Shown in pieces: positions 1 to 64,000 of a stretch of DNA of 64,000 nt. The notes under the pieces are model-generated. The model was not told the origin of the DNA and searched no databases. It worked only from the letters and a program-made list of their open reading frames with translations. The DNA lies in contig CAJMGO010000004.1 in the NCBI GenBank assembly GCA_905212975.1, positions 4,044-68,043 on the forward strand, given 5' to 3'. The translations under genes and the position numbers were made by a program. The DNA comes from an uncultured Bacillota bacterium. GTDB lineage: Bacteria; Bacillota_I; Bacilli_A; RF39; UBA660. How positions within the stretch are numbered: position 1 is the stretch's first letter; every line of letters starts with the position of its first letter.

Positions 1-2
1 AA

Positions 3-824
3 GAAGATACTGATAAAAAAGAAATACCACCACTTTTATTTAAAAAAAGTAATGGTGCATATCTTTATGCTTCAACAGATTTAGCAACACTTTTAGAAAG
101 AAAAAGAGATTATAATCCAGATCATGTACTTTATGTTACAGATTTAAGACAGGCACTTCATTTTGAACAAGTATTTAGAGTTTCAGATAAAGCAGGAATA
201 ATAAGCAAAGAAAAATTAGAACATCTTCCATATGGTACAGCAAATGGTCTTGATGGTAAACCATTTAAAACAAGAAATGGAGATAATCCAAAGCTTGAAA
301 ATTTATTTAATGAAGCAAAAGAAATTTTTAAATCAAAAAAAGAATCTAATTTAGATATGAGTGAATCAGATTTAGATAAAATAGTAAATAGTATTGTAAA
401 GTTTGCTGATTTACAAAACAATAGAGAAAGAGATTATATATTTGATATAAATAAATTTTCTGAGGTAGTTGGAAAAACTGGACCATATATTTTATATACA
501 TATCTTAGAATAAATAAAATAACAAAAAATGTTGACATAATATCAGATAATATTTATAATGATTCTGATAGAAATTTAAGATTAAAATTATTAGAATTAG
601 AACGTTCTGTAAAAAATGCATATATAAATAGAATGCCTAATTTTATAGCTGAATATTTATACGACTTATGTGTATGCGCTAATGCATTCTATCAAAATAA
701 TCATTTAAGTGATTTAGATGATGATACAAAAAGAAATGATTGGATGTATGTATTAAATTTAACTAATAAAGTTATAAAAGAAATGTTAAATCTATTAGTT
801 ATTGAAATACCTACAATAATGTAG
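3..824 (+). CDS. argS: Arginyl-tRNA synthetase, C-terminal ~273 aa (5' end outside window)
   Basis: Frame 3 is open from the window edge to TAG 822-824. Translation (..STDLATLLERKRDYNPDHVLYVTDLRQALHFEQVF..GPYILYTYLRINKI..) reads as class-I ArgS core plus anticodon-binding domain. The ORF-track Met at 357 is internal. Confidence 0.9.
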   Translation, partial: EDTDKKEIPPLLFKKSNGAYLYASTDLATLLERKRDYNPDHVLYVTDLRQALHFEQVFRVSDKAGIISKEKLEHLPYGTANGLDGKPFKTRNGDNPKLENLFNEAKEIFKSKKESNLDMSESDLDKIVNSIVKFADLQNNRERDYIFDINKFSEVVGKTGPYILYTYLRINKITKNVDIISDNIYNDSDRNLRLKLLELERSVKNAYINRMPNFIAEYLYDLCVCANAFYQNNHLSDLDDDTKRNDWMYVLNLTNKVIKEMLNLLVIEIPTIM

Positions 825-845
825 ATACTAGGGAGGAATTAACTT

Positions 846-1262
846 ATGAGTTTAAACAATTTAAAACAAGAAGACTTAGAAATAATGTCTAATACTGATA
901 TAGCTTACCACATTTTAAAAGAACATAATGCAATGACTACTGCTAATTTATTTAAAGAAATTTGTAATTTACTTGAATTAAGTGATGATGAATATGCAAA
1001 CAATATAGGAGATTTTTATACTGCACTAACAACAGATAAAAGATTTGTGCTTCTTGATACAAATGAATGGGATTTAAGAGATAAACATTCAGTTAAAATA
1101 GTAATGGAAGAAGAAGAGGAAGAAGAAGAGGAAACAGCTGATGAAGTTGAAGAATCAGCTGACGAAGATGACATTGATGAAGAAATGTTAGATGACGATT
1201 TGGATGATGATGATCTAGATGATTTATCAATAGTGAACGATGAAGAACTTGATGAAGAATAA
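846..1262 (+). CDS. rpoE: DNA-directed RNA polymerase delta subunit
   Basis: ~90-aa N-terminal domain (NTDIAYHILKE..FYTALTTDKRFVLL..WDLRD) followed by a ~45-aa Glu/Asp tail, the architecture of Firmicute RpoE delta. GGGAGG SD upstream. Confidence 0.85.
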   Translation: MSLNNLKQEDLEIMSNTDIAYHILKEHNAMTTANLFKEICNLLELSDDEYANNIGDFYTALTTDKRFVLLDTNEWDLRDKHSVKIVMEEEEEEEEETADEVEESADEDDIDEEMLDDDLDDDDLDDLSIVNDEELDEE

Positions 1263-1303
1263 GTTCTTTTTTTTATATAAAAAAAATATGGAATTAACCA
1301 TAT

Positions 1304-2101
1304 TTAACCTAAACCTACATCTAGTATCATCATTATAGAAAAACCAATTAAAGTAAATAGTGCCATTAAGTCTTTCTTTTTATTTGATTGACTTTCAGGT
1401 ATTAGTTCTTCAACAACTACATATATCATCGCTCCAGCAGCAAAAGCTAAAAGAAATGGAAGTAAAAATCTAACTTTTATAACTAATATAGCTCCAATAA
1501 TACTACTAATAGGCTCTACCAGTGCACTTAAACTTCCATAAATAAATGATTTTGTTCTAGAAAATCCCTCTCTTCTAAGAGGAACTGAAACAGCAGTTCC
1601 TTCAGGAAAATTTTGAAGTCCAATACCTAAAGCAAGCAAACATGCAGTACTAGTTGAAGCACCATCTAAACCATATGCAATAGAACCAAACGCAACACCA
1701 ACAGCTAATCCTTCTGGTATATTATGAAGAGTGATAGAAAACATAAGCATTAAACATCTTTTAAATTTAGTGTTTATTATCTTTTTCTTTTCACTTATCT
1801 TATCAAAAATTTTATCACCAATAAACAATAAAATTCCACCAAAAAGAAAACCAATAAGTGCAACAAGCCATGCAATCATATTTAAACTATTAGCCATTTC
1901 AATAGATGGAGAGAGAAGAGACCAAAATGATGCAGCAATCATTACTCCTGCAGAAAAGCCAAGCATTGCATCCATAATACTTTTATTTATTTTCTTAAAA
2001 AGAAATACAAATGAAGCACCAAATGCAGTAATACTAAATGTAAATAATCCAGCCATTAAAGCTTGAACTATGTGGTTTAATTCTAAAAACCAATTAAACA
2101 T
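1304..2101 (-). CDS. zupT: ZIP-family zinc/metal transporter (ZupT-like)
   Basis: 265 aa, about 8 TM segments, ZIP signature HNIPEGLAVGVAF and a second PEG (NFPEGTAV). Confidence 0.8.
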   Translation of the reverse strand: MFNWFLELNHIVQALMAGLFTFSITAFGASFVFLFKKINKSIMDAMLGFSAGVMIAASFWSLLSPSIEMANSLNMIAWLVALIGFLFGGILLFIGDKIFDKISEKKKIINTKFKRCLMLMFSITLHNIPEGLAVGVAFGSIAYGLDGASTSTACLLALGIGLQNFPEGTAVSVPLRREGFSRTKSFIYGSLSALVEPISSIIGAILVIKVRFLLPFLLAFAAGAMIYVVVEELIPESQSNKKKDLMALFTLIGFSIMMILDVGLG

Positions 2102-2124
2102 AATATCACCTATATTCTAATTTA

Positions 2125-2571
2125 TTGTATGTAAAATATCTTAAATGGTTACTCTTGACAAAAAGTTCTAGGGGAGGGTACAATATAGAAAGAATAGTAG
2201 AAGAGGGTAACTATTTCTGTAGTGAAAATTCAATCTCTAGATTAGAAGGAAGAACAACATGTACTAATGGAAATGAAATAAATGCAAAAGTTGGATTTTT
2301 AAGAATGGGTGAAATGCTGTCTGGATATTCAGTTACAATGTTGACAAAAAATTATACCACAGAGTATTCTATTAAAGGTTTAAAAAGTTATTGGATTATT
2401 AATAAAGTAAGAAAAGATGCATATCAAATAAATAATGATGGTGTTACTATTGGGACGGATCCATCTGCTAAATATAATGCCGATACATCTATTCGCCCAG
2501 TTATAAAGGTAAAAAATGAAATTACTGTTATGGGTGGAAATGGTACATGGAATAATCCTTATGAAATATAA
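2125..2571 (+). CDS. Hypothetical protein, possibly a C-terminal gene remnant
   Basis: ORF-track start is TTG only 23 nt from the divergent zupT start, with no signal peptide. Motif order VGFLRMGE..SYWII..SIRPVIKV resembles C-terminal domains of larger surface or pilin-like proteins. Start codon unclear. Confidence 0.3.
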   Translation: MYVKYLKWLLLTKSSRGGYNIERIVEEGNYFCSENSISRLEGRTTCTNGNEINAKVGFLRMGEMLSGYSVTMLTKNYTTEYSIKGLKSYWIINKVRKDAYQINNDGVTIGTDPSAKYNADTSIRPVIKVKNEITVMGGNGTWNNPYEI

Positions 2572-2575
2572 TTTA

Positions 2576-2608
2576 ATAAAAAAAGTTATAACATTTATAA
2601 CTTTTTTT
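2576..2608. terminator. Bidirectional rho-independent terminator
   Basis: Perfect 11-bp stem AAAAGTTATAA / TTATAACTTTT (2581-2591 / 2595-2605), 3-nt loop, flanked by an A-run and a T-run. Lies between convergent genes. Confidence 0.7.
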
Positions 2609-3155
2609 GTATATTATTATTATTATTTTTAAGATTATTTATATATTTTGTTAATATATTTATTAATGAATCAATACCTTTTTCTTTTGAACCTACTATA
2701 TTATATTCATTTATTTCTGATCCAGGAATAAATTGAATTAATTCAATATTTTCATGTTCTTCACTTAATAATTCCTCTGTCATTTGTAAATTAATAATAC
2801 CATCTTCAGCATAGTATATTCTATTTATATTTGGATTATTTTCTACATAATTACAAATTTGTTCCCATTTGCACAAATATGGATTATTGTATAGAGTATT
2901 ATTCTTATATATTTGATTATAACAATAGTTTGTATCTAATATAATATTTGTATCTTTTATATATTCTTGAATTTCATCTATGTACCTTTTTACAAATAAA
3001 TAATTATCTCCTGATATAAAATTAAAATATAGTATTTGATTATCACTTAGTTCTATTAGTTTATCTACTAATATTTTTATTTTTTCTTTTCTTAGGTTAA
3101 TATTTTCTTCATAACCATTAAATGTTCCTACAATATCACAAAAAAATACATTCAT
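2595..3155 (-). CDS. HAD-superfamily-like protein with degenerate motif I
   Basis: N-terminus FFCDIVGTF resembles HAD motif I DxDGT, but the second Asp is Val. ISGDN and AEDG resemble motifs II and IV. Weak, motif-only call. Confidence 0.35.
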   Translation of the reverse strand: MNVFFCDIVGTFNGYEENINLRKEKIKILVDKLIELSDNQILYFNFISGDNYLFVKRYIDEIQEYIKDTNIILDTNYCYNQIYKNNTLYNNPYLCKWEQICNYVENNPNINRIYYAEDGIINLQMTEELLSEEHENIELIQFIPGSEINEYNIVGSKEKGIDSLINILTKYINNLKNNNNNIQKKL

Positions 3156-3170
3156 AATTTTTCTTCCTTT

Positions 3171-3731
3171 CTATAGATTATCTGGTATTAATTTATCTAA
3201 ATAATTTACTAAATCTTCTTTACTATATTTATTTTCATTTTTTAGCCATTCTATACCAACATTAAATACTGCACCTAAATAAAACTTTGAAATAATTTCA
3301 ACAGGTATAGTTTTATTTTTAAATTCTATATCATTTAATCTTTTTGTTACCTCATGATTCAATACATCATATATGATATCCATAGTAATACTATTTCTGT
3401 TATTTATCATAGCAGATATATATATATTCCTTTTTTCATCAATATGATTAAAGAAAAGTTTTATTAATTCAATATAATATTGTTTAGTATTATTTATATT
3501 TTTATTTTTCGATAATTCTTCAATAAGTGAATCCTTTAAAGTATTAATATATTCTTCTAATAATTCATATTTATCATTATAATGAGAATAAAATGTTGAT
3601 CTATTTATTAGAGCATGAGAACAAATATCTGATACTTTTATTTCTTCAAATTGTTTTTCTTTCATTAATTCAAGTAAAGTTGAATATAATATATTTTTAG
3701 TTTTAATAACACGTAAATCATTCTTTTCCAT
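3171..3731 (-). CDS. TetR/AcrR-family transcriptional regulator
   Basis: N-terminal HTH pattern FEEIKVSDICSHALINRSTFYSHYNDKYELL. 186 aa. Divergent from the MMPL transporter gene. Confidence 0.85.
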   Translation of the reverse strand: MEKNDLRVIKTKNILYSTLLELMKEKQFEEIKVSDICSHALINRSTFYSHYNDKYELLEEYINTLKDSLIEELSKNKNINNTKQYYIELIKLFFNHIDEKRNIYISAMINNRNSITMDIIYDVLNHEVTKRLNDIEFKNKTIPVEIISKFYLGAVFNVGIEWLKNENKYSKEDLVNYLDKLIPDNL

Positions 3732-3909
3732 ATAACCACCACATTAATTATAAAATAGAAAATATGATTTGTAAAGATAATAAACACTATGTAGCTTATT
3801 TATACATACGTTTTTAACAAAGTGTTGTTTATTTATACGTATTTTTTATTATGTTGGTGTATTTTTTTAGAAAAAAGAATACAATTCTTTTGATGAATGG
3901 AGGAATAAT

Positions 3910-6900
3910 ATGAAAAAGTTTTCAAATTTTGTGTGTAAAAACAGAATAGCAATTTTGATTGTTTGTTCATTTTTATTTGTATTTTCAATAATAGGTACTA
4001 AAATGACAAAAATCAATTATGATATTTTAGTTTACTTACCAAAAGATATTGAAACAGTAAAAGGTCAAGATATAATGACAGATGAATTTGGTATGGGTGC
4101 ATATTCTGTTGTTATGACTGATAATATGAGTTCTAAAGAAATTTTAGAATTGGAAGAAAAATTTAGAAATATTGATGGAGTAAGTAAAGTTATAAGTGCT
4201 TATGATGTAATAGGTACTAATATTCCAATAAATATGCTTCCAAATAATATAAGTTCAAAACTTAATAAAGATTCTACTGATTTGTTATTTGTTACATTCG
4301 ATGAATCTACATCATCTATTAAAACTATAGATGCTATAAGAGAAATGAAAAAAATAAACAAAGACGATGTTAGTATAAGTGGTATGAGTTCTATGGTATT
4401 AGATACTATGGATTTATCAGAAAGAGAAATATTTATATATGTTGTAATAGCTGTTATTTTATGCTTACTTGTTCTTGAACTTTCTTTGGATTCTTATTTA
4501 GTACCAGTATTATTGTTAGCAAATATTGGTATAGCTATTTTATATAATTTAGGATCAAATATTATATTTGGAGAAATATCTTATATAACAAAAGCATTGG
4601 TTGCCGTATTACAACTTGGTGTTACAACTGACTTTTCTATATTCTTATATCACTCATATGAAAATAAGAAGAAAGATATAAAAGATAAAAATGAAGCAAT
4701 GAGTGAAGCAATATGTGAAACATTTATATCAGTAACTGGTAGTTCACTTACAACAATTGTTGGATTTCTAGTTCTTTGTACAATGAATTTAACTCTTGGT
4801 AAAGATTTAGGGCTTGTAATGGCTAAAGGTGTATTTTTAGGAGTAGTATGTGTTTTAACTTTGTTCCCAAGTTTACTTCTTACATTTGATTCACTAATAG
4901 AGAAAACTAAACATAAAGCTATTAAATTTAGTTTTAAAGGAATAAATAAATTTGTAATTAAACATTATAAAGCAATATTTATTGTATTTATTATATTGCT
5001 TATACCACTTTATAAAGCAAATAGTAAGGTAAGTGTTTATTATAAAATTGATGAAAGTTTACCAAAAAATTTACATAGTATAGTAGCTAATGAAAAATTA
5101 AAAGAAAAATTTAATATAGTTTCTGCAGAAATTATATTAGTTGATAAAAATATGAAAGCATCTGATCAAGAAAAGATGGTATCAGAAATAGAATCATTAG
5201 ATGGCATTGATTTTGTATTATCATTTTCTAAAGTAGAAGAACTTGGTATAACAAGAAATATGTTAAGTGATGATTTATTAAAAGTATTTGAAAGTGATAA
5301 ATATCAAATGATGTTATTAAATTCTGAATATGATGTCGCTACAGATGAATTAAATAATCAAGTAGATAGTATTAATACAATAATAAAAAAATATGATAAA
5401 AATGCTATATTAGCTGGAGAAGGTCCGCTAATGAAAGATTTAGTTACAATAAGTGATGAAGATTTTAATAGTGTAAATACATCTTCTATATTCTTTATAT
5501 TAATAGTAATGTTATTTGTTCTAAAATCAGTATCACTTCCAATATTATTGATTTTAGCAATAGAAGCTGCAATATTTACAAATATGGGAATATCTTATTT
5601 TTCAGGTTCAGTACTTCCTTTTGTAGCGCCAATAGTTCTTGGAACAATTCAACTTGGAGCAACAATTGATTATGCAATTCTATTGACTACTAATTTTATT
5701 AATTTAAGAAAACAAGGAAATAACAAATTTGAAGCTATAGAAAAATCATTAGATTATTGTTCTAATTCGATATTTGTAAGTGGAATGTGTTTCTTTGCAG
5801 CAACATTTGGTGTTGGTTTATATTCTGATCTAGAAATGGTTGGATCATTATGTACATTAATATCTAGAGGTGCAATTATAAGTATGATAGTTGTTATAAC
5901 TGTACTTCCTTCAATATTATTAGTTTTTGATAAATTAATAATAAAAACTACTTTGGGTATGAAAGGAATGAATAAAATGAAAAAGAAAACAATAAATAAA
6001 GCGAAAAAAGTACTTGCTGCTTTTCTAATTACTTCATGTGCATTATTACCAAATGTATCTTATGCACTAACAAAAGAAGAAACTGTATATGCTAAATTAA
6101 ATAGTGATGGTAGTGTAAAATCTACTACTGTAAATGAACATCTAATAAATGATGAAAAATTAGATTCAATTATTGATTATTCAGATTTAGAGAATATTAC
6201 TAATACTAATAGTAATAATAAATTTAAATCAGAAAATACTCTTTTAACTTGGGATGCTAAAGGAGAAGATATATTTTATCAAGGTACAACAAAAAAACAA
6301 TTACCTATAACTGAATCTGTTACTTATAAATTAAATGGTGAAGAAAAAGATTTAAAAGACATATTAGGTAAAAGTGGGAATATTGAGATAAATATTACTT
6401 ACACAAATTTAGATAAACATAATAAATATATAAATGGAAGATATGAAAATTTATATACTCCTTTTGTTGTAGCTACATCTACAGTTATACCAGTAGAAAA
6501 TAATAGTGATGTAACAATAACTAATGGTAAGGTTGTAAATAATGGAAACTCTTATGTATTAGTAGGTTTATCATCACCAGGCCTTTATGAAAGTACTCGT
6601 ATAAATGATTTAAAAGATTTTAATAAAATAACTATAAAATATAATACTAAAAATTTTGAATTATCATCAATTTATTCAATTATTACTCCAAAATTAATAA
6701 GTAGTAAAGATATAAACAGTTTAGTTAACTTAAATTCTTTATACAGTAGTGTAGAATTATTACAATCTTCAATTGATAAAATAGAAGAAGGTTCAAAAAA
6801 AGCTTTAGATGGTATAACTAGTGTTGAAGATGGAAGTATTAAAATAAATGATAACTTAAAAATTGTATCACAAAAATTAGATGAAATAAAAAATGGTAGT

Positions 6901-7701
6901 ATTTCAGTAGATAATGGATTAGAACAAATAATACAACAATTAGATAAATCAAGTGAAGTTTTAAATAATAAAGAGACATTGCAAAATATTGAAAATATGA
7001 AATTATTAATATCAAAGAATGAAGAAGTTATAAAATCTCTTGAAACATCAACAAGTTCATTGAAAGAAAATTATACTAAATATGCTTTAGCAAATAAAAC
7101 ATATGAAGAAATATTAAATGCTCCAACAGAAATAGATTTATATAATATTAAATTTACTTATGAAAATACATATTCAAAAAATGTTGAAATGTTAACTCTT
7201 TTAAAAACAAATAATGAAGCTTTAAAAACATCTTTAAATACATTTAATGAAGTTAATACAAAAATAACTACAACAATAACAACATTAAAAACATATTTAA
7301 ACCAAATAAAAATAGGAACAAGTAAATTATCATCAGGTACTTCTCAATTAAGTAGTGGAATGACTACACTAAGTGGTAAGATGAATGAACTTACAGCTGG
7401 TACAACAAACCTTAAAAATGGAATGACTACTTTAAATGATGGAATAGTAACATTTAATAATGATGGTATAAAGAAATTATCAAGTATGAGTAATACATTA
7501 AAAACATACTCTACAAGAGTAAATTCACTAGTTAAATTAAGTGAAGAATATAAAACAATGAATTTAAGTGGTGATAATGAAGCTAGTAGTAAATTTATAC
7601 TTGTAATAGATGGTGAAAAGAAAGAAAACAAAGTAACTAAAAAAGAAGAATCAGCAAAAAAAGAAACCATTGCTGATAGAACAAAAAAATTATTTAAATA
7701 A
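3910..7701 (+). CDS. MMPL/RND-superfamily transporter fused to a long extracellular coiled-coil (YhgE/Pip-like heptad repeat) region
   Basis: 1263 aa. Two bundles of ~6 TM segments separated by soluble loops (MMPL layout). An extra TM (KKVLAAFLITSCALL) is followed by ~560 aa with xxxLxxG-type repeats (GTSKLSSGTSQLSSGMTTLSGKMNELTAGTTNLKNGMTTLNDG). Confidence 0.8.
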   Translation: MKKFSNFVCKNRIAILIVCSFLFVFSIIGTKMTKINYDILVYLPKDIETVKGQDIMTDEFGMGAYSVVMTDNMSSKEILELEEKFRNIDGVSKVISAYDVIGTNIPINMLPNNISSKLNKDSTDLLFVTFDESTSSIKTIDAIREMKKINKDDVSISGMSSMVLDTMDLSEREIFIYVVIAVILCLLVLELSLDSYLVPVLLLANIGIAILYNLGSNIIFGEISYITKALVAVLQLGVTTDFSIFLYHSYENKKKDIKDKNEAMSEAICETFISVTGSSLTTIVGFLVLCTMNLTLGKDLGLVMAKGVFLGVVCVLTLFPSLLLTFDSLIEKTKHKAIKFSFKGINKFVIKHYKAIFIVFIILLIPLYKANSKVSVYYKIDESLPKNLHSIVANEKLKEKFNIVSAEIILVDKNMKASDQEKMVSEIESLDGIDFVLSFSKVEELGITRNMLSDDLLKVFESDKYQMMLLNSEYDVATDELNNQVDSINTIIKKYDKNAILAGEGPLMKDLVTISDEDFNSVNTSSIFFILIVMLFVLKSVSLPILLILAIEAAIFTNMGISYFSGSVLPFVAPIVLGTIQLGATIDYAILLTTNFINLRKQGNNKFEAIEKSLDYCSNSIFVSGMCFFAATFGVGLYSDLEMVGSLCTLISRGAIISMIVVITVLPSILLVFDKLIIKTTLGMKGMNKMKKKTINKAKKVLAAFLITSCALLPNVSYALTKEETVYAKLNSDGSVKSTTVNEHLINDEKLDSIIDYSDLENITNTNSNNKFKSENTLLTWDAKGEDIFYQGTTKKQLPITESVTYKLNGEEKDLKDILGKSGNIEINITYTNLDKHNKYINGRYENLYTPFVVATSTVIPVENNSDVTITNGKVVNNGNSYVLVGLSSPGLYESTRINDLKDFNKITIKYNTKNFELSSIYSIITPKLISSKDINSLVNLNSLYSSVELLQSSIDKIEEGSKKALDGITSVEDGSIKINDNLKIVSQKLDEIKNGSISVDNGLEQIIQQLDKSSEVLNNKETLQNIENMKLLISKNEEVIKSLETSTSSLKENYTKYALANKTYEEILNAPTEIDLYNIKFTYENTYSKNVEMLTLLKTNNEALKTSLNTFNEVNTKITTTITTLKTYLNQIKIGTSKLSSGTSQLSSGMTTLSGKMNELTAGTTNLKNGMTTLNDGIVTFNNDGIKKLSSMSNTLKTYSTRVNSLVKLSEEYKTMNLSGDNEASSKFILVIDGEKKENKVTKKEESAKKETIADRTKKLFK

Positions 7702-7727
7702 AAGACTTCTAAAAAAGTCTTTTTTTT
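7700..7727 (+). terminator. Rho-independent terminator after the MMPL gene
   Basis: Stem AAGACTT / AAGTCTT (7702-7708 / 7715-7721) followed by a T7 run. Confidence 0.7.
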
Positions 7728-7753
7728 GCTATAATCAATAATAGGTGAGAATT

Positions 7754-9016
7754 ATGTTTAATATTATATTTATAGTAGTTATTATTTTTATTATTGTAAA
7801 GCAGGTAAAATCTTCATCAAAAATAGATTCAAGTCCTGTTACAATGGGTAATATTAAAATACAAAATAGTTCACAATATACTCTTAATCCAATATATAAC
7901 TTAAATGATAAGCAATTACTTGAACAAATGGTAAGAAGTGAATTAAAAAAACAAAATGTTGAAAAGATAAAATTGAAATCCGTTGAGAATATTAAAATTA
8001 TATTAACTTGTATTTTTTCTTTATTAAATATTGTTTTTATTTGTTGTATATTTTTTCATACATTTTCTTATAAATATTTATTTGAAATTTTAAATATAAT
8101 AGTGTATATAATTATGATGAATAAAGTAAATACAGTAAGTTATTTAAAAAAACAAATTAAAGCAAGACCAGATGAAAAAATATCTTATATTATATCTTCA
8201 AAAGTTCAAGGCTCAGGTAAATCTTTACTATTTATAAGAATGATTATAATTATTGTTAGCTTTTTTTCAATTCTATTTTTTATAAAGCCACATACTTTTT
8301 ATGAAAAGACAGATGAAGGATATTATGTAAGATTTTATACATATGGAATCACTAATTTTGAAACAGTTACGATTCCATCTACATATAAAAATGAAAAAGT
8401 TATTGGAATAAGAGGAAAAGTATTCAGTAATATGAAACTTATAAAAGAAATTAATTTACCTGATTCTATTGAAGTTATAAGAGGAAGAGCATTTGAAAAT
8501 GACTATTCTTTGGAAAAGATTAATTTACCTAAAAATTTAACATATTTAGGTGGTAGTGCATTTAAGAATTGTAGCTCTCTTATATCAATAGAGATACCTA
8601 GTGGTGTTAAAGAAATAAATGGTAGTACTTTTGAAGGATGTTCAAGTTTAAAATATGTTAAATTACATGATAATATAACATCTATACATGGTTCAGTATT
8701 TAAAAATTGTTCAGATTTAGAAGAAATAAAATTACCAAAAAATATTACAGAAATAAGAGGTAATACTTTTGAAGAATGTACATCTCTTAAATCAATTGAT
8801 ATACCATATGGTGTTACAAGAATAGGTGGGCATGCATTTTACGGTTGTACTAATTTAAGGAGTGTTAAAGTTCCATCTACGGTTAAGGAAATAGGAAGTT
8901 CAGCATTTAGAAAGTGTCTTTCTTTAGATATTATTAATATCCCAGAAGATACAATTGTAAATGATAGAGCATTTAAAGAAAGTCCAACATTGGTATATAG
9001 GTATCAAGATGAGTAA
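7754..9016 (+). CDS. Membrane-anchored leucine-rich-repeat protein (BspA/LRR_5 type)
   Basis: ATG 7754 preceded by AGGTGA. ~4 TM segments in the first 180 aa, then about eight ~23-aa repeats (I..IP..V..Ig..AF..C..L). The stop overlaps the start of the next gene. Confidence 0.75.
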   Translation: MFNIIFIVVIIFIIVKQVKSSSKIDSSPVTMGNIKIQNSSQYTLNPIYNLNDKQLLEQMVRSELKKQNVEKIKLKSVENIKIILTCIFSLLNIVFICCIFFHTFSYKYLFEILNIIVYIIMMNKVNTVSYLKKQIKARPDEKISYIISSKVQGSGKSLLFIRMIIIIVSFFSILFFIKPHTFYEKTDEGYYVRFYTYGITNFETVTIPSTYKNEKVIGIRGKVFSNMKLIKEINLPDSIEVIRGRAFENDYSLEKINLPKNLTYLGGSAFKNCSSLISIEIPSGVKEINGSTFEGCSSLKYVKLHDNITSIHGSVFKNCSDLEEIKLPKNITEIRGNTFEECTSLKSIDIPYGVTRIGGHAFYGCTNLRSVKVPSTVKEIGSSAFRKCLSLDIINIPEDTIVNDRAFKESPTLVYRYQDE

Positions 9017-10739
9017 TATGAAATTTATACATTTATTATATGTCCCAACTATGGCATGTAATATGAATTGTAAATATTGTTATTTGGAAGATAATACAAA
9101 AGATGAAATGAAACAATATAAAGCAATTGATACATTAAAATATGCAATAAATAAATTTAAAAATAATAATGTGATGCCATTTAATATTTCACTCCATGGA
9201 GGAGAAGTAACAACTCTAAGTAAAGAAGATTTTCATGATATTATAGAGTATATAAGTAACTATTATAAGGAAAATAAAAATTTAATAGAAGAAAATGGTT
9301 TTAGAGTTGGTACCCCACATATAAAAACAAACTTATATAATTTAGAAAAACATATAGATACAATAAAAGAATTTAATGTATCTATTAGTGGTAGTTTGGA
9401 TTTACCTTTTTCTTTACATGATGAATATAGAATTACAAAAGGTAATAATAAAACATTAGATAAAATCTTAAAAAATATTGAATTATTAAATAAATTAGAA
9501 AATAAGAAAAAGGTATCTGCTACTATATTTAAAGAACACTATAATAGAATCGATGAAATAATAGAAAATATAGAGTATTTAAATAAAAATACATGTTTAG
9601 ATATGAATGATTTTAATTTCATGATAGGATTTGATTATAATTCTAACGGGTTATTAACTCCACTTACAGAAGAAGAACAAGTAGATTTCTTTAATAAAAT
9701 GCATGAACACTTTGATAATACAGATTTAGATTCAGGTGTTAATGGGGCATGGTTTAATGAATTTGGACCAGATTATTGTACTAATTGTGATAATTGTGGA
9801 GAAAAATTCTTTTTACTTGAAAAAAATGGAGATATTTATTCTTGCGTAAGAGGTCAAAAACATAAAGAATTTTATTATGGAAATATTTACAATAATACGA
9901 TAGAAGAAATACTAAATAATGCTTATGAAAAAATTATGAAAGCACATAATATGCAAAAGATGAGTGAAGAATGTAAAAATTGTGAGTATTTATATATATG
10001 TAAAACAGGGTGCCCATTTGTTAAAAATATTTATAATTCTAATAAGTCTTATACTTGCAAACTACAAAAAGAATTATATAAAAAAAGAAATTATGAACCA
10101 ATTAATGATAAGTCTATAATGTATGATTATATGTGTAAGATGCATCCTGATATAGCAGATGAATTTATAGTTAAAAATAATAATGAACATAAAAATTTAG
10201 AAGATTTAATAAAGGAAGATATACATTTAAAATATATATATGATCCAAACTCATTTATCTTAAGTATTGATGGAAATGAATATAATTTAGAGTCACAAAT
10301 ATTAAAAAAATCAAGGGAAATAGTATATATAACTAATAAAAGTAAAGTTGTTTTATATATAAGAAAAAATATAATAAATGAAGAATGTGAATATCCAGAG
10401 AACAATTCTGTTTGGATTATGCTATTAAGTGGAGATACAGTACAATATGGTGATGAAAAAAGAGTGAAACAAAGACATATAATGACACATCAGATATATA
10501 AAGGTGTACTTAATCAAATAAAATGTAATAAAGATGATTTTTATTGCTATGATATTACAAATTTATTAAAAGAATATAGTATATATCTATCAAATACTAA
10601 TCCAAATAATATATTTTTTACAACAGCATCACTTAGGGATTATCATTATTTAAAACAAAAAAATAATGCATATTACCATATAGAAGCAATAAATTTACCT
10701 TTTCAAAATATAGAGTTTAATTATTTAGAATGGAAGTGA
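9009..10739 (+). CDS. Radical SAM enzyme with SPASM-type auxiliary-cluster domain and ~220-aa unassigned C-terminal extension
   Basis: CNMNCKYC (CX3CX2C, nt 9057-9080), SLHGGEVT, then Cys-rich DYCTNCDNCGEKFF..GDIYSC.. and CKNCEYLYICKTGCPF. The start ATG overlaps the upstream stop (ATGAGTAA). The ORF-track start at 8961 is probably too far upstream. Confidence 0.85.
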   Translation: MSNMKFIHLLYVPTMACNMNCKYCYLEDNTKDEMKQYKAIDTLKYAINKFKNNNVMPFNISLHGGEVTTLSKEDFHDIIEYISNYYKENKNLIEENGFRVGTPHIKTNLYNLEKHIDTIKEFNVSISGSLDLPFSLHDEYRITKGNNKTLDKILKNIELLNKLENKKKVSATIFKEHYNRIDEIIENIEYLNKNTCLDMNDFNFMIGFDYNSNGLLTPLTEEEQVDFFNKMHEHFDNTDLDSGVNGAWFNEFGPDYCTNCDNCGEKFFLLEKNGDIYSCVRGQKHKEFYYGNIYNNTIEEILNNAYEKIMKAHNMQKMSEECKNCEYLYICKTGCPFVKNIYNSNKSYTCKLQKELYKKRNYEPINDKSIMYDYMCKMHPDIADEFIVKNNNEHKNLEDLIKEDIHLKYIYDPNSFILSIDGNEYNLESQILKKSREIVYITNKSKVVLYIRKNIINEECEYPENNSVWIMLLSGDTVQYGDEKRVKQRHIMTHQIYKGVLNQIKCNKDDFYCYDITNLLKEYSIYLSNTNPNNIFFTTASLRDYHYLKQKNNAYYHIEAINLPFQNIEFNYLEWK

Positions 10740-10743
10740 AAGT

Positions 10744-11106
10744 ATGTTTAAAGAACCAGAAACATATAATGATTTAATTAGAACAAAAAGGTGTTCTGAT
10801 TTAGCAAAATATTTTGATATACCTAAAGAAATACTAGAAGAAATATGGAATTTTTTATCTCAAAATCCAAAAAATAACGTATATGCATCAAGCAATAAAA
10901 TTAATTTATATACTAATAATAATTTGATAAAGGTTGAAACTTTACCAACTTCTTGTTCAAGTGTAAGTGGTATAAAAATATCAGATAAAGAATTTAAAAT
11001 ATATCCAATTTATACACCAAGTTCATCTAGAAATTATTATACATCAAGTGGCCGTTCTTCTAATAACAATAATAACAACAACAATAATAATAACAATAAT
11101 AACTAG
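10744..11106 (+). CDS. Hypothetical 120-aa protein with Ser/Cys-rich C-terminal region ending in a 14-Asn run
   Basis: Starts 4 nt after the rSAM stop. No signal peptide or TM. Tail ..TSCSSVSG..TPSSSRNYYTSSGRSS(N)14 is encoded by mixed AAT/AAC codons at 11062-11103. Confidence 0.5.
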   Translation: MFKEPETYNDLIRTKRCSDLAKYFDIPKEILEEIWNFLSQNPKNNVYASSNKINLYTNNNLIKVETLPTSCSSVSGIKISDKEFKIYPIYTPSSSRNYYTSSGRSSNNNNNNNNNNNNNN

Positions 11107-11108
11107 AC

Positions 11109-12125
11109 ATGATAAGAGTTTATGATAAAGCTCATTATAATAGATTAAATGAGTATAATGTAAAAATTAAAACTACATATAAAGATGATAAGTCATTACA
11201 TGTAGTGGATGATAATACAAAAAATGATATTGTTGATGGTATTAGATTAGAAAAAGAATATTATAAAGATAATAAATTAGTTTATAAAATAAAAGATTTT
11301 GATCCAAGAATTAAATATACATTTGTAACTAATAATGAAGATGATAAAATAATTAAATGCCCAAATTGTGGTATGAGTGATATTGGTAAAAATTTTAAAG
11401 AAGGATGTCCTTATTGTGGTACATATTATAATGTTGATTATGAAAATAAAAGTTTAGGCGCTAAATATCATTATGATAGAGCTATTAAAGAAAGCAAATA
11501 TTTATTTATAACTTTTGTTGTTGATTTAATTATGAGTTTTTTAATAATGTTTTGCTATATAAAAATAACAGGAAGAACTTTTAATGTTTATGATATATCA
11601 AAAATATTTATTTATACAATAATACTTGCTGCAGCTCTTTTTTATGTATTTTATATGCTAAATGCGTTTATTATAACTTTACCTGTAAAAATATATAAAG
11701 ATAAAATTAATAAACGTCAAATAGAGTTTTGGAACAGAATGAAAGATATAAATAAAAATACATTTTATAATAATCTTAATTATGAATTACAAAACTATTT
11801 TTATAAAGATATTCCAAATATAATTGATTATGATATTATTGATTATATAGAATTTAAGGAACAATATGATGAAAAGCATAATTTATATATATGTGTTAAA
11901 TTGAAATTGAGAATTGTAAAAATAGAAAATAATAAAATAATGTCTTATGAAGAGGTAAAGAATATTAAATTAGAAAAAAATGATGTAAAAATAGAACAAT
12001 TAAATAGTGGAATTAATGTAATAAAATGTAGAGGTTGTGGAGCATCAATCGATGTAACACAAAATGAATGTGAATATTGCGGTGTAAAGACAAATTATTT
12101 ACAAGAATGGTATCTAATAAAGTAA
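11109..12125 (+). CDS. Double zinc-ribbon membrane protein with Tim44-like-looking C-terminal domain
   Basis: CPNCG..CPYCG ribbon, two TM segments (YLFITFVVDLIMSFLIMFCYI; IFIYTIILAAALFYVFYMLNAFII), C-terminal CRGCGA..CEYCG..EWYLIK. Starts 2 nt after the upstream stop, with no SD. Confidence 0.6.
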   Translation: MIRVYDKAHYNRLNEYNVKIKTTYKDDKSLHVVDDNTKNDIVDGIRLEKEYYKDNKLVYKIKDFDPRIKYTFVTNNEDDKIIKCPNCGMSDIGKNFKEGCPYCGTYYNVDYENKSLGAKYHYDRAIKESKYLFITFVVDLIMSFLIMFCYIKITGRTFNVYDISKIFIYTIILAAALFYVFYMLNAFIITLPVKIYKDKINKRQIEFWNRMKDINKNTFYNNLNYELQNYFYKDIPNIIDYDIIDYIEFKEQYDEKHNLYICVKLKLRIVKIENNKIMSYEEVKNIKLEKNDVKIEQLNSGINVIKCRGCGASIDVTQNECEYCGVKTNYLQEWYLIK

Positions 12126-12164
12126 ATAAAAATCTTTGATATACTAAAGAAATAAAAAAAGAAG

Positions 12165-12191
12165 AAAGTACAAAATTATTGTACTTTTTTT
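12165..12191 (+). terminator. Rho-independent terminator closing the four-gene operon
   Basis: Stem AAAGTACAA / TTGTACTTT (12165-12173 / 12179-12187) followed by a T-run. Confidence 0.7.
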
Positions 12192-12249
12192 GTTAATTAT
12201 TAGAAAATATATATTAAATATTTATCATATATTTTAATAGGTGATATAA

Positions 12250-14154
12250 ATGTTTTTTAAAAATATACATTCAAGAATTAGAGTGGTACTTTTATTAATC
12301 ATAATGCTATTTTTATGTGTTATTATTAAGGTATTCTATATACAAGTTATAAGTTATAAAAAACTTTCTAATTTAGCTTATGATCTTTGGAATAGAAATC
12401 TTCCTATAGAAGCAGATAGAGGAAAAATATATGATAGAAATGGTGTTGTACTAGCTGATAACAAAACTACAGTTTCTCTTGTAATAATTCCAAATCAAGT
12501 AAAAGATAAAAAAGAAGTATCTGAAAAATTATCAGAAATATTAAATGTTAGTTATGATGAAATTTATGAACATGTAAGTAAAAAAACTTCTATCGAAAGA
12601 ATTCATCCGGAAGGAAGAAGATTATCTTTTTCTATAGCAGATAAAATAGATTCACTAAATTTAGATGGGGTATATCTCTTAAAGGAATCAGCTCGTACAT
12701 ATCCATATGATAAATTATTATCTCATGTACTTGGATATGTGGGAATAGATAATCAAGGACTTAGTGGTTTGGAACTTATGTATGAAGATTATTTAACAGG
12801 TAAGTATGGATCAATAAAATATGTATCTGATGCTAAGGGAAATAGAATGGAATTATCAGAAACATATGTAGAACCACAAGATGGTATGAATATAAATTTG
12901 ACAATAAATTTTGAAATACAGCAAGCATTAGAAAGAGAATTAGATAATGCAGTAAGTAGATACAATCCTGATCAAGCAATTGGTATAGTAATGAATCCAA
13001 ATACTGGAGAAATTTTAGCTATGTCATCTCGACCAAATTTTTCTCCAACTAATTATAAGGATTACTCAAAAGAAGAAATAAATAGAAATTTACCAATATG
13101 GGCAACATATGAACCAGGTTCAACTTTCAAAATAATAACACTCGCAACAGCACTAGAAGAAAAACTAATAGATTTAGATAAAGATACCTTTACAGATACA
13201 GGAAGTGTTAATGTAGCTGGTGCCAGAATAAAATGTTGGAAACATGGAGGTCATGGTACACAAACTTTATTGCAAGTTGTAGAGAATTCTTGCAATCCAG
13301 GTTTTGTATATATTGGACAAAAAATAGGAAAAGAGACTTTATTTAAGTATATTAAAAACTTTGGTTTTGGAAGTAAAACTGGTATTGATTTAAATGGAGA
13401 AAGTAAAGGAATTTTATTTAAAGAAGAAAATGTAGGACCTGTCGAACTTGCAACAACATCATTTGGTCAAGGAGTAAGTGTTACTCCAATGCAACAAGTA
13501 GTAGCTGTATCTGCAGCAATTAACGGTGGATATATTTATCAGCCTTATATAGTTAAAAGCATAAATGAACCTGAAACTAATTCAGTAATACTTGAAAATA
13601 AATCTAAAGTATTAAGAAAAGTAATAAGTGAAGAAACTAGTGAAAAAGTTAGATATGCACTTGAAAGTGTCGCAACGAATGGGTCTGGAAGAAATGCTTT
13701 TATAGAGGGATATAGAGTAGGTGGTAAGACAGGTACAGCACAAAAAGCAGTAAATGGATCTTATTTAGTAGGAAATTATATTACTTCATTCATTGGCTTT
13801 TTACCTGCCAATGATCCTAAAGTTGTAGTTTATGTAGCAATAGATAATGCTAAAGGTGTAACACAATATGGTGGTACTGTTGCAGCCCCTATAGCGCGTA
13901 ATTTAATGGTAAGTATTATAGATATATTAAATATAGAAAAACCAAGTGGTGGAAGTAGCAAAAAATATAATTGGTATGATAAGAAATATGCAACTGTAAA
14001 TGATGTAACAGGATTAAGTTTAAGTGATGCATTAAATTCTTTAAAACAATTTAAAGTTGAATATAAGGGGAATGGTGATACTGTTATCCATCAATCTCCA
14101 AAAGGTGGAGAATCAATATATGAAGGTGAAACAGTAATGCTTTATTTAAATTAG
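12250..14154 (+). CDS. Class B penicillin-binding protein (SpoVD/PBP2B-type transpeptidase) with C-terminal PASTA domain
   Basis: N-terminal TM, dimerisation region, STFK, SCN and KTGT motifs, single PASTA-like C-terminus. Sits upstream of mraY. Confidence 0.9.
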   Translation: MFFKNIHSRIRVVLLLIIMLFLCVIIKVFYIQVISYKKLSNLAYDLWNRNLPIEADRGKIYDRNGVVLADNKTTVSLVIIPNQVKDKKEVSEKLSEILNVSYDEIYEHVSKKTSIERIHPEGRRLSFSIADKIDSLNLDGVYLLKESARTYPYDKLLSHVLGYVGIDNQGLSGLELMYEDYLTGKYGSIKYVSDAKGNRMELSETYVEPQDGMNINLTINFEIQQALERELDNAVSRYNPDQAIGIVMNPNTGEILAMSSRPNFSPTNYKDYSKEEINRNLPIWATYEPGSTFKIITLATALEEKLIDLDKDTFTDTGSVNVAGARIKCWKHGGHGTQTLLQVVENSCNPGFVYIGQKIGKETLFKYIKNFGFGSKTGIDLNGESKGILFKEENVGPVELATTSFGQGVSVTPMQQVVAVSAAINGGYIYQPYIVKSINEPETNSVILENKSKVLRKVISEETSEKVRYALESVATNGSGRNAFIEGYRVGGKTGTAQKAVNGSYLVGNYITSFIGFLPANDPKVVVYVAIDNAKGVTQYGGTVAAPIARNLMVSIIDILNIEKPSGGSSKKYNWYDKKYATVNDVTGLSLSDALNSLKQFKVEYKGNGDTVIHQSPKGGESIYEGETVMLYLN

Positions 14155-14182
14155 AATAGTTTTAATATTCTAATTTTTTTTT
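14151..14182 (+). terminator. Hairpin plus T-run between the PBP gene and mraY
   Basis: Stem TTAGAATA / TATTCTAA (14151-14158 / 14166-14173) followed by T9. AT-only stem, so it may act as an attenuator rather than a full stop. Confidence 0.55.
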
Positions 14183-14208
14183 ACATATTATTTATTAGGT
14201 GATGTAAT

Positions 14209-15201
14209 ATGTTAATACTTACGAAGTCAGTTTTAATTTTAGTAATTAGTTTTATTTTATCAGTACTTATAGGACTTGTCTTAATTCCTATATTAAGAAA
14301 ATTTAAAGCAAGTCAATCATTAAGCATTTACCTAGAAGAACGTCATAAAAGTAAAAAAGGTACTCCGACAATGGGTGGATTAATATTTATAATTACACCT
14401 ATTATAGTTATTACCATATTATATTTACTTGGTAAAATAGAATTATCTTTTAATTTTGTCATAATAATTTTTACATTTTTAGCATATTCACTTATTGGTT
14501 TTATAGATGATTATTTAATAATAAAGAGGCATAATAATAAAGGTTTAACAGAAGGACAAAAATTTTTTATGCAAGTAATAGTTGCTGTTATATATTTTTA
14601 TCTATTTATGAAAGCAAATAATGAACCATTACTTTGGATACATGCTTTAAACTTAAAAGCTGATATTGGCTGGTTTTATGGATTATTTATACTATTTGTG
14701 CTTGTAGCTTCATCAAATGCAGTTAATCTAACAGATGGATTAGATGGTCTTGCAGGAGGTCTTTCTTTTATAGCTGTACTAACATTTGCAATTATAACAT
14801 ATTCTACAGGCTGGCTTTATGGATATGAAGAAATTGCCTTATTTTTATTTAGTATAAGTGGAGCAGTACTAGGATTTTTAGTATTTAATTCTAATCCAGC
14901 AAAAGTATTTATGGGTGATACTGGATCACTTTCTCTTGGAGCCTTACTTGGTTCAGTTGCAATTTTAACGAGGCATGAAATACTTCTTATAGTAATAGGC
15001 ATTGTATTTGTTATAGAAACTCTAACTTGTATTATTCAAATTATATATTATAAATTTACTCATAAAAGATTTTTCCCAATGACTCCTATACATCATACAT
15101 TTGAAAAAATAGGATGGGAAGAAAAAGACATTGTAAAATTATTTTGGATAATAGGATTAATAGGATCAACTATTGGAATTATATATGGGGTATGGATATG
15201 A
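14209..15201 (+). CDS. mraY: Phospho-N-acetylmuramoyl-pentapeptide transferase
   Basis: 330 aa polytopic protein. Motifs KKGTPTMGG, DDYLII, NAVNLTDGLDGLA, FMGDTGSLSLG, PIHHTFE. Confidence 0.95.
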   Translation: MLILTKSVLILVISFILSVLIGLVLIPILRKFKASQSLSIYLEERHKSKKGTPTMGGLIFIITPIIVITILYLLGKIELSFNFVIIIFTFLAYSLIGFIDDYLIIKRHNNKGLTEGQKFFMQVIVAVIYFYLFMKANNEPLLWIHALNLKADIGWFYGLFILFVLVASSNAVNLTDGLDGLAGGLSFIAVLTFAIITYSTGWLYGYEEIALFLFSISGAVLGFLVFNSNPAKVFMGDTGSLSLGALLGSVAILTRHEILLIVIGIVFVIETLTCIIQIIYYKFTHKRFFPMTPIHHTFEKIGWEEKDIVKLFWIIGLIGSTIGIIYGVWI

Positions 15202-16283
15202 AAAAGGTTGACTATATTTTAGTTTTATCAGTAATAGCGCTTGCTACTTTTGGAGTTATTATGGTATATTCATCATCATATATATGGGCAGAATATAAAT
15301 TTAATGATCCATTTAAATATGTAAAAAATCAAGGCTTATTTTTAATAGTTGGAATAATATTTATGTTTATAATAAGTAAAATAAATTATAATATATATCA
15401 TAAATATTCAAACAAATTACTTATTCTTACAGTAATACTCTTAATACTTGTTTTAATACCTGGTATTGGAAGTGTTAGAAATGGAAGTCGTAGTTGGTTT
15501 GGAATAGGATCTTTTGGAATACAACCAAGTGAGTTGGCTAAAATATCTTTAATTATTTTTACAGCAAAATATTTAACTTTAAATAGAAAAGAGCTTAGAA
15601 GTATAAAAAGTGGAGTATTACCAATATTTTTAGTATGTTTATTTATATTTGGACTTATAATGCTACAACCAGATTTTGGTACAGGAGTAATAATTGTTAT
15701 GACAATAGTTGGAATGTTATTTGTAGGAGGAGTAAATTTTAATTTTTTTATACGTCTTGGAATACTTGGATTATGTGGTATATCAGGTCTTATCATAGCA
15801 GCTCCTTATAGATTAAAAAGAATACTTTCATTTTTAAATCCATGGAGTGATCCACTCGGTAGTGGATTTCAAATAATACAAAGTTTATATGCTATAGGGC
15901 CTGGAGGATTATTTGGATTTGGTTTTTTAAACTCAAGACAAAAGCATTTTTATCTTCCAGAGCCACAAACAGATTTTATATTTTCTATAATCTCAGAAGA
16001 ATTTGGGTTTATGGGTATAGTTATAGTTTCAACACTTTTTTTAATAATTATAATAAGAGGTATAAATATAGCCATAAAATGTAAAGATTTATTTGGTAAA
16101 TTACTATGTTTTGGAATTATATTTGGGCTTTCATTTCAAACACTATTAAATTTAATGGTAGTAACGGGATTAATTCCTGTTACAGGGGTTACTTTACCAT
16201 TTTTGAGCTATGGAGGTTCTAGTTTACTTATAACATTAGCAAGTATGGGAATTGTTTTAAATATAAGTAGGTATAGTAAATAA
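15198..16283 (+). CDS. ftsW: SEDS-family peptidoglycan polymerase FtsW/SpoVE
   Basis: ATG 15198 overlaps the mraY stop (ATGA). ~10 TM. Motifs FGIQPSELAK, QPDFGT, LPEPQTDFIFS, GVTLPFLSYGGSS. The ORF-track start at 15114 lies inside mraY. Confidence 0.85.
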   Translation: MKKVDYILVLSVIALATFGVIMVYSSSYIWAEYKFNDPFKYVKNQGLFLIVGIIFMFIISKINYNIYHKYSNKLLILTVILLILVLIPGIGSVRNGSRSWFGIGSFGIQPSELAKISLIIFTAKYLTLNRKELRSIKSGVLPIFLVCLFIFGLIMLQPDFGTGVIIVMTIVGMLFVGGVNFNFFIRLGILGLCGISGLIIAAPYRLKRILSFLNPWSDPLGSGFQIIQSLYAIGPGGLFGFGFLNSRQKHFYLPEPQTDFIFSIISEEFGFMGIVIVSTLFLIIIIRGINIAIKCKDLFGKLLCFGIIFGLSFQTLLNLMVVTGLIPVTGVTLPFLSYGGSSLLITLASMGIVLNISRYSK

Positions 16284-16303
16284 TGTTTTAAATTTATAAA
16301 AAT

Positions 16304-16329
16304 AAAGAATATGAGAAGTATTCTTTTTT
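16304..16329 (+). terminator. Rho-independent terminator after ftsW
   Basis: Stem AAAGAATA / TATTCTTT with a 7-nt loop, then a T-run. Confidence 0.65.
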
Positions 16330-16330
16330 A

Positions 16331-16361
16331 TTGACTCTCCATTTGACTGTAATGATATATT
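16331..16361 (+). promoter_or_regulatory. Candidate MerR-type promoter with 19-nt spacer
   Basis: TTGACT (16331-16336), 19-nt spacer, TATATT (16356-16361). Over-long spacers are typical of MerR-regulated promoters. A second TTGACT and two ACTGTAA copies lie nearby. Confidence 0.35.
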
Positions 16362-16445
16362 TTAACTGTAAAGAGGTGAATAATATTTAAATATAAAATT
16401 AATACGTGATATAATTTAATTAGTTAAAATTTAAAAGGAGGTCAT

Positions 16446-16823
16446 ATGTTATATAAAATAGGTGAGTTTTCAAATATGACAGGACTATCTGTGAAAACTT
16501 TAAGGTATTACGATGATATAGATTTATTTAAACCAATTGATGTAGATTTATTTACTGGGTATAGATATTATAGCACTGATCAAATTTATGATTTAGAGCT
16601 AATCAATGTATTAAAAAGTGTTGGATTTTCATTAGAAGAAATAAAAAATAATTGGGATTCTTTTACAGTAGATTTGTTTAATGAAAAAAAAGATGAATTA
16701 TTAAAAGATATAGAAATAAAACAAAAAGCAATAAAAAAAATAGATGAATTAAAAAGTAATTTAAATAATGGTAAAATTAGAAAAAGAAAGGAAAATACAA
16801 AGAAAGTTAAATCTTTGTATTAA
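16446..16823 (+). CDS. MerR-family transcriptional regulator (short, coiled-coil only)
   Basis: N-terminus YKIGEFSNMTGLSVKTLRYYDDIDLFKP..TGYRYY is the MerR HTH/wing. The C-terminal coiled coil has no obvious effector domain. Confidence 0.85.
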   Translation: MLYKIGEFSNMTGLSVKTLRYYDDIDLFKPIDVDLFTGYRYYSTDQIYDLELINVLKSVGFSLEEIKNNWDSFTVDLFNEKKDELLKDIEIKQKAIKKIDELKSNLNNGKIRKRKENTKKVKSLY

Positions 16824-16832
16824 GGTGATAAA

Positions 16833-17858
16833 ATGAATAATACAAGTTTATTAATAGGAAAAGCAAATAATAAAAATATAAGACACGAAATTAGTTGTAA
16901 TATAAATAATTCTATAACAAATCATGAGAATATATTAGTTTTTAGTGATAATGTATCTTATTATAGTGATTTTTTAAGAAAATTAAATGAAGAAGAATAT
17001 AATACCTATATATTAAATTTAAAAGATAGTTCTCATAGTAATGGATTTAATCCTTTTATTCTTCCATATAAATATTATAAATCTGGTAAAAAAGATAAAG
17101 CAGTTGAAATGTTAGAAAGCATTGGGCATGAGATTTGTAAGGAAAAGAATAGTAATTCAGATCCTTTTTGGGAGAATAGTGCTACATCATATTTTACGAC
17201 TTTAGCGCTTATTCTTTTTAAAGAAGGATCATATGATGAAATAAATCTAGGAAGTATACAAACTATGTTAACTCTTGGTGAAAAAGAATTTGAAGATACT
17301 AATTTAATTAAAAAGTATTTTAGTACCTTGGATATTATGGATCCTATTTATGTATTTGGATCTCAAGTTATATATTCTCCATCTGAAACTAGAGCAAGTA
17401 TTATATCGGTATTAAAACAAAAATTAAATTTATATTGTACAAAAGAAATTTTATTAAATAATTTATGTAATAACGAAATAGATTTATCTATTTTAAATAA
17501 TAAAACAGCAATTTTTATAATAAGTGATACTAAATATAATGGTATTTCTAATATACTAATAAATCAAATATTTAATCAAAATAAAGAATTTTCATATTAT
17601 ATAGATAAAATAGAAAAATTAAATAGTATTACTGAATTAGAAAATATGATTGATAATAATGAAAAAATATTTATTACGTCAAGTTCTAAGCAAGAAATTA
17701 GTGATATATATGGAAATAACTTAATAAATAATATAAATTATGTTAAAGATGTAAAAGAAGAGTATGAAATTTTAGATAAATGTAATATTAATTTACCAGA
17801 TACTAAAATTAATAAACATAATTATTTTAATATAGAGGATTTTATAAAAAAATGTTAA
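16833..17858 (+). CDS. Type IV coupling protein (VirD4/TraG/TcpA)-like protein lacking Walker A/B motifs
   Basis: ..GFNPFILPY..SDPFWENSATSYFTTLALILFKEG..INLGSIQTML..ETRASIISVLKQKLNLY..NKTAIFIISD.. follows the T4CP nucleotide-binding and all-alpha domain order. The Walker A position reads ILVFSDNVSYYSDF, and the LDEF position reads ISDTKY. No N-terminal TM. Confidence 0.5.
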   Translation: MNNTSLLIGKANNKNIRHEISCNINNSITNHENILVFSDNVSYYSDFLRKLNEEEYNTYILNLKDSSHSNGFNPFILPYKYYKSGKKDKAVEMLESIGHEICKEKNSNSDPFWENSATSYFTTLALILFKEGSYDEINLGSIQTMLTLGEKEFEDTNLIKKYFSTLDIMDPIYVFGSQVIYSPSETRASIISVLKQKLNLYCTKEILLNNLCNNEIDLSILNNKTAIFIISDTKYNGISNILINQIFNQNKEFSYYIDKIEKLNSITELENMIDNNEKIFITSSSKQEISDIYGNNLINNINYVKDVKEEYEILDKCNINLPDTKINKHNYFNIEDFIKKC

Positions 17859-17924
17859 AAAATTAAATTTATACTTTAAATCTACATAGAATATATTATT
17901 ATAGTGTAATATTGGGGGTAACAC

Positions 17925-18071
17925 ATGAAAAAAATAGAAAAATTAAAAAAATTAAGGAATGCTTTATTATATTATAAAGCAAGTATTGAACATGATGAAC
18001 AGATTAATAATCAATTTGTTCAATATGAAAAAAGTAAAGAAAAAGTAAAAATTTTAACTTTATTTAAATAA
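17925..18071 (+). CDS. Small hypothetical protein (48 aa), below the ORF-track cutoff
   Basis: GGGGGTAA SD-like element 5 nt upstream of the ATG. MKKIEKLKKLRNALLYYKASIEHDEQINNQFVQYEKSKEKVKILTLFK. Followed directly by a terminator. Confidence 0.3.
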   Translation: MKKIEKLKKLRNALLYYKASIEHDEQINNQFVQYEKSKEKVKILTLFK

Positions 18072-18076
18072 CAAAA

Positions 18077-18102
18077 GAACATTCATTAGAATGTTTTTTT
18101 TT
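18077..18102 (+). terminator. Rho-independent terminator
   Basis: Stem GAACATTC / GAATGTTT with a 4-nt loop, then T9. Confidence 0.6.
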
Positions 18103-18154
18103 GATGTTATAATTTGAAAAAAGTAATAAAAAGTGTTACAATTATGAAGTTGAG

Positions 18155-20242
18155 GTGATTACTTTGAAAAAAGGTAATAAATTTTTAAATTATATTAAAT
18201 CTTTCTTCAAAGATTTTTCAATTAATTTTGTTAAATGTATAAAGAAAATTATTAATTATTCAAAGACTAATATACTATTTTTTACATTTGTTATAACTTC
18301 TGTTATAAATTCAACTATGCTTAGATTATTTACAGTAAAGAATGGGTTAAGTATTAGTCCTGTTTTAGCTGATTTAACAGTAGTTATATTTATTGGATCT
18401 ATTTGCTATTTTTTAAAGCCAAAACACCAATTTAAATACTTGTTTATTATGTCGGTTATATTTTCTATAATTTGTATAATTAATTCTGTTTATTATACAA
18501 ATTATGTTTCTTTTTCATCTGTATCGTTATTAAAGGCTGCAGGTCAATTGGGAGGAGTAAAAGACTCAGTTACTGATTTGTTACAACCAAGAGATTTTTA
18601 TTATCTATTTCAAGTTGTAGCACTCTTATTTGTACATAAGTTTTTAAAACGTAAAGGTTATTATAAAAAGGTTGAAAAAATTGAAGTAGGTAGAATTAGA
18701 TTTTTAAACTCAATTGTTGGAGGACTTATTACTTTAGGTTTCTTTGTATCAACATTAACTAGTACAGATATAAGTAGATTAAGTAAACAATGGAATCCTG
18801 AATATATTGTTATGAAATATGGAATATATACATACCATATAAATGACTTAATTACAAATATTAAATCATCATTAAATCCTTTATTTGGATATGATAAAGC
18901 TGCAGCTCAGTTTAGAGAATTTTATTCACAGGATTCTGAAACTAAAACAAATGAATATACAAATTTATTACAAGGAAAAAATGTTATAGCAATACATGCA
19001 GAAAGTATGCAAAAATGGGTAATAAATACAACCATAAATGGGAAAGAAATAACTCCTAATTTAAATAAATTAGTTCGTGAAGGACTTTATTTTTCTAATT
19101 TTTATGCACAAGAAAGTACAGGAACAAGTAGTGATAGTGAATTTACATATGCATCCTCAATTTTACCAACTTCTAAAGGTACTGTTTTTGTAAATTATTA
19201 TGATAGAAAATATGTAACTTTACAAAATATGTTAAAAGAAAAAGGATATTATACTTTTAGTATGCATGGTAATAATTGTTCATTCTGGAATAGAAAGCTT
19301 GCATATGAAAGTATAGGTTATGAAAAATTTTATTGTTATACTAATGATTATGTAATTGATGATACTGTTGGTCTTGGACTTTCGGATAAATCATTCTTTA
19401 GACAATCAATTGATATATTAAAAAATATTAAACAAGAACATAAAAATTATTATGGAACAATGATTATGTTATCCAACCATACACCATTTAATAAAAATGG
19501 AGAACCTTTTTCAGATTTTGATGTAAGATATCACTTTCAAAAATTAAATGAAGAAACAGGTGAATATGAAGATGCATCTTGGGATTATTTGGAGGGAAGA
19601 AAGTTAGGATATTATATCCAATCAGTTCATTATGCTGATGAAGCACTAGGTGAATTAATTGAATATCTAGAGAATAATAATTTAATGGAAAATACTCTTT
19701 TAGTATTGTATGGTGATCATGATGCTAAAGTGAAAAAATCTGATTATAATTTTTATTATAATTTTAATCCAGAAACTGGTGAAATGTATGATAAAGATGA
19801 TGAAAGATATCATGAAGTTGATTATTATGACTATGAACTAAATAGAAAAGTACCACTTATAATGTGGACAACAGATAGTAAATTGAAAGATAAATTTAAA
19901 GGTGAAGTTACAAAAGTAATGGGAATGTATGATGTTCAACCAACACTTGCTAATATGTTAGGTGTTAAAAGTAAATATGCTTTAGGGCATGATATATTCT
20001 CAATTGATGAAAATGTAGTAGTATTTCCTGATGGTAACTGGTTAACAGATAAAATGTATTATAATAGAAGTAAAGACGAAGGAAAAATGCTAGATATAAA
20101 TGAAACAGTAGGAAGTGATTACATTAATTATTATAATGATTATTCAGATAAATTAATTACTGTTTCAAATTCAATAATAACATATGATTTAATATTAAAA
20201 ACAGAGGAACAAGAAAAAATACTAAATGAAGTTATTCCTTAA
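18155..20242 (+). CDS. ltaS: Lipoteichoic acid synthase family protein (5 TM plus extracellular sulfatase-fold domain)
   Basis: Five N-terminal TM segments, then the sulfatase-type domain (IHAESMQ.., ESTGTSSDSEF, MHGNN, LSNHTPF, LYGDHD). The start could be GTG 18155 or TTG 18164. Confidence 0.85.
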   Translation: MITLKKGNKFLNYIKSFFKDFSINFVKCIKKIINYSKTNILFFTFVITSVINSTMLRLFTVKNGLSISPVLADLTVVIFIGSICYFLKPKHQFKYLFIMSVIFSIICIINSVYYTNYVSFSSVSLLKAAGQLGGVKDSVTDLLQPRDFYYLFQVVALLFVHKFLKRKGYYKKVEKIEVGRIRFLNSIVGGLITLGFFVSTLTSTDISRLSKQWNPEYIVMKYGIYTYHINDLITNIKSSLNPLFGYDKAAAQFREFYSQDSETKTNEYTNLLQGKNVIAIHAESMQKWVINTTINGKEITPNLNKLVREGLYFSNFYAQESTGTSSDSEFTYASSILPTSKGTVFVNYYDRKYVTLQNMLKEKGYYTFSMHGNNCSFWNRKLAYESIGYEKFYCYTNDYVIDDTVGLGLSDKSFFRQSIDILKNIKQEHKNYYGTMIMLSNHTPFNKNGEPFSDFDVRYHFQKLNEETGEYEDASWDYLEGRKLGYYIQSVHYADEALGELIEYLENNNLMENTLLVLYGDHDAKVKKSDYNFYYNFNPETGEMYDKDDERYHEVDYYDYELNRKVPLIMWTTDSKLKDKFKGEVTKVMGMYDVQPTLANMLGVKSKYALGHDIFSIDENVVVFPDGNWLTDKMYYNRSKDEGKMLDINETVGSDYINYYNDYSDKLITVSNSIITYDLILKTEEQEKILNEVIP

Positions 20243-20247
20243 AAAAG

Positions 20248-20276
20248 AAAAGAAGATGAACAACATCTTCTTTTTT
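20248..20276 (+). terminator. Rho-independent terminator after ltaS
   Basis: Stem AAGAAGATG / CATCTTCTT (20250-20258 / 20264-20272) followed by a T-run. Confidence 0.7.
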
Positions 20277-20327
20277 GAATAAAATATATTGTCAAGAATA
20301 AAATATTTTGATATAATCTTCTTGTAT

Positions 20328-20401
20328 GGGTCTATAGCCAAGTGGTAAGGCGTGGGACTGCAACTCCCTGATCGTTGGTTCAAATCCGACTAGGCCCTCC
20401 A
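20328..20401 (+). tRNA. tRNA-Cys (GCA), CCA encoded
   Basis: Acceptor GGGTCTA/TAGGCCC, anticodon loop CUGCAAC, T-loop GGTTCAAATCC, 3' TCCA. Confidence 0.9.
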
Positions 20402-20630
20402 TCGGGAAATCTGTTCGAACTTTTATAGTTTAGGGCTTAATATATAAAATATCAATTTCTAAATGAAGTTGATATTTTTTTTGTTAAGAAAAGACAGATT
20501 TTATGATTAATATTGCAAGAAAACAAATGGAGTTATTAAAGAATAATAAATCATTTAATAATATTGAATACATTGAAAACAAAATTAATAACAAACAAAA
20601 GTTAACTTTATAACAACATTTTGAATATAG

Positions 20631-20666
20631 AAAAAACGATGGCTATTATAAGTCATCGCTTTTTTT
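20631..20666. terminator. Bidirectional terminator
   Basis: 8-bp stem CGATGGCT / AGTCATCG flanked by A6 and T7. Lies just downstream of the minus-strand gene that ends at 20684. Confidence 0.5.
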
Positions 20667-20683
20667 AGAATATTTTTAAATTA

Positions 20684-21034
20684 CTAATTGAAAATGCCAA
20701 AAATACTTGCTAAAGCATTAATTATAAGTGAAAGTGGTATCATAGATGTAAGTATGGCTATTATACTAAATGATATCTTAAGAGATGTTTCTTTTTTTGA
20801 TTTTAATGCACATACTATATAAATAATTGCAAATACAAATAATAAAATATTGTCTATCCATAATAATGGACCATTAATATAATTGATTAAAAAGTTACTA
20901 ATATTATCTATATTTTGATCTATATAAGTTAGGTATGTAAAATTTAATATTGTAATCATTATACTTATAAATGTTAAAACTATTAAAGATATTTTTATAA
21001 ACTTTTCTACATCACTATTTAATATTTTTTTCAT
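20684..21034 (-). CDS. Small integral membrane protein (3 TM), function unknown
   Basis: 116 aa, three hydrophobic segments, GGAGGATGA SD region upstream. Confidence 0.5.
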   Translation of the reverse strand: MKKILNSDVEKFIKISLIVLTFISIMITILNFTYLTYIDQNIDNISNFLINYINGPLLWIDNILLFVFAIIYIVCALKSKKETSLKISFSIIAILTSMIPLSLIINALASIFGIFN

Positions 21035-21144
21035 AAAATTATCATCCTCCTAGAATAAATATATACTATAATATTTGGTAAGTCAAGTTAGGTTTGACAG
21101 GGGTTAAGTTTTGTTATAAAATTGTTAATAGAATAGGTGATGTT

Positions 21145-21507
21145 ATGAAAAAAGGTTTTACTTTGATTGAATTGTTGGCTGTTATTACTATAATGGGTTT
21201 GCTTGCTGTTATTATGATACCTAAGATTTTAGAAAGAGTTGATAACGATAACCAAAAAGTAGATGAAGCAAAGGTTTCATTAATTAAAAGTGCGGCTGAT
21301 ACATATATATCCAAAAATATAAATGATTATCCAAATACATTAAATAATATTTATTGTATTTCTTTATCTGATCTTGATGATTCAGGACTTATAATGGTTG
21401 ATATATCTGATGTTATAGATAATGGTTATGCTTATGTTAAAGCTAGTATTAAAGAAAATGGTAATTTGTATTCTTTAACAGAAAAGTGTCAAGAAGTTAA
21501 AAATTAG
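21145..21507 (+). CDS. Type IV pilin/pseudopilin-like protein (prepilin N-terminal methylation motif)
   Basis: MKKGFTLIELLAVITIMGLLAVI is the G/FTLIE class III signal. AGGTGA SD before ATG 21145. The ORF-track start at 21094 is too long. Confidence 0.75.
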   Translation: MKKGFTLIELLAVITIMGLLAVIMIPKILERVDNDNQKVDEAKVSLIKSAADTYISKNINDYPNTLNNIYCISLSDLDDSGLIMVDISDVIDNGYAYVKASIKENGNLYSLTEKCQEVKN

Positions 21508-21536
21508 TTGTAAATTTTATTTTATATTGCTATAAT
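21508..21536 (+). promoter_or_regulatory. Strong sigma-A-type promoter (TTGTAA, 17-nt spacer, TGcTATAAT)
   Basis: -35 TTGTAA at 21508-21513, 17-nt spacer, extended -10 TGCTATAAT ending at 21536. Lies immediately downstream of the pilin stop. Confidence 0.55.
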
Positions 21537-21542
21537 TAAATT

Positions 21543-21707
21543 ACTAGAGGAAGTTATAAAAGAAAAACCTACAAGTAAACGATTCGGGAACTTAATGAAT
21601 AGGTTGTGTTGAATGCTTAAATTTATTTAAGAATCCTAATATTTATTCTGTAGTGCCCACCTGGTAGAACAGGTTTTATCGTTTAGACTTCTTCTAGTTT
21701 TTTTTTT
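21543..21707 (+). ncRNA. Candidate 6S-like structured RNA (~165 nt)
   Basis: Own promoter. 11-bp end-to-end closing helix (21544-21554 with 21687-21697). 7-bp helix AAAACCT/AGGTTTT (21564-21570 / 21671-21677). Large unpaired central region on both strands. Apical hairpin CTTAAA-TTTA-TTTAAG. U-run 21698-21707. Confidence 0.45.
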
Positions 21708-21748
21708 GTATTTATGTTATAATTGTCTTAATGATAGGAGGCATCATT

Positions 21749-24007
21749 ATGAGTAAGAAAAAAAAGAGAAAAGAAGAAGGTAAAACTCCTAAAAAATATT
21801 CTACAGAATTATTTGGTTTACTTCTTATAATAATTGCTCTTATAGGTTTTATTCCAAAAACAGGAATTATAGGTAATTTTATAAGTAGTTTTTCATCCTT
21901 TTTAGTTGGAATATGGTATGGTTTGTTTTTGATAGCTTTAATAGTTATTGGAATATATATGATTATAAAAAGAGAAAAACCAGACTTTTTTACATCAAAA
22001 CTTGTTGGGCTTTATATATTTATTTTAGGATTATTAGTTTTAACTCATACTAAATATATAAAAGATACTGATTTAAAAGGAATGGATATAATCAGTGAAA
22101 CTTTAAATCAATTTATGGCTTCTATATCATCAGGTAAAAGTCAATTAGGTGGTGGAATTATAGGAGCTGCATTTTCTTGCCTTTTTGTAACTCTTTTTGA
22201 TACAACAGGAACTACTATTGTAACATGGGCATTACTTATATGTGGTGTTGTTATGTTTACTGGAATGTCTATTATGGATATTTTAAAGAAAGGTGCTTCG
22301 AAGGTTAAAATAACAAAACATGAAAAGAAAGAAAAAGAAGAAAAAAATGAAGTTAGAGAAATTCATGACTTAAAAGAACTTGATGAAGTAAATGAACAAA
22401 GTGATAAAAGAACTGTTGTAACATCAATAGATGAGATAATAAATATTAATAATAATGCAAAGGAAGAAGTTAAACCAGATGTTATTTTAGAACCAAAAGA
22501 TGTTGTTGAAGAAATTGAACCTATAAATAAAAAAGGCTATGTTCTTCCTTCTAATAATCTTCTTTCTAAACCAAAACAAAAACAAGTAGAGAGTAAAGAT
22601 ACTATTGCTCATAATGTTACTGTACTTGAACAAGTTTTAAAGGATTTTGGTATAACTGGACATGTTGTTGCAATTAATCCTGGACCTACGGTTACTCAAT
22701 ATGAAGTAGAAGCTGCAAGTGGTACAAAAATGAGTAAAGTTTTAAGTATTCATAGGGAAATTGCTCTTGCTTTAGCTGCTAAAAATATTCGTATAGAAGC
22801 ACCTATACCTGGTAAATCAACTATAGGTATAGAAATACCTAATAAAGTTGTTTCTACTGTAACAGTAAGAGAAATTCTAGATAGTGTACCTCCTAAATAT
22901 AAAGATTCTAAATTGCTTACTACTTTAGGTAGAGATATAATGGGATCTCCTCAATATTGTGAGATTAATAAAACACCACACCTTTTGGTTGCTGGATCTA
23001 CTGGTAGTGGTAAATCAGTATGTATAAATAGTATGATTGTATCAATACTTATGCGTTCTAAACCTGATGAGGTAAAATTAGTATTAGTTGATCCAAAAAA
23101 GGTAGAACTTTCTATGTATAATGGAATTCCACATTTATTAACTCCTGTTGTAACTGATCCAAGAAAGGCTAATATAGCTTTAAAGAAGATTGTTACTGAA
23201 ATGGAAAATAGATATGATATGTTTAGTGATAGTGGTACTAAAAATATTGCTGGATATAATGAATATGTTGAAAAAGAAAATAAAAATAGAGATGAAAATC
23301 ATAAGATTAGAAAATTACCATTTATAGTTGTAATAATTGATGAACTTGCTGATTTAATGCTTGTTGCTGCAAAAGAGGTAGAAGATTCCATTATGCGTAT
23401 AACTCAAATGGCAAGAGCAGCTGGTATTCATTTGATTGTAGCGACTCAAAGACCTTCAACTGATGTAATTACTGGTGTTGTAAAAGCTAATATTCCATCT
23501 CGTATTTCATTTGCTGTTTCATCTAGTATAGATTCAAGAACAATTCTTGATATGACAGGTGCTGAAAAATTACTTGGTAAAGGTGATATGTTATTCTTAC
23601 CTCAAGGAGAAAATACTCCTATAAGAATTCAGGGTACTTTTATAAGTGATGAAGAAATAAAGAAAGTTGTAGATTATACTATAAATCAACAAAAAGCTCA
23701 TTACGATGAAACTTTTATAATGAGTGATGAAGAGATGCATGCTACAACTATGGTAAACGAAACAAGTAGTTCAAATCCTCATGAAAAAGATGCTACGGAA
23801 GAGCCTTTATATAATGAAATTGTTGAATTCGTTGTAACACAAGGTAAGGCAAGTGCTTCGCTTTTACAAAGAAGATTTAGACTTGGATATAATAGGGCAG
23901 CACGTGCAATTGATTTGTTAGAAGAACGTGGTATTGTAGGACCTCAAAATGGTTCTAAGCCAAGAGAGGTACTTATAAAACTTGAAAAAGAAGATAATGA
24001 TGATTAA
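21749..24007 (+). CDS. ftsK: DNA translocase FtsK/SpoIIIE
   Basis: AGGAGG SD before ATG 21749. 4-5 N-terminal TM segments, linker, motor domain (GSTGSGKSV, VVIIDELADLM, IVATQRPS) and gamma winged helix (LLQRRFRLGYNRAARAIDLLEERGIVGP). Confidence 0.95.
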   Translation: MSKKKKRKEEGKTPKKYSTELFGLLLIIIALIGFIPKTGIIGNFISSFSSFLVGIWYGLFLIALIVIGIYMIIKREKPDFFTSKLVGLYIFILGLLVLTHTKYIKDTDLKGMDIISETLNQFMASISSGKSQLGGGIIGAAFSCLFVTLFDTTGTTIVTWALLICGVVMFTGMSIMDILKKGASKVKITKHEKKEKEEKNEVREIHDLKELDEVNEQSDKRTVVTSIDEIININNNAKEEVKPDVILEPKDVVEEIEPINKKGYVLPSNNLLSKPKQKQVESKDTIAHNVTVLEQVLKDFGITGHVVAINPGPTVTQYEVEAASGTKMSKVLSIHREIALALAAKNIRIEAPIPGKSTIGIEIPNKVVSTVTVREILDSVPPKYKDSKLLTTLGRDIMGSPQYCEINKTPHLLVAGSTGSGKSVCINSMIVSILMRSKPDEVKLVLVDPKKVELSMYNGIPHLLTPVVTDPRKANIALKKIVTEMENRYDMFSDSGTKNIAGYNEYVEKENKNRDENHKIRKLPFIVVIIDELADLMLVAAKEVEDSIMRITQMARAAGIHLIVATQRPSTDVITGVVKANIPSRISFAVSSSIDSRTILDMTGAEKLLGKGDMLFLPQGENTPIRIQGTFISDEEIKKVVDYTINQQKAHYDETFIMSDEEMHATTMVNETSSSNPHEKDATEEPLYNEIVEFVVTQGKASASLLQRRFRLGYNRAARAIDLLEERGIVGPQNGSKPREVLIKLEKEDNDD

Positions 24008-24020
24008 TCTTCTTTTTTTT
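23987..24020 (+). terminator. Rho-independent terminator overlapping the ftsK 3' end
   Basis: Stem AAAGAAGAT / ATCTTCTTT (23987-23995 / 24007-24015) followed by a T-run. An extended -10 TGATATAAT follows. Confidence 0.6.
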
Positions 24021-24043
24021 GATATAATTAATATGGTGATTAT

Positions 24044-24928
24044 ATGAAGTATTTATCTGAATTTTTAAAATACATTGATTTAGAAAAAAACTATTCTAAT
24101 TATACTTTAATTAATTATAAAGATGATTTATCTTTTTATTTAGATTTTTTAAATAAAGAGAATATTGATGTGTTAGATAGTGATTATAAAGTAATTAGAA
24201 ATTATTTATCATATATGTATAATAAAAAATATAGTTCTAAAACTATAAGTAGACATATAAGTTCTCTTAGAAGCTTTTATAAATATATGTTAAAAGAAAA
24301 TTATATAGTTAAAAATCCTATGACTCTTATATCTAATCCAAAACAAGAAAGTAAACTACCTCATTTTTTATACTATAATGAACTTGAAACTATTTTAAAT
24401 ATTCCAGATAAAAGTACACCTTTAGGTCAAAGAGATAGTGTAATATTAGAGCTTTTATATTCAACTGGTATAAGAGTAAGTGAGCTAGTTAATATAAAAT
24501 TAAAAGATATAAATTTAAGTACAAGAAAAATTAGAATTTTAGGTAAAGGAAATAAGGAAAGAATAGTTTTATATGGAGAATATTTAAAAAACTTACTTGA
24601 TATATATTTAAATGATGGAAGGGAAAAATTAGTAAAGAATAATCAAGAGTATCTGGTTTTAAATAAAAATGGTAGTGGTCTTACAACTAGAGGAGTTAGA
24701 GTTATAATAGATAATATTTTAAAAAAAGGTGAAATAGATTTTCATATTAGTCCACACGTTTTAAGGCATACTTTCGCAACACATATGTTAGATAGTGGAG
24801 CTGATTTAAAAAGTGTTCAAGAATTATTAGGTCATGAGAATTTATCTACTACTCAAATTTATACTCATGTTTCAAATGAACGACTTAGAAAAGTATATTT
24901 ATCAACACATCCAAGAGCCAAAATGTAA
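24044..24928 (+). CDS. Tyrosine recombinase XerC/XerD family
   Basis: 294 aa. SAM-like N-domain, catalytic RDSVILELLYSTGIRVSEL, HVLRHTFATHML, LGHENLSTTQIYTHV. Adjacent to ftsK. Confidence 0.9.
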   Translation: MKYLSEFLKYIDLEKNYSNYTLINYKDDLSFYLDFLNKENIDVLDSDYKVIRNYLSYMYNKKYSSKTISRHISSLRSFYKYMLKENYIVKNPMTLISNPKQESKLPHFLYYNELETILNIPDKSTPLGQRDSVILELLYSTGIRVSELVNIKLKDINLSTRKIRILGKGNKERIVLYGEYLKNLLDIYLNDGREKLVKNNQEYLVLNKNGSGLTTRGVRVIIDNILKKGEIDFHISPHVLRHTFATHMLDSGADLKSVQELLGHENLSTTQIYTHVSNERLRKVYLSTHPRAKM

Positions 24929-24967
24929 TTAATATACTAAAATTGCCATAATAATAAAGGTGATATT

Positions 24968-25471
24968 ATGTATTATATTAATTACTTTTTTTTATACTCA
25001 ATTATTGGTCATATAATAGAATCTATAATTTATTTATTTTGTAGTGGTCATAGTGGTTTTTTATATGGCTATTGGACTCCTATATATGGTATAGGAATAA
25101 TTATAGTTTTAATTATTGATAAGTTTCTTAAAAAATTTAAACTTAGTAGATTTAAATATTTATTATTATTATTTTTAATATCTAGTATTTTACTTACTTT
25201 AATTGAATATTTAGGTGGTATTTTATTAAAAAGTTTATTTAATATAGTTTTATGGGATTATTCAAATCATAAATTTAATTTTGGAAAGTTTATTTCTCTT
25301 AAAATGTTAATTATATGGGGAATTAGTTCATTACTTTTTATTGTTTTTCTAAAAGGAAAAAGTGATAAAATAGTAAAAAAAATACCAAGAATAGTTTCTT
25401 GGATATTAATTATATTATTTTTTATAGATTTACTTTTAACTATTTTTATGAAAAGCAAAATATTCTTCTAA
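24968..25471 (+). CDS. Polytopic membrane protein (CmpB/'putative ABC-transporter type IV'-like family)
   Basis: 167 aa, 5 TM, N-terminal FFLYSIIGHIIE pattern recalled from that family. Motif-only call. Confidence 0.4.
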   Translation: MYYINYFFLYSIIGHIIESIIYLFCSGHSGFLYGYWTPIYGIGIIIVLIIDKFLKKFKLSRFKYLLLLFLISSILLTLIEYLGGILLKSLFNIVLWDYSNHKFNFGKFISLKMLIIWGISSLLFIVFLKGKSDKIVKKIPRIVSWILIILFFIDLLLTIFMKSKIFF

Positions 25472-26083
25472 TGTTATATTATTTTCATATATATATTTTG
25501 ATATTTTTCCAACATATCTATAATGCCAAGGCTCATATTTAAATCCAGTTATATATTCTTTATCTTTAGGATATCTTAATATAAAACCATATTTATAAGC
25601 ATTTTCTTTTACCCAATTAAATTCAATAGAGTCTCCAAATAAATTATAATCATTATTACTTCCCATTATATCAACAGAAAGCCCTGTTTGATGTTCAGAA
25701 TGGCCTGGTCTTGCTGAACATTTATCAGCATATTCATATCCTTTTTCTTTTACATAATGTTCATATAATTTTTCCTGATATGAATAACTTCTGTATGCTG
25801 ATACAGCAATAATTTTATAACCATCTTTAAGAGCAGATTTAGCCATATCTTCAAATGCTAAAGCAGCTTTTTTTTCCATATATTTATCATCAAATGCGTA
25901 ATTTATATCTAACTTTTTTAAATCAGGAATAAAATTACTTCCAATGCGATTATTTTTATTTATAAGAGTTGTATAACTTATACTATCAATAGATTTTATA
26001 TTATGGTAAAAAAGGGGATTAGGAGTTATTTCATCTCCTATAAAAAGTAAGATAAATATAATTATAGTTATATATTTTTTCAT
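25436..26083 (-). CDS. D-alanyl-D-alanine carboxypeptidase, VanY/M15B family
   Basis: Signal or TM N-terminus. SAYRSYSYQEKLY, GHSEHQTGLSVDI, EPWHYRYVG (Zn-binding H-D-H arrangement of M15B). Confidence 0.8.
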   Translation of the reverse strand: MKKYITIIIFILLFIGDEITPNPLFYHNIKSIDSISYTTLINKNNRIGSNFIPDLKKLDINYAFDDKYMEKKAALAFEDMAKSALKDGYKIIAVSAYRSYSYQEKLYEHYVKEKGYEYADKCSARPGHSEHQTGLSVDIMGSNNDYNLFGDSIEFNWVKENAYKYGFILRYPKDKEYITGFKYEPWHYRYVGKISKYIYENNITLEEYFAFHKNS

Positions 26084-26127
26084 AAAAAAACACCACTATA
26101 TAATATGCTTTAGTGATGTTTTTGTTT

Positions 26128-27060
26128 CTATTTATTTTCTACATAATATGCATAATATTCATCAAAAGTTATATTCTCATCATGTATTTTTTTAGCAGCT
26201 TTAACGCCTACATATCTCCAGTGAGCATCATTTGCTTCATATCCTGTTATTTTAACTTTATCACTAGGGTATCTTAAAATAAATCCATATTTGTAAGCAT
26301 TAGCTTTCATCCAAGATAAAATATTTCCTTCTTCATCCAAATTAATATCTATAGAGTATCCTGATTGATAGTCTGAAAATCCTGGCTTTGAAATAGATGT
26401 ATCATCATCTTCACCACCTTGGTTATTCCATAGAGCTTCTTGATCAGCATAACTTCTATAACTTAATTTTATTAATATATTTAGATTTTCTTCATGAGCA
26501 TCATTATATAAATCAATAAATGCATTGTAGGCATCTTCTCTTAAGTAATTTGTTCCATAACAATACCAATTTTTTACCTCTACTAAATCATCAAATTCAA
26601 CATTTTCATCTAATTTAGTATGTTTATTTATTAGTATTAATTCTTTATCCTCTACATTTGAATTTTTATAATTTTCATAATTTTTTTCATTTTGACCTAC
26701 ATTAACAAGAGCGATAATATTAGAAAGTTTTTCTTTATCATGTTTTTTATAATAATCTAAATATGCATCCATATTATTTTCTATAAAATATTTCTCTTTA
26801 ATTAATTTATATGCGACTGGGTTATAGTCAGCTTTTAAAAGATATTCTATATATTTATCATCTAATTTTAGTATTTCAGTTACTTCTTTATCATTATATC
26901 CAACTTTTTTTAATTTATAATTATTACTTTGTTTTTTATTATGTATAGAAACAAATACATTAATTAGAATAATAATAATTATTATTGATACAAGAATACC
27001 AATTGCTTTATATAATACATCTTTTTTTATTTTTCTTCTTTTTACTATCATATATTTCAC
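26128..27060 (-). CDS. VanY/M15B-family peptidase paralogue with N-terminal TM anchor
   Basis: SYRSYADQEALW, GFSDYQSGYSIDI, DAHWRYVG. The first His of the metal triad appears replaced (SDYQSG). Confidence 0.65.
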   Translation of the reverse strand: MKYMIVKRRKIKKDVLYKAIGILVSIIIIIILINVFVSIHNKKQSNNYKLKKVGYNDKEVTEILKLDDKYIEYLLKADYNPVAYKLIKEKYFIENNMDAYLDYYKKHDKEKLSNIIALVNVGQNEKNYENYKNSNVEDKELILINKHTKLDENVEFDDLVEVKNWYCYGTNYLREDAYNAFIDLYNDAHEENLNILIKLSYRSYADQEALWNNQGGEDDDTSISKPGFSDYQSGYSIDINLDEEGNILSWMKANAYKYGFILRYPSDKVKITGYEANDAHWRYVGVKAAKKIHDENITFDEYYAYYVENK

Positions 27061-27150
27061 CTATAATAATTATACTATAAATAAAATAAAAAACAATTCC
27101 GAATATATATTTGCATTTTAGTAAATAATATATATATATGGAGGAATTAT

Positions 27151-27660
27151 ATGGAACTTTTATTTCTTTGTTTAAAAATATTTTTTGTTAGAATAATAGA
27201 TGTATCAATGGGAACAGTAGCGACTATATTAACTGTAAAAGGTAAAAAAATTTTAGCAAGTGTTATAGGATTTATTGAAATACTTTTATGGTTTTTAATA
27301 GTGAAAGAAGCACTAAATACAGATGAAACTAGTATTTTAATTGCTATATCATATGCTTTAGGTTTCGCAACAGGTACATATTTTGGTGGATATATATCAG
27401 AAAAATTTATAAGTGGTAATTTTGGTGTACAAGTTATAACTAGTAATAAAAAATTAATAAATATATTAAGAAAAGAAGGATTTGGATTAACAGCTATAGA
27501 TATATTAAGTGAAGATGAAGTAGAAAAATATATGTTATTTATTGAAATAGATAAAACTAAATTTATAAATCTTCGAAAAATTATAAAAAAATATGATAAA
27601 AATGCCTTTGTTGTAGTTAACGAAACTAAAGAAGTATATAATGGGTATTTTCAAAAATGA
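27151..27660 (+). CDS. UPF0316/DUF2179-family membrane protein
   Basis: 3 TM N-terminal half (RIIDVSMGTVATILTVKGKK..) plus a C-terminal DUF2179-like soluble domain ending VVNETKEVYNGYF. Confidence 0.7.
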   Translation: MELLFLCLKIFFVRIIDVSMGTVATILTVKGKKILASVIGFIEILLWFLIVKEALNTDETSILIAISYALGFATGTYFGGYISEKFISGNFGVQVITSNKKLINILRKEGFGLTAIDILSEDEVEKYMLFIEIDKTKFINLRKIIKKYDKNAFVVVNETKEVYNGYFQK

Positions 27661-27708
27661 TATAGATTTATTTTTAAATTAGTTGTATAATAGTCCTGAA
27701 GTGATGGT

Positions 27709-28713
27709 ATGAAGAAGAGAAAGAATAAGAAGAAAATTATAATATTTTTATTTATAATATTATTATTGATTTTATATTTAATTATTTTATTTTTAAATTA
27801 TAAGAATGCAATTAACTTAAAAAGAAAAGCAGATGAAGTGCTAATTACAGTAGATAAAGATTTATCTATTACAAAAAAGTATAATGAATGTATTACGAAG
27901 AAATACACCGAATCTGATATGACAGATGAAATAAAAAATAAGATAGAAGAAATAGATAAATATATAAAGGAAAATTATGAAGCAAGTGTGTATTATGAAG
28001 ATATTAATACTGGTTTTAAATATACTTATAATGAAAATACAGTTTACTATGGTGCAAGTTTGATTAAACTAGTTGAAGCTATGTATATTTTTGATGAAGC
28101 AGAAAAGGGTAATATAGATATAAATGATACATTAACGTATACAGCCAAATATAAAAAAGCTTATAGTGATGGTATGGAAAAGCATAAAATAGGTGATGAT
28201 GTATCTATAAAAGAATTAATAAGTTATGCTATTATGTATAGTGATAATAGTGCTCATTTTATGCTAAGTGATTATATAGGTACTGATAATCTTAAGGCTT
28301 ATGGTAAAAAATTAGGTGCTAAATATACATTGTATGGAACTGACACTTTTGGTTCACAAACAGCATATGATACTAATATATATTTGAAACATGCTAACGA
28401 AATAATAGAAAATAGTAAAGAATATGGACCACTTTTAAAACAATATATGATGAATACTTATTATAATTCTCTTTATTTAACTGATAAAGATAGCAATAAT
28501 GTAGCGCATAAATATGGATGGTATAGTTATTATTATCATGATATTGGAATAGTATATGAAACAAGACCTTATTATATATCAATTTTAACTTTGCATGGAA
28601 ATGATGATTATGAAAAAGTTGTTAGAAATATACATAAAAAAGTAAATGAATTACATCATCTATATTATAAAAATAGACAACAAGTATGTAAAGATAAAAT
28701 ATATGGTAATTAA
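27709..28713 (+). CDS. Class A beta-lactamase-like serine hydrolase (membrane-anchored)
   Basis: N-terminal TM. ASLIK (SxxK), YSDN (SDN), HKYGW (KTG-like). Function (beta-lactamase versus PG hydrolase) not resolvable. Confidence 0.6.
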   Translation: MKKRKNKKKIIIFLFIILLLILYLIILFLNYKNAINLKRKADEVLITVDKDLSITKKYNECITKKYTESDMTDEIKNKIEEIDKYIKENYEASVYYEDINTGFKYTYNENTVYYGASLIKLVEAMYIFDEAEKGNIDINDTLTYTAKYKKAYSDGMEKHKIGDDVSIKELISYAIMYSDNSAHFMLSDYIGTDNLKAYGKKLGAKYTLYGTDTFGSQTAYDTNIYLKHANEIIENSKEYGPLLKQYMMNTYYNSLYLTDKDSNNVAHKYGWYSYYYHDIGIVYETRPYYISILTLHGNDDYEKVVRNIHKKVNELHHLYYKNRQQVCKDKIYGN

Positions 28714-28748
28714 ATTAGTTAAAAATTAAAAGTTAACTAATTTTTTTT
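28713..28748 (+). terminator. Rho-independent terminator
   Basis: Perfect 10-bp stem AATTAGTTAA / TTAACTAATT followed by T8. Confidence 0.65.
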
Positions 28749-28782
28749 AATTTATAACATATTCTTTTATTAGAGGTGAATT

Positions 28783-29931
28783 ATGAAGAAAGTATTATGT
28801 TTCTTATGTTTGTTTTTTATTGCATTTAGTGTAAAAGCAGAAGAGTCAAAAGTAGATTATACTTTAGCTCAAAATGCAGAAAGTGCTATATTGATTGAGG
28901 CATCAACTGGTAAAATATTATTTGAAAAAAATTCTCATGAAAAATTATCTCCAGCTTCTATGACCAAAATGATGAGTATGCTTCTAGTAATGGAAGCAAT
29001 AGAAAATGATGTTATAAAATGGGATGATATTATTACTGTATCACAAAGAGCTTCTTCTATGGGAGGAAGTCAAATACTTCTTGAAGTTGGAGAAAAAATG
29101 AGCGTAGAAGATTTATTTAAAGGTGTTGCTGTGGGTAGTGCAAATGATGCTGTTGTAGCACTTTCAGAAGCTGTAGCTGGAAGTGTTGAAGAATTTGTAG
29201 AAATGATGAATAAAAGGGCAAGTGAATTAGGTTTAACAGATACAAATTTTAAAAATCCACATGGACTTGATGAAGTAAATCATTATTCTTCAGCGCATGA
29301 TATGTCCATTATAGCTCGTGAGTTATTAAAACATGAAAAAGTATTGGAGTTTTCATCAATATATGAAGATTATTTAAGAAAAGGTACTGATCGTGAATTT
29401 TGGTTAGTTAATACAAATAAACTTGTTAGATTTAATCCTATTGTGGATGGATTAAAAACTGGTTATACAAAAACTGCAGGATACTGTTTAACAGCTACAG
29501 CTAATAAGAATAATATGAGACTTATATCAGTAGTAATGAAAGAACCAGATACTACTACAAGAAATAGTGAAGTAACAGAAATGTTAGATTATGGATATGC
29601 TAAATATAAATTAGAAAAAGTTGTAGATAAAAATGATGTATTAAAAGAAATAAAAATCTCTAAAGCAAAAGATGAAACTGTAAAGATTGTACCAGTTAAT
29701 GATGTAAATATAATAATGAATAAATCTACGAAGCTTGGAAATATTACATATGATTTAAATATAAATAAAATAACTGTACCCACTAAAAAAGGTACATGTG
29801 TTGGAAAATTAAGTATAAAAGAAAACAATAAAATTGTTGATACTATTAATGTAACTATAAAAGAAGATGTAACTAAAGTAAATATATTTAAACTTTATTT
29901 AAGAACATTAAAAGATATTATTACAGGATAA
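28783..29931 (+). CDS. D-alanyl-D-alanine carboxypeptidase (PBP5/S11 family)
   Basis: Signal peptide. SPASMTKMM (SxxK), GSAND (SxN), LKTGYT (KTG), C-terminal PBP5_C-like domain. Confidence 0.9.
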   Translation: MKKVLCFLCLFFIAFSVKAEESKVDYTLAQNAESAILIEASTGKILFEKNSHEKLSPASMTKMMSMLLVMEAIENDVIKWDDIITVSQRASSMGGSQILLEVGEKMSVEDLFKGVAVGSANDAVVALSEAVAGSVEEFVEMMNKRASELGLTDTNFKNPHGLDEVNHYSSAHDMSIIARELLKHEKVLEFSSIYEDYLRKGTDREFWLVNTNKLVRFNPIVDGLKTGYTKTAGYCLTATANKNNMRLISVVMKEPDTTTRNSEVTEMLDYGYAKYKLEKVVDKNDVLKEIKISKAKDETVKIVPVNDVNIIMNKSTKLGNITYDLNINKITVPTKKGTCVGKLSIKENNKIVDTINVTIKEDVTKVNIFKLYLRTLKDIITG

Positions 29932-30027
29932 TATCTTTTTATAATACTTAGAATATTATTTTAGATATTTTTATCAATATAATGAATTATATGTTATAAT
30001 TATATATAGATTAGATAGAATAATTTG
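29910..30027 (+). repeat. Direct repeat copy A (terminator hairpin plus promoter cassette)
   Basis: AAAAGATATTAT-TACAGG-ATAATATCTTTT hairpin (includes the last codons and stop of the carboxypeptidase gene) plus ~85 nt carrying TGTTATAAT. About 95% identical by eye to 33400-33523. Confidence 0.8.
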
Positions 30028-30044
30028 AAAGTGAGACTTTTATT

Positions 30045-30698
30045 ATGAAGAAGAAAATAATAATCATTACTACTTTGATAATGTTAATATTAATAATTAT
30101 TATTTTATATACACTATATTATTTTAATTATATTCCACATAAAAAATATACAAATACAGATTTTAATATAAAAACTTATAAAAGCAATATTGATAAAGAT
30201 AATGACGGTATAGATGATCAAACAGATATATTAAATAATGCAAAAAATTATATAGAAAAAAAGCCTAAATATAGGAGTAAATATTATGAAACAGGTTATC
30301 CTGATGATGAATATGGAGTTTGTACTGATGTAGTAGCTTTTGCATTAAAAGATGCTGGATATGATTTAATGACCTTAGTAAATGAAGATATCAAAGCCAA
30401 TAAAGATTTATATGATATAAATGTTATTGATAAAAAAATAGACTTTAGAAGAGTTCAAAATTTAAAAATATATTTAGATAATAATGCTATAAGTCTTACT
30501 ACAGATATAAATAAAATAGATAAGTGGCAAGGTGGAGATATTGTTGTATTTAAAAAACATATCGGAATAGTGTCTGATAATAGAAATAAAAAAGGAATAA
30601 GTTTCATTATACATCATGCTAGTCCTTATCAAAGATATTATGAAGAAGATATTTTAGAATATAGAAAAGATATAGTTGGTCATTATAGAATTAGTTAA
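30045..30698 (+). CDS. DUF1287-family protein with N-terminal TM anchor
   Basis: GVCTDVVAFALKDAGYDL..IDFRRVQNL..GGDIVVF..HIGIVSD..IIHHAS follows the DUF1287 pattern. Confidence 0.7.
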   Translation: MKKKIIIITTLIMLILIIIILYTLYYFNYIPHKKYTNTDFNIKTYKSNIDKDNDGIDDQTDILNNAKNYIEKKPKYRSKYYETGYPDDEYGVCTDVVAFALKDAGYDLMTLVNEDIKANKDLYDINVIDKKIDFRRVQNLKIYLDNNAISLTTDINKIDKWQGGDIVVFKKHIGIVSDNRNKKGISFIIHHASPYQRYYEEDILEYRKDIVGHYRIS

Positions 30699-30743
30699 GA
30701 GTTTTAAAAAAATTAAAAAATAATAAATTGGAGATGGTGATAA

Positions 30744-33293
30744 ATGTATTCTAAAAGAAAAGAAGATATATTAAAAATTTTGAATAGTAATATTTCTGGA
30801 TTAGATAGTAAAGAAGCAAATAAAAGATTAAATGATTATGGAAAAAATATTATTTTAAATAAAAAGAGAAAACCATGGATTTTAAGATTTTTAAAACAAT
30901 TTAATGATACAATGATTATTATATTATTAGTAGTAGCATTGCTTTTATATTTTTATGGAATTTTCTATTCTCATGAGTATACTGATACTATTGTTATTCT
31001 TTTTGTAGTTTTTATAAATGCTATTGTTGGATTTGTACAAGAGGAAAAAGCAACATTAATATTAAATGATTTAAAAAAATATGAAACTAGTACTTGCAAA
31101 ATAAAAAGGGATAATAAAATTATTGTAATAAATACTAAAGAATTAGTTCCAGGAGATATAATCTATTTAGAATCTGGAGAAACAGTTCCTGCTGATATTA
31201 GAATATTATCTTGTGAAAATTTGAAAGTAGATGAATCTACTTTAACCGGAGAAAGTGTTCCTGTTTTAAAATGTGAAGATGTTTTAGAAGAAAATTTAAT
31301 TCTTCAAGAACAAAAAAACATGCTATTTTTAGAAACAAGCATTACAAGTGGAAAATGTACTGGTATAGTTGTAAGTACAGGAAAAAACAGTGAGATAGGC
31401 AAGATTGCATTATCACTTAATGAAGTTGATACATTAGAAACACCATTACAATTAAAAATAAAAGAGCTTTCTAAAAAGATAACAATAATAGTATTTATTA
31501 TTTTAATATTTATCTTTATTTTAGCTTTAATAAATAAGTATACAATACTTGAAATTATAATGCTATGTTCATCTCTTGCAGTAGCTGCTATTCCAGAAGG
31601 ATTACCAACTGTAATTACAATAACATTGTCCATTGGAATATCTAATTTAGCAAAAAAGAAAACAGTGGTAAAACAAATGCAAGCAGTAGAAACACTTGGA
31701 GCTATAGACATTATTTGCTCTGATAAAACTGGTACTATAACACAAAATAAAATGACTGTTAAAGAAGAATATGTGTTAGATGAAAATATGCTTAATTATA
31801 TATGTGCTCTTTGTAATGATGGCCTTATTTATAAAGATAAATATGTTGGTGATCCTACAGAAACATGTTTGTATGACTATCTATACAATAAAAAGATTGA
31901 TCCACTTAAATTAAGAAAAAAATGTAACAGAATATTAGATATACCATTTGATAGTGATAGAAAGATGTTTACTACCTTAAATAAAATAGATAATGATATA
32001 TATATATTATGTAAAGGTAGTATGGAATCTTTGATAGAAAAAGTAAATTTAACTAAAAGTGAGAAAAATGATATTTTAGATAAAGTTAAATGTTTATCTA
32101 AAGATGCTCTAAGGACTTTAGGATTTGCTTATAAAAAAATAGATTATATACCAAAAAATATTAAAGAGTTAGAAGAAGAGGAAAAAGATTTATCTTTTGC
32201 TGGTATTCTAGGAATGATAGATCCGCCTAGAAAAAGTGTTAAGAAAAGTGTCCTTTTATGTAAAAAAGCTGGAATTAGACCAATTATGATTACAGGAGAT
32301 TCTATAGATACAGCAACTGCTATTGCCAAAAATGTTGGAATAATAACTAATGATAATGAAGCAATAATTGGAAGTGAACTTGATAAATATAATGATAATG
32401 AATTAAAAGACATAGTAAAAAAATATTCAGTATATGCAAGAGTTAATCCATCACATAAACAAAGAATAGTTTTTGCTCTTCAAAATAGTGGAAAAATTGT
32501 AGCAATGACCGGAGATGGAGTAAATGATGCTCCAGCTATTAAAGATGCTCATGTTGGTGTAGGAATGGGTATTACTGGTACTGATGTTACAAAGTCAGCT
32601 TCTGACATAGTATTAATGGATGATTCTTTTTCAACAATAGTTGTAGCAGTTGAAGAGGGTAGAAGAATATATAATAATATCAGAAATAATATAGTATTTT
32701 CATTATCAAGTAATTTTGCTGAAATATTTACTATTATTATAGGGTTACTTACTAAAAAAACAATTTTATTGCCAATTTATATCTTATTTATTGATTTGGT
32801 AACAGATTCTATTCCAAGTATATGTTTATCTTTTGAAAAAAGTGAAAATGATATAATGAATAAAAAACCAAGAGGTATTGATAAACCATTATTTACATCT
32901 TTTATTAAATCTTGTATTGCATCTTCAGCTATAATAGAAACTGTATTTGTAGTTTTTACATATTTTATTAGTTTAAAAAATTATGGACAAGAAACAGCTA
33001 TGTCTTTAGCGCTTCTTTCAATGGTAATTCAAGAAATTGTTTATTCAATTTCTTGTAGAAATCTAAAACAATCAATTATTAAACAAGGAATATTTTCTAA
33101 TAAACCAATGAACTATGGAATATTATTGATACTTTTAATTGAACTTATAGTGTTTATTACTCCTATAGGTAAATTAATAAGTATTACATCAATAGATATT
33201 AGATTAATTTTAGCTGTATCTATCATAAATTTAATGTCAATATTTATTTATGAATTAATTAAACCATTATTAGTAAAATGGTTTAAAGATTAA
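30744..33293 (+). CDS. P-type ATPase, Ca2+/cation-transporting (P2 type)
   Basis: 849 aa. TGESVP, CSDKTGTITQN, MITGDS, TGDGVNDAPAIK, 10 TM layout, PEGLP in M4. Confidence 0.9.
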   Translation: MYSKRKEDILKILNSNISGLDSKEANKRLNDYGKNIILNKKRKPWILRFLKQFNDTMIIILLVVALLLYFYGIFYSHEYTDTIVILFVVFINAIVGFVQEEKATLILNDLKKYETSTCKIKRDNKIIVINTKELVPGDIIYLESGETVPADIRILSCENLKVDESTLTGESVPVLKCEDVLEENLILQEQKNMLFLETSITSGKCTGIVVSTGKNSEIGKIALSLNEVDTLETPLQLKIKELSKKITIIVFIILIFIFILALINKYTILEIIMLCSSLAVAAIPEGLPTVITITLSIGISNLAKKKTVVKQMQAVETLGAIDIICSDKTGTITQNKMTVKEEYVLDENMLNYICALCNDGLIYKDKYVGDPTETCLYDYLYNKKIDPLKLRKKCNRILDIPFDSDRKMFTTLNKIDNDIYILCKGSMESLIEKVNLTKSEKNDILDKVKCLSKDALRTLGFAYKKIDYIPKNIKELEEEEKDLSFAGILGMIDPPRKSVKKSVLLCKKAGIRPIMITGDSIDTATAIAKNVGIITNDNEAIIGSELDKYNDNELKDIVKKYSVYARVNPSHKQRIVFALQNSGKIVAMTGDGVNDAPAIKDAHVGVGMGITGTDVTKSASDIVLMDDSFSTIVVAVEEGRRIYNNIRNNIVFSLSSNFAEIFTIIIGLLTKKTILLPIYILFIDLVTDSIPSICLSFEKSENDIMNKKPRGIDKPLFTSFIKSCIASSAIIETVFVVFTYFISLKNYGQETAMSLALLSMVIQEIVYSISCRNLKQSIIKQGIFSNKPMNYGILLILLIELIVFITPIGKLISITSIDIRLILAVSIINLMSIFIYELIKPLLVKWFKD

Positions 33294-33399
33294 TAATTAT
33301 CTTTTTAATATTTAAATTAAATTTTATAAAATGAAATATAATTTTTGAATATACTAAAAGAATTTTATTCAAAATATGAAAGAATAAGTAATATAAAGT

Positions 33400-33523
33400 A
33401 AAAGATATTATTACAGGATAATATCTTTTTATAATACTTAGAATATTAATTTTAGATTTTTTATCAATATAATGAATTATATAGTATAATTATATATAGT
33501 ATAGATAGATAAATAGTAATTTG
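33400..33523 (+). repeat. Direct repeat copy B
   Basis: Same hairpin and promoter cassette as 29910-30027, with 2 single-nt indels, 2 substitutions and a 5-6-nt indel near the 3' end. Retains the KDIITG-stop codons without an upstream ORF. Confidence 0.8.
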
Positions 33524-33539
33524 TTTGTTAGGAGGAAAT

Positions 33540-34112
33540 ATGAAAAAGAAAGCAATTATAGTTTTAATGACCGTTGCACTAATTATAAGTTGCATCATAA
33601 TATTATTTTTATTAAACAGAAAATACTCATATGAAGATGAGAACACATTGTATTATATAGAATTTAAAAACGAAATATTGAGATTTGAAAGATATGATTA
33701 TTCAACAGGCCAAAATCAAGTTGTCGTTGTTCAAAAAAGTACTGATAAAGGAAAAACTTTTGAAAATGTAACAAAAGAACCAATAATATTAAGTATGGAA
33801 CCTAAATTAATTTTTTTAGATAAAAATTTAGGATTTGCAATTGCTAAATCAAACTTAACAAAGAACAATGATTATATGGGATTTAAAGTAACACAAGATG
33901 GTGGCAAAAGTTTTATAAATAGTAAAATAAACTACTATAATCCTAATATTGAAATTTTAACGGTGGAATCAACACCATATTTTGAAAATGATGTTTTGAA
34001 AGTTAAATGTTCAATTTATCAAGTTAGAGAAGATAAAAATGGATATGAAGATGTAGAATTAATATTCATAAGTATTGATAATGGATTAAGTTGGGATTTA
34101 GATGACAAATAG
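33540..34112 (+). CDS. Membrane-anchored BNR/Asp-box repeat protein
   Basis: TAGGAGG SD before ATG 33540. N-terminal TM. Three Asp-box-like motifs: STDKGKTF, TQDGGKSF, SIDNGLSW. Confidence 0.55.
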   Translation: MKKKAIIVLMTVALIISCIIILFLLNRKYSYEDENTLYYIEFKNEILRFERYDYSTGQNQVVVVQKSTDKGKTFENVTKEPIILSMEPKLIFLDKNLGFAIAKSNLTKNNDYMGFKVTQDGGKSFINSKINYYNPNIEILTVESTPYFENDVLKVKCSIYQVREDKNGYEDVELIFISIDNGLSWDLDDK

Positions 34113-34136
34113 TAATTGTAAAGTGAGGTAAATATT

Positions 34137-34521
34137 ATGTGACAGAATATAGAACAAGAAATTCAAAACTGTAAAAAAATGGTAAAATTACAATTTTTAT
34201 TATTTGTGCTTTAATTATGATTTTAGTTTTCTGTTTCATTTTATTTAAATCATTTATTGTTGAACTTGCAAAAAAAGACTATTATTATATTGGTATTACG
34301 GAAAATAATAGAAGTAAAATAATAGAATTATTAGAAGAAAGAAATATAGAATATTGTGAATCAATTTACAAGATTGAATTTATGTAAAATTTACCAGATG
34401 ATAAAAGTGGAGAAATTTATTGTTTAGATAAAAAAATATTTATTTTATTATTGATGATTCGATGATGAAAAATGATTTAGTAGATTATATTAAAAATAAT
34501 GGTGTACATACAAAAGAATAA
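34137..34521 (+). pseudogene. Degraded small membrane-protein gene
   Basis: GTGAGG SD then ATG followed at once by TGA. Downstream coding-like frame (..GKITIFIICALIMILVFCFILFKSF..NIEYCESIYKIEFM*) is broken by an in-frame TAA (34384-34386) and a frameshift before ..DDSMMKNDLVDYIKNNGVHTKE*. Confidence 0.45.
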
Positions 34522-34548
34522 ATTGCAATTTACTAAATAGGAGGAAGT

Positions 34549-35118
34549 ATGAAAAAGAAACTTTTAATTATTTTAGGATTTATATTAGTGATTTTGATAG
34601 TTGCAGGATTTGTTACAAGTTATATTGATAGTGCAAGAGTTAGAAATAGTGTTGAACCAAAGTTTACAATCAAAATAGTAAGCGAAGATGGAAAGAAGGT
34701 TACATATTGGGGATTAGGATATAAAGTTGTTCTATATCCAAGTGTTAGTCCGAACGAACCATTTAAAAATAATCGTGGTGTAAAGTATGGTAGTTGGTTT
34801 ATGAAATATAGCTTAGATAGATATGATGAAATCAGAGATGAAATAGATAAAGAACTAGAAAAATATATGAGTCTTGTTAGTCCAAATTGTCAACAAGGAA
34901 ATGGTGGTCAATTAATTACTCATGAAACTCTAGTGTTTAATGGTGGAATGGATAAGGATGTGTTGTTAGATATAGATAATGAATCATATTGTGGTTTATA
35001 TGTAAAAACATCTTGTCCAAAAGATGGAATAAATGAATGGAAAATATATCTAAGTTGTAATGACTATGAAGATGAAGAATATATAGAGTGGGCAAAAAAA
35101 TTTGAGCCAAAGAAATAA
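34549..35118 (+). CDS. Hypothetical membrane-anchored/secreted protein
   Basis: AGGAGG SD. N-terminal TM (LLIILGFILVILIVAGFV). 189 aa, no recognised motif. Confidence 0.5.
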   Translation: MKKKLLIILGFILVILIVAGFVTSYIDSARVRNSVEPKFTIKIVSEDGKKVTYWGLGYKVVLYPSVSPNEPFKNNRGVKYGSWFMKYSLDRYDEIRDEIDKELEKYMSLVSPNCQQGNGGQLITHETLVFNGGMDKDVLLDIDNESYCGLYVKTSCPKDGINEWKIYLSCNDYEDEEYIEWAKKFEPKK

Positions 35119-35262
35119 AAACAAATTACAATTTATCTAATTGTTCGTAATATAATAATATAACAAACATTCAAGCAGAAAAATCTGCTTTTTTTATTTT
35201 GTAACTTAGTTGTAACATTGATTATAATATAATGTTATTGTGAAAAGGAGGAATTGTTAGTT

Positions 35263-35934
35263 ATGGAAATTTTGAAAGTAGATAATTTAACTAAAATTTA
35301 TGGTAAAGATACAACAAAAGTTGTTGCATTAGATCATGTTTCTTTTTCGGTAGAAAAAGGTGAATTTGTAGCAATAGTTGGTGCATCAGGATCTGGTAAA
35401 TCAACACTACTACATTTAATTGGAGGTGTTGATCGACCATCTTCTGGCAAGGTGTTTATTGATGGTAAAGATATATTTAATTTTAATGATGATAAACTTG
35501 CTATATTTAGAAGAAGACAGGTAGGATTAATATATCAATTCTATAATTTAATACCTATATTAAATGTAGAAGAAAATATAACACTGCCACTTTCTTTAGA
35601 TAATCGTGAGGTTGATAAAGAAAAATTGAACGATATGTTAAAACTGTTAGGATTACAAAATAGAAGAACACATCTTCCTAATGAATTATCTGGTGGACAA
35701 CAGCAAAGAACAAGTATTGGTCGTGCTTTAATTACTAATCCTACAATTATACTAGCTGATGAGCCAACTGGTAACTTGGATTCTAAATCAAGTGATGAAA
35801 TAGTTGCTCTACTAAAAAAATCAAATAAAGAACTTAATCAAACAATTATTATGATTACTCACAATATGGAAATTGCAAAAGTGGCTGATAGGATAATTAA
35901 AATTGAAGATGGAAAAATTGTTGAGGAGGTATAA
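35263..35934 (+). CDS. ABC transporter ATP-binding protein (MacB/BceA-type)
   Basis: GASGSGKST, LSGGQQQR, ILADEPTGNLD, H-loop ITHN. ATG 35263 preferred over ORF-track TTG 35254. Confidence 0.9.
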   Translation: MEILKVDNLTKIYGKDTTKVVALDHVSFSVEKGEFVAIVGASGSGKSTLLHLIGGVDRPSSGKVFIDGKDIFNFNDDKLAIFRRRQVGLIYQFYNLIPILNVEENITLPLSLDNREVDKEKLNDMLKLLGLQNRRTHLPNELSGGQQQRTSIGRALITNPTIILADEPTGNLDSKSSDEIVALLKKSNKELNQTIIMITHNMEIAKVADRIIKIEDGKIVEEV

Positions 35935-35936
35935 TT

Positions 35937-38558
35937 ATGAGCTTACTTAACAAATTGACAATTAAAAATCTTAAATTGAATAAGAAAAGAACAGTCGTTA
36001 CTATTATTGGTATTATGCTATCAGTTGCTTTAATAACAGCTGTAGCATCTATATACTCTAGTGGTATAAAATCATTAATTAAATACGAAACATGCGAAAA
36101 AGGAAACTTTCATACTGCATTTTACAATGTCCCTGTTAGTGATATCGATATATTTGAAAACAATAGAAATATAGAAACTATCAATATTACTAAAAATGTT
36201 GGTTATGCTAAAATAGACTCTAAAAATGAATATAAACCTTACGCTTTTATAAAGGCATTTACTAAAGATTCTTTAAAAAATTTATCTGTTAAACTGGTGG
36301 ATGGAAGGCTTCCTGAAAATGAAAATGAAATAGTTATACCGACTCATTTAAAAACAAATGGTAGATTATTTTTAAATATTGGTGATTCTATTACTTTAGA
36401 TATAGGAAAAAGAATTGATAATAGTAATTATGAATTAAATCAAAATAATCCATATCAAAAAAATGATGAAGAAGTTGGTGAATCTATAGTTGAAACAACA
36501 TCAAAAACATATAAAATAGTTGGTATTATAGGAAGACCAGCTACAAATATAGAAGGTTATTCTGCACCAGGATATACATTTATAACTTATCTTGAAGAAA
36601 ATAAAATAAATGGAATTGTTGATGTATATGCAAGATTTTCAAAAGATGGTGTAAAAAACAGTTATGAAACTATTGCTAATATATTAGGTGTTGATGCAAA
36701 ATTATTTAAGAAAGTTAATGATAATGAGAAACAAGCGTCAAATAAAGAATTAAAAGAATATCTAAATCAAATGGATAAAGCAAAATATAGTGATATAAAT
36801 GTTAATTCCTATTTAATTGCTTTAGAAACAAATCCTATTTCAAATAGTGGTATTGGCGGTTTAGGTATTGTTGTAGGAATTGTAATAGGAATAATTGTAT
36901 TTACTTCAATATTTTGTATAAAAAATAGTTTTGATATTTCTATTACAGAGAAAATAAAGCAATATGGTATGTTAAGAAGTATTGGAGCAACTAAAAGACA
37001 AATTAAAAGAAATGTTTTTTATGAAGCTACAATATTAGGATTAATTGGTATTCCATTAGGACTATTACTTGGTTTTATAGCATCATATATACTTATTATC
37101 ATAAGTAATTATTATTTAAATGGTTCATTTGCAGAAGGTTTAAAATTAGTATTTTCTTTTTCTTGGTTGTCTGTTTTAGTAGCCATAATACTTGGTATTG
37201 TAACTATATACTTCTCTGCATTTAGAAGTGCAAAACGAGCATCTAAAGTATCACCAATAGATTCTATTAGAAATAGTGCTAATATTAAAATAAATCCTAA
37301 AAAGATTAAATCACCAAAATTAATAAAAAGTATATTTGGTGTGGGTGGCGAAATATCATTTAAAAACTTAAAAAGAAATAAGAAAAAATATAGAACTACA
37401 GTTATATCAATAGTTGTTTCTGTATTTATATTTATTGCTTTATCAGGATTTATGAAATTGGCATTTCAACAAGTAGATCATGAATTAGAGATATCTGATT
37501 TTAATATTTCATTATCTACAACTATCACAAATAATGAATCTTATAATAAATTTATAGAAACTACTAGATTAGATAATATAGAAGATTATACAATATTTAG
37601 AAATAGTGAAATATCTTTTACAGGGAATCATTATAACAAAGAATATGCTAAGTTTTTAAATTTAGCATTAGATGAAAATAAACCTACATATGCATCTATA
37701 ATTTCTATTGGAGAAGAACAGTTTAAAAAGTATGTTGATTCATTAGGCTTAAATTATAATGAAATTAAAAATAAAGCTATTCTTGTTGATAAGGGATATG
37801 TTTCTAACTATAATAAAAACAATAAGTTAACTACTAAATATATGAGAGTATTTAACTTTAATAAAGGTGACATCATTGACGCCACTATCACTGATAAAGA
37901 TAAAAAAATAAAAATAGAAATTGGAGCAGTTTCTGATGTTAAACCTTTTGGATTTAAAGGTGTCGATGGGCAATATTTACTTATTAGTGATGAAATGTTT
38001 GATGCTAATTTTAAATCTAAATCATTAGCAATATATTATAAATCAAATGATGCTGATAAATTACAAGATGATCTTGATGATTTCTTAAAAGGCGAAGATT
38101 ATAACATTAATAATGTAGATGAAAATGTTAAAATAATGAGTAACTTATTTACTTTAGTAGGAATATTTCTTTATGGATTTATAATTGTAATTTCATTAAT
38201 CGGTATAACTAATATTTTTAATACTATTACTACTAATATGGAACTACGAAAACAAGAATTTGCTATGTTAAAATCAGTTGGTATGACAACAAAAGAATTT
38301 AACAGGATGATTCGATTAGAAAGTTTATTTATGGGTATTAAATCTCTATTCTTTGGTGTACCTATTGGAATAGCATTATCATATATTATTTATCATTTCT
38401 TATCAGAAGAATCAGGAATACCTTATAAACTTCCTATTGTAGCAATATTAATTGCTATAGCAGTTGTATTTATACTTATTTCGTTAATTATGAAGTATTC
38501 TATGAGTAAAATAAATAAGCAAAATACTATTGAAACAATTAGAAATGAGAATATCTAA
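35937..38558 (+). CDS. ABC transporter permease with two FtsX domains (873 aa)
   Basis: TM1 followed by a ~270-aa extracytoplasmic domain and an FtsX 3-TM bundle, then the same arrangement again. Directly follows the ATPase gene with a 2-nt gap. Confidence 0.85.
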   Translation: MSLLNKLTIKNLKLNKKRTVVTIIGIMLSVALITAVASIYSSGIKSLIKYETCEKGNFHTAFYNVPVSDIDIFENNRNIETINITKNVGYAKIDSKNEYKPYAFIKAFTKDSLKNLSVKLVDGRLPENENEIVIPTHLKTNGRLFLNIGDSITLDIGKRIDNSNYELNQNNPYQKNDEEVGESIVETTSKTYKIVGIIGRPATNIEGYSAPGYTFITYLEENKINGIVDVYARFSKDGVKNSYETIANILGVDAKLFKKVNDNEKQASNKELKEYLNQMDKAKYSDINVNSYLIALETNPISNSGIGGLGIVVGIVIGIIVFTSIFCIKNSFDISITEKIKQYGMLRSIGATKRQIKRNVFYEATILGLIGIPLGLLLGFIASYILIIISNYYLNGSFAEGLKLVFSFSWLSVLVAIILGIVTIYFSAFRSAKRASKVSPIDSIRNSANIKINPKKIKSPKLIKSIFGVGGEISFKNLKRNKKKYRTTVISIVVSVFIFIALSGFMKLAFQQVDHELEISDFNISLSTTITNNESYNKFIETTRLDNIEDYTIFRNSEISFTGNHYNKEYAKFLNLALDENKPTYASIISIGEEQFKKYVDSLGLNYNEIKNKAILVDKGYVSNYNKNNKLTTKYMRVFNFNKGDIIDATITDKDKKIKIEIGAVSDVKPFGFKGVDGQYLLISDEMFDANFKSKSLAIYYKSNDADKLQDDLDDFLKGEDYNINNVDENVKIMSNLFTLVGIFLYGFIIVISLIGITNIFNTITTNMELRKQEFAMLKSVGMTTKEFNRMIRLESLFMGIKSLFFGVPIGIALSYIIYHFLSEESGIPYKLPIVAILIAIAVVFILISLIMKYSMSKINKQNTIETIRNENI

Positions 38559-38559
38559 T

Positions 38560-38595
38560 ATAAGGAGCGAAAAGCTCCTTATATTGTGGTATAAT
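38560..38595 (+). promoter_or_regulatory. Hairpin followed by internal extended -10 promoter for the two-component genes
   Basis: Stem ATAAGGAGC / GCTCCTTAT (38560-38568 / 38574-38582) without a U-run, then TGGTATAAT (38587-38595). Confidence 0.4.
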
Positions 38596-38620
38596 ATTAT
38601 GTAATGAAAGGAGCTAATAT

Positions 38621-39277
38621 ATGAATATTTTGTTAATTGAAGATACAGAATCAATTATAAAAGGACTCACATACTCTTTTGAAAAAAATAACTATAATTT
38701 AAATGTAAAAACTACTATAAAAGATTCAAAAGAATATTTATTAAATAACTCCAACATTGATTTAATAATACTTGATATAACTTTACCAGATGGAAATGGA
38801 TTTAACTTATTTGAAAATACTATTAAGAATTTAAAAATTCCTACTATTTTTTTAACAGCTAAAGATGAAGAAGATGATATTGTTAAAGGATTAAATGTAG
38901 GTGCTGAAGATTATATAACTAAACCTTTTAGCTCTAAAGAATTACTTGCAAGAGTTAATAGAATATTATTAAGATCTAAAAAGAAAAATATTATTAAAGT
39001 AAAAGATATTTCTTACGATATGGATAAATTTGTTTTAATGAAAGATAATATTCCTATTGAACTAACTGCATTAGAATTAAAACTTGTAAATTTATTATTT
39101 AATAACTTAAATAAAGTAGTTAGTAGAAATGTTATATTAGATAAAATTTGGGATTGGACTGGTAATTATGTAGATGATCATACGGTTACCGTTTATTTCA
39201 AAAGAATTAGAGAAAAAATAGGAACAGATATTATTACTACTATTAAAGGAATGGGTTATAGGATTGATGAAGAATAA
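38621..39277 (+). CDS. OmpR-family response regulator
   Basis: Receiver domain (DLIILDITLPDG, phospho-acceptor Asp) plus winged-helix C-terminus (..TVTVYFKRIREKI..GMGYRI). Confidence 0.9.
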   Translation: MNILLIEDTESIIKGLTYSFEKNNYNLNVKTTIKDSKEYLLNNSNIDLIILDITLPDGNGFNLFENTIKNLKIPTIFLTAKDEEDDIVKGLNVGAEDYITKPFSSKELLARVNRILLRSKKKNIIKVKDISYDMDKFVLMKDNIPIELTALELKLVNLLFNNLNKVVSRNVILDKIWDWTGNYVDDHTVTVYFKRIREKIGTDIITTIKGMGYRIDEE

Positions 39278-40481
39278 AATTAAATTAAAACAGTATTTTA
39301 TTTCTACATTTATTGTATCAATATGTTTATTTGTTTCGTTCCTAACATTAAATATATATGAATACAATACTTATACTAAAAATTTTAATAATAAAATTGG
39401 TGCTATTATTAATGTAATCAAAGATAAGTATCCAGAAATAACGGATAAAGAAATTATTACAATTTTAAATAGTGATGAATTTGAATCTAATGATTTTTTT
39501 ATCAAATATGGAATTGATGTAGATAATAAATCAGTTCTTATTAAAAATGATAAAGACTATCATATGTTTTTAGTTATAAATATGTCTTTTTTAACAATAA
39601 CTATTATTATTTTAATGATTTTATATATTAGATATAATCATAAAAAAGAAAATGATATAAAGGATATTATTAAATGTATAGAAGAAATAAACAAAAAGAA
39701 CTATGAATTACAGATTGATTCGATATCAGAAGATGAATTATCAATTTTAAAAAATGAAATATATAAAACTACCATAATGTTAAAAGAATCAGCTGAAAAT
39801 TCTAACAAGGATAAAATAAATCTAAAAAAATCATTAGAAGATATTTCTCATCAATTAAAAACTCCACTTACTAGTATATTAGTAATGTTAGACAATATTA
39901 TTGAAGATCCTGATATGGATAAGTGTGTTAGAAATGATTTTATTAGAGATATAAAAAGAAATGTTACAAACATTAATTTTTTGGTACAAACACTTTTAAA
40001 GTTATCAAAGTTTGATGCTAATACAGTTTATTTTATAAAACAAGAAAATGATTTACAAAATATTGTTAAAGAATCCATTAAAAATGTTTCTACTTTATGT
40101 GATTTAAGAAACATTAATATTGAATTTAATACTAAAGGAAATTCTAAAATTGTATGTGATTCTAAATGGCAAATTGAAGCAATAACTAATATATTAAAAA
40201 ATGCTATAGATCACTCTAAAAATGCTTCAAAAGTAACAATTAATATAGAAGATAATAATGTATATTCAATGATTGAAATTATTGATACTGGTGATGGTAT
40301 TTCTAAAAAAGATATAGCACACATCTTTGAGAGATTTTATAAAGGTGAAAATGCTACATCTGATAGTATAGGTATTGGACTGGCTCTAGCAAAGACTATT
40401 ATTGAAGAAGATAACGGAAATGTTAGTGTTGAATCAAACAAACTAGGAACAAAATTCGTAATTAAATATTTTAAATTATAA
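39264..40481 (+). CDS. Sensor histidine kinase
   Basis: Two TM segments flanking a ~65-aa loop. H-box DISHQLKTPLT. N, G1 and G2 boxes (NAIDHS, DTGDGI, GIGLALAK). Overlaps the regulator gene by 14 nt. Confidence 0.85.
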   Translation: MMKNKIKLKQYFISTFIVSICLFVSFLTLNIYEYNTYTKNFNNKIGAIINVIKDKYPEITDKEIITILNSDEFESNDFFIKYGIDVDNKSVLIKNDKDYHMFLVINMSFLTITIIILMILYIRYNHKKENDIKDIIKCIEEINKKNYELQIDSISEDELSILKNEIYKTTIMLKESAENSNKDKINLKKSLEDISHQLKTPLTSILVMLDNIIEDPDMDKCVRNDFIRDIKRNVTNINFLVQTLLKLSKFDANTVYFIKQENDLQNIVKESIKNVSTLCDLRNINIEFNTKGNSKIVCDSKWQIEAITNILKNAIDHSKNASKVTINIEDNNVYSMIEIIDTGDGISKKDIAHIFERFYKGENATSDSIGIGLALAKTIIEEDNGNVSVESNKLGTKFVIKYFKL

Positions 40482-40578
40482 TGCTCATAGTGTAGTAATA
40501 ATCCGAATAATCTAATTTAGAAAAAATGTGGTATAATTGAATAGATAGATAGTAATTTATTGAAATGGAGGATTGATT

Positions 40579-41034
40579 ATGAAAAAAATTTTAACTATTT
40601 TATTATGTGGGATTATAGTATTGGGAATGGCAGGATGTGGAAAAGCAAAAAATAAATTTGATATTGGAAATAAGTCTAATATTAAGATTTCACAAAATGA
40701 TGTTACAATGACTATTAAAGAGGGAACATTAACAAATAAAAGTGCAACTCTTGTTTTAACAAATAATAGTGATAAAAATTTCCAATATGGGGATCCTTAT
40801 GAAATAGAAATTAAAAAAGATGAAGAATGGCATAAAATAAATATTGAATTATATTTCGATATGCCAGCTTTTCAACTTTCAGCAAAAGAAAGTAAAGAAA
40901 TTGAACTCAATTGGGAAAATGGGTATGGTAAACTTGCAAATGGAACTTATAGAATTATAAAAGAAATTGACTATGAATATGAAGAAGAAAAATATGAAAC
41001 TTTCAATGTAGCAGTTGAATTTACTATTGAATAA
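40579..41034 (+). CDS. Lipoprotein with beta-sandwich-like domain
   Basis: GGAGG SD 7 nt before ATG 40579. Lipobox LGMAGCGK. 151 aa. Confidence 0.6.
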   Translation: MKKILTILLCGIIVLGMAGCGKAKNKFDIGNKSNIKISQNDVTMTIKEGTLTNKSATLVLTNNSDKNFQYGDPYEIEIKKDEEWHKINIELYFDMPAFQLSAKESKEIELNWENGYGKLANGTYRIIKEIDYEYEEEKYETFNVAVEFTIE

Positions 41035-41068
41035 AAATTACAATTTGATAATTTGTTAGGAGGCTTAT

Positions 41069-41245
41069 ATGAAAAAATATATAAAATATTTAATAAATAT
41101 AGTTGTTTTTGAAATTATATATACTTTAGTAATGTATTTGTTTTCTAAAAGTATAAATTGGAAAATGGTTTTTGTTACAACAATAATATATGCTGTTTCT
41201 TATATAGTAACTGATTTGATATGTGATAAATTAAAAAAAGAATAA
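41069..41245 (+). CDS. Small two-TM protein (58 aa), below the ORF-track cutoff
   Basis: TAGGAGG SD 6 nt upstream. MKKYIKYLINIVVFEIIYTLVMYLFSKSINWKMVFVTTIIYAVSYIVTDLICDKLKKE. Confidence 0.45.
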   Translation: MKKYIKYLINIVVFEIIYTLVMYLFSKSINWKMVFVTTIIYAVSYIVTDLICDKLKKE

Positions 41246-41289
41246 ATTATGAATTAAAAATATGAAGATTATAAAAAAAATAAAACAAA

Positions 41290-41328
41290 AAGAATATTAA
41301 AAGATATTATTACAGGATAATATCTTTT
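41290..41328 (+). repeat. Direct repeat copy C (3'-end relic plus terminator hairpin)
   Basis: 39 nt matching 29901-29939 with one mismatch (AAGAAtATTAAAAGATATTATTACAGGATAATATCTTTT). Retains codons ..R(I)LKDIITG-stop with no ORF attached. Confidence 0.6.
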
Positions 41329-41400
41329 ACTTTACACAGATAATTATTTTATTATTTAGTTTTTTGTTATTTTATACTATAATATGTATGGTGGTAAGAT

Positions 41401-42582
41401 ATGAAAAAAATAGTATTTGGTTTAATTATTTTTTTAACATTTATAAATGTTTCTGCGTTAGATATAAATTCAAAAAATGCAGTTCTTTATAATTTAAATG
41501 ATGATAACGTAATATATGAAAAATCTAAGGATGAAAAGATTCAAATAGCTAGTTTAACTAAGATAATGACATCTATTGTAGCTATTGAAAATATAGATAA
41601 TATAAATGATTATGTTACTCTTAAACAATCTGATTTTAAAGGATTAGAAGGGTATGCGAAAGCTGGATTTAATGTTGGCGATAAGGTAACGTATGAAGAT
41701 TTATTATATGGTATTATTTTACCAAGTGGTGCAGATGCTGTACAAGCTATTGCTAATAATGTATCTGGTAGTATTGATGACTTTGTTGAATTAATGAATA
41801 AAAAAGCAGTTGAGTTAAATTTAAAAAATACTCATTTTGATAATCCTATAGGTATGGATAGTGTTGAGAATTATTCTAGTGTAGATGATGTTGCTAAAAC
41901 TTTAAAATATGCATTAAAAAATAAAGATTTTAAAAAAATATTTACTACAAAAAAGTATACAACAACAAATGGTCTTGTTTTATCTAGTACACTAAGTGCC
42001 AAAGCAAAAGTTTTAAATAAAGATGCAAGTTACATATTAGGTTCTAAAACAGGAACAACTAATAAAGCTGGTCTTTGTTTAGCTAGTATAGCTTCCTTAA
42101 GTAATATTGATTATTTACTTGTAACTTGTGGAGCAAAAAATGGATCTTACCCATATAATTTAGAAGATGCATTAGATACTTATAATTATTATGATGAGAA
42201 CTATGAATATAAAACTTTAATAAGTAAAAATCAATTACTAAAAACTTTAAAAGTTAAAAAAAGTACAATTAAGAAATTAGATATATATTCTAATAAAAAT
42301 ATAAAAGTATATGTAAAAAAGAATATTGATTTAAATAACTTAGAATATAAATATGATGGATTAGATGTTATAGATTATAAATCAAAAGTAGGGGATAAAC
42401 TTGGCGTTATAACTGTTATGTATGAAGGAGAAGAATTATATACTTACGATGTTGTTTTAAATACTGAAATAAAGAAATTTCCTTATTATTTAATTTATAT
42501 TTCTATATTTGTATTTTTTATGTTAATAATTTATATAAAGAATAAAAAGAAAAAAAGAAGAATAAAAAGAAGAAAAAGATAG
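41401..42582 (+). CDS. D-alanyl-D-alanine carboxypeptidase (PBP5/S11 family) with C-terminal TM and polybasic tail
   Basis: Signal peptide. IASLTKIM (SxxK), SGAD (SxN), SKTGTT (KTG), C-terminal TM, then KNKKKKRRIKRRKR. Confidence 0.85.
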   Translation: MKKIVFGLIIFLTFINVSALDINSKNAVLYNLNDDNVIYEKSKDEKIQIASLTKIMTSIVAIENIDNINDYVTLKQSDFKGLEGYAKAGFNVGDKVTYEDLLYGIILPSGADAVQAIANNVSGSIDDFVELMNKKAVELNLKNTHFDNPIGMDSVENYSSVDDVAKTLKYALKNKDFKKIFTTKKYTTTNGLVLSSTLSAKAKVLNKDASYILGSKTGTTNKAGLCLASIASLSNIDYLLVTCGAKNGSYPYNLEDALDTYNYYDENYEYKTLISKNQLLKTLKVKKSTIKKLDIYSNKNIKVYVKKNIDLNNLEYKYDGLDVIDYKSKVGDKLGVITVMYEGEELYTYDVVLNTEIKKFPYYLIYISIFVFFMLIIYIKNKKKKRRIKRRKR

Positions 42583-42604
42583 AATTTAATTTTCTATCTT
42601 TTTA
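42571..42604. terminator. Bidirectional terminator shared by convergent genes
   Basis: 10-bp stem AAAGATAGAA / TTCTATCTTT (42575-42584 / 42592-42601) spanning both stop codons. Confidence 0.6.
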
Positions 42605-43497
42605 ATTGCATCTTTAATTATATCAACTGAGTTTTGTAATTTATTTGTTTCTTCTTCATTTAATTTAACATATATTCTTTTTTGTATACCTGATTTATTT
42701 ATTATAGAAGGTATTCCCATATATATATCATTTACTTCATCATATGCTGAAACAGCAAGTACTGTATTTTCATCACCTAATATAGCATTTGTTATTCTAG
42801 CTAAACACATACCAATTCCATAGAATGTAGCACCTTTTTTATTAATTATTTCATATGCAGCATTTCTAACATCTTTTTCTATTTCAGATAGTTCTTGATT
42901 ATTTAAAAAATCAGTTATATTTTGAAGACCTATATTAACATTACTCCATGGAACAAATTCTGAATCACCATGTTCTCCAATAACATACCCATGTACGTTT
43001 TTAGGATTAATATTTAGTTTTTCTCCAACTAAATAACGAAGTCTTGCTGTATCAAGACATGTACCAGAACCAATTACTCTATTGTGAGGTAATTTTGAAT
43101 ATTTAAATGTTAAATATGTCATAACATCAAGTGGGTTAGTAGCAATTAAAAATATACCATCAAATCCAGAAGACATTACATTATCTATAATAGATTTAAA
43201 TATTTTACTATTTTTATATATTAAATCCATTCTTGTTTCACCAGGTTCTTGATTTGCACCAGCAGCAATTACAATTAATGTAGCATCTTTACAATCAGAA
43301 TAATCTCCAGCTTTTATATCTATTTTAGAAGGACCTACTGCAAGACAATGATTTAAGTCCATTGCTTCTCCTTCTATTCTTGTTTTATTTAAATCAATTA
43401 AAACAAGTTCATTAACATATGTTCTTTGATTCAAAAGGGCATATGCATAACTCATTCCAACATTTCCACAACCTATTATTACAACTTTATTTTTCAT
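42586..43497 (-). CDS. ldh: L-lactate dehydrogenase
   Basis: VVIIGCGNVGMSYAYAL (Rossmann fold), GANQEPGETRMDL, IGEHGDSEFVPWS. Confidence 0.9.
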   Translation of the reverse strand: MKNKVVIIGCGNVGMSYAYALLNQRTYVNELVLIDLNKTRIEGEAMDLNHCLAVGPSKIDIKAGDYSDCKDATLIVIAAGANQEPGETRMDLIYKNSKIFKSIIDNVMSSGFDGIFLIATNPLDVMTYLTFKYSKLPHNRVIGSGTCLDTARLRYLVGEKLNINPKNVHGYVIGEHGDSEFVPWSNVNIGLQNITDFLNNQELSEIEKDVRNAAYEIINKKGATFYGIGMCLARITNAILGDENTVLAVSAYDEVNDIYMGIPSIINKSGIQKRIYVKLNEEETNKLQNSVDIIKDAIKKIEN

Positions 43498-43512
43498 AAA
43501 ATAAACCTCCTT

Positions 43513-43614
43513 TTAAGCATAATAGTAAATTAAAATACAACAAACTACTGCTATTACAACTAATGTGATAACTTTAAATGTAGTTTTTGCAATATTCTTT
43601 TTATATTGTTTCAT
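43513..43614 (-). CDS. Tiny single-TM peptide (33 aa) upstream of ldh
   Basis: MKQYKKNIAKTTFKVITLVVIAVVCCILIYYYA. Its stop abuts the ldh SD (AAAGGAGG). No clear SD of its own. Confidence 0.3.
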   Translation of the reverse strand: MKQYKKNIAKTTFKVITLVVIAVVCCILIYYYA

Positions 43615-43674
43615 TTTATCACCAAATTTATTATACCACATAAAGAAAAAAATTTACCCCCCTAAGGTAAATCT

Positions 43675-44223
43675 TTATATTAATCTTATTTCATCATCTG
43701 TAAAGAATGGTTTATTTTTATCTATTCTATCATAAAATAGAATTCCATTTAAATGATCTATTTCATGTTGAAAGGCTATAGATAAATCCTCTCTTGCTCG
43801 AATTGTTATTTTATTTCCATCAGTATCTAATCCTTCTACAGTAACACGTGCATATCTTGGTACATGGCCATCAACTTCTCTGTTAACACTAAGACATCCT
43901 TCTCCTGCTTCTGCAGCTATAATTTCTGTTGAATTACTAACTATTTTTGGATTTACTACAACATAGTTTTCAAATTTTCCTTCTTCATATTCATAGACAA
44001 TTACTATAATACGTTTTAAAATTCCAATTTGAGGGAAGGCTAAACCCATACCAGGGCGTAAATCATATTTTTTAGATAAATTTTCTATTTGACTATATTT
44101 TAAATTAAGTATTATTTGATTTATTGTTTCCTTTTCTTCTTTAGTAAGTGGTTCAGTTACTTCTTTAGAAATTTCTCTTAATATTTTATTTTTCTCATCT
44201 AATATTTTTAATTTTTTAAACAT
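43675..44223 (-). CDS. def: Peptide deformylase
   Basis: GLAFPQIG, EGCLS, HEIDHLNG. GGTGAT SD favours the ATG at 44223 over the ORF-track start at 44232. Confidence 0.9.
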   Translation of the reverse strand: MFKKLKILDEKNKILREISKEVTEPLTKEEKETINQIILNLKYSQIENLSKKYDLRPGMGLAFPQIGILKRIIVIVYEYEEGKFENYVVVNPKIVSNSTEIIAAEAGEGCLSVNREVDGHVPRYARVTVEGLDTDGNKITIRAREDLSIAFQHEIDHLNGILFYDRIDKNKPFFTDDEIRLI

Positions 44224-44300
44224 ATACATCACCAGTGAATATATTTTAGCACAAATTTAATTTAAAAACAATAAAAACCCTATAAAAATAGGGCTTTTAA

Positions 44301-44456
44301 TTAGTTGTTACGATTCCATGTTCCAGCACCAATTATGATTACAAGTAAAATAAATAGAACAAGGATTATAGCTGCTCCATATCCAGTACCGTATCCGTAA
44401 TTTCCTTGATTACAGCAAGCATTTCCGTATCCTTGATATCCTCCGTAGTAGTACAA
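44301..44456 (-). CDS. YjcZ-like tiny sporulation membrane protein (51 aa, TTG start)
   Basis: AGGAGGGG SD, then TTG. MYYYGGYQGYGNACCNQGNYGYGTGYGAAIILVLFILLVIIIGAGTWNRNN has a Gly/Tyr-rich head plus one TM, as in the YjcZ family. Hairpin terminator downstream (44274-44299). Confidence 0.55.
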   Translation of the reverse strand: MYYYGGYQGYGNACCNQGNYGYGTGYGAAIILVLFILLVIIIGAGTWNRNN

Positions 44457-44598
44457 AAAAATCCCCTCCTTTTTCTAATATAGTCTACTCAAAAGATGTA
44501 AAATAGGTGATTGAATATGCCTAAATTATTTTAAAGAAATGTACTTTATCTTGAGAGTTATTTAATAGTGTGTTATTATATAAAATAGGAGTGAAAGT

Positions 44599-45753
44599 AT
44601 GAAAAAACTTAAAAATACACTTAAAGATATGGATAAAGTATTACTTATATGTACTGTTATATTATTTGTTTTTGGGCTTTTAAATATAGTAACAGCTTCT
44701 AGTCAAGTAGCAGTATTAAAGTATAATACGTCACTTTATAATTATTTTTTTAAACAAGCTGCAATACTTATTGGTAGTGTTATTATAAGTATATATATAA
44801 TTATGAAACCAACTAGAAATTATAGAGTATTTGGACTTGTTTTATTTATTGTAGTTGGCATTTTGAATGTAGCAGTTTTATTCATAGGACAAAATTGGAG
44901 TGGTAATCAGAACTGGATTGATTTTGGCTTTTTCAATTTACAACCAAGTGAACTTGCTAAACCAACAATGATAATTTTTTTAAGTGTTTTATTTGAAGCT
45001 TTTTATTTTAGATTAAGAAATCCAAATAAAGATCATAATAGTATGTTAGCTATTATATTATTTGCAGGATTATTTTTCCCATTAATGGTTTTTTTACAAA
45101 AAGATATGGGTACAATGATAATTTTATGTGTTATATTCTTTGTTATGTTTTTTGCAAGTCCAATATTAAAAAGTGATAAATTAAAAGTTCTGTTTCTTGT
45201 TTTGATATTAGGTGTAGTTGGTATATTTATAATTTTTGTTAATGCGGGTAAATTATTTTCAGAAAAACAACTTAATAGATTTAATTTTTTTGATCCATGT
45301 TCTAGATATGAAAGTGGTGGATATCAAATATGTAATGGATTTATAGCTATTAATTCTGGAGGATTATTTGGAGTAGGAATAGGTAATAGTACACAAAAAT
45401 CTTATATTCCAGAAGCTCATACAGATTCAGTATTTGCTATAATAGCAGAAGAATATGGGTTTATTTTTTCAAGTGTAATATTAATTTTGTATATTATTGT
45501 TTTATATAGAATACTTAAAATATCTAGTACATCTAAGACAATAAGAGGAAGATATATAGCATTTGGTATGTCTATATATATTTTCTGCCATATATTCATT
45601 AACTTAGGAGGATTATTTGGTATTATTCCTTTAACAGGTGTACCACTTCCATTTTTATCTTATGGAGGTTCATTTACTCTTTCTCTTTTCTGTTCTTTAG
45701 CAGTTATTCAGAGAATACATATAGAAAATAAAAATCAAAAAATAAAGGTTTAG
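44599..45753 (+). CDS. rodA: SEDS-family protein RodA/FtsW paralogue
   Basis: FNLQPSELAK, LQKDMGT, IPEAHTDSVFA, GVPLPFLSYGGS. Second SEDS gene in the window. Confidence 0.8.
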   Translation: MKKLKNTLKDMDKVLLICTVILFVFGLLNIVTASSQVAVLKYNTSLYNYFFKQAAILIGSVIISIYIIMKPTRNYRVFGLVLFIVVGILNVAVLFIGQNWSGNQNWIDFGFFNLQPSELAKPTMIIFLSVLFEAFYFRLRNPNKDHNSMLAIILFAGLFFPLMVFLQKDMGTMIILCVIFFVMFFASPILKSDKLKVLFLVLILGVVGIFIIFVNAGKLFSEKQLNRFNFFDPCSRYESGGYQICNGFIAINSGGLFGVGIGNSTQKSYIPEAHTDSVFAIIAEEYGFIFSSVILILYIIVLYRILKISSTSKTIRGRYIAFGMSIYIFCHIFINLGGLFGIIPLTGVPLPFLSYGGSFTLSLFCSLAVIQRIHIENKNQKIKV

Positions 45754-45780
45754 AACAAGTTTTTTATAAAACTTGTTTTT
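45754..45780 (+). terminator. Rho-independent terminator
   Basis: 10-bp stem AACAAGTTTT / AAAACTTGTT with a 4-nt loop, then a T-run. Confidence 0.65.
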
Positions 45781-45827
45781 AATTCTTATTTTTTATGTTA
45801 AAATATGTTTAGTTAGTGGGTGAGTTT

Positions 45828-47105
45828 ATGGAAAGAGTTATACCATCAGATAAATTTATTGTTATAAATAAATCAATTTTAAATGATAGTGATAGAAAAA
45901 TTCTTTTCATGCTATATCAGCCTATAATAGGTCAATCATCAATTAGTCTATATTTTTCCCTTTGGGCATATTTAGATCAAAATGATATAACTTCATCTGA
46001 TTGGACACATCTACATCTTATAAATAATACTCAAATGGATCTAGATGAAATTATAAATTCTAGAGAAAAGTTAGAAGGTATAGGACTTTTAAAAACATAT
46101 GTTAAAAGAGGTATTACAAATGAATATGTATATGAATTGTATTCTCCTTTATCTGTTTATGAATTTTTGAATAATCCTGTTTTAAATATAAGTTTATATA
46201 ATAGTGTCGGTGAAACTGAGTTTGAAAGAATAGTTTCTTATTTTAAAATTCCAACTATAAATTTAGATGAATATGAAGATATAACTTCATCATTTAATGA
46301 TATATTTATGAGTATTGATTTTGATAGTTATAGACCTATATTAGGTGATTTAAGAGAAAATAAAAAGAACAAACTAAAAATATTATCTTCATTTAATTTA
46401 GAAAATACAATAAGTCTTATACCCGAAGAACTACTAGATACAAAATATGTTACAAATGAAATAAAAGATTTTTTATATAAATTGTCATTTATTTATAATT
46501 ATAATGATTCAGAAATGCTAGAATTGATTAAAAATTCAATTATAGATAAAAAAATAAGTAAAGAACTTTTAAAAGAAAATGCAAGAAAATATTATAAGTT
46601 TGAAAATCCTGATAAAGTGGTTGGAATTGTATATAAAAAGCAACCCGAACGTTTAAGAAAAGAATATGGGAACAGTAAAAAAGATAAAATAATATATCAA
46701 TTTGAAACAATGAGCCCATATGAATTTATATGTAATAAGCATGGTGGTGATAAACCGACTAAGCATGAAATAAATATATTAGAATATCTTCTTGATGATA
46801 TGAATTTAAATCCTGGAGTTGTAAATGTTATTATTGATTATGTACTTAAAATAAGCAATAATAAATTAAATAAAAATTTTGTTGATGCTGTAGCGACACA
46901 GTTTTCAAGAAGTAAAATAGAAACGGTAGAAGATGCTATGGCTTTAGCAAACCAAGAATATAAAAATAGAAATAAAACTAAAACAACAAAGAAAGTTAAA
47001 GTTTTAGAGAGTGTTCCAGAATGGGCAAAGCAAGAAAATGACATGAAGCAAGGTAGTGCTGAAGATATTAAAAAGATGGAAGAAATGCTAAGCAAATTTG
47101 AGTAG
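45828..47105 (+). CDS. dnaB: Replication initiation and membrane attachment protein (B. subtilis DnaB type, DnaD-like domains)
   Basis: N-terminus ..DSDRKILFMLYQPIIGQSSISLYFSLW..EKLEGIGLLKTYVK..YVYELYSPL closely parallels B. subtilis DnaB. GGGTGAG SD before ATG 45828. Confidence 0.85.
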   Translation: MERVIPSDKFIVINKSILNDSDRKILFMLYQPIIGQSSISLYFSLWAYLDQNDITSSDWTHLHLINNTQMDLDEIINSREKLEGIGLLKTYVKRGITNEYVYELYSPLSVYEFLNNPVLNISLYNSVGETEFERIVSYFKIPTINLDEYEDITSSFNDIFMSIDFDSYRPILGDLRENKKNKLKILSSFNLENTISLIPEELLDTKYVTNEIKDFLYKLSFIYNYNDSEMLELIKNSIIDKKISKELLKENARKYYKFENPDKVVGIVYKKQPERLRKEYGNSKKDKIIYQFETMSPYEFICNKHGGDKPTKHEINILEYLLDDMNLNPGVVNVIIDYVLKISNNKLNKNFVDAVATQFSRSKIETVEDAMALANQEYKNRNKTKTTKKVKVLESVPEWAKQENDMKQGSAEDIKKMEEMLSKFE

Positions 47106-47117
47106 GTGAATTGAAAT

Positions 47118-48041
47118 ATGAAAAATGTAATTGATTCAATTGATAAATATAATAAAAAAAAGAATCTTGAAACAGAATTATATAAAGCTTTTAATGAATC
47201 ATATAGTAACGATAAATTTAAACGCCTTGTAGATAAATTGAAATTAAATATAGAAGTATTATCTAAATATACAAGTGAGTTGGAAGAATCATCTATTGAA
47301 TATGATCATTGTTTAAATTGCAAGGGATTAATTGAATGTAAAAATAAAATATGTGGATATGCTTATTTACCAAATAAAAAAGATAAATCACTTTCTTTTG
47401 GATATAAGGCTTGTAAATTTAAGAATAAATATGAAAAGGAAAACTCATATAAAGATAATGTTTATGTATATAATGAACCGAAGGAAATAGCAAACGCTAG
47501 AATAAAGGATATATACAAAAAAGATGCGTCTAGATATCCTGTTATAACTTATCTTATGGATTTTCTAGAAAAGTATTTAAATGGTGAAAAGGTAAAAGGA
47601 ATATATTTAAGTGGAAGCTTTGGAAGTGGAAAAACATATTTAGTTTCTGCTGTGTTTAATGAACTTGCTAAAAATAATATAAAAAGTTCTATTGTATATT
47701 GGCCTGAATATATATCTTATTTAAAAACTTTATTTGGAAAAGAAGAATATATAACTGTACTAAATAAAGTAAAAAAGATACCTATTTTACTTATTGATGA
47801 TATAGGTGCTGAAGCAAATACTTCATGGGAAAGAGATGAGGTATTGGGACCAATACTTCAATATAGAATGCAAGATGAATTGCCAACATTTTTTACATCT
47901 AATTTAGATATAAATATGTTAGAACAACATCTTTCTAATAGTAAAGATGGAATAGAAGAAATAAAAGCTAAAAGAATAATTGAGAGGGTAAGACAGTTAA
48001 CTAGTGAATTTAATTTAGTTACAAAAAATTATAGGAAGTAA
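47118..48041 (+). CDS. dnaI: Primosomal helicase loader DnaI
   Basis: N-terminal Cys-rich Zn module (CLNCKG..C), AAA+ core GSFGSGKTY, LLIDDIGAE. Confidence 0.85.
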   Translation: MKNVIDSIDKYNKKKNLETELYKAFNESYSNDKFKRLVDKLKLNIEVLSKYTSELEESSIEYDHCLNCKGLIECKNKICGYAYLPNKKDKSLSFGYKACKFKNKYEKENSYKDNVYVYNEPKEIANARIKDIYKKDASRYPVITYLMDFLEKYLNGEKVKGIYLSGSFGSGKTYLVSAVFNELAKNNIKSSIVYWPEYISYLKTLFGKEEYITVLNKVKKIPILLIDDIGAEANTSWERDEVLGPILQYRMQDELPTFFTSNLDINMLEQHLSNSKDGIEEIKAKRIIERVRQLTSEFNLVTKNYRK

Positions 48042-48053
48042 GGTTGGGCTTTT

Positions 48054-50699
48054 ATGGAAAATATAGTAAGAAAAATAGAAAAAATTAATTCAATTAATAA
48101 AAAAAGAATGTATTTATCAAAAAAAATACAACTATTAAATTATAATGATAAAATAAAACTTTTAAATGCCCTAATAGATAGTGCAACTACAAAGTATGAA
48201 AAACTAAGTAATTTGAAAAAACAATATGAAAAGTATTTAAAAACAAATAGAGTATTTAAATCTATTAGTGAAATAGAAAAATTTAAAGAAAACATAGATT
48301 TATATAAAGAAATTAAAGACTATATTGAGGTAGAACATAGTATTAAAATAAAAAATAAAAATTTATTATTTAAAATTAACGATACAGAAATTAAAAATAT
48401 TGATGTTATTCTTAATAGAAATACTTATGTTCTATTTGATAAGTTAAATTATGAATTTGATACAGATAAAAGGATTTTAATATTAATTCAATTAAAACAA
48501 ATATATTCAAAAGCAAATATCAAAATAAAAAAAGAAAATTTTGGATCTGAATATAAGACTTTTGAACGAATATATAGATATATAAATAATTTGATAAAAA
48601 TAGAGTATGAAATAAAGGATAAAATTAAAGCAAGTAAAAAAGAAATAATTGTTAAAAAGAAATATTATTATCCTGTATTGAAACTAAATGAAAAGCAAAT
48701 ATTAACCATTGATTTGAAAATTAATACGAATATATTAGAAACATTAAAAAAACTAGAAAATGAAACAGATATAAATAAAAGAATAAAACTATTAAATTTA
48801 TTGAAAAGTAAATGTATAGATATTTATTCCACACTAGAAAAGAATACTTCAAAAGAAATTTATAAATATGTAAAAGAAATTGAGGAATATTCTAATGAAG
48901 CTATAAAAATAGAACATAAAAAGAGAAAAAATATTTCAAAAAAGAATAGCAATGAAATAAATAATAATTCAAAATTGTCGAAAAAAGAGCTAGAAGTAGT
49001 TGATAAAATTAAAAATAATGATTGTTTAGACAGATATACTTTATTAGAAATTTTAACAGCATATAAGTATTTAGTTATGAATTATGTTAAAGACTATTCA
49101 ATAAGTATTCTTAATGTATCAAAGTATATATCTAACAAAATAATTGATGAAGAAATTAAAGATGATAAAGATATTGTTATGATAAATTCAATAAAAGATA
49201 CAATTAGATATAGATTACTTTCGTTAAATAAAAATGATGATAATGAATTGGAACGTTCTATATTAAAGGAATTGAGAATTGTATTTGATTTTATTTGTAA
49301 AAATTATAAAGAAGATACAAAAAGTACAGAACATGATTATAGATGTGATGTCATAAAATACTATTTAAAAGATGAAAATGGATATCCATATGTAAAAAAA
49401 ATAATTAATTATATGCCAGAAATAGTAAATGTTAGAGTAAAAGAACATAGTAATGAACATATAATTATAAATATATTAAAGGAATATATCTATAATTATA
49501 AAGAAATGTTAAAAGATAAAAATGGTTGTTTTATAAATCCAGATTATTTAAAACAAGTATATTTATTATTCATGAACAATAGTAATTTGAAGTTGAATTT
49601 TGAAGATAAAGTAACAATTGACTATATATTAGATGATTTTATACTTTATCTAGATAAAGAAATATATAAAGAAGATAGAAAAACCTTAGCAAAAAAAGAA
49701 GTAAGAAAATTAAAAAGTCAATATTTATATTATGAAAAGAAATTAAAATTTAGAAAAGTTGATGAAAGACAATTAAGATGGCAAACTGAGTTATTATCAA
49801 ATAATAGAACACATTGTTTGAAAAAAGACAATAGAGTAAATGTATTAGATGACTGTATCACATTAAATGGAATTAATGCTTATTCATTATCTCAAGATGG
49901 TGATAAGAGAAAACTTAAAATACATGTAATAGATACAAGTAAAATTGTCGCACCATATACATCAGTGGATAGTAAAATTTATAACTGCATGATTGAACAT
50001 GAAAAAATTAGTGAAAATATAAAAAGAAAATTAGCATTAAAATATAATGAAGAAAATCCTACAATTACATATGAATTTAATATTGAAAAAGGTAATTGTA
50101 TTACAGATTTTAAGATTTATAAAAGTAAAATCTTCATAGATGAGGAAAATAATACTTTATTGAAAAACTTAAGTCAATTATCCAAAAAAATTCTAGCTTC
50201 TAAGAATATTAAAGATTTCGAAAGCTATACAATTGATGAATCTATTGAAATATTACTTAATGAAGAATTTATAAATTATATTGATGAAAATAAACTACCA
50301 TTTATTTATTGTGGAAAAGAATATATAAATGATTATATAAATCATATGAATAATTTAAGTAATATATTTAATAGGTTGAATGTAATTGATTTTAAGAAGT
50401 TATACACTATTATTAGTAATAATGTAGGTGAATATAATTATTCTACAAAAGCATTCGAAGTTGATGGAACATATAATTTAAATTTAATAAATGACATTAA
50501 TTATTTATTTATTTTTAATCAACGATTAATTACAGATATTATTTTTAATAACCAAAAGCTTAAAGATAAATCAAAATATTTAAAAGAATGTGAAAAATTA
50601 GAGCATGAGTTAAATCTAAGTATTAATCATATTAAGCCAGAAGATATAGTATTTAAAAATAATGCTAAAAGGAATAAATTAAAACAATTTAATTTGTGA
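48054..50699 (+). CDS. Large Lys/Asn-rich hypothetical protein (881 aa) with possible degenerate RNB-like C-terminal domain
   Basis: 12 nt after dnaI. No TM or NTP-binding motif. Residues ~594-834 follow RNase II/R (RNB) motif order with catalytic residues replaced (see findings). Confidence 0.6.
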   Translation: MENIVRKIEKINSINKKRMYLSKKIQLLNYNDKIKLLNALIDSATTKYEKLSNLKKQYEKYLKTNRVFKSISEIEKFKENIDLYKEIKDYIEVEHSIKIKNKNLLFKINDTEIKNIDVILNRNTYVLFDKLNYEFDTDKRILILIQLKQIYSKANIKIKKENFGSEYKTFERIYRYINNLIKIEYEIKDKIKASKKEIIVKKKYYYPVLKLNEKQILTIDLKINTNILETLKKLENETDINKRIKLLNLLKSKCIDIYSTLEKNTSKEIYKYVKEIEEYSNEAIKIEHKKRKNISKKNSNEINNNSKLSKKELEVVDKIKNNDCLDRYTLLEILTAYKYLVMNYVKDYSISILNVSKYISNKIIDEEIKDDKDIVMINSIKDTIRYRLLSLNKNDDNELERSILKELRIVFDFICKNYKEDTKSTEHDYRCDVIKYYLKDENGYPYVKKIINYMPEIVNVRVKEHSNEHIIINILKEYIYNYKEMLKDKNGCFINPDYLKQVYLLFMNNSNLKLNFEDKVTIDYILDDFILYLDKEIYKEDRKTLAKKEVRKLKSQYLYYEKKLKFRKVDERQLRWQTELLSNNRTHCLKKDNRVNVLDDCITLNGINAYSLSQDGDKRKLKIHVIDTSKIVAPYTSVDSKIYNCMIEHEKISENIKRKLALKYNEENPTITYEFNIEKGNCITDFKIYKSKIFIDEENNTLLKNLSQLSKKILASKNIKDFESYTIDESIEILLNEEFINYIDENKLPFIYCGKEYINDYINHMNNLSNIFNRLNVIDFKKLYTIISNNVGEYNYSTKAFEVDGTYNLNLINDINYLFIFNQRLITDIIFNNQKLKDKSKYLKECEKLEHELNLSINHIKPEDIVFKNNAKRNKLKQFNL

Positions 50700-50727
50700 T
50701 TGACAAATTAAAAATTAGTGGTAAAAT
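50700..50727 (+). promoter_or_regulatory. Promoter of the thrS leader
   Basis: TTGACA (50700-50705), 16-nt spacer, TGgTAAAAT (50719-50727). Confidence 0.5.
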
Positions 50728-50733
50728 TTAAGT

Positions 50734-50935
50734 AATAGTTTTGATTTGGACATGATTATTGAATAAAACTAATTTTAGCGATTTAGGAATGGTGAAAGCC
50801 TAAAAGTAAAATTTAATAATTACTACCAATGAACTGAACTCAAAAGAGTTTCCGGGTTATTCCGTTAAAAATATAAAAGTAAAAAAAAGGATGGTACCGT
50901 GCTTTCTGCACTCCTTAGTACTATTCTTTTTTGCG
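50734..50935 (+). promoter_or_regulatory. T-box leader (Thr specifier) with intrinsic terminator
   Basis: Stem I distal GGTGAAAG (50791-50798). Specifier region ACU-ACC-A (50822-50828). T-box core GGATGGTACCGTG (50889-50901). 15-bp terminator stem 50883-50897 / 50918-50932 followed by a U-run. Confidence 0.8.
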
Positions 50936-50951
50936 TTTTGGAGGAGTATGT

Positions 50952-51398
50952 ATGAACGTAAGTAGAAAAAACATTTTGGAAATAAGAGAGTTTATGTGGA
51001 ATTTTTTAAATCTTAAGTATGATGGAAAATTGAAGTTAACACATGAAGAGTTTTCAAATTATTTAATTATGAAAGGGAAAACACACTTAACACATGTTAA
51101 TTTTAAAAAAATAAAAAAAGAAGATATATTAAATGGTACATATATTTTAGTAAGAGATGATGTAGGCAAAATTATTCCGTATGAAAGGCCAATAAATCTT
51201 TCTATGTTATGCAATCAAATTAAACAAAATGAGGAAAAATTAAAGAGAGACTTAGTAAGAAAAAGATATCTGGAAGAACAAGGTTATAGAGAACTTCCAA
51301 ATGGGGAAGTATTATCGAATGATTTTTTCGAGGCAGAACCTTGTATTACACAAAAATTAAATAGAGTTAAGACTTTAATAAGAAGAGGAATAAGATAA
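50952..51398 (+). CDS. Hypothetical 148-aa protein between the T-box terminator and thrS
   Basis: GGAGGA SD (50940-50945) before ATG 50952. The ORF-track start at 50931 lies inside the terminator. No recognised motif. Confidence 0.5.
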   Translation: MNVSRKNILEIREFMWNFLNLKYDGKLKLTHEEFSNYLIMKGKTHLTHVNFKKIKKEDILNGTYILVRDDVGKIIPYERPINLSMLCNQIKQNEEKLKRDLVRKRYLEEQGYRELPNGEVLSNDFFEAEPCITQKLNRVKTLIRRGIR

Positions 51399-51415
51399 GT
51401 AAAGAGGAGAATAAT

Positions 51416-53173
51416 ATGATTAATTTTAAAGAAAATGAAGATTTAAATAAATTAAATCATAGTTGTGCGCATTTACTTGCACATGCTATAAAACATTTAT
51501 ATCCAAATGCAAAGTTTTGGGTAGGCCCTGTTGTGGAAGAAGGATTTTATTATGATATTGATTTAGGTGATGATGTAATAAAAGAAGATGATTTACCTAA
51601 AATAGAGAAAGAAATGAAAAAAATCAGTAAGGACAATAAGTTAATTAAAAGAATAGAGCTTACTAAACAAAATGCATTAGAAATGTTTAAAGATGATCCA
51701 TATAAAATAGATTTAATTAGAAGAATGAATGAAAACGATACAGTAATTTCTGCATACCAACAAGGTGATTTTATTGATTTATGCAGAGGACCGCATATGA
51801 ATTCTACGAAAGATATGAAGTATTTTAAACTTGTAAAAGTAAGTGGAGCATATTGGAAAGGTGATTCAAAAAACAAAATGCTTCAAAGAATTTATGGCGT
51901 TTGTTTTGAAAAAGAAGAAGATTTGATGAACTATTTATCTTATCTTGAAGAAGCAAAGCTACGTGATCATAGAAAAATAGGTAAAGATCTAGATTTATTT
52001 ATGACTGATGATTTAGTTGGTAGGGGATTACCTATGTTTTTACCAAATGGATATATAATATGGCAAGAATTAGAAAATTATATAAAAAACAAAGAAAAAA
52101 GGCTTGGATATCAACATGTTATGACACCATGTGTTGGAAATGTAGAATTATATAAAACAAGTGGACATTGGGAACATTATAAAGAAAACATGTTTCCTGC
52201 AATGGAGGTCGATGGAGAAAGTTTTGTGTTAAGACCAATGAATTGTCCTCATCACATGATGATATATGCTAATAAATTACATTCATATAGGGATTTACCT
52301 ATAAGAATTGGTGAAATTGCTCATGATTTTAGATATGAATCAAGTGGTTCATTAAAAGGAATAGAAAGAGGAAGACATTTTTGCCAAAATGATGCACATT
52401 TATTTGTAACACCTGAACAAATAAAGGATGAATTTAAAAAAGTTGTTGATTTAATACTAGATACATATAAAGACTTTGGAATTAAAGACTATAGATTTGT
52501 TTTATCTCTTCGTGATTCAGAGGATAAAGAAAAGTATCATCAAGATGATGAAATGTGGGAAAAAGCAGAAAATGGACTTAGAGAGGTTCTAAATGAACTT
52601 GGTATTAATTATACTGAAGAAATAGGAGAGGCAGCTTTTTATGGCCCAAAGTTAGATGTTAATGTTAGACCTGCTGTTGGTAATGAATATACATTATCTA
52701 CTTGTCAATTAGATTTTTGTTTACCTGCTAAATTCGATTTAAAATATGTTGATAAGGATGGGTCAAAGAAAACACCTGTTGTATTACATAGAGCAATATT
52801 AGGTTCAATTGATAGGTTTATGGCTTATATTTTAGAGGAAACAAAAGGGAATCTTCCACTTTGGTTATCACCAGTACAAGTTAATATAATTCCTGTTAAT
52901 AATGAATATCATCTAGAATATTGTAACAAGTTACATGAAAAATTATTGGATGAAAATATAAGGGTTGAACTTGACAACAGAGATGAAAAATTATCATATA
53001 AAATACGTGAAAGTCAAACTCATAAAATTCCATTTACATTAATAATTGGCCAAAATGAAGTTGATAATAATTTAATAAGTTATAGAAAATTTGGTACCAC
53101 AGAAACAGTAACTATATCTATTGATGAACTTATAATATTACTAAAAAAAGCAATAAAAAATAAAGAATTATAA
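51416..53173 (+). CDS. thrS: Threonyl-tRNA synthetase (short form without N-terminal TGS domain)
   Basis: Starts ~14 aa before the editing-domain HSCAHLLAHA motif. Class II core (FVLRPMNCPHH, GIERGRHFCQNDAH, YGPKLD) and anticodon-binding C-terminus. 585 aa. Confidence 0.95.
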   Translation: MINFKENEDLNKLNHSCAHLLAHAIKHLYPNAKFWVGPVVEEGFYYDIDLGDDVIKEDDLPKIEKEMKKISKDNKLIKRIELTKQNALEMFKDDPYKIDLIRRMNENDTVISAYQQGDFIDLCRGPHMNSTKDMKYFKLVKVSGAYWKGDSKNKMLQRIYGVCFEKEEDLMNYLSYLEEAKLRDHRKIGKDLDLFMTDDLVGRGLPMFLPNGYIIWQELENYIKNKEKRLGYQHVMTPCVGNVELYKTSGHWEHYKENMFPAMEVDGESFVLRPMNCPHHMMIYANKLHSYRDLPIRIGEIAHDFRYESSGSLKGIERGRHFCQNDAHLFVTPEQIKDEFKKVVDLILDTYKDFGIKDYRFVLSLRDSEDKEKYHQDDEMWEKAENGLREVLNELGINYTEEIGEAAFYGPKLDVNVRPAVGNEYTLSTCQLDFCLPAKFDLKYVDKDGSKKTPVVLHRAILGSIDRFMAYILEETKGNLPLWLSPVQVNIIPVNNEYHLEYCNKLHEKLLDENIRVELDNRDEKLSYKIRESQTHKIPFTLIIGQNEVDNNLISYRKFGTTETVTISIDELIILLKKAIKNKEL

Positions 53174-53257
53174 AAAAAGGAGAAAAATCCTTTTTTTTGT
53201 AATATTTAATCCTTTTTATCATAGTTTTAATTAGATATGCACTAGGGGAGGATACAA

Positions 53258-53764
53258 ATGATAAATAAAAAGAATTTATGGTTTTTGACATTATTTAGTT
53301 TAATTTTAGTATTGAGTGTGTATTATGTTACAATGCCAACAGAATTATTGATAACAAATAATTCTAATTTTGTAACTAAAGATACTAGTGAAGAGGATAC
53401 AAAAGTTTCTATAGAAGAAAATGAAGTAATAACAGCTTTAAAAGTTGCTGATGATGAAGAATATTTAAAAGAATTAGATACATTAAAATTAGTATTAATG
53501 GACAATAAGTCAAGTGTTGAAGAAAAAAATGATGCATTTGATAAAATGAAAGATTTAAATACAAATAAGAATAAAGAAGAAGAGTTGGAAAATTTGATAG
53601 AATCTTCATATAAATTAAAATCTTTTATAAAAATAAAAAATAATCAAGTTAAAGTTGTTATATCTGGTAGTGAACATGATACAACACTAGCTAACAATAT
53701 AATGAATACAATTCAAGAAAAATTTGAAACAAAAATGTATGTAACTGTACAGTTTAGTGCTTAA
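53258..53764 (+). CDS. spoIIIAH: SpoIIIAH-like sporulation protein
   Basis: N-terminus KKNLWFLTLFSLILVLSVYYVTMP mirrors B. subtilis SpoIIIAH (..TVWLLTMLSLVVVLSVYY..). Acidic linker, then a YscJ/FliF-like C-terminal domain pattern (..KVVISGSEHDTTLANNIMNTIQEKF..VTVQF). Confidence 0.65.
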   Translation: MINKKNLWFLTLFSLILVLSVYYVTMPTELLITNNSNFVTKDTSEEDTKVSIEENEVITALKVADDEEYLKELDTLKLVLMDNKSSVEEKNDAFDKMKDLNTNKNKEEELENLIESSYKLKSFIKIKNNQVKVVISGSEHDTTLANNIMNTIQEKFETKMYVTVQFSA

Positions 53765-53791
53765 AGTTCATAAATATATGAACTTTTTTTT
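53764..53791 (+). terminator. Rho-independent terminator
   Basis: Stem AAGTTCATA / TATGAACTT followed by T8. Confidence 0.65.
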
Positions 53792-53879
53792 AGTAAAAAA
53801 ACATACACATTGTATATTTAAATACATACAATAATATGAATAAAAATATAATCCATCATCTTAGAAAGAGAGGGAGTTT

Positions 53880-54086
53880 ATGAAAAAAAGCATATTAACA
53901 AAAAGAGAAAAAGAAGTCTTTGAATTGTTAATACAAAATAATACAACTGTTCAAATTTCTGAAAAATTAAAAATTAGTGAAAAAACAGTTAGAAATCATA
54001 TATCAAATGCTATGCAAAAGCTTGGAGTCAAAGGCAGAGCAAGTGCTGTTGTAGAATTACTTAAACTTGGTGAAATTACACTATAA
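53880..54086 (+). CDS. gerE: LuxR/GerE-family transcription factor GerE
   Basis: 68 aa, stand-alone HTH. LTKREKEVFELLIQNNTTVQISEKLKISEKTVRNHISNAMQKLGVKGRASAVVELLKLGE is near-collinear with B. subtilis GerE. Confidence 0.85.
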   Translation: MKKSILTKREKEVFELLIQNNTTVQISEKLKISEKTVRNHISNAMQKLGVKGRASAVVELLKLGEITL

Positions 54087-54110
54087 AATCGCATTAAAGC
54101 GGTTTTTTTT
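54086..54110 (+). terminator. Rho-independent terminator after gerE
   Basis: 7-bp stem AAATCGC / GCGGTTT followed by T8. Confidence 0.55.
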
Positions 54111-54134
54111 CATACTATTAATTAAAGAGGTGAA

Positions 54135-55091
54135 ATGGTGTTAAAAAAGAGGATACTAAATAGAATTATAATTACATCGGCTACGTTATTTACTTTATTT
54201 TTACTTACTTTAATGCCTAAAACTAATGTATTAGAAGTTGAAAAAAAATTGGAATATGTTGATTATACTTTAGAAAGTAATGTCATTTATTTAATTGATC
54301 AATATGATTACGTTTCAAGAACAACTGTCGCCCTTGAACATAATGAGAAAATAGATCAAAAAGCAAAGGAATTATTAGAGCTTCTAATAATTTCAGGAAA
54401 AGAAGAAAGCAAAATTCCAAGTGGTTTCAAACCAGTAATTCCAAGTGATACAAAAATATTGAGCGTTGAATATGTCGAAGGTACAATTAAGGTAAATTTT
54501 TCGATTGAATTTTTAAATATAGAAGAATTTAACGAAAGCAAAGTAATAGAATCAATTGTGTATACATTAACATCCATAGAAAATGTAAAAAATGTTATAA
54601 TATATGTAAATGGTGATGTACTAACAAAGCTGCCATCTGGGAAAATTCTTCCAACATCATTAGATAGAGGCTATGGAATTAATAAAGAATATGATATTAC
54701 AACTTACAAAAATATTGATAAAATAACAATATATTATTTAAGTAAATATAATGATAATATTTATTATGTACCAGTTACTAAGTATATTGATGGTGGTAGT
54801 GATAAAATAGATGTAATTGTTCAAGAATTATCTAAGGGTTCATTATATCATAACAATTTAATAAGCTATCTAAATAATAATACTAAAATATTAAATAAGA
54901 AAAATGATAATAGCAGTATATATTTAACATTTAATGAAAATATTTTTGATAATATTGATACGTATAATATACTAGAAGAGGTTATTAACACAATAAGTTT
55001 ATCAATTGGTGATAATTATGATGTTGATGAAGTTATATTTAATTATAATGGAAAAGAAATTTATAAAAGTGTTATAAAAACTATTGAATAA
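54135..55091 (+). CDS. gerM: GerM-like germination/sporulation protein (two GerMN-type domains)
   Basis: N-terminal TM or signal. Two repeats of the GerMN pattern (..VIYLIDQYDYVSRTT..IPSGFKPVIPSDTKILSVEYVEGTIKVNFS..; ..ITIYYLSKYNDNIYYVPVT..). Confidence 0.6.
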   Translation: MVLKKRILNRIIITSATLFTLFLLTLMPKTNVLEVEKKLEYVDYTLESNVIYLIDQYDYVSRTTVALEHNEKIDQKAKELLELLIISGKEESKIPSGFKPVIPSDTKILSVEYVEGTIKVNFSIEFLNIEEFNESKVIESIVYTLTSIENVKNVIIYVNGDVLTKLPSGKILPTSLDRGYGINKEYDITTYKNIDKITIYYLSKYNDNIYYVPVTKYIDGGSDKIDVIVQELSKGSLYHNNLISYLNNNTKILNKKNDNSSIYLTFNENIFDNIDTYNILEEVINTISLSIGDNYDVDEVIFNYNGKEIYKSVIKTIE

Positions 55092-55137
55092 AAGAAATTT
55101 TTATTGTATAATTGTCTTGTTCAGTTAGAACAGGAAT

Positions 55138-55214
<77 letters not shown>

Positions 55215-55224
55215 TAATGAAAAT

Positions 55225-55251
55225 AACCGTTGAAATTCAACGGTTTTTTTG
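55225..55251 (+). terminator. Rho-independent terminator after tRNA-Arg
   Basis: Stem AACCGTTG / CAACGGTT followed by T7. Confidence 0.75.
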
Positions 55252-55304
55252 TTTATTGCTCTTGATTAGGATTCGAACAACACGACCATAAAGAAGTGCA
55301 ATTT

Positions 55305-56060
55305 CTATCCAGCTTCTAAATAGTGAATTTTATCAAATAATAGGGAAATGAAATTTTTTTTAATAGTAAATTCTAAACTTTTGTTACTATATGTTCCAAT
55401 CTTATCACCACTTTTAATAAGTCTAGCAACAATACTTATTTCTATAATTCCTCTTTCTAATAAATTTAAAAAAGTTTCAAATGATTTTAGTTTATATAAT
55501 TCTAGTGAATAATACCTATAATAAATAACATCATCAATAATTTTTTTACTAGCCCTTATTAAAGCTAGTTTATTTAATTTTAGGCATAAATGATCTTTTA
55601 ATTTGTCTAAGTAAACAAAGGATTCTCTTTCAATTAGTTCATTATTTTTATTGTAAACACATAATATTAATATTTCACTTTTTTTATCAATTTCAAATTT
55701 AAATTTAAAATTATTATTTACGCAACATGGATTCTTACAATTAAGTGTTGCAATAAAAATATTTTTATCACTTATATCTTTATCTGGATATCCATATTTT
55801 TCAATTATTCTATTAATTTCAGGAAATGTCGGGCCATCAAAAGCAGTATTAAATAAATGTAAAGGATATCGGCTAAATCGTGTCGAACATTTTATTTCTA
55901 TATCTTTGTAATCAGGAAAAAACATTGAATCAATTTTTTTATTAATTTCATTTTCAAATGTTAATCCAACATTACCATAACTTTTATATTTACTTTTTAT
56001 CCAACCTTTATTATTTATTTTACAAAATTCATTTATTAAACTTTTCATATTTTCATCCAT
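55305..56060 (-). CDS. MvaI/BcnI-like restriction endonuclease family protein (solitary)
   Basis: GGTGA SD before the ATG at 56060. ..NNKGWIKSKYKSYGNVGLTFENEI..FFPDYKDIEIKC.. (PD-(D/E)xK-type core) and C-terminal ..GTYSNKSLEFTIKK.. recall the monomeric MvaI/BcnI family. Call made from memory of the family pattern only. Confidence 0.5.
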   Translation of the reverse strand: MDENMKSLINEFCKINNKGWIKSKYKSYGNVGLTFENEINKKIDSMFFPDYKDIEIKCSTRFSRYPLHLFNTAFDGPTFPEINRIIEKYGYPDKDISDKNIFIATLNCKNPCCVNNNFKFKFEIDKKSEILILCVYNKNNELIERESFVYLDKLKDHLCLKLNKLALIRASKKIIDDVIYYRYYSLELYKLKSFETFLNLLERGIIEISIVARLIKSGDKIGTYSNKSLEFTIKKNFISLLFDKIHYLEAG

Positions 56061-56079
56061 AATAATCACCTCAAATTAA

Positions 56080-56108
56080 ATTTTAGAGTATTAACATAAC
56101 TAAATCAA
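56080..56108 (-). promoter_or_regulatory. Promoter of the nuclease gene
   Basis: On the minus strand: TTGATT (56108-56103), 17-nt spacer, TAAAAT (56085-56080). Confidence 0.4.
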
Positions 56109-56430
56109 ATGACTGTTTTTGTTATTTCGAATATTTAATAAATATGAAATATATTTTTTTAACATTAATAAATTTGATTTTGAACTTTATAATTATAAAA
56201 AGTAATTTTTTTGTATATAATTAGTTTTTTTTATTTATTTGTGAATTATTATTATATTGGACATAAAATAATTAAAATTAGATATGTGTTAATTATGTTG
56301 CCTTTTATTGCTTTATAAAAATGTATTAATTATTATAAAATATTTTGATTTTGAATATTTATATTACAAAATATTATAATTAAGATTAGTTTAAAGAGCA
56401 TCCTTTCATTCTATGGCGGTCATAGGGCAC

Positions 56431-56456
56431 AAAAAAACTAGTCATAAGACTAGTGG
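56431..56456 (-). terminator. Rho-independent terminator of the minus-strand tRNA pair
   Basis: Minus-strand reading CCACTAGTC-TTAT-GACTAGT followed by T7. Confidence 0.6.
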
Positions 56457-56465
56457 TAAACAAAG

Positions 56466-56550
56466 TGGTGCAGGTGAAGGGACTTGAACCCCCATGTCGT
56501 AAGACACTAGATCCTAAGTCTAGCGCGTCTGCCAATTTCGCCACACCTGC
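56466..56550 (-). tRNA. tRNA-Leu (UAG), long variable arm, CCA encoded
   Basis: Reverse complement GCAGGTGTGGCGAAATTGGCAGACGCGCTAGACTTAGGATCTAG..GGGGGTTCAAGTCCC..CACCTGCACCA. Confidence 0.9.
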
Positions 56551-56556
56551 ACAAGA

Positions 56557-56633
56557 TGGTGGACCCTATAGGACTCGAACCTATGACCGCCCGGTTATGA
56601 GCCGGATGCTCTAACCAACTGAGCTAAGGGTCC
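56557..56633 (-). tRNA. tRNA with CAU anticodon, probably tRNA-Ile2 (lysidine) rather than elongator Met
   Basis: Reverse complement GGACCCTTAGCTCAGTTGGTTAGAGCATCCGGCTCATAACCGG..GGTTCGAGTCC..GGGTCCACCA. C4 and C5 in the acceptor stem and overall similarity to Ile2-type tRNAs. Confidence 0.85.
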
Positions 56634-56808
56634 ATATATGCATTTAGCACTCTTTAATAATAGCATAACCGGGCAAATTATGCAATAATTTTTAAAGAAA
56701 TTTATAAAAAATATATACATTTTATATTTAATAAGTATTTTTTTTAAATAATTTTATACTATTAAATATCTATATAATATGTTATAATTTACTAGAAGGT
56801 GAAGGTTT

Positions 56809-58233
56809 ATGAAATTGTACAACACATTATCGAGAAAAATAGAGGAATTTATTCCTAGAGATGGAAAACATGTAAAAATGTATACTTGTGGTCCTACAGT
56901 ATATCATTATGCACATATAGGTAATCTTAGAACATATATAATGGAAGATATTTTGGAAAAAAGTTTAAATTATATTGGTTATAATGTTCAAAGATGTATG
57001 AACATAACTGATGTTGGACATTTATCTAGTGATGCTGATACAGGTGAAGATAAAATGGTAAAAGGCGCTAAAAGAGAACACAAAACGGTTTTAGAAATAG
57101 CCAAATATTATACACAATGTTTTTTTAATGATTTGAAAAAACTAAATGTAAAAAAACCAGATATTATAGTACCTGCAACTTCATGTATTGATGAATACAT
57201 CAATATGATTGAAAAATTATTAAATGATGATTATGCATATAAAGCAGGGGGAAATATATATTTTGATACTTCCAAGTTAAAAGAGTATTATGTTCTTACT
57301 AATCATTCAGAAGATTCTTTGATTGAAGCTGTAAGAAATGATGTTGAAATTGATTCGAATAAAAAAAATAAAAATGATTTTGTTCTTTGGTTTACTAAGT
57401 CTAAATTTGAAGATCAACAACTAAAATGGGATAGTCCTTGGGGAATTGGTTATCCTGGATGGCACATAGAGTGTTCTTGCATTTCATTAAAATATTTAGG
57501 CGAATATTTGGATATTCATTGTGGTGGTGTTGATAATATATTTCCACATCATACTAATGAAATAGCTCAATCTGAAAGCTATTTGGGACATAAATGGTGT
57601 AATTATTGGTTTCATAGTGAACATTTAAATGATCAAACTGGTAAAATGAGCAAATCTAAAGAAAATTTTTTGACAATTTCATTACTTGAAGAAAAAGGTT
57701 ATAATCCAATTGTTTATAGGCTATTTTGTCTACAATCACATTATAGAAAACAGTTATTATTTTCGTATGATGCTTTAGATCAAATTTCTAATACATACAA
57801 TAAACTATTAAATAAGATTAAAACAATAAAGGAAAATTTATCAGGTGAATTAAATGGTGATAAAATAATATATTATCAAAATAATTTTACAAAAGCACTT
57901 GAAAATGATTTAAATACTTCATCTGCTATTACAGTATTATATGATGTAATTAAGGATGAAGATTTATCTAATAATTCAAAAATATATTTAATAGGAGATT
58001 TTGACAAAGTATTATCTTTAGATTTATTAAATGATAAAGATAATAAAGAGGATAGCATTGATATAGAATTAAAAAAATATATAGAAAATAAAATTAATTT
58101 AAGAAAACAAGCAAAAGAAGATAAAAATTATGAATTAGCGGATAATATACGAAAAGAATTAGCAAGTAAAGGTATTTATATAAAAGATACAAGAGAAGGT
58201 ACAATATATGAAATAAAGACTATTAATCAATAG
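56809..58233 (+). CDS. cysS: Cysteinyl-tRNA synthetase
   Basis: HIGNLRTY (HIGH), WHIECS, GKMSKS (KMSKS), C-terminal DALR-2-like domain. Confidence 0.95.
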   Translation: MKLYNTLSRKIEEFIPRDGKHVKMYTCGPTVYHYAHIGNLRTYIMEDILEKSLNYIGYNVQRCMNITDVGHLSSDADTGEDKMVKGAKREHKTVLEIAKYYTQCFFNDLKKLNVKKPDIIVPATSCIDEYINMIEKLLNDDYAYKAGGNIYFDTSKLKEYYVLTNHSEDSLIEAVRNDVEIDSNKKNKNDFVLWFTKSKFEDQQLKWDSPWGIGYPGWHIECSCISLKYLGEYLDIHCGGVDNIFPHHTNEIAQSESYLGHKWCNYWFHSEHLNDQTGKMSKSKENFLTISLLEEKGYNPIVYRLFCLQSHYRKQLLFSYDALDQISNTYNKLLNKIKTIKENLSGELNGDKIIYYQNNFTKALENDLNTSSAITVLYDVIKDEDLSNNSKIYLIGDFDKVLSLDLLNDKDNKEDSIDIELKKYIENKINLRKQAKEDKNYELADNIRKELASKGIYIKDTREGTIYEIKTINQ

Positions 58234-58543
58234 TCTTTATTTCATATACATTATTTATATCTATCATATTACTAGAAAACTCGTATGTATAATAAACATT
58301 CTTTTTAGGTAATATAATTCTATTAGGTTTTAAATCTTTATATTTAAAAAGAATATTATTATTTTTATCACACATAATGATATCTAAATTTTGCAAGCAA
58401 AAAAAGGTATGAATACTATTACACTTTTTAAATCTGTAGCAAGTCTTAGTTTTTTTTCTTAAAAACATCATTCCTTTAAATTTTGAAAATAAGTTTTTAC
58501 AATTTTTAACATCATATTTTTTATTGTTTATAATTACATTCAT
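58223..58543 (-). CDS. DUF192-like small protein
   Basis: ..FSKFKGMMFLRK..CNSIHTFFCLQNLDIIMCDKNNNIL.. follows the DUF192 pattern (GLM..IHT..M..plD). Overlaps the cysS 3' end by 11 nt. Confidence 0.5.
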   Translation of the reverse strand: MNVIINNKKYDVKNCKNLFSKFKGMMFLRKKTKTCYRFKKCNSIHTFFCLQNLDIIMCDKNNNILFKYKDLKPNRIILPKKNVYYTYEFSSNMIDINNVYEIKTID

Positions 58544-58649
58544 TTAAATCACTAAAACAATAATATCACATAAAAAAACATTTGACAAATATATAAAAAA
58601 AGTATAATATGTTATTAGAAAGAATACTTGAAATCAGGAGGAATGTTAC

Positions 58650-58847
58650 ATGAAAAAATTAAGCAATAAAGGTCAAGCATTAGTTGAATATTTACTTATT
58701 ATAGCTGTTATAAGCGTTGTAGTTGTGGCAGTAGTTAAATTATTGGGTGGTTATTTACAAGATTCTATGACAAAATCTTCTTGCAATTTAGTTGGAAAAA
58801 CTTATGTTGAAGGAAATAAACCAGGTGAGGGAAGTTGTGTAGATTAA
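58650..58847 (+). CDS. flp: Flp-family type IVb pilin
   Basis: 65 aa. MKKLSNKG-QALVEYLLIIAVISVVVVAV carries the GxxxxEY Flp processing motif. AGGAGG SD. Confidence 0.8.
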   Translation: MKKLSNKGQALVEYLLIIAVISVVVVAVVKLLGGYLQDSMTKSSCNLVGKTYVEGNKPGEGSCVD

Positions 58848-58850
58848 AAT

Positions 58851-58882
58851 AGAAATATTACTTGAGTATTTCTTTTTTTTTT
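58851..58882 (+). terminator. Terminator/attenuator after flp, followed by an extended -10 promoter
   Basis: Stem AGAAATA / TATTTCT followed by T10, then TGGTATAAT at 58882-58890. Confidence 0.65.
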
Positions 58883-58916
58883 GGTATAATTTGTATGATA
58901 ATAGGGAGGGTTGATT

Positions 58917-59258
58917 ATGAAGAATAATAGAGGTCAAGCTTTAGTTGAATTTATAATGATTTTGCCTATTTTGATATTATTTATTATGGCAGTATTTGAT
59001 TTTGCCAATATTTTGCTAAAAAAAAATGAAATGAATGATATTTTAAATGATGTTGTTTCTTTATATGAAAACAATAAAAAAGATAAAATCCAATCGTTTG
59101 TGACAGAGAATGGTGTTGAGTTTTTTATTGATGAAAAAGATGAGTTTTTAACAATAACTATTTCAAAAAAAATTGATATAAATACACCTGGATTATCTAA
59201 TATACTAGGAAATCCTTATAAAATAGAAGAAAGCAGGACAATTTATAAAAATGAATAA
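58917..59258 (+). CDS. TadE-like pseudopilin
   Basis: MKNNRGQALVEFIMILPILILFIMAVFDF is the TadE N-terminal motif. GGGAGGG SD before ATG 58917. Confidence 0.7.
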   Translation: MKNNRGQALVEFIMILPILILFIMAVFDFANILLKKNEMNDILNDVVSLYENNKKDKIQSFVTENGVEFFIDEKDEFLTITISKKIDINTPGLSNILGNPYKIEESRTIYKNE

Positions 59259-59622
59259 TAGAGGACAAACATTAACTATATTTATTATTTTAATACCAGT
59301 ATTATTTATGTTACTTGGAGTTATTATTGATATATCGTATGCTACATATGAAAAAAGAAATGTTGAAAATAATATAAAGTATACTGTTAGAACATCTTTT
59401 AGTAAAAATTTAGATGAAGAACAAACGATTGAATTAATTAAAAAAAATATTAAAAACATTGAAGATTATAAAGTTTATTATGATAATGGTGATTTATATG
59501 TATATATAAAAACTAAAGTAAATGGTATATTTAGTAATTTATTTAGTAATCCTATAAAAAATATTGAGGTAACATACAAAGGTACATTTGATGGAGATAA
59601 TATTATTGTAGAAAGGGGATAA
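59251..59622 (+). CDS. TadE/TadG-like pseudopilin
   Basis: MNNRGQTLTIFIILIPVLFMLLGVIIDISYA is a TadG/Tad-N-terminal-like hydrophobic segment. Overlaps the previous gene by 8 nt. Confidence 0.6.
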   Translation: MNNRGQTLTIFIILIPVLFMLLGVIIDISYATYEKRNVENNIKYTVRTSFSKNLDEEQTIELIKKNIKNIEDYKVYYDNGDLYVYIKTKVNGIFSNLFSNPIKNIEVTYKGTFDGDNIIVERG

Positions 59623-59624
59623 TT

Positions 59625-60386
59625 ATGGCAATAAAACAAGCAAAGGTATTTACAATTTCTTCTGTTAAAGGGGGAGTAGGAAAAACTATTACAACAATTA
59701 ATTTAGCAGGTATATTTGAACATGAAAACAAAAAGGTTCTAATAATGGATTTAGATATGTATGCTGGTGCTGTATCACTTTATTTGAATATGGAGAATAA
59801 TACTGACATATTTAAATTAGTTGATGATTTGAGAGAAAACAGGTTTACTAAAATAGAGGATTATGTTGAAAAATATGATGAATATATTGATGTTCTTCCT
59901 TCTCCTCGTGATCCAAGACTTGCTAATAAAATTGGTATTAAATATTTAAATATTGTTATTGCCAAATTAAAATCAAGATATGACGTAATATTAATAGATA
60001 CAAATCATACATTAGATGAAATTAATTTGACTGCATTAGATCAAAGTGATAAAGCTTTATATATAATAAATAATGATTTAGCTGATACTAAAAATATGCG
60101 ATCACTTATGAATATTTATTACAATATGGATATGAAAAATTATGTTGTAGTACTTAATTATTCCAATAGACAAAATAAAAAATATTTTACCGAATATGAT
60201 TTAAAACATATGATTAATAATTCTATAGATTATATTATTCCTGAATCTATGTATGTGAAAAAAATTGAAAAATATTTACTTGATGGAAATATTTTAACTT
60301 TAGATAAAAGATTTGTAAAAAAGAATAAAAAGGGAGTACAAGTATTAGAAAAAATTGCTAATAATTTAGTACGTGAAGATAAGTAG
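59625..60386 (+). CDS. CpaE/TadZ-like ParA/MinD-family ATPase
   Basis: Deviant Walker A SVKGGVGKT. MDLD. 253 aa, with no receiver-like N-domain. Confidence 0.75.
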   Translation: MAIKQAKVFTISSVKGGVGKTITTINLAGIFEHENKKVLIMDLDMYAGAVSLYLNMENNTDIFKLVDDLRENRFTKIEDYVEKYDEYIDVLPSPRDPRLANKIGIKYLNIVIAKLKSRYDVILIDTNHTLDEINLTALDQSDKALYIINNDLADTKNMRSLMNIYYNMDMKNYVVVLNYSNRQNKKYFTEYDLKHMINNSIDYIIPESMYVKKIEKYLLDGNILTLDKRFVKKNKKGVQVLEKIANNLVREDK

Positions 60387-61718
60387 GTGATGAATGTGGC
60401 TAGAAAATTTATAGATGAATTTGATGTTAAATTTGATGAGAGTGATTATAGTATTATAAAAGACTATGATGCATTTGAAAATAAGGAATTACTTGATCAA
60501 TTAAGAACAAAAATTATTCAAAATTTAATTGATAATAATTTAACAGCAAAAGGTACAATGGATGATTTTGTTAAAACTGAGATAGATAAAACATTAGAAG
60601 GATATGATTTGTCTGATATTGAAAGAAGCTATATTTATAATCTTATCGATAATGAAATTAACGGGTATGGACCATTATCTGAATTACTTGAAGATAAAGA
60701 TATAACTGAAATTATGGTTAATGGTAAAGACCAAATATATATAGAACTAAATGGTGAGATTATTAAAGACGATGGGATTTCTTTTATAAATGATGACCAT
60801 ATTATAAGAACTATACAAAGAATGATTCAACCACTTGGTAGAACAATAGATACAACAAATCCTATGGTTGATGCTAGACTTGAAGATGGATCGCGTTTGA
60901 ATGCTGTTATTCCACCACTTTCCTTAAAAGGGCCAGTTCTTACAATTCGTAAATTTAAACCAGAACTTGCTAATATAGAGGACTTTCTTAGAAATGGGAC
61001 TTTAACCCCATATATGGCAAGATTTTTGGAAGCTTGTGTTAAGGCAAAACTAAATATAATTATATGTGGAGGTACTGGTGGAGGTAAAACAACATTACTT
61101 AATGTTTTATCTTCATTTATTGGTAGTGATGAAAGAATTATTACTATTGAGGATGCTGCAGAATTAAAACTTAATCAGGAACATGTTATTTCACTTGAAA
61201 CTAGACTTACAAATTATGAGGGTGAAGGTGCTATAACTATTAGAGATTTAGTTATTAATTCACTTCGTATGAGACCTGATAGAATTATTGTAGGTGAAGT
61301 ACGTGGTAAGGAAGCTTTTGATATGCTACAAGCAATGAACACAGGACATAGTGGTAGTTTAACTACAATGCATGCAAATGGGCCAATAGATGCACTTAAT
61401 AGACTTGAAACAATGATTCTTATGGCTGGAATGGAAATACCTGTTAAAGCTTTAAGAGAATACATTGAAAATGCAATTAATATAGTTGTACATATTCAAA
61501 GACTTTCAGATGGTAAGAGAAAAATTACAAGTATATGTGAAGTTGATGGATTTAAAGATGATGTAATTAATTTAAATGAAATTTTCTCATTCAAACAAGA
61601 TGGTTTAACTTCAAATGGTGAAGTTATGGGTGAGTTTGTAATGAGTAAAAAAGTACCAGAAGTGTATAAGAAAATTAAAAGAGCTGGTATTGATGATATA
61701 GATGATATTTTTGAATAG
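60387..61718 (+). CDS. tadA: CpaF/TadA secretion ATPase
   Basis: GGTGGGKTT Walker A, IITIEDAAEL, RPDRIIVGEVRG, GHSGSLTTMHAN. Start uncertain (GTG 60387, ATG 60390 or GTG 60396). Confidence 0.9.
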   Translation: MMNVARKFIDEFDVKFDESDYSIIKDYDAFENKELLDQLRTKIIQNLIDNNLTAKGTMDDFVKTEIDKTLEGYDLSDIERSYIYNLIDNEINGYGPLSELLEDKDITEIMVNGKDQIYIELNGEIIKDDGISFINDDHIIRTIQRMIQPLGRTIDTTNPMVDARLEDGSRLNAVIPPLSLKGPVLTIRKFKPELANIEDFLRNGTLTPYMARFLEACVKAKLNIIICGGTGGGKTTLLNVLSSFIGSDERIITIEDAAELKLNQEHVISLETRLTNYEGEGAITIRDLVINSLRMRPDRIIVGEVRGKEAFDMLQAMNTGHSGSLTTMHANGPIDALNRLETMILMAGMEIPVKALREYIENAINIVVHIQRLSDGKRKITSICEVDGFKDDVINLNEIFSFKQDGLTSNGEVMGEFVMSKKVPEVYKKIKRAGIDDIDDIFE

Positions 61719-61730
61719 GTGGTGAATAAT

Positions 61731-63236
61731 ATGGAAAAAGATAATTTTAGTTTATATGAATTAACTGAATATGGAAATGAACCATTAATTATAACATATA
61801 AACCTGTATCTTCTTCTTATAAGTATACATATGAAGTGTATAAAGATGGTAAAATTATTTCATCATCTACTGTAACAAATAGAAAACCTGTAGATATTGC
61901 TTTAGATGACTCAGGAATTTATCAAATAATAGTAACATCTTACGATAGGTGGGATCATATAACTAAATATGAAAGTGGTATGTATAAACTTGATTTGTCT
62001 AGTCCACATATCATATCTGATTCAGTTATTAATTTGGAACAAACATCTTCTATATCTATGGATATGTTTAAATCAAATATAAGAGTAGAAGATAATATTG
62101 ATAAAGATTTATATGATGATATAAAGTGTGATTTTGATAAATATAATTTTTCTAAGTCTGGATTGTATAAAGTTGATTGTTCTGTAAGTGATAAAGCAGG
62201 AAATACAACATCTACGGTTTTAAATTTTAATGTTAAAAAAAGTACTAAGGTACAATATCAAATTACACTATCATTAATTTTATTATTTATATTTATTTTA
62301 CTTATATTGTTTATAAGATATAGAAAAGCAATAGCTTTAGAGAAAAAAATATCAAAATATACAGTAGAACCATTAAAAAATAAGGAAGATACTTTATTTG
62401 AAAAAGGAAAAATATTATATATTAAGATAATTGATAAAGTATCAGAAATTTTTAATAAATCAGAAATATTAAATAGAATGTCTAAAAAGTATGAAAAATA
62501 TATTAGAATTAGTTCTTTTAAAAATTCTATGGATATAATCTCAAGTAAATTTATTATAGGTATGATTTGTATGATTTTATCAATTTTTTCTAAAACTATT
62601 CAATTTGAAGTAATAAATTTACCAGAACTATTAATATCTTTTATAATTGGTAATTTTATTCCAAATATTTATTATTTTGTGAAATATAAAATGTATAGAA
62701 ATAGACTTGAAAATGATTTACTACAAGCAATAATTATTATGAATAATGCATTTAAATCAGGAAGAAGTATAAGTCAAGCAATTGAACTTGTCACTAAAGA
62801 ATTAAAAGGGCCAATAGCCGAAGAGTTTAAAAAAATGAGCTTAGAACTTTCTTTTGGACTTTCTATTGATGTTGTTTTTAAAAGATTTGGTGAGAGAGTT
62901 AAAATAGATGAGATTAATTATTTAACTTCATCTCTTTCAATATTAAATAAAACAGGTGGTAATATAATTAAAGTATTTTCATCTATCGAGAAAACTTTGT
63001 TTAATAAGAAAAAATTAAAGTTAGAATTATCATCATTAACAGGTAGTTCTAAATTGATAGTATATGCGTTATTTATAATTCCTTTATTATTTATTGTGTT
63101 TATTAGTGTTATATCACCATCTTATTTTGAACCTTTATATACAACACTACTAGGAAGAGCTTTGTCTATTTTAATATTTATAATTTATATTATTTATGTA
63201 TTTTTTGTTAGAAAAATTATGAAAGTTAGGATGTGA
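61731..63236 (+). CDS. tadB: TadB-like type II secretion system F-domain protein with ~170-aa N-terminal Ig-like extension
   Basis: C-terminal T2SSF domain (..NNAFKSGRSISQAIELV..FGLSIDVVFKRFGERV..) with flanking TM segments. N-terminal soluble region contains SDKAGNTTSTVLNFNV. Confidence 0.75.
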   Translation: MEKDNFSLYELTEYGNEPLIITYKPVSSSYKYTYEVYKDGKIISSSTVTNRKPVDIALDDSGIYQIIVTSYDRWDHITKYESGMYKLDLSSPHIISDSVINLEQTSSISMDMFKSNIRVEDNIDKDLYDDIKCDFDKYNFSKSGLYKVDCSVSDKAGNTTSTVLNFNVKKSTKVQYQITLSLILLFIFILLILFIRYRKAIALEKKISKYTVEPLKNKEDTLFEKGKILYIKIIDKVSEIFNKSEILNRMSKKYEKYIRISSFKNSMDIISSKFIIGMICMILSIFSKTIQFEVINLPELLISFIIGNFIPNIYYFVKYKMYRNRLENDLLQAIIIMNNAFKSGRSISQAIELVTKELKGPIAEEFKKMSLELSFGLSIDVVFKRFGERVKIDEINYLTSSLSILNKTGGNIIKVFSSIEKTLFNKKKLKLELSSLTGSSKLIVYALFIIPLLFIVFISVISPSYFEPLYTTLLGRALSILIFIIYIIYVFFVRKIMKVRM

Positions 63237-63240
63237 TTTT

Positions 63241-63939
63241 ATGTTTAAAGATGACTTTCTTATTCGCTTATATACTAAAAAAAGTGTAGAAGTTGTAAAT
63301 AAAAAGGTTTCACTTTTAGGTGATAATTTTAAAATGTCTATTTCTAAATATATGACTATAAGATTACTGTTTTGCATATTTTCATTTTTAATTACTGTAT
63401 ATTTATTTAATTTTGGATATGTAATAGCGCCAGTTATTTGCGTGTTAGCATACTATCTTTTTACTTATGTCACTCTTGATAGAGAGGTAAAAAAAAGAGG
63501 TAGAAAACTTGATAGAGAAGCTTTAGAATTTTTTGAAATATTGACACTTACACTTGAATCAGGTAGAAATTTGGAACATGCTCTTGAAATAACTGTATTT
63601 AATGTTGATAGTGAATTATCAGGTGAATTTAAAAAAACTTTATTTGAGATTAAATTTGGTAAATCTTTAGTAGAAGCATTAGAGGCAATGAAAAAGAGAA
63701 TACCAAGTGAAACAATAAATAACATAATTTTAAACATAACACAGACAAACGTTTTTGGAAATAGTATTTTAGAAACAATGTACAATCAGATAGATTTTTT
63801 AAGAGACAAACAAATATTAGAAATAAAAGGTCAAATTAATAAGATACCAAATAAAATTAGTATTATATCTGTTTTATTTATGGTCCCACTTATTCTACTT
63901 TTAGTTTTAGGACCGGTCGTAATAAATTATTTAAATTAG
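63241..63939 (+). CDS. tadC: TadC-like type II secretion system F-domain protein
   Basis: T2SSF domain (..FEILTLTLESGRNLEHALEI..FGKSLVEALEAMKKRIP..) between TM segments. Confidence 0.75.
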   Translation: MFKDDFLIRLYTKKSVEVVNKKVSLLGDNFKMSISKYMTIRLLFCIFSFLITVYLFNFGYVIAPVICVLAYYLFTYVTLDREVKKRGRKLDREALEFFEILTLTLESGRNLEHALEITVFNVDSELSGEFKKTLFEIKFGKSLVEALEAMKKRIPSETINNIILNITQTNVFGNSILETMYNQIDFLRDKQILEIKGQINKIPNKISIISVLFMVPLILLLVLGPVVINYLN

Positions 63940-63947
63940 GAGGTTTT

Positions 63948-64000
63948 ATGTATCATTTTATAGGAATAAAAGGTACGGGCATGAGTGCTCTTGCAATAGT
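63948..64000 (+). CDS. murC: UDP-N-acetylmuramate--L-alanine ligase, first 17 codons (3' end outside window)
   Basis: AGGAGG SD. MYHFIGIKGTGMSALAI matches the MurC N-terminal HFIGIGGxGMSxLA motif. Confidence 0.7.
   Translation, partial: MYHFIGIKGTGMSALAI

Follow-up and report, generated by a model that had tools for sequence, protein, structure and literature searches.

A conserved C-terminal domain defines a clade of radical-SAM/SPASM enzymes encoded beside proteins with asparagine-run tails

Newly discovered modifications of peptides and proteins come chiefly from radical-SAM/SPASM maturases, and the substrates of these enzymes are normally found by way of an N-terminal leader and an RRE. 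In the RRE-dependent maturases (AlbA, SuiB, CteB (PDB 5WGG) and PqqE/PqqD), the enzyme is encoded beside a ribosomal substrate and owes its specificity to an accessory domain, an N-terminal winged helix that binds the N-terminal leader. A second point of reference is anSME (PDB 4K36-4K39; TIGR03942), which combines a radical-SAM core with a full SPASM domain carrying two auxiliary clusters, has no N-terminal RRE, and acts on a protein substrate through the motif C/S-x-P-x-R found in sulfatases. DynA and DarE, the maturases of dynobactin and darobactin, process short precursors with Trp-containing cores, and DynA forms a C-C cross-link at the beta-carbon of Asn. Finally, the FxsB-type cyclophane-forming maturases are radical-SAM/SPASM enzymes with an additional C-terminal domain. 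The system described here has the same general layout as the RRE-dependent maturases, namely an enzyme beside a presumed ribosomal substrate together with an accessory domain, but here the accessory domain is a predicted C-terminal beta-sandwich and the candidate recognition element is a C-terminal Asn tail on proteins of 76-1000 aa, a phage tail fibre among them. With anSME it shares the core, the full SPASM domain, the lack of an RRE and, presumably, a protein as substrate, whereas the sulfatase motif is absent; DynA and DarE, in turn, have neither a C-terminal beta-sandwich nor Asn-run substrates.

The enzyme was found in a window of 64,000 nucleotides (the whole stretch of DNA that was analysed, approximately 23% GC), where it belongs to a four-gene cassette consisting of an LRR_5 membrane protein, the enzyme, a 120-aa protein and a 338-aa zinc-ribbon protein. 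The features of the cassette are as follows.

7745..9016, + strand: BspA-type leucine-rich-repeat membrane protein, upstream of the enzyme (PF13306, 1e-60)
9009..10739, + strand: radical-SAM/SPASM maturase gene with C-terminal extension, 576 aa from the ATG at 9009
9009..10076, + strand: radical-SAM core and SPASM auxiliary-cluster domain, delimited by Pfam, NCBIfam and the end of the 4K36 alignment; last residues ..SYTCKLQKELYKKR
10077..10736, + strand: extension, a 220-aa family-specific domain, recognised by its conserved motifs and predicted fold
10744..11106, + strand: 120-aa partner protein, the presumed substrate
11062..11103, + strand: 14 consecutive Asn codons, both AAT and AAC, that end the 120-aa protein
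11109..12125, + strand: 338-aa protein with two zinc-ribbon motifs (weak zinc-ribbon Pfam matches) and predicted transmembrane helices, downstream

A mechanical ORF call from the first in-frame ATG yields a reading frame of 592 aa (8961-10739, +); since the database protein P0230, which is 99% identical, is annotated with a length of 576 aa, translation probably begins at nt 9009 (ATG; MSNMKF...). In the 592-aa numbering, the Pfam matches are Radical_SAM (residues 27-202) and SPASM (residues 276-342), the NCBIfam SPASM model TIGR04085 extends to residue 366, and DynA and anSME, which are the full-length models that fit best, stop at residues 373-376. The enzyme belongs to the radical-SAM superfamily, scoring 41.4 bits with PF04055 against a threshold of 29.5 and carrying the CxxxCxxC motif near its N-terminus as CNMNCKYC (residues 16-23 of the 576-aa enzyme), and it belongs equally to the SPASM subfamily, with 26.9 bits for PF13186 (threshold 21.5) and 46.4 bits for TIGR04085 (threshold 27). 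Cys 257, 263, 279, 322, 325, 331, 335 and 350 show little or no variation across the family, and the final conserved Cys of the SPASM domain lies within ..SYTCKLQ.., at nt 10056-10058. Because the SPASM cysteines and the model ends both fall there, a boundary between core and extension near nt 10075-10080 is correct, and the first-pass annotation, which had described an extension of about 220 aa past the SPASM domain from approximately nt 10075, is borne out by the 220 residues (nt 10077-10736) that follow the domain ends. No RRE (PqqD-like winged helix) was found at the N-terminus of the enzyme, where the CxxxCxxC motif is already reached at residue 16.

Within this subfamily, the enzyme falls short of the cut-offs of all curated NCBIfam equivalogs, including anSME, DynA, FxsB and others. 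The best-scoring curated model is that of DynA (NF041298), with 98 bits against a cut-off of 450; anSME (TIGR03942) gives 91.8 bits against 349, and DarE (NF038005) a score far below its cut-off of 650. For FxsB (TIGR04269) the score is 36.9 bits against 370, with only residues 32-184 aligned, so that the likeness to FxsB-type enzymes drawn in the earlier annotation is a mere analogy. Searches of PHROGs and PADLOC returned no match for the enzyme, nor for the 120-aa and 338-aa proteins. In the PDB, a phmmer search with the single full-length enzyme found nothing and only a profile search gave matches, among which anSME is the closest solved structure (4K36, E 2.6e-14) and CteB the third best. 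The alignment to 4K36 covers profile positions 14-355 only, and the chain ends approximately 17 residues later, leaving the 220-aa domain without a counterpart and agreeing with the earlier statement that relatives stop soon after the auxiliary-cluster domain.

The extension is a real, conserved and previously undescribed domain that defines one radical-SAM/SPASM clade. It matches no family in Pfam (even at E<=10), NCBIfam, PHROGs, PADLOC or, by profile, among PDB sequences, and no known domain, in particular none unrelated to substrate binding, emerged by sequence or by fold once BFVD was added to these resources. AlphaFold2 modelled the extension alone, from a 90-sequence alignment, with a mean pLDDT of 90.4 and a pTM of 0.79. 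The predicted fold begins with some 45 residues of short helices, a helical linker at approximately nt 10089-10240, and continues as a beta-sandwich that has two long hairpin strands, with a helix-loop-strand at its C-terminus. When SPASM and extension were modelled together, the two domains were equally confident and the pTM was only 0.50, which gives no reliable placement of the extension with respect to the core. We also considered an intramolecular isopeptide- or ester-bond domain (Ig-like; Lys/Asn/Asp or Thr/Gln), and rejected it given that the Foldseek match to 8fha was at noise level. The richness in Lys, Asn and Tyr previously remarked upon is measurable (N 11.8%, K 10%, Y 9.5%), but since the core is equally rich in Asn and Lys (N 12.9%, K 10.7%, Y 6.5%), it is mostly a matter of genome bias. 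Its four Cys residues are not conserved, and so the extension has no extra Fe-S cluster.

An alignment of 19 sequences, taking in members from Bacilli, Clostridia, high-GC bacteria and phages, reveals 16 residues of the extension that are identical in 19/19: Y133, G134, R138, K140, H143, T191, T192, R196, H199, Y200, N206, Y209, H210, N215, P217 and F218 (numbering of window:10050-10736), with L50 of the linker likewise invariant. They are organised in the universal motifs YGDExRxKxxH, TTxxxRxxHY, NxxYH and NLPF, which fit no known cofactor motif. The first-pass description of the extension as having no recognisable motif thus stands in the sense that no database family matched, and fails in that the extension has a very strong motif set of its own. 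The accompanying statement that it carries no metal-binding signature is unsafe, considering that three invariant His are present, with acidic and Tyr neighbours. These same residues give rise to the main rival to the reading we prefer: the extension could be a second catalytic domain, possibly metal-dependent through the three His and the Asp/Glu/Tyr around them, which would carry out a follow-up step on the partner's tail after the radical reaction (cleavage, cyclisation, deamidation or oxidation, for example). With sixteen invariant polar and aromatic residues, three His among them, the extension is indeed more conserved than is usual in a docking domain, and these residues would be just as suitable for a catalytic or metal site. 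It nevertheless fits no catalytic family by sequence or by fold, and a histidine brace of the LPMO type, which needs an N-terminal His, is impossible here; on balance we regard a catalytic extension as unlikely, though a serious contender.

The conservation just described holds over a wide range of genomes. When 1.84 billion cluster representatives were searched exhaustively by phmmer, with only the extension as query, no more than 94 proteins matched, and the full-length ones (P0123, P0140, P0142, P0146, P0147 and P0163; 588-616 aa) are all radical-SAM/SPASM proteins with the extension at the C-terminus. The remaining matches are fragments, apart from an LRR chimera (P0193) and a eukaryotic-looking tandem repeat (P0162; 810 aa, 12 matched stretches) that we rejected as spurious, and by this search the extension is thus exclusive to the C-terminus of the radical-SAM clade. 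A pattern scan using one genome per species found relatives in at least 307 species genomes. Among the best 80 of these 307, gut MAGs predominate, under the labels Bacilli, Tenericutes, Mycoplasma sp. CAG or Clostridium sp. CAG, and [Eubacterium] cellulosolvens also occurs; the clade is further present in high-GC bacteria and in Mu-like phages of Campylobacter, the extension being kept across genomes from 23% to 64% GC. No close homologue lacking the extension was found in the same context: the extension is fused in frame to the enzyme at all of the 80 best genome loci, and among the 120 best hits of a search with the core only, 116 are intact, extension-bearing proteins of 575-594 aa, the other four lying on contigs of at most 3.6 kb and looking like fragments. 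Under the standard code, 78 of the 80 loci have a clean single frame; the two others are L052, with one TAA in frame, and L084, where in-frame TGA codons stand at Gly positions and the frame is uninterrupted if they are read as Gly.

These counts bear directly on a reading in which the extension is non-functional, be it a compositional tail of a low-GC genome, a gene-fusion artefact or a decaying region. Such a reading would find encouragement in the extension-only searches, which at first returned only broken genes, with products of 130-445 aa that are truncated, frameshifted or nonsense-interrupted (the first four contexts held an in-frame TAG, two different frameshifts and an insertion), as if pseudogenisation were pervasive. 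Because the core search returns intact proteins, however, these truncated matches are an artefact of retrieval and not biology. The 78 clean loci, the hundreds of intact proteins, the invariant residues and the high-confidence model refute the non-functional reading, to which we attach practically no weight, and explanations in terms of pseudogenes, programmed recoding, an alternative code or systematic decay were rejected on account of the same intact loci and proteins. Every hit listed lacks a functional name, the sole name in use being the generic 'SPASM domain-containing protein', and literature searches on poly-Asn or Asn-rich precursors of radical-SAM enzymes, on extensions at the C-terminus of SPASM proteins, and on phage tail fibres in connection with radical SAM found no description of the family. 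Nitrilobacillin, which came up in the literature, is unrelated, its enzyme being asparagine-synthetase-like.

We then turn to the partner proteins. A homologue of the 120-aa protein lies directly 3' of the enzyme in approximately 75 of the 80 genome loci, and also at distant loci, so that of the cassette genes whose co-occurrence with the extension had been proposed as a check, this third one is found almost everywhere with it. The protein belongs to no Pfam or NCBIfam family. It consists of a conserved N-terminal domain, an IYPIYTPSS motif (in the family form, (I)PHY-x-PSS), a Ser/Gly-rich linker and the C-terminal Asn tail, and within the Bacilli clade its N-terminal 55 or so residues are well conserved. 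Among ORFs of at least 100 aa in the 64-kb window, its Asn run is the only one of six or more residues; given this, and the persistence of the run in high-GC relatives, it is not compositional background. Across 78 distinct homologues the run is 5-20 residues long (median 13) and is followed by R in 51, by nothing in 18, by G in five and by S in two. L052 and L054 are only apparent exceptions, in that the Asn run is still encoded behind a nonsense codon or frameshift. In more distant bacteria, the partner at L089 (64% GC) is a 160-aa protein that is translationally coupled to the enzyme and ends in N18+G, those at L091 (58% GC) and L088 end in N10+G and N9+G, and at L092 an ORF just upstream of the enzyme ends in N14+G; L090 departs from this pattern, its candidate partner having only NNN. 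The bodies of these distant bacterial partners can barely be aligned, and nothing in them is invariant apart from M1, F37 and the Asn run. An Asn-tailed protein thus adjoins the enzyme in nearly all loci.

A similar arrangement is seen in phages. IMG/VR contains 19 contigs with a relative of the enzyme, and the Campylobacter-type Mu-like elements have the gene order tail fibre, 211-aa protein, enzyme with extension. In Campylobacter phage CAM-P21 (MW462221), for instance, the enzyme is a 585-aa 'hypothetical protein', and two genes upstream sits a tail fibre (PF12571, E 4e-40) whose C-terminus reads ...AISYAPSGSTNNNNY, the final letters being SGSTNNNNY. At 17 of the 18 distant phage loci, the upstream genes encode one protein or two, 72-1000 aa long, with an Asn-run end (NNNNY, NNNNN, GNNF, GNNS, SNNNNNNRG or similar); L108 is the exception, with upstream proteins that lack an Asn run. 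P0163 is located among Mu-like portal and tail genes, and the 173-aa protein adjoining it ends GGGGGGSGPNNNF.

Adjacency is by itself no proof of a substrate relationship. The bodies of the partners are unrelated, as a comparison of the 120-aa protein with a tail fibre makes plain, yet the 16 residues of the extension remain unchanged, which leaves the tail, a C-terminal stretch rich in Ser, Thr and Gly that closes with an Asn run, as the feature that the partners have in common, and we infer that the Asn-run tail is the likely target of the enzyme. A role for the extension in recognition is plausible, because the Asn tail is conserved in the partner, the enzyme is without an RRE and the extension is not a winged helix. 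More specifically, the extension may be the family's substrate-handling module for Asn-run tails, in place of the missing RRE, a reading that we hold, judging from sequence comparisons and predicted folds, at roughly an even chance. The suggestion made in the first-pass annotation, of a module that recognises a substrate or partner, is thereby retained as plausible in view of the Asn-tailed partners and the absent RRE, and modified in that the element recognised would be the tail and not the 120-aa protein as such. One could instead imagine that the extension is an RRE-like leader-binding module directed at the folded N-terminal domain of the 120-aa protein, a view with which the lack of an RRE in the enzyme and the well-conserved N-terminal 55 or so residues in the Bacilli clade are both in keeping. 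That domain, however, is hardly alignable in the distant bacterial partners and is missing from the phage tail fibres, where the invariants of the extension are nevertheless unchanged, and the predicted beta-sandwich is not the winged helix of an RRE; we therefore consider it quite improbable.

If the extension does handle the Asn-run tail, the radical-SAM core would cleave SAM reductively and abstract a hydrogen from a residue in the partner's tail, while the surface formed by the invariant Tyr, His, Arg, Lys, Asn and Thr residues of the extension would capture the amide-rich tail and position it at the opening of the active site. The extension would in this way supply substrate specificity, as the RRE does in other maturases. 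The chemistry might be an attack at the beta-carbon of Asn, as in DynA, or at the alpha-carbon; hydrogen abstraction from Asn has a precedent, since DynA forms its C-C bond at the Asn beta-carbon. Epimerisation, or cross-linking to nearby Ser/Thr or aromatic residues, would be equally possible. Put more generally, and tentatively, since we rate it somewhat below even, the family may install a so-far unknown modification on C-terminal poly-Asn tails, both of a small protein in gut Bacilli and of tail fibres in Campylobacter Mu-like and other phages, with the extension as a new module that either reads the tail or acts on it catalytically, possibly in a metal-dependent manner. Should this hold, radical-SAM protein modification would gain a new class, one in which a homopolymeric element serves for recognition and as substrate, in cells and viruses alike. 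The radical-SAM/SPASM maturase type is already known; what is new here is the accessory domain and the substrate signature, that is, a large family built on an undescribed C-terminal domain and tied to an unusual and easily recognised C-terminal Asn run. In temperate Campylobacter phages the enzyme is encoded within the tail-fibre module, where it could have an effect on how fibres assemble or how the host is recognised.

The flanking genes of the cassette have a narrower distribution. The four genes are syntenic in nearly all Bacilli loci, and in uncultured gut Bacilli of the kind labelled CAG/Tenericutes the family belongs to the core and is syntenic; the LRR gene is found upstream in Bacilli and Clostridia loci, and the position of the zinc-ribbon gene is conserved in most Bacilli loci only. 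In the co-occurrence profile proposed earlier, genes 1 and 4 therefore keep company with the extension only in the Bacilli/Clostridia clade, unlike the gene for the 120-aa protein. Such tight packing and synteny of four genes in the Bacilli clade, together with the frequent use of beta-sandwiches as interaction modules, could suggest that the extension serves for oligomerisation or for docking to the LRR and zinc-ribbon membrane proteins, with no relation to the substrate. We think this very unlikely, as L088, L089, L091, L092 and all phage loci have neither the LRR nor the zinc-ribbon gene and yet keep the extension with its invariant residues, which dissociates the extension from both of these neighbours.

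Viral loci with a relative of the enzyme, together with one bacterial locus, concern the putative substrates of these radical-SAM/SPASM enzymes:

L100 and L109-L113: IMG/VR viral contigs, 94-263 kb, about 31% GC
L034, 13853-14218: stand-alone second paralogue (121 aa) of the 120-aa protein, with 12 Asn and then Arg at its C-terminus
L114, 5250-8758: locus of Campylobacter phage CAM-P21 (MW462221)

Upstream of the enzyme, the large viral contigs (L100, L109-L113) encode two proteins, one 869-1000 aa long and the other a small one of 84-109 aa. Both of these end in an Asn run in L109 and L111, and the small one only in L100, L110 and L113, the C-termini including, for example, HGNNNS, SNNNNNNLAGNV and SSNNNNNNRG. 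One enzyme may therefore have several substrates in these contigs. Some genomes likewise encode two putative substrates, since in the L034 locus about 5 kb separates the second paralogue from the cassette upstream of it, and no radical-SAM gene adjoins this paralogue. The CAM-P21 genes run in the order tail fibre (PF12571), 211-aa protein, 585-aa radical-SAM/SPASM protein and DUF1353 protein, all annotated as hypothetical with the exception of the tail fibre. The tail fibre terminates in STNNNNY, and the 585-aa protein bears the same C-terminal domain as the 220-aa extension of the enzyme in the window.

A different genetic code appears to be in use in one relative, the L084 locus, whose enzyme is the following:

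L084 (CAMVNA010000010.1), 5972-7684: enzyme homologue

The whole 14.7 kb of this locus reads as code 25, in which UGA specifies Gly. The enzyme homologue has five in-frame TGA codons, every one aligned to Gly, and the same holds for the single TGA of the 120-aa homologue. In the LRR homologue 9 TGA codons are aligned to a residue, which is Gly for 7 of them, while another 8 lie in alignment gaps. Reading through TGA gives 10 ORFs of at least 150 aa, compared with 2 under table 11. Despite the code-25 reading, this cassette is 65% identical to the Bacilli-type cassette, and its 120-aa homologue ends in 17 Asn followed by Arg.

Searches with the 220-aa extension or its profile listed only proteins of at most 445 aa, which are fragments and broken genes. 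Because the core (the radical-SAM and SPASM part) as query yields intact family members of 575-594 aa, of which hundreds exist, the lengths in the extension-query lists are not to be taken as biology. Genes are also interrupted in three individual loci. Both the enzyme gene and the Asn-tail gene are affected in L052 (Clostridium sp. CAG:465; positions 4860 and about 6250), the former by an in-frame TAA and the latter by a TAA immediately ahead of SNNNNNNNNNNNNNR; L054 has a frameshift immediately ahead of the Asn run, at about 7050, and the enzyme of L001 an in-frame TAG at 5953. These interruptions are local decay or assembly errors. In the chimeric 477-aa database protein P0193, an LRR_5-like N-terminal half runs straight into the latter half of the radical-SAM core, followed by SPASM and a shortened extension; the chimera probably originated in a deletion that fused cassette genes 1 and 2.

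The cassette in the window is flanked by three further genes:

3910-7701: MMPL/RND-type transporter (PF03176)
12250-14154: ORF directly downstream of the cassette, by its sequence a candidate class B penicillin-binding protein
14209-15201: next ORF downstream, by its sequence a candidate MraY

If the two downstream candidate identities (region 12250-15201) are right, the cassette sits at the edge of a dcw cluster. Homologues of the first of these ORFs adjoin the cassette in L023, L042 and L054 too. The C-terminus of the transporter is extended by about 590 aa that include xxxLxxG heptad repeats (TIGR03057), and homologous pieces occur close to the cassette in several relatives (L023, L024, L059, L070).

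Follow-up and report, generated by a model that had tools for sequence, protein, structure and literature searches.

The accepted view of coupling proteins is that they serve type IV secretion exclusively, as substrate receptors driven by ATP. The 64-kb stretch of DNA analysed here (the window) carries a gene of this family immediately behind a MerR regulator gene, between ftsW and ltaS, in what is otherwise core chromosome with ftsW, ltaS and ftsK as neighbours, and the question is what a type IV coupling protein (T4CP) homologue does there. The first-pass annotation had read it either as the relic of an integrative conjugative element (ICE) or as an exapted, ATPase-dead T4CP fold; both halves of that reading find support, one in relatives linked to type IV secretion system (T4SS) genes, the other in dead motifs and selection. 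Positions 16331-18100 are best read as an orphan cassette of regulation or immunity that stems from a conjugative element and is under selection; we give roughly even chances to the fuller model, in which its T4CP-like product (T4CPL) is kept as a binding protein that serves MerR. No description of a merR gene paired with a T4CP-like gene was found in the literature. The cassette is laid out as one operon, with a MerR-type promoter followed by merR, t4cpL and the gene of a 48-aa basic peptide:

16305-16329, forward strand: probable terminator after ftsW, an AT-rich hairpin (AAGAATA-N7-TATTCTT) with a T-run, read from sequence
16331-16361, forward strand: MerR-type promoter/operator, TTGACT (16331-16336), 19-nt spacer, TATATT (16356-16361)
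16386-16415, forward strand: second sigma-70-like site of uncertain status, TTTAAA, 18 nt, TATAAT with extended TG, within an 85-nt leader
16446-16823, forward strand: merR, a minimal MerR protein of 125 aa (PF13411, E 1e-17)
16833-17858, forward strand: t4cpL, a 341-aa T4CP paralogue lacking transmembrane (TM) segments and made up of a nucleotide-binding and an all-alpha domain
17925-18071, forward strand: gene of the 48-aa basic peptide MKKIEKLKKLRNALLYYKASIEHDEQINNQFVQYEKSKEKVKILTLFK, third in the cassette and called as a gene in L005-L008
18078-18100, forward strand: probable terminator of the cassette, a hairpin (AACATTC-ATTA-GAATGTT) with a T-run upstream of ltaS, found by sequence inspection

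The identity of T4CPL rests on several concordant lines. The protein gives a significant match to the PF02534 profile and has the T4CP fold with its all-alpha domain; it also follows the motif order of VirD4, TrwB, Cagβ and DotL (DPKGE-like, NPL.LPY, DPFW..SA, ETRGSI, TAIFI, LD.F, YG, YP..F). The nearest curated model is NCBIfam NF045973 ('VirD4-like, CD1115 family'), matched over profile positions 64-280 of 442 with 74.5 bits, under the cutoff of 250. Sequence searches of the PDB, with T4CPL alone or with a 28-sequence profile, gave chance matches only, so that a fold search was needed; its top structural match was 8dol, the Cagβ complex, an entry whose title refers to regulation of the Cagβ ATPase by CagZ. 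PADLOC and PHROGs returned no match for T4CPL. Profile, fold and alignment with TM-bearing T4CPs agree, which bears out the initial call of a coupling-protein homologue and speaks against the low-complexity alternative raised with it; a composition artefact was rejected on this ground.

The same alignment with TM-bearing T4CPs fixed the register of the motifs. T4CPL starts 8 residues ahead of the P-loop position and therefore has no N-terminal TM anchor, as had been noted before, whereas related T4CPs carry ~140 additional N-terminal residues with hydrophobic segments. Its Walker A site, residues 9-16, reads GKANNKNI where T4CPs have GATGSGKT; it departs from the GxxxxGK[ST] pattern, the P-loop Lys and Thr being gone. 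Of 118 relatives, 70 have an intact Walker A motif, whereas it is dead throughout the clade to which the window copy belongs. The Walker B site lies at 254-260 (YYIDKIE vs FLLDEFA in T4CP) and keeps Asp258, as do 112 of the 118 family members, with Lys259 in place of Glu; the catalytic Glu occurs in none of the 118, which have N, G, K, D or S instead. The first-pass annotation was thus right about the loss of Walker A and of the Walker B Glu and wrong about the placement of both sites and about a total loss of the latter. The two segments it had assigned were rejected: ILVFSDNVSYY as Walker A, since it pairs with the T4CP motif MIITDPKGEIY, and AIFIISDTKY as Walker B, its T4CP counterpart being TAVFIIVQDEK. 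T4CPL further lacks the residues of the Arg-finger/'IIQN' region and a segment of ~30 aa after the YG motif. The TraG-D_C region is missing as well. The earlier statement that the frame ends before the C-terminal T4CP motifs is inexact, however: it does not simply end early, since the C-terminal YP...YFN.E.F is kept, as in related full-length T4CPs. Unlike T4CPs, then, which possess a TM anchor, the catalytic Glu and the Arg-finger region, T4CPL has none of the three, and the window copy is also without GK[ST]. With these losses T4CPL would be unable to act as a DNA-translocation motor.

The regulator is equally reduced. Its AlphaFold2 model comprises a winged helix-turn-helix (HTH; residues 1-70), a coiled-coil helix (75-104) and a disordered tail, with helices at 5-12, 16-24, 45-59, 63-69 and a long one at 75-104, that is, the N-terminal winged HTH and dimerising coiled-coil helix by which the MerR fold is recognized. 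The best Foldseek matches were BmrR (37-42% identity) and MtaN, with E 4e-8 to 5e-6 for these two, and NmlR; the sensor-less members NmlR and MtaN resemble this protein; the PADLOC mad1 model also matches its HTH. The chain stops 21 residues past the coiled coil, and an effector-binding C-terminal region, whether metal-binding Cys or a drug-binding domain, is absent from the sequence. A metal-sensing MerR was rejected, the protein containing neither Cys nor His. What closes the disordered tail is a conserved K-x-K-S-L-Y/F (alignments A3, A6).

The promoter has the 19-20 nt spacer with dyad that is typical of MerR-family promoters, and a single copy of its extended pattern lies in the 64 kb, where chance would give 0.01. 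In the window the spacer holds a degenerate dyad, CATTTGACTG, the family consensus being the palindrome CAGTTAACTG and the operator of L028 a perfect 16-bp dyad, CTCTAGTTAACTAGAG; in the window operator only 3 of 5 positions per half-site match in the degraded centre, so that regulation here may be weaker. The 31-nt operator is kept upstream of the merR-t4cpL module in ~20 loci whose proteins are only 40-50% identical, and also precedes an ABC exporter (L010, L031), a peptide gene (L012) and a VirB6-like gene (L021). Operon structure and operator conservation suggest that MerR controls the cassette, and MerR would probably regulate its own gene in this way. The second sigma-70-like site has the top consensus score in the region, the number of such matches not exceeding shuffle expectation; it lies in a leader that the window shares with L012.

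Several claims made earlier about the surroundings were also sustained: the TTGACT/TATATT promoter and the short MerR gene behind it are present as described, the 341-aa frame begins 9 nt past the merR stop, and tblastn found no homologue of VirB4, VirB6 or a MobV relaxase in the 64 kb, where relaxase, VirB4 and other conjugation genes had been reported missing. The module is flanked by neither T4SS genes, relaxase nor integrase, and an intact ICE in the window was rejected. The remaining large frames tested are housekeeping genes, and the sole recombinase gene in the vicinity, of XerC/D type, follows ftsK. The hairpin at 16305-16329 probably insulates the cassette from the dcw genes; the terminator scan missed it because its stem has a single G-C pair and missed the one at 18078-18100 because of low G+C content. 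The G+C fraction of the cassette is 0.15-0.22 against 0.24-0.32 in its flanks, in a genome of ~25% G+C.

The pair and its operator recur in ~20 unrelated chromosomal contexts, for which genomes were scanned with the MerR alignment; the MerR itself occurs on 364 contigs. In every context examined merR and t4cpL are adjacent and the flanks non-homologous, in keeping with the tight coupling proposed at first, and a TM-less relative of 546 aa also has a MerR gene in front. The identities of MerR and T4CPL co-vary (r = 0.86 over 18 loci, reached by 0 of 2000 permutations), and pair, operator and MerR tail motif are still present at ~37% identity. Full-length T4CPL homologues form >150 clusters at 90% identity with an intact frame and a length of 330-355 aa; the library search yielded 514 representatives at E ≤ 1e-30, a count that includes bona fide T4CPs. 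The C-terminus of longer TM-less relatives bears variable domains, namely SUKH-1, NUDIX or DUF4272.

Third in the cassette, the peptide gene has a homologue in L012 that is 66% identical and has its own operator in front. Related peptides, identified by reading the loci, adjoin merR or t4cpL in nine cases (L003, L010, L011, L013, L014, L017, L021, L023, L025); a homologue search with the peptide returned its own cluster only, because short frames are seldom called. The C-terminal tail of MerR resembles the C-terminus of the peptide, a short resemblance that could be compositional, because both are Lys-rich and the genome is AT-rich. In six loci (L002, L009, L018, L020, L022, L024) the operon also holds a gene for a Cys-rich, membrane-anchored protein of ~92 aa, which is absent from the window.

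The ancestry of the cassette is disclosed by relatives at conjugative elements. In L021, L025 and L031 the operator, MerR and small peptide stand at the head of Firmicute-type T4SS clusters, with VirB6-, VirB3- and VirB4-like genes followed by a cell-wall hydrolase. These modules consist of merR and peptide and function without an adjacent T4CPL, so that this MerR does not depend on T4CPL in every case. The T4CP-like gene of L017, by contrast, lies inside a T4SS cluster, and in L009 a Mob_Pre relaxase gene follows 1 kb downstream. L093, a T4SS cluster in which the genes follow the same order, has its own TM T4CP of 738 aa, 31% identical to the window protein; since such a cluster owns a full-length, membrane-anchored T4CP, T4CPL is a non-motor paralogue. 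The cassette thus has ICE ancestry and the window copy is an orphan, the far commoner condition, with ICE-linked copies at 1 in ~20 loci; T4CPs go with relaxase and T4SS genes, whereas T4CPL is usually beside neither.

Purifying selection acts on all three genes. Between the window and L012, two orthologues without a P-loop, dN/dS is 0.15 for merR, 0.25 for t4cpL and 0.31 for the peptide (dS ~0.33). Together with the >150 intact clusters and the constant adjacency, the value for t4cpL supports the earlier argument against simple decay. Catalytic residues are lost and the protein is nevertheless kept by selection, and a motor fold therefore seems to have found a new use in regulation or immunity.

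These observations can be assembled into a working model. The source is a family of Firmicute-type conjugative elements of uncultured, very AT-rich gut Bacilli. A BmrR/MtaN-like MerR dimer would sit on the spacer dyad of the promoter from which it is itself expressed and from there control the three-gene operon. T4CPL is a paralogue of the coupling ATPase that the element anchors in the membrane. It retains the nucleotide-binding fold and the all-alpha domain for substrate binding, has lost the membrane anchor, catalytic Glu, Arg-finger region and, in the lineage of the window, the P-loop, and selection would maintain it for its binding function. Because MerR has no effector domain, T4CPL is most likely the trans-acting partner that gives it its missing input; the conserved disordered tail of MerR and the similar C-terminus of the peptide are candidate docking ligands, and physical contact of T4CPL with MerR or with the peptide may be envisaged. 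The output would lie in controlling related elements or in protecting against them and, in some genomes, in an ABC exporter. A more specific version, put forward tentatively, supposes a MerR regulator split in two, with T4CPL as the sensor subunit that can detach: its all-alpha domain, helped in most members by a non-hydrolysing nucleotide site, would read a signal (peptide, relaxosome or incoming ssDNA) and pass it through the MerR tail to switch the regulon, which would include conjugation genes where the module belongs to an element, and its own or exporter genes where it is an orphan on the chromosome.

Known systems provide partial parallels. BmrR and Mta (MtaN), multidrug-responsive activators of Bacillus subtilis, share 37-42% identity with MerR over the DNA-binding and coiled-coil region, a promoter of 19-nt spacer whose dyad begins inside the -35 element (TTGACTCTCC...) and, in some genomes, an efflux ABC exporter under a cassette-type operator. 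They possess a C-terminal ligand-binding domain (GyrI-like or TipAS-like) where the cassette MerR has a disordered tail of ~15 residues ending in KxKSL[YF], and it is the latter that is paired with a T4CP-like gene. Sensor-less MerRs of the MtaN type can act as constitutive activators, and the cassette MerR may therefore need no partner. TnrA and GlnR are MerR-family regulators governed by a protein partner, glutamine synthetase, via their C-terminal tail. The likeness, by analogy only, is that of a small MerR without ligand domain whose short tail is a proposed dock for a large oligomeric enzyme-fold protein; the partner proteins are unrelated, and the sites of TnrA/GlnR do not belong to activator promoters with a 19-nt spacer. 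In plasmid pIP501 the membrane protein TraI recruits the soluble T4CP TraJ, and two-hybrid assays show binding of the repressor TraN, which has a MerR fold, to both TraJ and TraE (PMC4981023). Features in common are a TM-less T4CP encoded beside a small membrane protein, comparable to the ~92-aa one of many family loci, and a small DNA-binding protein of MerR fold, which in pIP501 governs transfer and is reported to bind the T4CP. TraJ, however, binds and hydrolyses ATP and is the only T4CP of its element, whereas the element related to T4CPL has a separate full T4CP; TraN has a monomeric internal-dimer fold and the cassette MerR is of the coiled-coil type; and the window cassette has no T4SS partner.

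Three other explanations have to be weighed. In one, MerR merely drives expression, while the dead, soluble T4CPL poisons or titrates the coupling protein, relaxosome or incoming DNA of related conjugative elements or other invaders and the chromosomal MerR occupies the identical operators of an arriving element, the cassette being an anti-ICE or defence module kept by the host. Near-identical operators in orphan and ICE copies, ~31% identity of T4CPL to the cytoplasmic domain of an ICE T4CP, the excess of orphans, the mad1 match of the MerR HTH and the SUKH-1, NUDIX or DUF4272 extensions are all consistent with it, variable C-terminal domains being a pattern of conflict systems. The surroundings are nevertheless core genes rather than a defence island, T4CPL has no PADLOC match, and dominant-negative action usually requires an oligomer interface, on which such a role would depend; we consider this reading, as effector and as host module alike, rather unlikely.

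Could T4CPL instead still work in transfer, as the soluble half of a split T4CP that a small protein recruits to the membrane and that serves a T4SS elsewhere in the genome, for instance in mobilising chromosomal or IME DNA? The membrane-anchored protein of the six operons, the position of T4CPL in L017, the relaxase gene in L009 and the split T4CP of pIP501 (PMC4981023) would fit. A same-type T4SS cluster owns a complete TM T4CP, however; anchor gene, relaxase and T4SS genes are all absent from the window; the catalytic Glu is missing in 118 of 118 members and the Arg-finger region lost; and the window copy lacks the P-loop Lys and Thr, where a change of the Walker A lysine in TrwB abolishes transfer (PMC7431656). 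This makes a working subunit improbable. Least credible of all is a neutral relic without present function, left over from a conjugative element that has otherwise been deleted in the course of decay. ICE ancestry, the lost P-loop and degraded dyad of the window clade, a cassette G+C below that of the flanks and the seeming loss of the ancestral operon's upstream gene, leaving the 85-nt leader, could all be read in this way. Such decay is hard to reconcile with the dN/dS of 0.15-0.31 across all three genes of P-loop-less orthologues, with frames intact and lengths steady in >150 clusters, or with the survival of pair, operator and tail motif to ~37% identity.

As a family without catalytic residues or anchor, located beside a sensor-less MerR and an unusually conserved operator, T4CPL represents a second evolutionary fate of the T4CP fold, and the cassette offers a defined, testable circuit for switching on or excluding conjugative elements of uncultured gut Bacilli. 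Were the sensor-subunit version true, T4CPL would be the first example of a motor protein of the T4SS that has become a factor of transcription control or ICE immunity, conserved across a whole lineage of these bacteria. Automatic annotation as 'type IV secretory system conjugative DNA transfer family protein' could lead to its being miscounted as evidence of mobile elements in metagenome-assembled genomes; the identical window protein occurs on 21 contigs from several samples.

The cassette lies between ftsW and ltaS and is laid out as follows.

Window coordinates of the cassette and its neighbours
ends at 16283: ftsW, upstream neighbour
16305-16329: AT-rich hairpin and T-run, 3' of ftsW
16331-16361: promoter, TTGACT, 19-nt spacer, TATATT
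85 nt between this MerR-type promoter and merR: leader
16446-16823: merR, 125-aa ORF
16833-17858: t4cpL, 341-aa ORF, 9 nt past merR
17925-18071: 48-aa ORF for a small peptide, 66 nt past t4cpL
18078-18100: second hairpin and T-run, closing the unit
starts at 18155: ltaS, downstream neighbour

The promoter and the 9-nt spacing of the two ORFs are as the first-pass annotation described them, and the 64 kb hold a single occurrence of the extended promoter pattern, against 0.01 expected by chance. The cassette is a single promoter-to-terminator unit, with a G+C content (0.15-0.22) lower than that of its flanks (0.24-0.32). A second promoter-like site in the leader (16386-16415; TTTAAA, 18 nt, TGaTATAAT with an extended -10) could provide MerR-independent basal expression.

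The regulator, a true member of the MerR family, falls in the BmrR/Mta branch but has no effector domain. It matches PF13411 with an E value of 1e-17, and its AF2 model comprises a winged HTH, a long helix spanning residues 75-104 and, at 112-125, a disordered tail (pLDDT ~52). Its closest structural neighbours are BmrR (37-42% identity over ~105 residues), MtaN, a Bacillus cereus MerR and NmlR, the last described as 'lacking the sensor domain'. The protein contains no Cys and no His and therefore no metal site. Over 34-58 relatives there is almost no variation in the DNA-reading region, and past a variable linker the extreme C-terminus keeps the pattern K-x-K-S-L-Y/F. In alignments A3 and A5 this terminus (KKVKSLY, 16808-16820; family KxKSL[YF]) resembles that of the small peptide (KVKILTLFK, 18042-18068; family KxLxL), a likeness that may reflect mimicry of one docking motif or a Lys-rich composition. 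At one related locus (L018:7950-8789) the merR ORF has 279 codons, ~150 residues more than usual on the C-terminal side, and may encode a MerR with an added domain or a mis-called fusion.

The homology of the t4cpL product, T4CPL, to type IV coupling proteins (T4CPs), as first proposed, is real. Against PF02534 it scores 38 bits (E 1.1e-9; cutoff 20.1). For the nearest curated family, represented by the NCBIfam CD1115 VirD4-like model, the E value is 7e-21, but the 74 bits obtained fall below the cutoff of 250. The AF2 model, built with 118 homologues, is confident (pLDDT 92.6, pTM 0.92). Profile matches and model together thus exclude low-complexity composition as the source of the similarity. 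Searching the PDB by sequence returned nothing, and the top structural match is 8dol, a Cagβ complex whose title refers to ATPase regulation by CagZ.

Of 1.84 billion representative proteins searched with a profile, 4939 matched at E ≤ 1e-3 and, of these, 514 reached E ≤ 1e-30. The matches form a continuum of three kinds: ~340-aa proteins resembling T4CPL; 400-640-aa proteins without transmembrane (TM) segments and with extra C-terminal domains; and 650-940-aa proteins matching from about residue 145, after a hydrophobic N-terminal region, which are ordinary membrane-anchored T4CPs. Among P0120 (501 aa), P0261 (578 aa), P0338 (873 aa) and P0093 (255 aa), the longer TM-less relatives carry C-terminal SUKH-1 (SMI1_KNR4), NUDIX or DUF4272 domains, and a protein from a short contig, perhaps a chimera, has a T4CPL fragment fused to an OmpR-type Trans_reg_C domain. 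Conflict systems typically show such variability in their C-terminal domains. Motif positions were set by one alignment of all three kinds.

Motif register (T4CP; family consensus; window)
Walker A: GATGSGKT; GKINTGKT; GKANNKNI, residues 9-16, dead
ITDPKGEIY motif: family ILDNKEEYY; window VFSDNVSYY, formerly taken for the Walker A site
TAVFIIVQDEK motif: family TAIFIIG; window TAIFIISDTK, formerly taken for Walker B
Walker B: FLLDEFANM; FILDNFD; YYIDKIE, residues 254-260, Asp kept, Glu lost

Both Walker motifs had therefore been misplaced. The protein had been called motif-dead, which is correct for Walker A and the catalytic Glu but not for the retained Walker B Asp. It had also been said to end before the C-terminal T4CP motifs; ~30 residues after the YG motif are indeed missing relative to full-length T4CPs, but the YP...YFN.E.F motif is common to both. 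Of the 118 family members, 70 have a canonical Walker A; it is GEVNTYKT in ~30 and destroyed or deleted in ~18, including the window clade. The Walker B Asp persists in 112/118, and the catalytic position is never Glu (N 65, G 30, K 6, D 6, S 5, gap 6). The 'ARSR' Arg-finger region and 'IIQN' strand residues are also replaced. Since the Glu is never present and the Arg-finger region is replaced, the family as a whole looks hydrolysis-deficient, and the window protein has lost its phosphate-binding loop as well. TrwB with an altered Walker A lysine shows neither ATPase activity nor transfer (PMC7431656). T4CPL shares the T4CP fold but fails four defining features, namely Walker A, the catalytic Glu, linkage to a type IV secretion system (T4SS) and the membrane anchor, whose absence had been recognized from the start.

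Full-length homologues of T4CPL (36-99% identity, 330-355 aa) fall into more than 150 clusters, drawn from MAGs of uncultured Bacillota, Bacilli and 'Tenericutes'. Over ~25 contexts sampled, merR adjoins t4cpL in every locus read (window/L005-8, L001-L003, L009-L015, L017-L020, L022-L024, L028, L030), in inverted order in L028 and L030, with flanks unrelated to each other and mostly housekeeping. A MerR also precedes a 546-aa TM-less relative, and MerR and T4CPL pairwise identities co-vary (r = 0.86, reached by 0/2000 permutations). The linkage is obligatory; it is not described in the literature searched.

The 31-nt promoter/operator TTGACTCTCCAGTTAACTGTAATGTTATACT stands at the head of the operon everywhere and is nearly base-for-base conserved among genomes with only 40-50% protein identity; some loci have perfect dyads (L028 CTCTAGTTAACTAGAG; L030 CCTCCAGT..ACTGGAGG). 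The promoter sequence is conserved together with the MerR recognition region. In most loci read the operon also carries an accessory gene of one of two kinds (neither in L001 and L028), and the two do not co-occur in these loci.

Accessory and associated genes
window, L003, L010-L014, L017, L023: small basic peptide, 38-67 aa, C-terminal K-x-L-x-L
L002:7274-7549, L009:5247-5528, L018:7649-7936, L020:7029-7304, L022:7697-7987, L024:7717-7992 (also in L019): Cys-rich (CxxC...C) ~92-aa protein with C-terminal TM helix, operon gene 1, between operator and merR
L010:7083-8885, L012:2778-4532, L031:2812-4632, L030:4595-6328: ABC half-transporter exporter (ABC_membrane + ABC_tran, ~580 aa), after or beside the cassette

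The window has no Cys-rich gene; there and in L012 only an RBS-like remnant, AAAGAGGTGA, is kept in the 85-110-nt leader. The operator recurs 5' of a small-peptide gene (L012), a VirB6-like gene (L021) and the exporter genes of L010 and L031, which each have their own copy, suggesting that in some genomes an efflux/export pump belongs to the regulon, much as bmr is controlled by BmrR.

The proposed ancestry in an integrative conjugative element (ICE) is borne out by synteny. At L021, L025 and L031, genes for three proteins, VirB6/TrbL-like (membrane), VirB3-like and VirB4-like (an ATPase; AAA_10, TraG P-loop), lie behind the same operator, MerR and peptide. In L025, where the sequence is long enough, they lead on to a SpoIID/amidase-type cell-wall hydrolase gene. 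These clusters are Firmicute-type T4SSs. In L017 the merR-t4cpL-peptide trio lies directly 5' of such a cluster, and in L093 the last gene of a cluster with matching gene order encodes a complete T4CP of 738 aa (TM domain, Walker A, Walker B DE, TraG-D_C), 31% identical to the window T4CPL over the T4CP cytoplasmic domain. Since this cluster carries its own complete T4CP, T4CPL is a paralogue of the elements' motor and not the motor itself, and a role as a functional split T4CP is one of the less likely readings. A 505-aa Mob_Pre (MobV) relaxase gene, 1 kb 3' of merR-t4cpL at L009:8026-9543, is the sole relaxase seen near an orphan cassette, that is, a copy without surrounding T4SS genes.

The window copy is such an orphan, under purifying selection. 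As reported earlier, the window lacks conjugation genes: tblastn detected no VirB4, VirB6 or MobV relaxase homologue, and the other large ORFs tested were PBPs, MraY, FtsW/RodA, LtaS, FtsK, XerC/D, P-type ATPase, MacB, histidine kinase, DnaB_2, ThrRS and CysRS. The nearest relative, L012 (T4CPL identity 84%, P-loop also missing), has its cassette in a different context, where the exporter has been inserted behind t4cpL and ahead of the peptide gene. For this single orthologue pair, in a very AT-rich genome and at dS ~0.33, NG86 dN/dS is 0.15 (merR), 0.25 (t4cpL, ranging from 0.18 to 0.48 over its length) and 0.31 (peptide). These values for all three genes speak against a decaying remnant, in line with the initial argument against simple decay, and a neutral relic is likewise one of the less likely readings. 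The identical T4CPL recurs on 21 contigs, which come from several metagenomes, and the four copies compared show 0-2 nucleotide differences.

The cassette pairs a sensor-less MerR with a T4CP paralogue lacking catalytic residues. We favour T4CPL as the source of the input missing from MerR, because two precedents exist: Cagβ-CagZ (8dol) and the pIP501 system. In the latter, TraI recruits TraJ, a soluble T4CP, and two-hybrid assays show that TraN, a repressor with a MerR fold, interacts with TraJ and TraE, an interaction proposed by the authors to relieve repression (PMC4981023). MerR would autoregulate the operon through the 19-nt spacer promoter, and T4CPL would act by binding rather than ATP-driven translocation, possibly contacting the conserved disordered MerR tail; the peptide, whose C-terminus is similar, would compete or act as a co-ligand, and the Cys-rich protein could be a membrane anchor or partner of T4CPL, as TraI is for TraJ. 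In the main rival reading T4CPL is itself the output and would work as a decoy or dominant-negative factor, directed at related elements or at other DNA that enters the cell. This is plausible because operators are near-identical between orphan and ICE copies, orphans are in excess, and SUKH-1, NUDIX and DUF4272 domains are fused to the longer relatives.

Elsewhere in the window, 11109-12125, just 5' of the dcw-cluster PBP gene, encodes a 338-aa protein whose TM helices are flanked by two zinc-ribbon motifs (CxxC...CxxC) and for which no Pfam match is recorded, and an 881-aa ORF (48054-50699) amid housekeeping genes has no Pfam match at E ≤ 1e-5. Compared with the window, two loci of the same species differ by three extra ORFs, including a transpeptidase fragment, 5' of the PBP gene (L006:3468-5018) and by a methyltransferase gene inserted 3' of ltaS (L007:13951-14754); despite these strain-level differences the cassette is unchanged in both.

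Follow-up and report, generated by a model that had tools for sequence, protein, structure and literature searches.

6S RNA mimics an open promoter and thereby sequesters RNA polymerase. In Escherichia coli, its gene (ssrS) is cotranscribed with ygfA, and the RNA is then processed; in Aquifex aeolicus, the RNA is about 160 nt long. Bacillus subtilis has both a 6S-1 RNA of 197 nt, trimmed by RNase J1 from a 208-nt precursor, and a 6S-2 RNA of 211-214 nt (PMC10578484). The gene for 6S-1 (bsrA) is found near rarA, and for 6S genes, conservation of synteny only at the level of the family is the normal state of affairs (PMC8414754). Among known and predicted pRNAs, a GG at positions 4/5 or 5/6 and an A upstream of the start are conserved (PMC8414754). 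As for the refolding of the RNA, a 3' bubble hairpin is described in E. coli 6S RNA and a "central bubble collapse helix" in B. subtilis and A. aeolicus (PMC8876501). On 6S RNA in Mollicutes and Tenericutes, our search of the literature found no statement of either presence or absence in these lineages.

In this paper, we focus on one short element just upstream of ftsK in a 64,000-nt stretch of DNA (hereafter, "the window") from an uncultured Bacillota bacterium: is it a 6S RNA gene, and if it is, of what kind? The initial annotation, made from the letters of the window, had proposed a 6S-like RNA with its own promoter, a proposal that is now supported both by a match to the RF00013 family and by covariation among orthologues. 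Judged from its sequence, the element is a 6S RNA gene of the ordinary sort, if a compact one, that has a promoter and a terminator of its own and directly precedes ftsK, and every 6S feature that could be looked for at that level is found in it. Family membership, structure, covariation, and the conserved layout of promoter and terminator are shown here. The whole reading—a 6S (SsrS-type) gene with its own sigma-A-type promoter, whose RNA would act as a promoter mimic and be released by pRNA synthesis—is, in our opinion, very probably correct.

A Compact Member of the 6S Family

The whole window was scanned against Rfam 15 at gathering thresholds, which returned four tRNAs and RF00013 (6S/SsrS) and nothing else. 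The RF00013 match, at 21538-21704 on the plus strand, spans the full covariance model (positions 1-187) and scores 56.9 bits, where the gathering score is 46.4 and the E-value for all 64 kb of the window is 1.2e-8, and so, the covariance-model scan that had been suggested as a check speaks for the 6S assignment. In E-value mode, 6S is the sole match of any family in 21300-21900. The score is only ~10 bits above the threshold; our clade model, R1, gives the same RNA 188.6 bits. Because the match passes the gathering score, standard annotation pipelines would label this gene.

What does the RNA share with its family? It has the closing stem, the helix P2, the central bubble, the interrupted apical arm, CCCACCU in the 3' bubble, and a template with the GG motif and the upstream A. 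In the Rfam alignment, AAAACC/GGUUUU falls on the P2 helix of the model, GGG/CCC falls on the bubble-flanking pairs, and CCCACCUGG aligns to the best-conserved block of the 6S consensus (CCCACCU). It differs in its size and composition, being ~160-165 nt against a consensus of 187 positions and extremely A/U-rich, with 30% GC. The RF00013 alignment explains the shortness: either side of the closing stem lacks ~10 positions of the model, which leaves that stem ~10 bp shorter than the consensus. The features and their coordinates are collected in Table 1.

Table 1. Features of the 6S RNA gene and the start of ftsK (positions in the window)
Feature	Position	Strand	Remarks
-35 element of the 6S promoter, TTGTAA	21508-21513	+	Direct reading and promoter scan
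Extended -10 of the 6S promoter, TGCTATAAT	21528-21536	+	17-nt spacer from the -35; direct reading and promoter scan
Predicted 6S RNA	21543 to 21702-21707	+	~160-165 nt; predicted ends
Closing stem, 5' strand	21543-21555	+	13 bp with 21686-21698; both-side changes in 8/13 pairs
Closing stem, 3' strand	21686-21698	+	Partner of 21543-21555
Helix P2 ("downstream" helix), 5' strand, AAAACCU	21564-21570	+	7 bp; invariant in 10/10 sequences; Rfam P2 positions
Helix P2, 3' strand, AGGUUUU	21671-21677	+	Pairs with 21564-21570
Central bubble, 5' strand, ACAAGUAAACGAUUC	21571-21585	+	15 nt
Central bubble, 3' strand, ACCUGGUAGAAC	21659-21670	+	12 nt; part of the conserved block CCCACCUGG
Internal and apical ("upstream") arm	21586-21658	+	GGG/CCC, AAC/GUA(G), 8-bp stem, GA/UC, apical hairpin
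Apical hairpin	21616-21631	+	Direct reading; covarying arm
Candidate collapse helix, 5' side, AACGAU (distal 5' bubble)	21578-21583	+	Complementary to 21678-21683
Candidate collapse helix, 3' partner, AUCGUU	21678-21683	+	Forms in the MFE fold
3' bubble hairpin, ACCUG-GUAGAA-CAGGU	21659-21674	+	Nearly invariant; predicted release hairpin
U-run, T10	21698-21707	+	With the closing stem, an intrinsic-terminator-like end
Extended -10 of ftsK, TGTTATAAT	21715-21723	+	Outside the RNA; marks the boundary of the unit
RBS of ftsK, AGGAGG	21736-21741	+	
ftsK	21749-24007	+	752 aa; Pfam FtsK_alpha, FtsK_SpoIIIE, FtsK_gamma

An Apparently Self-Contained Transcription Unit

The promoter that had been described at this locus—TTGTAA, a 17-nt spacer, and TGCTATAAT, firing into a region free of ORFs—is where it was said to be, with 10/12 matches and the TG in our promoter scan. 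There is no ORF of at least 30 aa between 21507 and 21731, and none of the six frames stays open through the element, which led us to reject a coding explanation. In DNA this AT-rich (24-27% GC), promoter-like matches by themselves are not significant (the scan found 14 against an expected 11); the 6S promoter does, however, keep its position in all eight of the distinct orthologues described below.

The transcript probably starts at A21543, the seventh nucleotide past the -10, and probably ends within the U-run (the T10 had been correctly noted), giving a rod-shaped RNA of 160-165 nt. Since the predicted +1 coincides with the first pair of the closing stem, neither a 5' leader nor its trimming is to be expected. 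In this, the RNA would differ from B. subtilis 6S-1, with its trimmed precursor, and the gene would likewise differ from E. coli ssrS, in that it looks like a self-contained unit from promoter to terminator.

Beyond the terminator lies ftsK. An extended -10 of its own had been claimed for ftsK, and it is indeed there, one base away from the position first given. The start at 21731 in the ORF list is inside the RBS; the true start of ftsK is the ATG at 21749, after AGGAGG.

The Fold

Folded as a single sequence, the RNA reaches -41.6 kcal/mol (z = -3.5), a stability equaled by 1 of 200 shuffles. The core of the closing stem, in which the initial annotation had paired the two ends of the RNA, is 11 bp between CTAGAGGAAGT (21544-21554) and ACTTCTTCTAG (21687-21697), with one G-U, and the stem extends to 13 bp; the second helix of 7 bp that it had drawn between AAAACCT and AGGTTTT is the helix P2, whose 5' strand doubles as the start of the predicted pRNA template. 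The apical hairpin, too, was rightly called. The central bubble needs more correction. Its strands cannot pair, as had been claimed (their duplex is worth -0.8 kcal/mol vs. a shuffled mean of -2.4), but they measure 15 and 12 nt rather than 25-30 nt each, and the statement that they are nearly identical does not survive, as they share only the loose similarity of ACAAG and ACAGG.

Between the bubble and the apical hairpin are internal stems amounting to 19 pairs, which are absent from the initial annotation and carry most of the covariation. The GGG/CCC pairs that flank the bubble are invariant or nearly so, and CCCACCUGG occurs in nine of the 10 sequences that we aligned, with CCCCCUGG in its place in the orthologue L074.

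One further observation concerns the two positions flanking the apical hairpin, 21615 and 21634 (columns 85 and 104 of the alignment), which hold two purines, and hence no standard pair, in every sequence: five have G/A, three have A/G, and two have A/A. Between the window and the strain represented by L064, there is a reciprocal swap of G/A to A/G at these positions, which may, judging by this pattern, form a conserved noncanonical pair in the apical arm.

Orthologues, Covariation, and Two Other Explanations

What led us to the orthologues was a set of FtsK homologues, 69-84% identical, together with look-ups of the exact protein. In every closer relative, there is a gap of 240-430 nt upstream of ftsK, and in that gap, Rfam scores a 6S RNA at 60.4 bits in L073, 56.2 bits in both L074 and L075 (two contigs of one species), 51.0 bits in L076, 47.4 bits in L077, 60.1 bits in L078, and 51.5 bits in L079. 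Thus, six distinct orthologous loci, or seven with L075, reach at least the gathering score. An eighth sequence, L080, falls below that score, yet it is plainly homologous and is recovered by the clade model R1.

All of these loci have a common layout: TTGnnA, 16-17 nt, TGnTATAAT, ~7 nt, a purine that opens the closing stem, the body of the RNA, the 3' strand of that stem, a run of T, and past that, ftsK's own TGnTATAAT, an RBS, and an ATG. In every orthologue, the first TGnTATAAT keeps the same distance to the closing stem. The TTGnnA, 16-17 nt 5' of the -10, is present in eight of the nine sequences compared (7/8 distinct orthologues; only L078 is without it), and a run of at least nine T (9-10) is present in 7/8 distinct orthologues, L079 having five T and a second T9 further on.

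Could all of this be a cis-acting 5' leader of ftsK, read through from the upstream promoter, with the stem and the U-run serving as a regulated attenuator? The element is, after all, only 41 nt upstream of the start codon and on the same strand, the adjacency holds across the subclade even where the upstream gene is a different one (rpoC in L076), and a closing stem formed over so long a range may be a kinetically leaky terminator, making some read-through plausible. We, nonetheless, consider a leader highly unlikely, because the RNA has its own conserved promoter and a terminator made of stem and U-run and because ftsK has a separate promoter with or without the RNA: in every orthologue, a TGnTATAAT of its own follows the U-run and precedes the RBS, and the same ftsK promoter is kept in 61 distant relatives that lack the element near ftsK. 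Furthermore, in E-value mode, the element matches the 6S model and none of the leader families, and no alternative antiterminator pairing with the ftsK RBS was seen.

Those 61 relatives, all GTDB representatives, mark the limits of the arrangement. Their FtsK proteins have at most 73% identity in the best tblastn segment (at most 68% among near-full-length matches), ftsK is usually preceded by eno or by other genes and a short spacer, and neither a motif search nor R1, applied to all 61 loci, found a 6S RNA within ~3 kb of ftsK; nor did Rfam find one near ftsK in the 19 of them to which it was applied (L001-L019). Within that distance, synteny of 6S and ftsK does not hold in these 61 relatives. 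A wider scan of metagenomes with the pattern AAACCTACN{70,100}CCNCCTGG gave chance matches among the 80 loci listed, and R1 found no 6S RNA in them.

Returning to the 6S reading, does the fold evolve as a fold? The alignment, A1, holds 10 sequences with a mean column identity of 79%. RNAalifold, unaided, finds 39 pairs in it, forming the same stems, with compensatory changes in 22. We then wrote out the canonical 6S structure, 41 pairs in all, and counted covariation over it on A1. Standard pairs occupy 96.7% of cells (83.5% in shuffles), and changes on both sides occur in 22 of the 41 pairs, compared with 10.2 +/- 2.0 in shuffles, none of 500 of which reached 22; controls with slid partners gave 3-11 such pairs, and the covariation score is 0.427 vs. 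0.165 in shuffles. The compensatory changes for which the initial annotation had proposed to look in orthologous spacers are, thus, there, and they sit in the closing stem (8/13 pairs) and in the internal and apical arm (14/21 pairs, with 96-100% of cells paired). P2 and the pRNA template AAAAACCUAC are invariant in the clade, and the strands of the bubble are conserved instead of covarying. Such a division, with stems kept as shape and the bubble region presumably read as sequence by the polymerase, matches the pattern to be expected of a 6S RNA.

There is a second way in which the 6S reading could fail. The RNA might descend from, or resemble, 6S RNA without sequestering polymerase, acting instead as a base-pairing sRNA or as a binder of core polymerase in the manner of Ms1, a noncanonical 6S-like RNA of Actinobacteria. 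Noncanonical 6S-like RNAs do exist, the candidates in Weissella being others (PMC8414754), and our RNA is short, very A/U-rich, and modest in its Rfam score. Against this, the parts on which the 6S mechanism depends—the strands of the bubble, CCCACCUGG, P2, and the template with its GG—are the most conserved of all, and the stems vary by compensation, as would those of a working promoter mimic, so that we regard a nonsequestering RNA as very improbable.

The Predicted pRNA and a Possible Route to Release

We return, then, to the reading of this RNA as one that sequesters polymerase. That it is expressed and binds the polymerase, where its pRNA starts, and how it refolds are all judged here by analogy with the 6S family. 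Projected through the Rfam alignment, the pRNA start of E. coli (U44) falls on C21572, with A21573 just upstream on the template. We infer by this analogy that C21572 templates the start of a pRNA 5'-GUAGGUUUUU (in a longer form, 5'-GUAGGUUUUUCUUUU), positions 4/5 of which are GG; with A21573, both of the features conserved among known pRNAs are thus present. The GG at 4/5 is shared with E. coli, the pRNA of which starts with A at U44, whereas that of the window RNA would start with G opposite C21572; a G is also the predicted first nucleotide in the likeness to B. subtilis 6S-1.

The mechanism that we propose would run as follows. Transcription from the sigma-A-type promoter (TTGTAA, 17 nt, TGcTATAAT) would proceed from A21543 to the U-run. 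With the closing stem and P2 on one side of a 15/12-nt bubble and an interrupted arm equivalent to ~30 bp on the other, the RNA would take on the shape of an open promoter, fill the active-site cleft of the housekeeping holoenzyme, and keep the polymerase inactive when nutrients are scarce. On the return of NTPs, the polymerase would copy the 5' bubble strand and P2, beginning opposite C21572, into a short pRNA. The synthesis would unwind P2 and free AGGUUUU-AUCGUU, and the freed bases could then form both the 3' bubble hairpin (ACCUG/CAGGU) and a collapse helix (AACGAU/AUCGUU). With the bubble closed in this way, the polymerase would be released.

The calculated energies are of interest here. 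P2 is worth -5.2 kcal/mol and the ACCUG-GUAGAA-CAGGU hairpin, -6.9 kcal/mol, and the two are mutually exclusive, because the AGGU of the P2 3' strand is common to both. The open and collapsed conformers of the window RNA come to -33.3 and -36.4 kcal/mol, the two lie within ~3 kcal/mol of each other in most orthologues, and the MFE structure of the free RNA is the collapsed form, not the open one. On A1, 93% of the cells of the candidate AACGAU/AUCGUU helix pair, but none of its pairs has changed on both sides; in L078, the helix is in a shifted register, and in L079, it has one C-A mismatch. Covariation speaks neither for nor against three of the elements, namely P2, the 3' hairpin, and this candidate collapse helix, because their sequences vary hardly or not at all. 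Finally, the predicted hybrid of pRNA and template is rich in A/U, and as a 14-mer, it is less stable than its counterpart in B. subtilis 6S-1 (-16.4 vs. -20.3 kcal/mol by the same method), and therefore, the lengths of pRNA needed for release may differ. One might speculate that longer pRNAs, or both of the refolding elements, are needed.

To which of the described 6S RNAs, then, is this one closest in its moving parts? With B. subtilis 6S-1, it shares the Firmicute type, a small hairpin that can form in the 3' bubble, and a pairing like that of the collapse helix, in which the distal 5' bubble meets the bases past P2 on the 3' side (PMC8876501). With E. coli 6S RNA, it shares the promoter-mimic architecture and, by prediction, a hairpin in the 3' bubble that draws on the 3' strand of the downstream helix after pRNA synthesis has opened that helix (PMC8876501); the hairpin is 9 bp there and 5 bp here. 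Because the hairpin here borrows four bases of the P2 3' strand, it would be more like the E. coli-type hairpin, which forms when P2 opens. A. aeolicus offers a compact 6S RNA, a small genome, and a central-bubble collapse helix (PMC8876501), a likeness by description only, as it belongs to an unrelated lineage and its RNA is G+C-rich.

A bolder proposal can be built on this. DNA of the 6S U-run and closing stem occupies the -35/UP region of ftsK, and therefore, read-through or occlusion could couple the expression of the two. One might go on to suppose that, in this subclade, the 6S gene has become fixed against the ftsK promoter, so that read-through or occlusion would tie FtsK, the chromosome-segregation translocase, to a growth-phase-regulated 6S promoter, and that an E. 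coli-type release hairpin and a Bacillus-type collapse helix together offset a weak pRNA hybrid. We think this proposal unlikely, if less so than the two explanations dealt with above.

The Neighborhood and the Organism

The public assembly collection lists the exact FtsK protein, counted from the start at 21749, in 289 blocks, most of them from human-gut metagenomes, and one metagenome-assembled genome (MAG), GCA_900752905.1, is 100% identical to the window across the spacer. Downstream of ftsK is a gene for a XerC/D-type recombinase; upstream of the 6S gene are a tRNA-Cys (20328-20401) and a gene for a protein of 120 aa that carries a prepilin N-methylation motif. Since rpoC stands in place of this pilin-like gene in L076, we take the linkage of the 6S gene to be with ftsK. 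Homologues of FtsK come under the source names "Tenericutes," "Mycoplasmatota," and "Bacilli bacterium." The window encodes PBP2B, MraY, FtsW, and LtaS, and so, the organism is a walled one and not a true mollicute.

Several features of the surroundings deserve mention in their own right. A prepilin-type (N_methyl) gene usually precedes the 6S gene (window 21145-21507 on the plus strand, L073 9199-9570, L077 5373-5759, L078 5400-5744, and L079 5400-5747), and in L074 and L075, comEA-like and comEC genes follow ftsK, which suggests a competence-pseudopilin neighborhood around 6S and ftsK. The block from ftsW to a 116-aa ORF varies among strains of the species (window 16833-21034, L062 1-3286, L063 1-3890, and L064 1-3902): in the window and L063, it holds a T4SS-DNA_transf fragment, LtaS, and the tRNA-Cys; in L064 to L072, an ABC exporter; and in L062, Mob_Pre and CD-NTase_C/Cap15 (CBASS-like) genes. 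This block, just upstream of the 6S gene, looks like a strain-variable island or an integration hot spot. The 116-aa ORF itself (20684-21034, minus strand) is without a Pfam match, is found in every contig of the same species, and is divergent from the pilin-like gene.

In L073, an 84% relative, the A-rich start of ftsK (ATGTCAAAAAAGAAAAGAAAAAGAAAAAGTTGA, 9800-9830) meets a stop, and the gene is called later, with 672 aa; this is either a homopolymer assembly error or a genuine frameshift in the Lys-rich N terminus (KKKKRKEE), which is conserved across relatives. A secE-nusG-rplKAJL cluster lies a few kilobases downstream of ftsK in several relatives but not in the window, and Rfam places an L10_leader upstream of rplJ in L078 (13678-13805), L079 (12938-13056), and L080 (13735-13853). 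Elsewhere in the window, a radical SAM/SPASM protein of 592 aa (8961-10739, plus strand) is encoded next to a BspA-type leucine-rich-repeat protein (7745-9016, plus strand) and an MMPL transporter (3910-7701), and the three may form a cluster for peptide maturation or export.

What the Gene Adds

The window RNA is a new member of a family that was already known, and our understanding of 6S biology is unchanged by it. What it offers is another case of a 6S context particular to a lineage, the gene adjoining ftsK instead of rarA, as in B. subtilis, or ygfA, as in E. coli. The clade-specific alignment and model are of use beyond this one locus, having recovered L080, which is below the Rfam threshold. 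The main value is one of annotation: what looks, from its sequence, like a working 6S RNA in an uncultured gut lineage of small genome and very low GC, often labeled simply "Tenericutes/Bacilli bacterium," for which the predicted ends of the 6S RNA, its promoter, and its predicted pRNA are now given.

Follow-up and report, generated by a model that had tools for sequence, protein, structure and literature searches.

A probable non-catalytic RNB-fold protein encoded between dnaI and the thrS T-box leader in uncultured gut Bacilli

Active exoribonucleases of the RNase II/R (RNB) family are defined by a four-aspartate signature, DxxxxxDxDD; the mutation of a single one of these aspartates abolishes activity in every RNB enzyme that has been tested, and it is by the loss of these aspartates that RNB pseudonucleases are conventionally recognised (PMC8097288). 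Ssd1 (7am1) is a fungal, Dis3L2-derived pseudonuclease of this kind (PMC8097288, PMC8934651), and the cyanobacterial protein Zam represents a bacterial RNB clade whose active site is degenerate and whose molecular function is not known (PMC9145284). Ssd1, and possibly Zam as well, acts as an RNA-binding regulator (PMC8934651; PMC9145284). The genomic setting considered in the present work also has a described counterpart: in B. subtilis the genes dnaB, dnaI, ytxB, ytxC and thrS form one operon (PMC8208703), a conserved neighbourhood which the first-pass annotation of the DNA studied here had named, and ytxB and ytxC occupy the slot between dnaI and thrS. In the locus described below this slot is filled by a gene, called X here, with no detectable homology to ytxB or ytxC, and neither X nor the small ORF that accompanies it matches any Pfam family.

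The window, by which is meant the whole stretch of DNA that was analysed, comprises 64,000 nt from an uncultured Bacillota bacterium (Bacilli_A; RF39; UBA660; assembly GCA_905212975.1, contig CAJMGO010000004.1, positions 4,044-68,043 of the forward strand). The locus is laid out as follows.

45816..47105, + strand: dnaB, opening gene of the block, for a replication initiation protein of the Firmicute DnaB/DnaD type and not for the helicase; Pfam DnaB_2, E 2.4e-12
47118..48041, + strand: helicase loader of the dnaI AAA+ type, separated from dnaB by 12 nt; Pfam Bac_DnaA/IstB_IS21/AAA, weak DnaI_N
48054..50699, + strand: gene X, predicted 881-aa RNB-fold pseudonuclease; ATG start, 12 nt after dnaI
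50700..50727, + strand: thrS leader promoter, sigma-70 type (TTGACA, 16 nt, TG-TAAAAT); 11/12 matches plus TG
50732..50918, + strand: Thr-specific T-box leader (ACU 50822-50824, ACC 50825-50827); Rfam 69.6 bits, E 9e-15
50952..51398, + strand: small ORF, 148 aa, uncharacterised family, T-box-controlled, candidate partner of X; RBS GGAGGAG, family alignment
51416..53173, + strand: thrS, 585 aa (tRNA_SAD, class II core and anticodon-binding domain; no TGS detected); Pfam

The first-pass annotation had described the spacing of this block correctly: the gaps between dnaB and dnaI and between dnaI and X are both exactly 12 nt, and the stop codon of X (TGA, 50697-50699) abuts the -35 element of the thrS leader (TTGACA, 50700-50705), the promoter of which begins on the base after the stop and is the best promoter-like site within 45500-51500. 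X is the third cistron, closely packed behind dnaB and dnaI, and runs on directly into the promoter and T-box of thrS. The T-box score of 69.6 bits lies below the Rfam gathering score of 93, so that the leader is missed at the gathering threshold and found by E-value. The heptamer UACUACC, which contains the Thr codons ACU and ACC, is invariant in five aligned T-box leaders; an alternative specifier, ACU at ~50766, was rejected because the conserved Thr codons sit at 50822-50827. The earlier picture of the locus omitted the 148-aa gene between the T-box and thrS, which is real and belongs to a family of 84 relatives, none of which (0/84) carries a Pfam domain; the small ORF has no match in the PDB.

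The product of gene X is, as had been noted, rich in Lys (15.4%), Ile (12.8%) and Asn (11.1%), with no Walker A motif anywhere in its 881 residues and no transmembrane segment (the maximum Kyte-Doolittle mean over 19 residues is 0.69). Its parts, and the nucleotide features within the gene, are these.

48054..49148, + strand: variable all-helical N-terminal region, residues 1-365, an allele-exchange hot spot within the species; AF2 model, conspecific contigs, dN/dS
48375..48557, + strand: internal repeat copy 1, residues 108-168; an HMM built on this segment also detects copy 2
48684..48863, + strand: internal repeat copy 2, residues 211-270; i-E 1e-6 in X
49149..49823, + strand: conserved helical mid domain, residues 366-590, specific to the X family
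49365..49525, + strand: imperfect direct repeats of 17 nt at 49365-49381 and 49509-49525, the borders of a naturally occurring deletion of 144 nt that keeps the frame
49824..50696, + strand: degenerate RNB (RNase II/R) domain, residues 591-881
49848..49880, + strand: remnant of the metal-binding loop (DxxxxxDxDD-A), residues 599-609, D-D-C-I-T-L-N-G-I-N-A; column view and hhalign to P0169 'IDEESTLDMDDA'
50499..50501, + strand: N816, at the catalytic Arg position of 'SPIRRY'; column view and hhalign to P0169

Scans of X against Pfam (E <= 1), NCBIfam (E <= 0.1), PHROG and PADLOC return no match, and a pairwise BLASTP comparison with a canonical RNase R detects nothing; the RNB assignment therefore rests on profiles and on predicted structure. 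In the AF2 model of residues 370-881 (pLDDT 92.5, pTM 0.84) the C-terminal ~325 residues are predicted to adopt the RNB fold, and the top 41 Foldseek matches to this model are all RNB proteins (E 1e-9 to 1.5e-5), the next match lying at 0.05; the full-length model, which is of lower confidence, leaves this pattern unchanged. When the profile of the X family is compared with the PDB, the sole match at E <= 10 is RNase R (E 3.7e-4), and hhalign relates the family both to the canonical RNase R of locus L020 (E 1e-4) and to P0169, a 650-aa metagenomic relative, over 428 columns (probability 96%, E 4.3e-9). Pfam RNB (PF00773) is matched by 22 of the 121 long members of the family, among which no other Pfam family turns up repeatedly. 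Membership in the RNB family is thus seen for X at the level of the predicted fold, and not at that of sequence, where X does not reach the curated thresholds of PF00773 or of the NCBIfam RNase R/II models.

The four RNB-like motifs that had been matched by eye in the first-pass annotation are all reproduced by alignment. The stretches 'NAYS...KIHVIDTS' and 'PTITYE...FKIYKSKI' of X align to 'DAVTV...VHIADVS' and 'LTLSCE...IFQSVI' of RNase R; 'LLNEEF...LPFIY' aligns to 'LVANETV...VPFIYR' in the second stretch of the PDB profile alignment; and 'YNYS...NDINYLFIFNQRLI' aligns to 'AKYS...SSPIRRYSDVVLQRI' in P0169. The motifs of X appear in the same order as in RNase R and RNase II (8cdu from B. subtilis, 7dic from M. 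genitalium, 2ix0 from E. coli), namely A-x-S after the metal loop, then H-x-x-D, PFIY, Y-S and Y...QR.

What separates X from these enzymes is the active site and the architecture around it. The four-aspartate signature is replaced by D599-x5-N605-x-I607-N608, in which three of the four aspartates are gone. An acidic residue is kept at the first position (D599 in X, E in relatives), a mapping which depends on the alignment used, because the metal loop contains a gap when X is aligned by HH comparison with the RNase R of L020 and is ungapped, except for one residue, in the alignment to P0169; both alignments place I607-N608 at the D209/D210 positions, directly preceding the conserved Ala. The sequence N-D-I-N816-Y stands where S-P-I-R-R-Y is expected, with the loss of the catalytic Arg of the SPIRR(Y) motif, which we take to be R500 in E. 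coli RNase II, and the 'SVYL...PMLP' substrate-clamp segment of RNase R and RNase II is replaced as well. These enzymes carry CSD1/CSD2 and S1 domains, whereas no CSD or S1 Pfam domain is found in X or 121 relatives, and the N-terminal 590 residues of X are instead all-helical in the predicted structure. Because the Mg-binding aspartates, the catalytic Arg and the clamp segment are lost and CSD and S1 domains are lacking, X should be unable to break down RNA in the manner of RNase II; binding of a substrate in the canonical channel is itself uncertain, because the clamp region has also been remodelled. X therefore combines a predicted RNB fold with the degenerate signature of a pseudonuclease, as the first-pass annotation had proposed when it described a catalytically dead protein with a substituted metal cluster and Arg, and we hold it highly probable that the family as a whole is one of RNB pseudonucleases.

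It could be argued that the RNB domain has been neo-functionalised, and that X is still a nuclease or another enzyme with a different active site. Polar and aromatic residues (Y610/S611, D627, P749/Y752, Y796, Y817, Q823/R824) are near-invariant across the family, and the first Asp position has stayed acidic, as D599 in X and as E in relatives. The conserved residues, however, are those of RNB structural motifs (HxxD, PFIY, YS, QR) which are kept in canonical enzymes too, and X has lost three aspartates and the Arg in a family of enzymes where the mutation of one aspartate is enough to abolish activity in those tested (PMC8097288), so that we consider continued catalysis very improbable.

The origin of the family is indicated by P0169, the only one of 170 X family sequences in which DxxxxxDxDD and SPIRR occur together (the DxxxxxDxDD expression by itself also has a match somewhere in P0041). 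P0169 shares with X the helical mid domain (about 366-590) and the RNB domain; unlike X it keeps TIDEESTLDMDDA and SSPIRRY, scores 215 bits against TIGR02063 RNase_R, has no long variable N-terminal region and is followed, in the one flank available, by genes unrelated to thrS. Because the mid domain is found in this rare relative with an intact active site, the X family most likely descends from an active nuclease composed of a helical domain and an RNB domain. The same comparison revises the earlier description of a novel N-terminal region of ~590 aa: the segment is in fact made up of a variable repeat region (1-~365) and a conserved mid domain, the latter shared with P0169. Neither has a PDB match in Foldseek searches with the X models.

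X is analogous to Ssd1 and Zam and is not a member of their clades, because it has no cold-shock domains, which Ssd1 keeps and depends on. Ssd1 belongs to the eukaryotic Dis3L2 branch, a lineage unrelated to X, which implies that the two lost their activity independently, and X has in addition a specific operon context. Zam is, like X, from a bacterial clade of the RNB family in which the active site is degenerate, but differs in its CSD1 architecture, its redox-active cysteines and its link to photosynthesis, and X differs from it in phylum and in its dnaI/thrS context.

The reading that we prefer, with a probability of roughly 0.75, is that gene X encodes a non-catalytic pseudo-exoribonuclease which is descended from a nuclease with a helical domain and an RNB domain and is co-produced in the dnaB-dnaI block. 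Such a protein would be a binding or adaptor protein, probably made together with DnaB and DnaI and probably working with the small 148-aa protein; the RNB remnant would provide a scaffold for a single-stranded nucleic-acid end or a protein surface, and the variable N-terminal helices may serve as an interaction module.

The N-terminal region has an unusual history within the species. A repeat of ~60 aa is present in two copies in X and is found in homologues with i-E 2e-21 to 1e-13, those of ~790 aa having a single copy. When X is compared with the conspecific loci L023, L024 and L025, nucleotide identity drops exactly at the start codon, from 98-100% in dnaB and dnaI to 57-64% in the N-terminal region, where dS is ~1.1 against 0.006-0.04 in dnaB and dnaI. 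The recombination breakpoints differ among the three loci, and in L025 the divergent tract extends past X through the small ORF into thrS. X also diverges much faster than its neighbours (in L019, identity is 52% for DnaB, 55% for DnaI and 29% for X), and an 833-aa deletion allele, P0003, in which 48 residues of the best-conserved segment of the mid domain are missing, is present on 14 contigs; the existence of this natural allele argues against an essential core role in replication. The gene is nevertheless under purifying selection, with a dN/dS that rises from 0.18 for the RNB part through 0.27-0.34 for the mid domain to 0.39-0.42 for the N-terminal region, which contradicts relaxed selection.

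These features might be taken to mean that X is a conflict-related or dispensable accessory gene, for example a guard or decoy for helicase-loading proteins targeted by phage, the position of which is inherited synteny and the N-terminal region of which is under diversifying or frequency-dependent selection. The sharp identity boundary, the differing breakpoints, the high N-terminal dS, the common in-frame deletion allele and the rapid divergence all suit this idea, but dN/dS is below 1 everywhere, so there is no signal of positive selection at this resolution, and homologous exchange with a sister species could be enough to produce the mosaic; the L025 tract reaches thrS. Neither X nor eight diverse relatives match a PADLOC model, and no relatives were found on viral contigs (IMG/VR, one pattern set, which distant phage relatives may escape); P0156 and P0169 match phrog_13933, 'nuclease'. 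No phage or defence-island context of the kind that marks known anti-phage systems is seen, and X has kept its place in the chromosome across deep divergence, which is not typical of defence islands. A role in conflict is on this balance unlikely.

X is the founding member of a family, not described before, from gut Bacilli that are uncultured and low in GC. An exhaustive HMMER search yields 163 cluster representatives at E <= 1e-3, 77 of them at <= 1e-30, and a second, word-indexed search added no relatives. Conserved co-location with dnaI, which would be looked for in a component of the helicase-loading system, is present: of the 19 distinct lineages whose flanks are long enough, 16 have dnaI immediately upstream of X, even where identity has fallen to ~20%, and among these are L004 (24%), L029 (about 20%) and L017. 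DnaB in related loci has WHD_DnaB and DnaB_2 domains, and DnaI is 46-61% identical. The first-pass annotation had asked whether orthologues always follow dnaI, and the exceptions are L020, L027/L028 and L030; none of the outcomes that it had named as fatal (no RNB-fold signal, relaxed selection, no linkage to dnaI) was encountered. The linkage to thrS is as tight, since almost every locus has X immediately before the thrS T-box, and that to the small ORF is equally so: a homologue of it is present in all loci with flank from X to thrS, L020 excepted, and in L027/L028/L030 it immediately precedes X. In L027 this neighbour, a protein of 169 aa, belongs to the small-ORF family, and was rejected as a truncated DnaI; a descent of the small ORF from the RNase R gene which takes its position in L020 was rejected as well, there being no similarity.

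The first-pass annotation had held that X was recruited into the replication-initiation operon. Gene order is consistent with this, but the thrS leader and the small ORF are linked to X equally well, and to occupy this slot says little in favour of a role in replication because B. subtilis already has a dnaB-dnaI-ytxB-ytxC-thrS operon, in which any gene of the slot would be linked. The connection to replication thus rests on gene order, and helicase loading or replication initiation as the partner process of X is put forward tentatively. The more specific proposal, that in a lineage of uncultured low-GC Bacilli X and the 148-aa protein form a hitherto unknown accessory factor which assists DnaB and DnaI in helicase loading, the dead RNase II funnel holding a 3' end while DnaI loads the helicase, is a rather improbable one; the single-stranded end would belong to an RNA primer, to an R-loop or to origin DNA that has been unwound.

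X could also be sought on the other side of the slot, as an RNA-binding regulator tied to thrS and not to replication, whose dead RNB domain binds a single-stranded 3' end, for example that of the thrS leader transcript or the NCCA terminus of tRNA-Thr, and which together with the small T-box-controlled protein modulates antitermination or the fate of thrS mRNA. The near-constant place of X upstream of the T-box speaks for this, as do the location of the partner ORF behind the T-box and the loci in which X adjoins thrS without dnaI: L027/L028, the former with the order small ORF, X, T-box, thrS, and L020, where X is represented by a short homologue and the gene behind it, for a canonical RNB/CSD2 nuclease, overlaps thrS. 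The action of Ssd1, and possibly Zam, as RNA-binding regulators (PMC8934651; PMC9145284) offers an analogy. In L004 and L017, however, X stays with dnaB-dnaI while thrS is not downstream, X lies upstream of and outside the T-box-controlled unit, and the canonical 3'-end-binding residues are lost, which leaves a thrS-directed function doubtful.

As a probable non-catalytic pseudo-exoribonuclease, X would add an independent bacterial case to the RNB pseudonucleases, which are known from fungi (Ssd1) and suspected in cyanobacteria (Zam); it is distinctive for its architecture, in which cold-shock and S1 domains give way to helical ones, and for its fixed place in a dnaB-dnaI-thrS operon, and its active-looking cousin P0169 shows where the family came from. 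The confinement of within-species allele replacement to the N-terminal third is unusual for a gene inside a housekeeping operon. At least 163 protein clusters and 84 relatives of the small ORF, so far without domain or name, gain an annotation. X is a candidate lineage-specific partner of the Firmicute helicase-loading proteins or of the thrS T-box system, and should its role as an accessory factor of helicase loading prove true, it would be the first exoribonuclease fold co-opted into replication initiation.

Gene X, the 881-residue reading frame that follows dnaI, is tightly packed, as in an operon, after dnaI and ahead of the thrS promoter and T-box leader:

45816-47105, gene with a DnaB_2 domain (Pfam), upstream of X
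47118-48041, DnaI/IstB-type AAA+ gene (Pfam), upstream of X
48054-50699, + strand, gene X, 881 aa, ATG start
50697-50699, stop codon of X
50732-50918, T-box leader (Rfam, 69.6 bits, E 9e-15)
50952-51398, + strand, conserved small ORF, 148 aa, ribosome-binding site GGAGGAG
51416-53173, + strand, thrS, 585 aa, with tRNA_SAD, class II core and anticodon-binding domains

Both spacers, dnaB to dnaI and dnaI to X, measure exactly 12 nt, the product is rich in Lys, Ile and Asn (15.4%, 12.8% and 11.1%), and a search of X for a Walker A motif and a membrane-spanning hydrophobic segment found neither, all of which agrees with the first-pass annotation of a real Lys/Asn/Ile-rich frame with this spacing and without transmembrane or NTP-binding motifs. 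That annotation had also set the stop codon against the -35 element of the thrS leader, and TTGACA does start on the base after the stop, followed by a 16-nt spacer and TG-TAAAAT; across a scan of 6 kb no site looks more like a promoter. Its order of dnaI, X and thrS leader stands, but it overlooked the real 148-aa gene ahead of thrS, which sits behind the T-box leader and so is under tRNA-Thr control. The leader scores below the Rfam gathering score of 93 and is consequently missed by a default Rfam scan; UACUACC, two Thr codons, is invariant in five aligned leaders from related loci. The threonyl-tRNA synthetase shows no N-terminal TGS domain, and its length is common to all related loci.

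The SpoIIIAH-like, GerE-type and GerM (Germane) genes at 53258-55091, 3' of thrS, point to an organism that has a cell wall and forms spores, despite the ~24% G+C of the window; at the matching position the related locus L001 also has a MvaI/BcnI-type restriction enzyme gene. An ftsK/spoIIIE gene (21731-24007) lies directly 3' of the first of the following RNA genes:

21538-21704, + strand, 6S RNA gene (56.9 bits, above gathering score)
20328, 55138, 56469 and 56560, tRNA genes

Taken alone, X has zero Pfam matches even at E <= 1 and none in NCBIfam, PHROGs or PADLOC, and its RNB (RNase II/R) homology emerges once relatives are included. None of the 20 full-length relatives from the first search (41-99% identity) has a Pfam domain; the distant relative P0021 (698 aa), which aligns to residues 426-829 (BLASTP E 2e-18), scores 44.5 bits on Pfam RNB, well past the gathering score of 29.3. 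HMMER, run exhaustively over 1.84 billion cluster representatives, returned 163 with E <= 1e-3, 77 of them with E <= 1e-30, a sizeable yet unannotated family in which 22 of 121 long members match Pfam RNB (best E 2.1e-64), the one Pfam family to recur. When the family profile is compared with all PDB sequences, B. subtilis RNase R (E 3.7e-4) is the sole match with E <= 10; the alignment covers 'NAYS...KIHVIDTS...PTITYE...FKIYKSKI' and a second stretch, 'LPFIY', and recovers the same segments that had been chosen by eye as RNB-like. With hhalign the profile aligned to the canonical RNase R of locus L020 (E 1e-4) and to the metagenomic protein P0169 (96% probability, E 4.3e-9, 428 columns). A full-length model for which the alignment was shallow came out at middling quality (pLDDT 71, pTM 0.35), and its 35 best Foldseek PDB matches were all RNase II/R/Rrp44/Dis3L2/Dss1; residues 370-881, modelled with a 93-sequence alignment, reached pLDDT 92.5 and pTM 0.84, and the top 41 Foldseek PDB matches, at E 1e-9 to 1.5e-5, were RNB proteins without exception (next 0.05). 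As a predicted structure, the fold of the C-terminal part is thus secure.

The signature DxxxxxDxDD is common to active RNB enzymes, and a family member that has lost its aspartates is by accepted usage a pseudonuclease (PMC8097288). The metal loop of X reads D599-DCITL-N605-G-I607-N608-A609, both when positions are counted from the conserved Ala and by hhalign to P0169 ('IDEESTLDMDDA'), which leaves the first acidic position as the sole survivor, an assignment made uncertain by a second alignment, with the L020 enzyme, that gaps the metal loop; in both alignments I607-N608, not D-D, precede the conserved Ala. X has N-D-I-N816-Y where 'SPIRRY' is expected, so the catalytic Arg is lost, and unrelated helical sequence takes the place of the 'SVYL...PMLP' clamp segment. 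Among X and 169 relatives, DxxxxxDxDD and SPIRR occur together only in P0169, whose score with the RNase R model of NCBIfam is 215 bits. The family and P0169 alignments therefore uphold the earlier claim that the acidic metal-binding cluster and catalytic Arg are substituted, and its core interpretation, a dead RNB-fold protein, is supported: X combines the RNB fold with a novel domain architecture and no longer carries the active-site signature.

The best-conserved part of X, residues ~366-590, is helical, and a PDB counterpart of it was not found. It was aligned by hhalign to the N-terminal part of P0169, whose active site is intact, and the architecture of helical domain plus RNB, being common to both, is older than the loss of catalysis; P0169 is likely a living representative of the active ancestor of the family. 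This 650-aa protein (L026, 195-2147) combines the X-type helical mid domain with intact DxxxxxDxDD and SPIRRY. Residues 1 to ~365 are helical and poorly conserved, and include an internal repeat of ~60 aa:

Residues 108-168, copy 1 of the repeat unit, from which the HMM was built
Residues 211-270, copy 2

In X the HMM detects copy 2 at i-E 1e-6; for relatives the values range from 2e-21 to 1e-13, and a single copy is present in homologues of ~790 aa. A Pfam scan of the long members found cold-shock or S1 domains in no member of the family. Dead RNB proteins have precedents in fungal Ssd1 (PMC8097288, PMC8934651) and cyanobacterial Zam (PMC9145284), but Ssd1 and Zam both keep cold-shock domains, and X is thus an independent, architecturally distinct case.

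X would work without catalysis, by binding or as an adaptor. Its neighbourhood was compared across 30 loci from metagenomes or MAGs annotated as uncultured Bacilli of human, rabbit and mouse gut. The linkage to dnaI is kept in relatives, dnaI being directly 5' of X in 16 of the 19 distinct lineages with enough flank, among them loci ordered ComEC-dnaI-X (L012/L013, X 30-32% identical) and ftsW-dnaB-dnaI-X (L029, ~20%); L004 also has dnaI before X, at 24% identity. The L004 block (1978-6858), the most distant dnaB-dnaI-X block, has a divergent Xre-type HTH gene pair before it. L004 and L017 keep dnaB-dnaI-X and lack thrS after X, and L027/L028 have rpsU-yqeY-smallORF-X-Tbox-thrS without dnaI; X is tied to the thrS leader as much as to dnaI. 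The genes dnaB-dnaI-ytxB-ytxC-thrS form one operon in B. subtilis (PMC8208703), and the slot held by X and the small ORF is ancient, for which reason X cannot be assigned to replication from position alone. The ranking of partner processes that we infer places helicase loading or replication first, as a hypothesis with a probability of about 0.3, ahead of an unlikely involvement with thrS, tRNA or the T-box RNA. Every locus that covers the stretch from X to thrS, L020 excepted, has a member of the small-ORF family (84 relatives, with no Pfam domain or PDB match); mostly it follows the T-box, and in L027/L028/L030 it is the gene directly before X. X travels together with this small protein, and that the two remain neighbours in both gene orders is the best hint that they are a functional pair. 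In L020 (4668-10701) the X homologue is short, 565 aa, and after it comes a canonical exoribonuclease with RNB and CSD2 domains (788 aa, Pfam RNB E 8e-100) that at its end overlaps thrS, with no dnaI upstream of the homologue and no T-box at E <= 0.001.

Divergence is faster in X than in the genes around it (L019: DnaB 52%, DnaI 55% and X 29% identical). The conspecific contigs L023, L024 and L025 match the window at 98-100% nucleotide identity in the dnaB/dnaI flanks, and identity sinks to 57-64% precisely at the X start codon and over the first third of X (48054-49150), to be regained at ~49150 in L024 and gradually by ~49580 in L023; L025 has a divergent tract that spans X and the small ORF and reaches into thrS. 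Since the breakpoints differ between contigs, the alleles are mosaic, and the divergent X alleles within the species are recombinants. The N-terminal third has dS ~1.1, against 0.006-0.04 in dnaB/dnaI, and dN/dS is below 1 throughout, falling from ~0.4 in that third through 0.27-0.34 for the mid domain to 0.18 for the RNB part: X is under constraint, strongest in the dead RNB domain, and purifying selection acts alongside fast divergence and allele exchange. In a common 833-aa allele (14 contigs; L001-L003), 144 nt are deleted in frame between a pair of imperfect direct repeats of 17 nt (window 49365-49525), and with them go 48 residues from the best-conserved stretch of the mid domain, which suggests that X is not essential. 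A conflict-related or otherwise accessory role stands last in the ranking and is the least probable of the three. X is an RNB pseudonuclease from a bacterium, and its accessory domains are new and its place in the operon is fixed.
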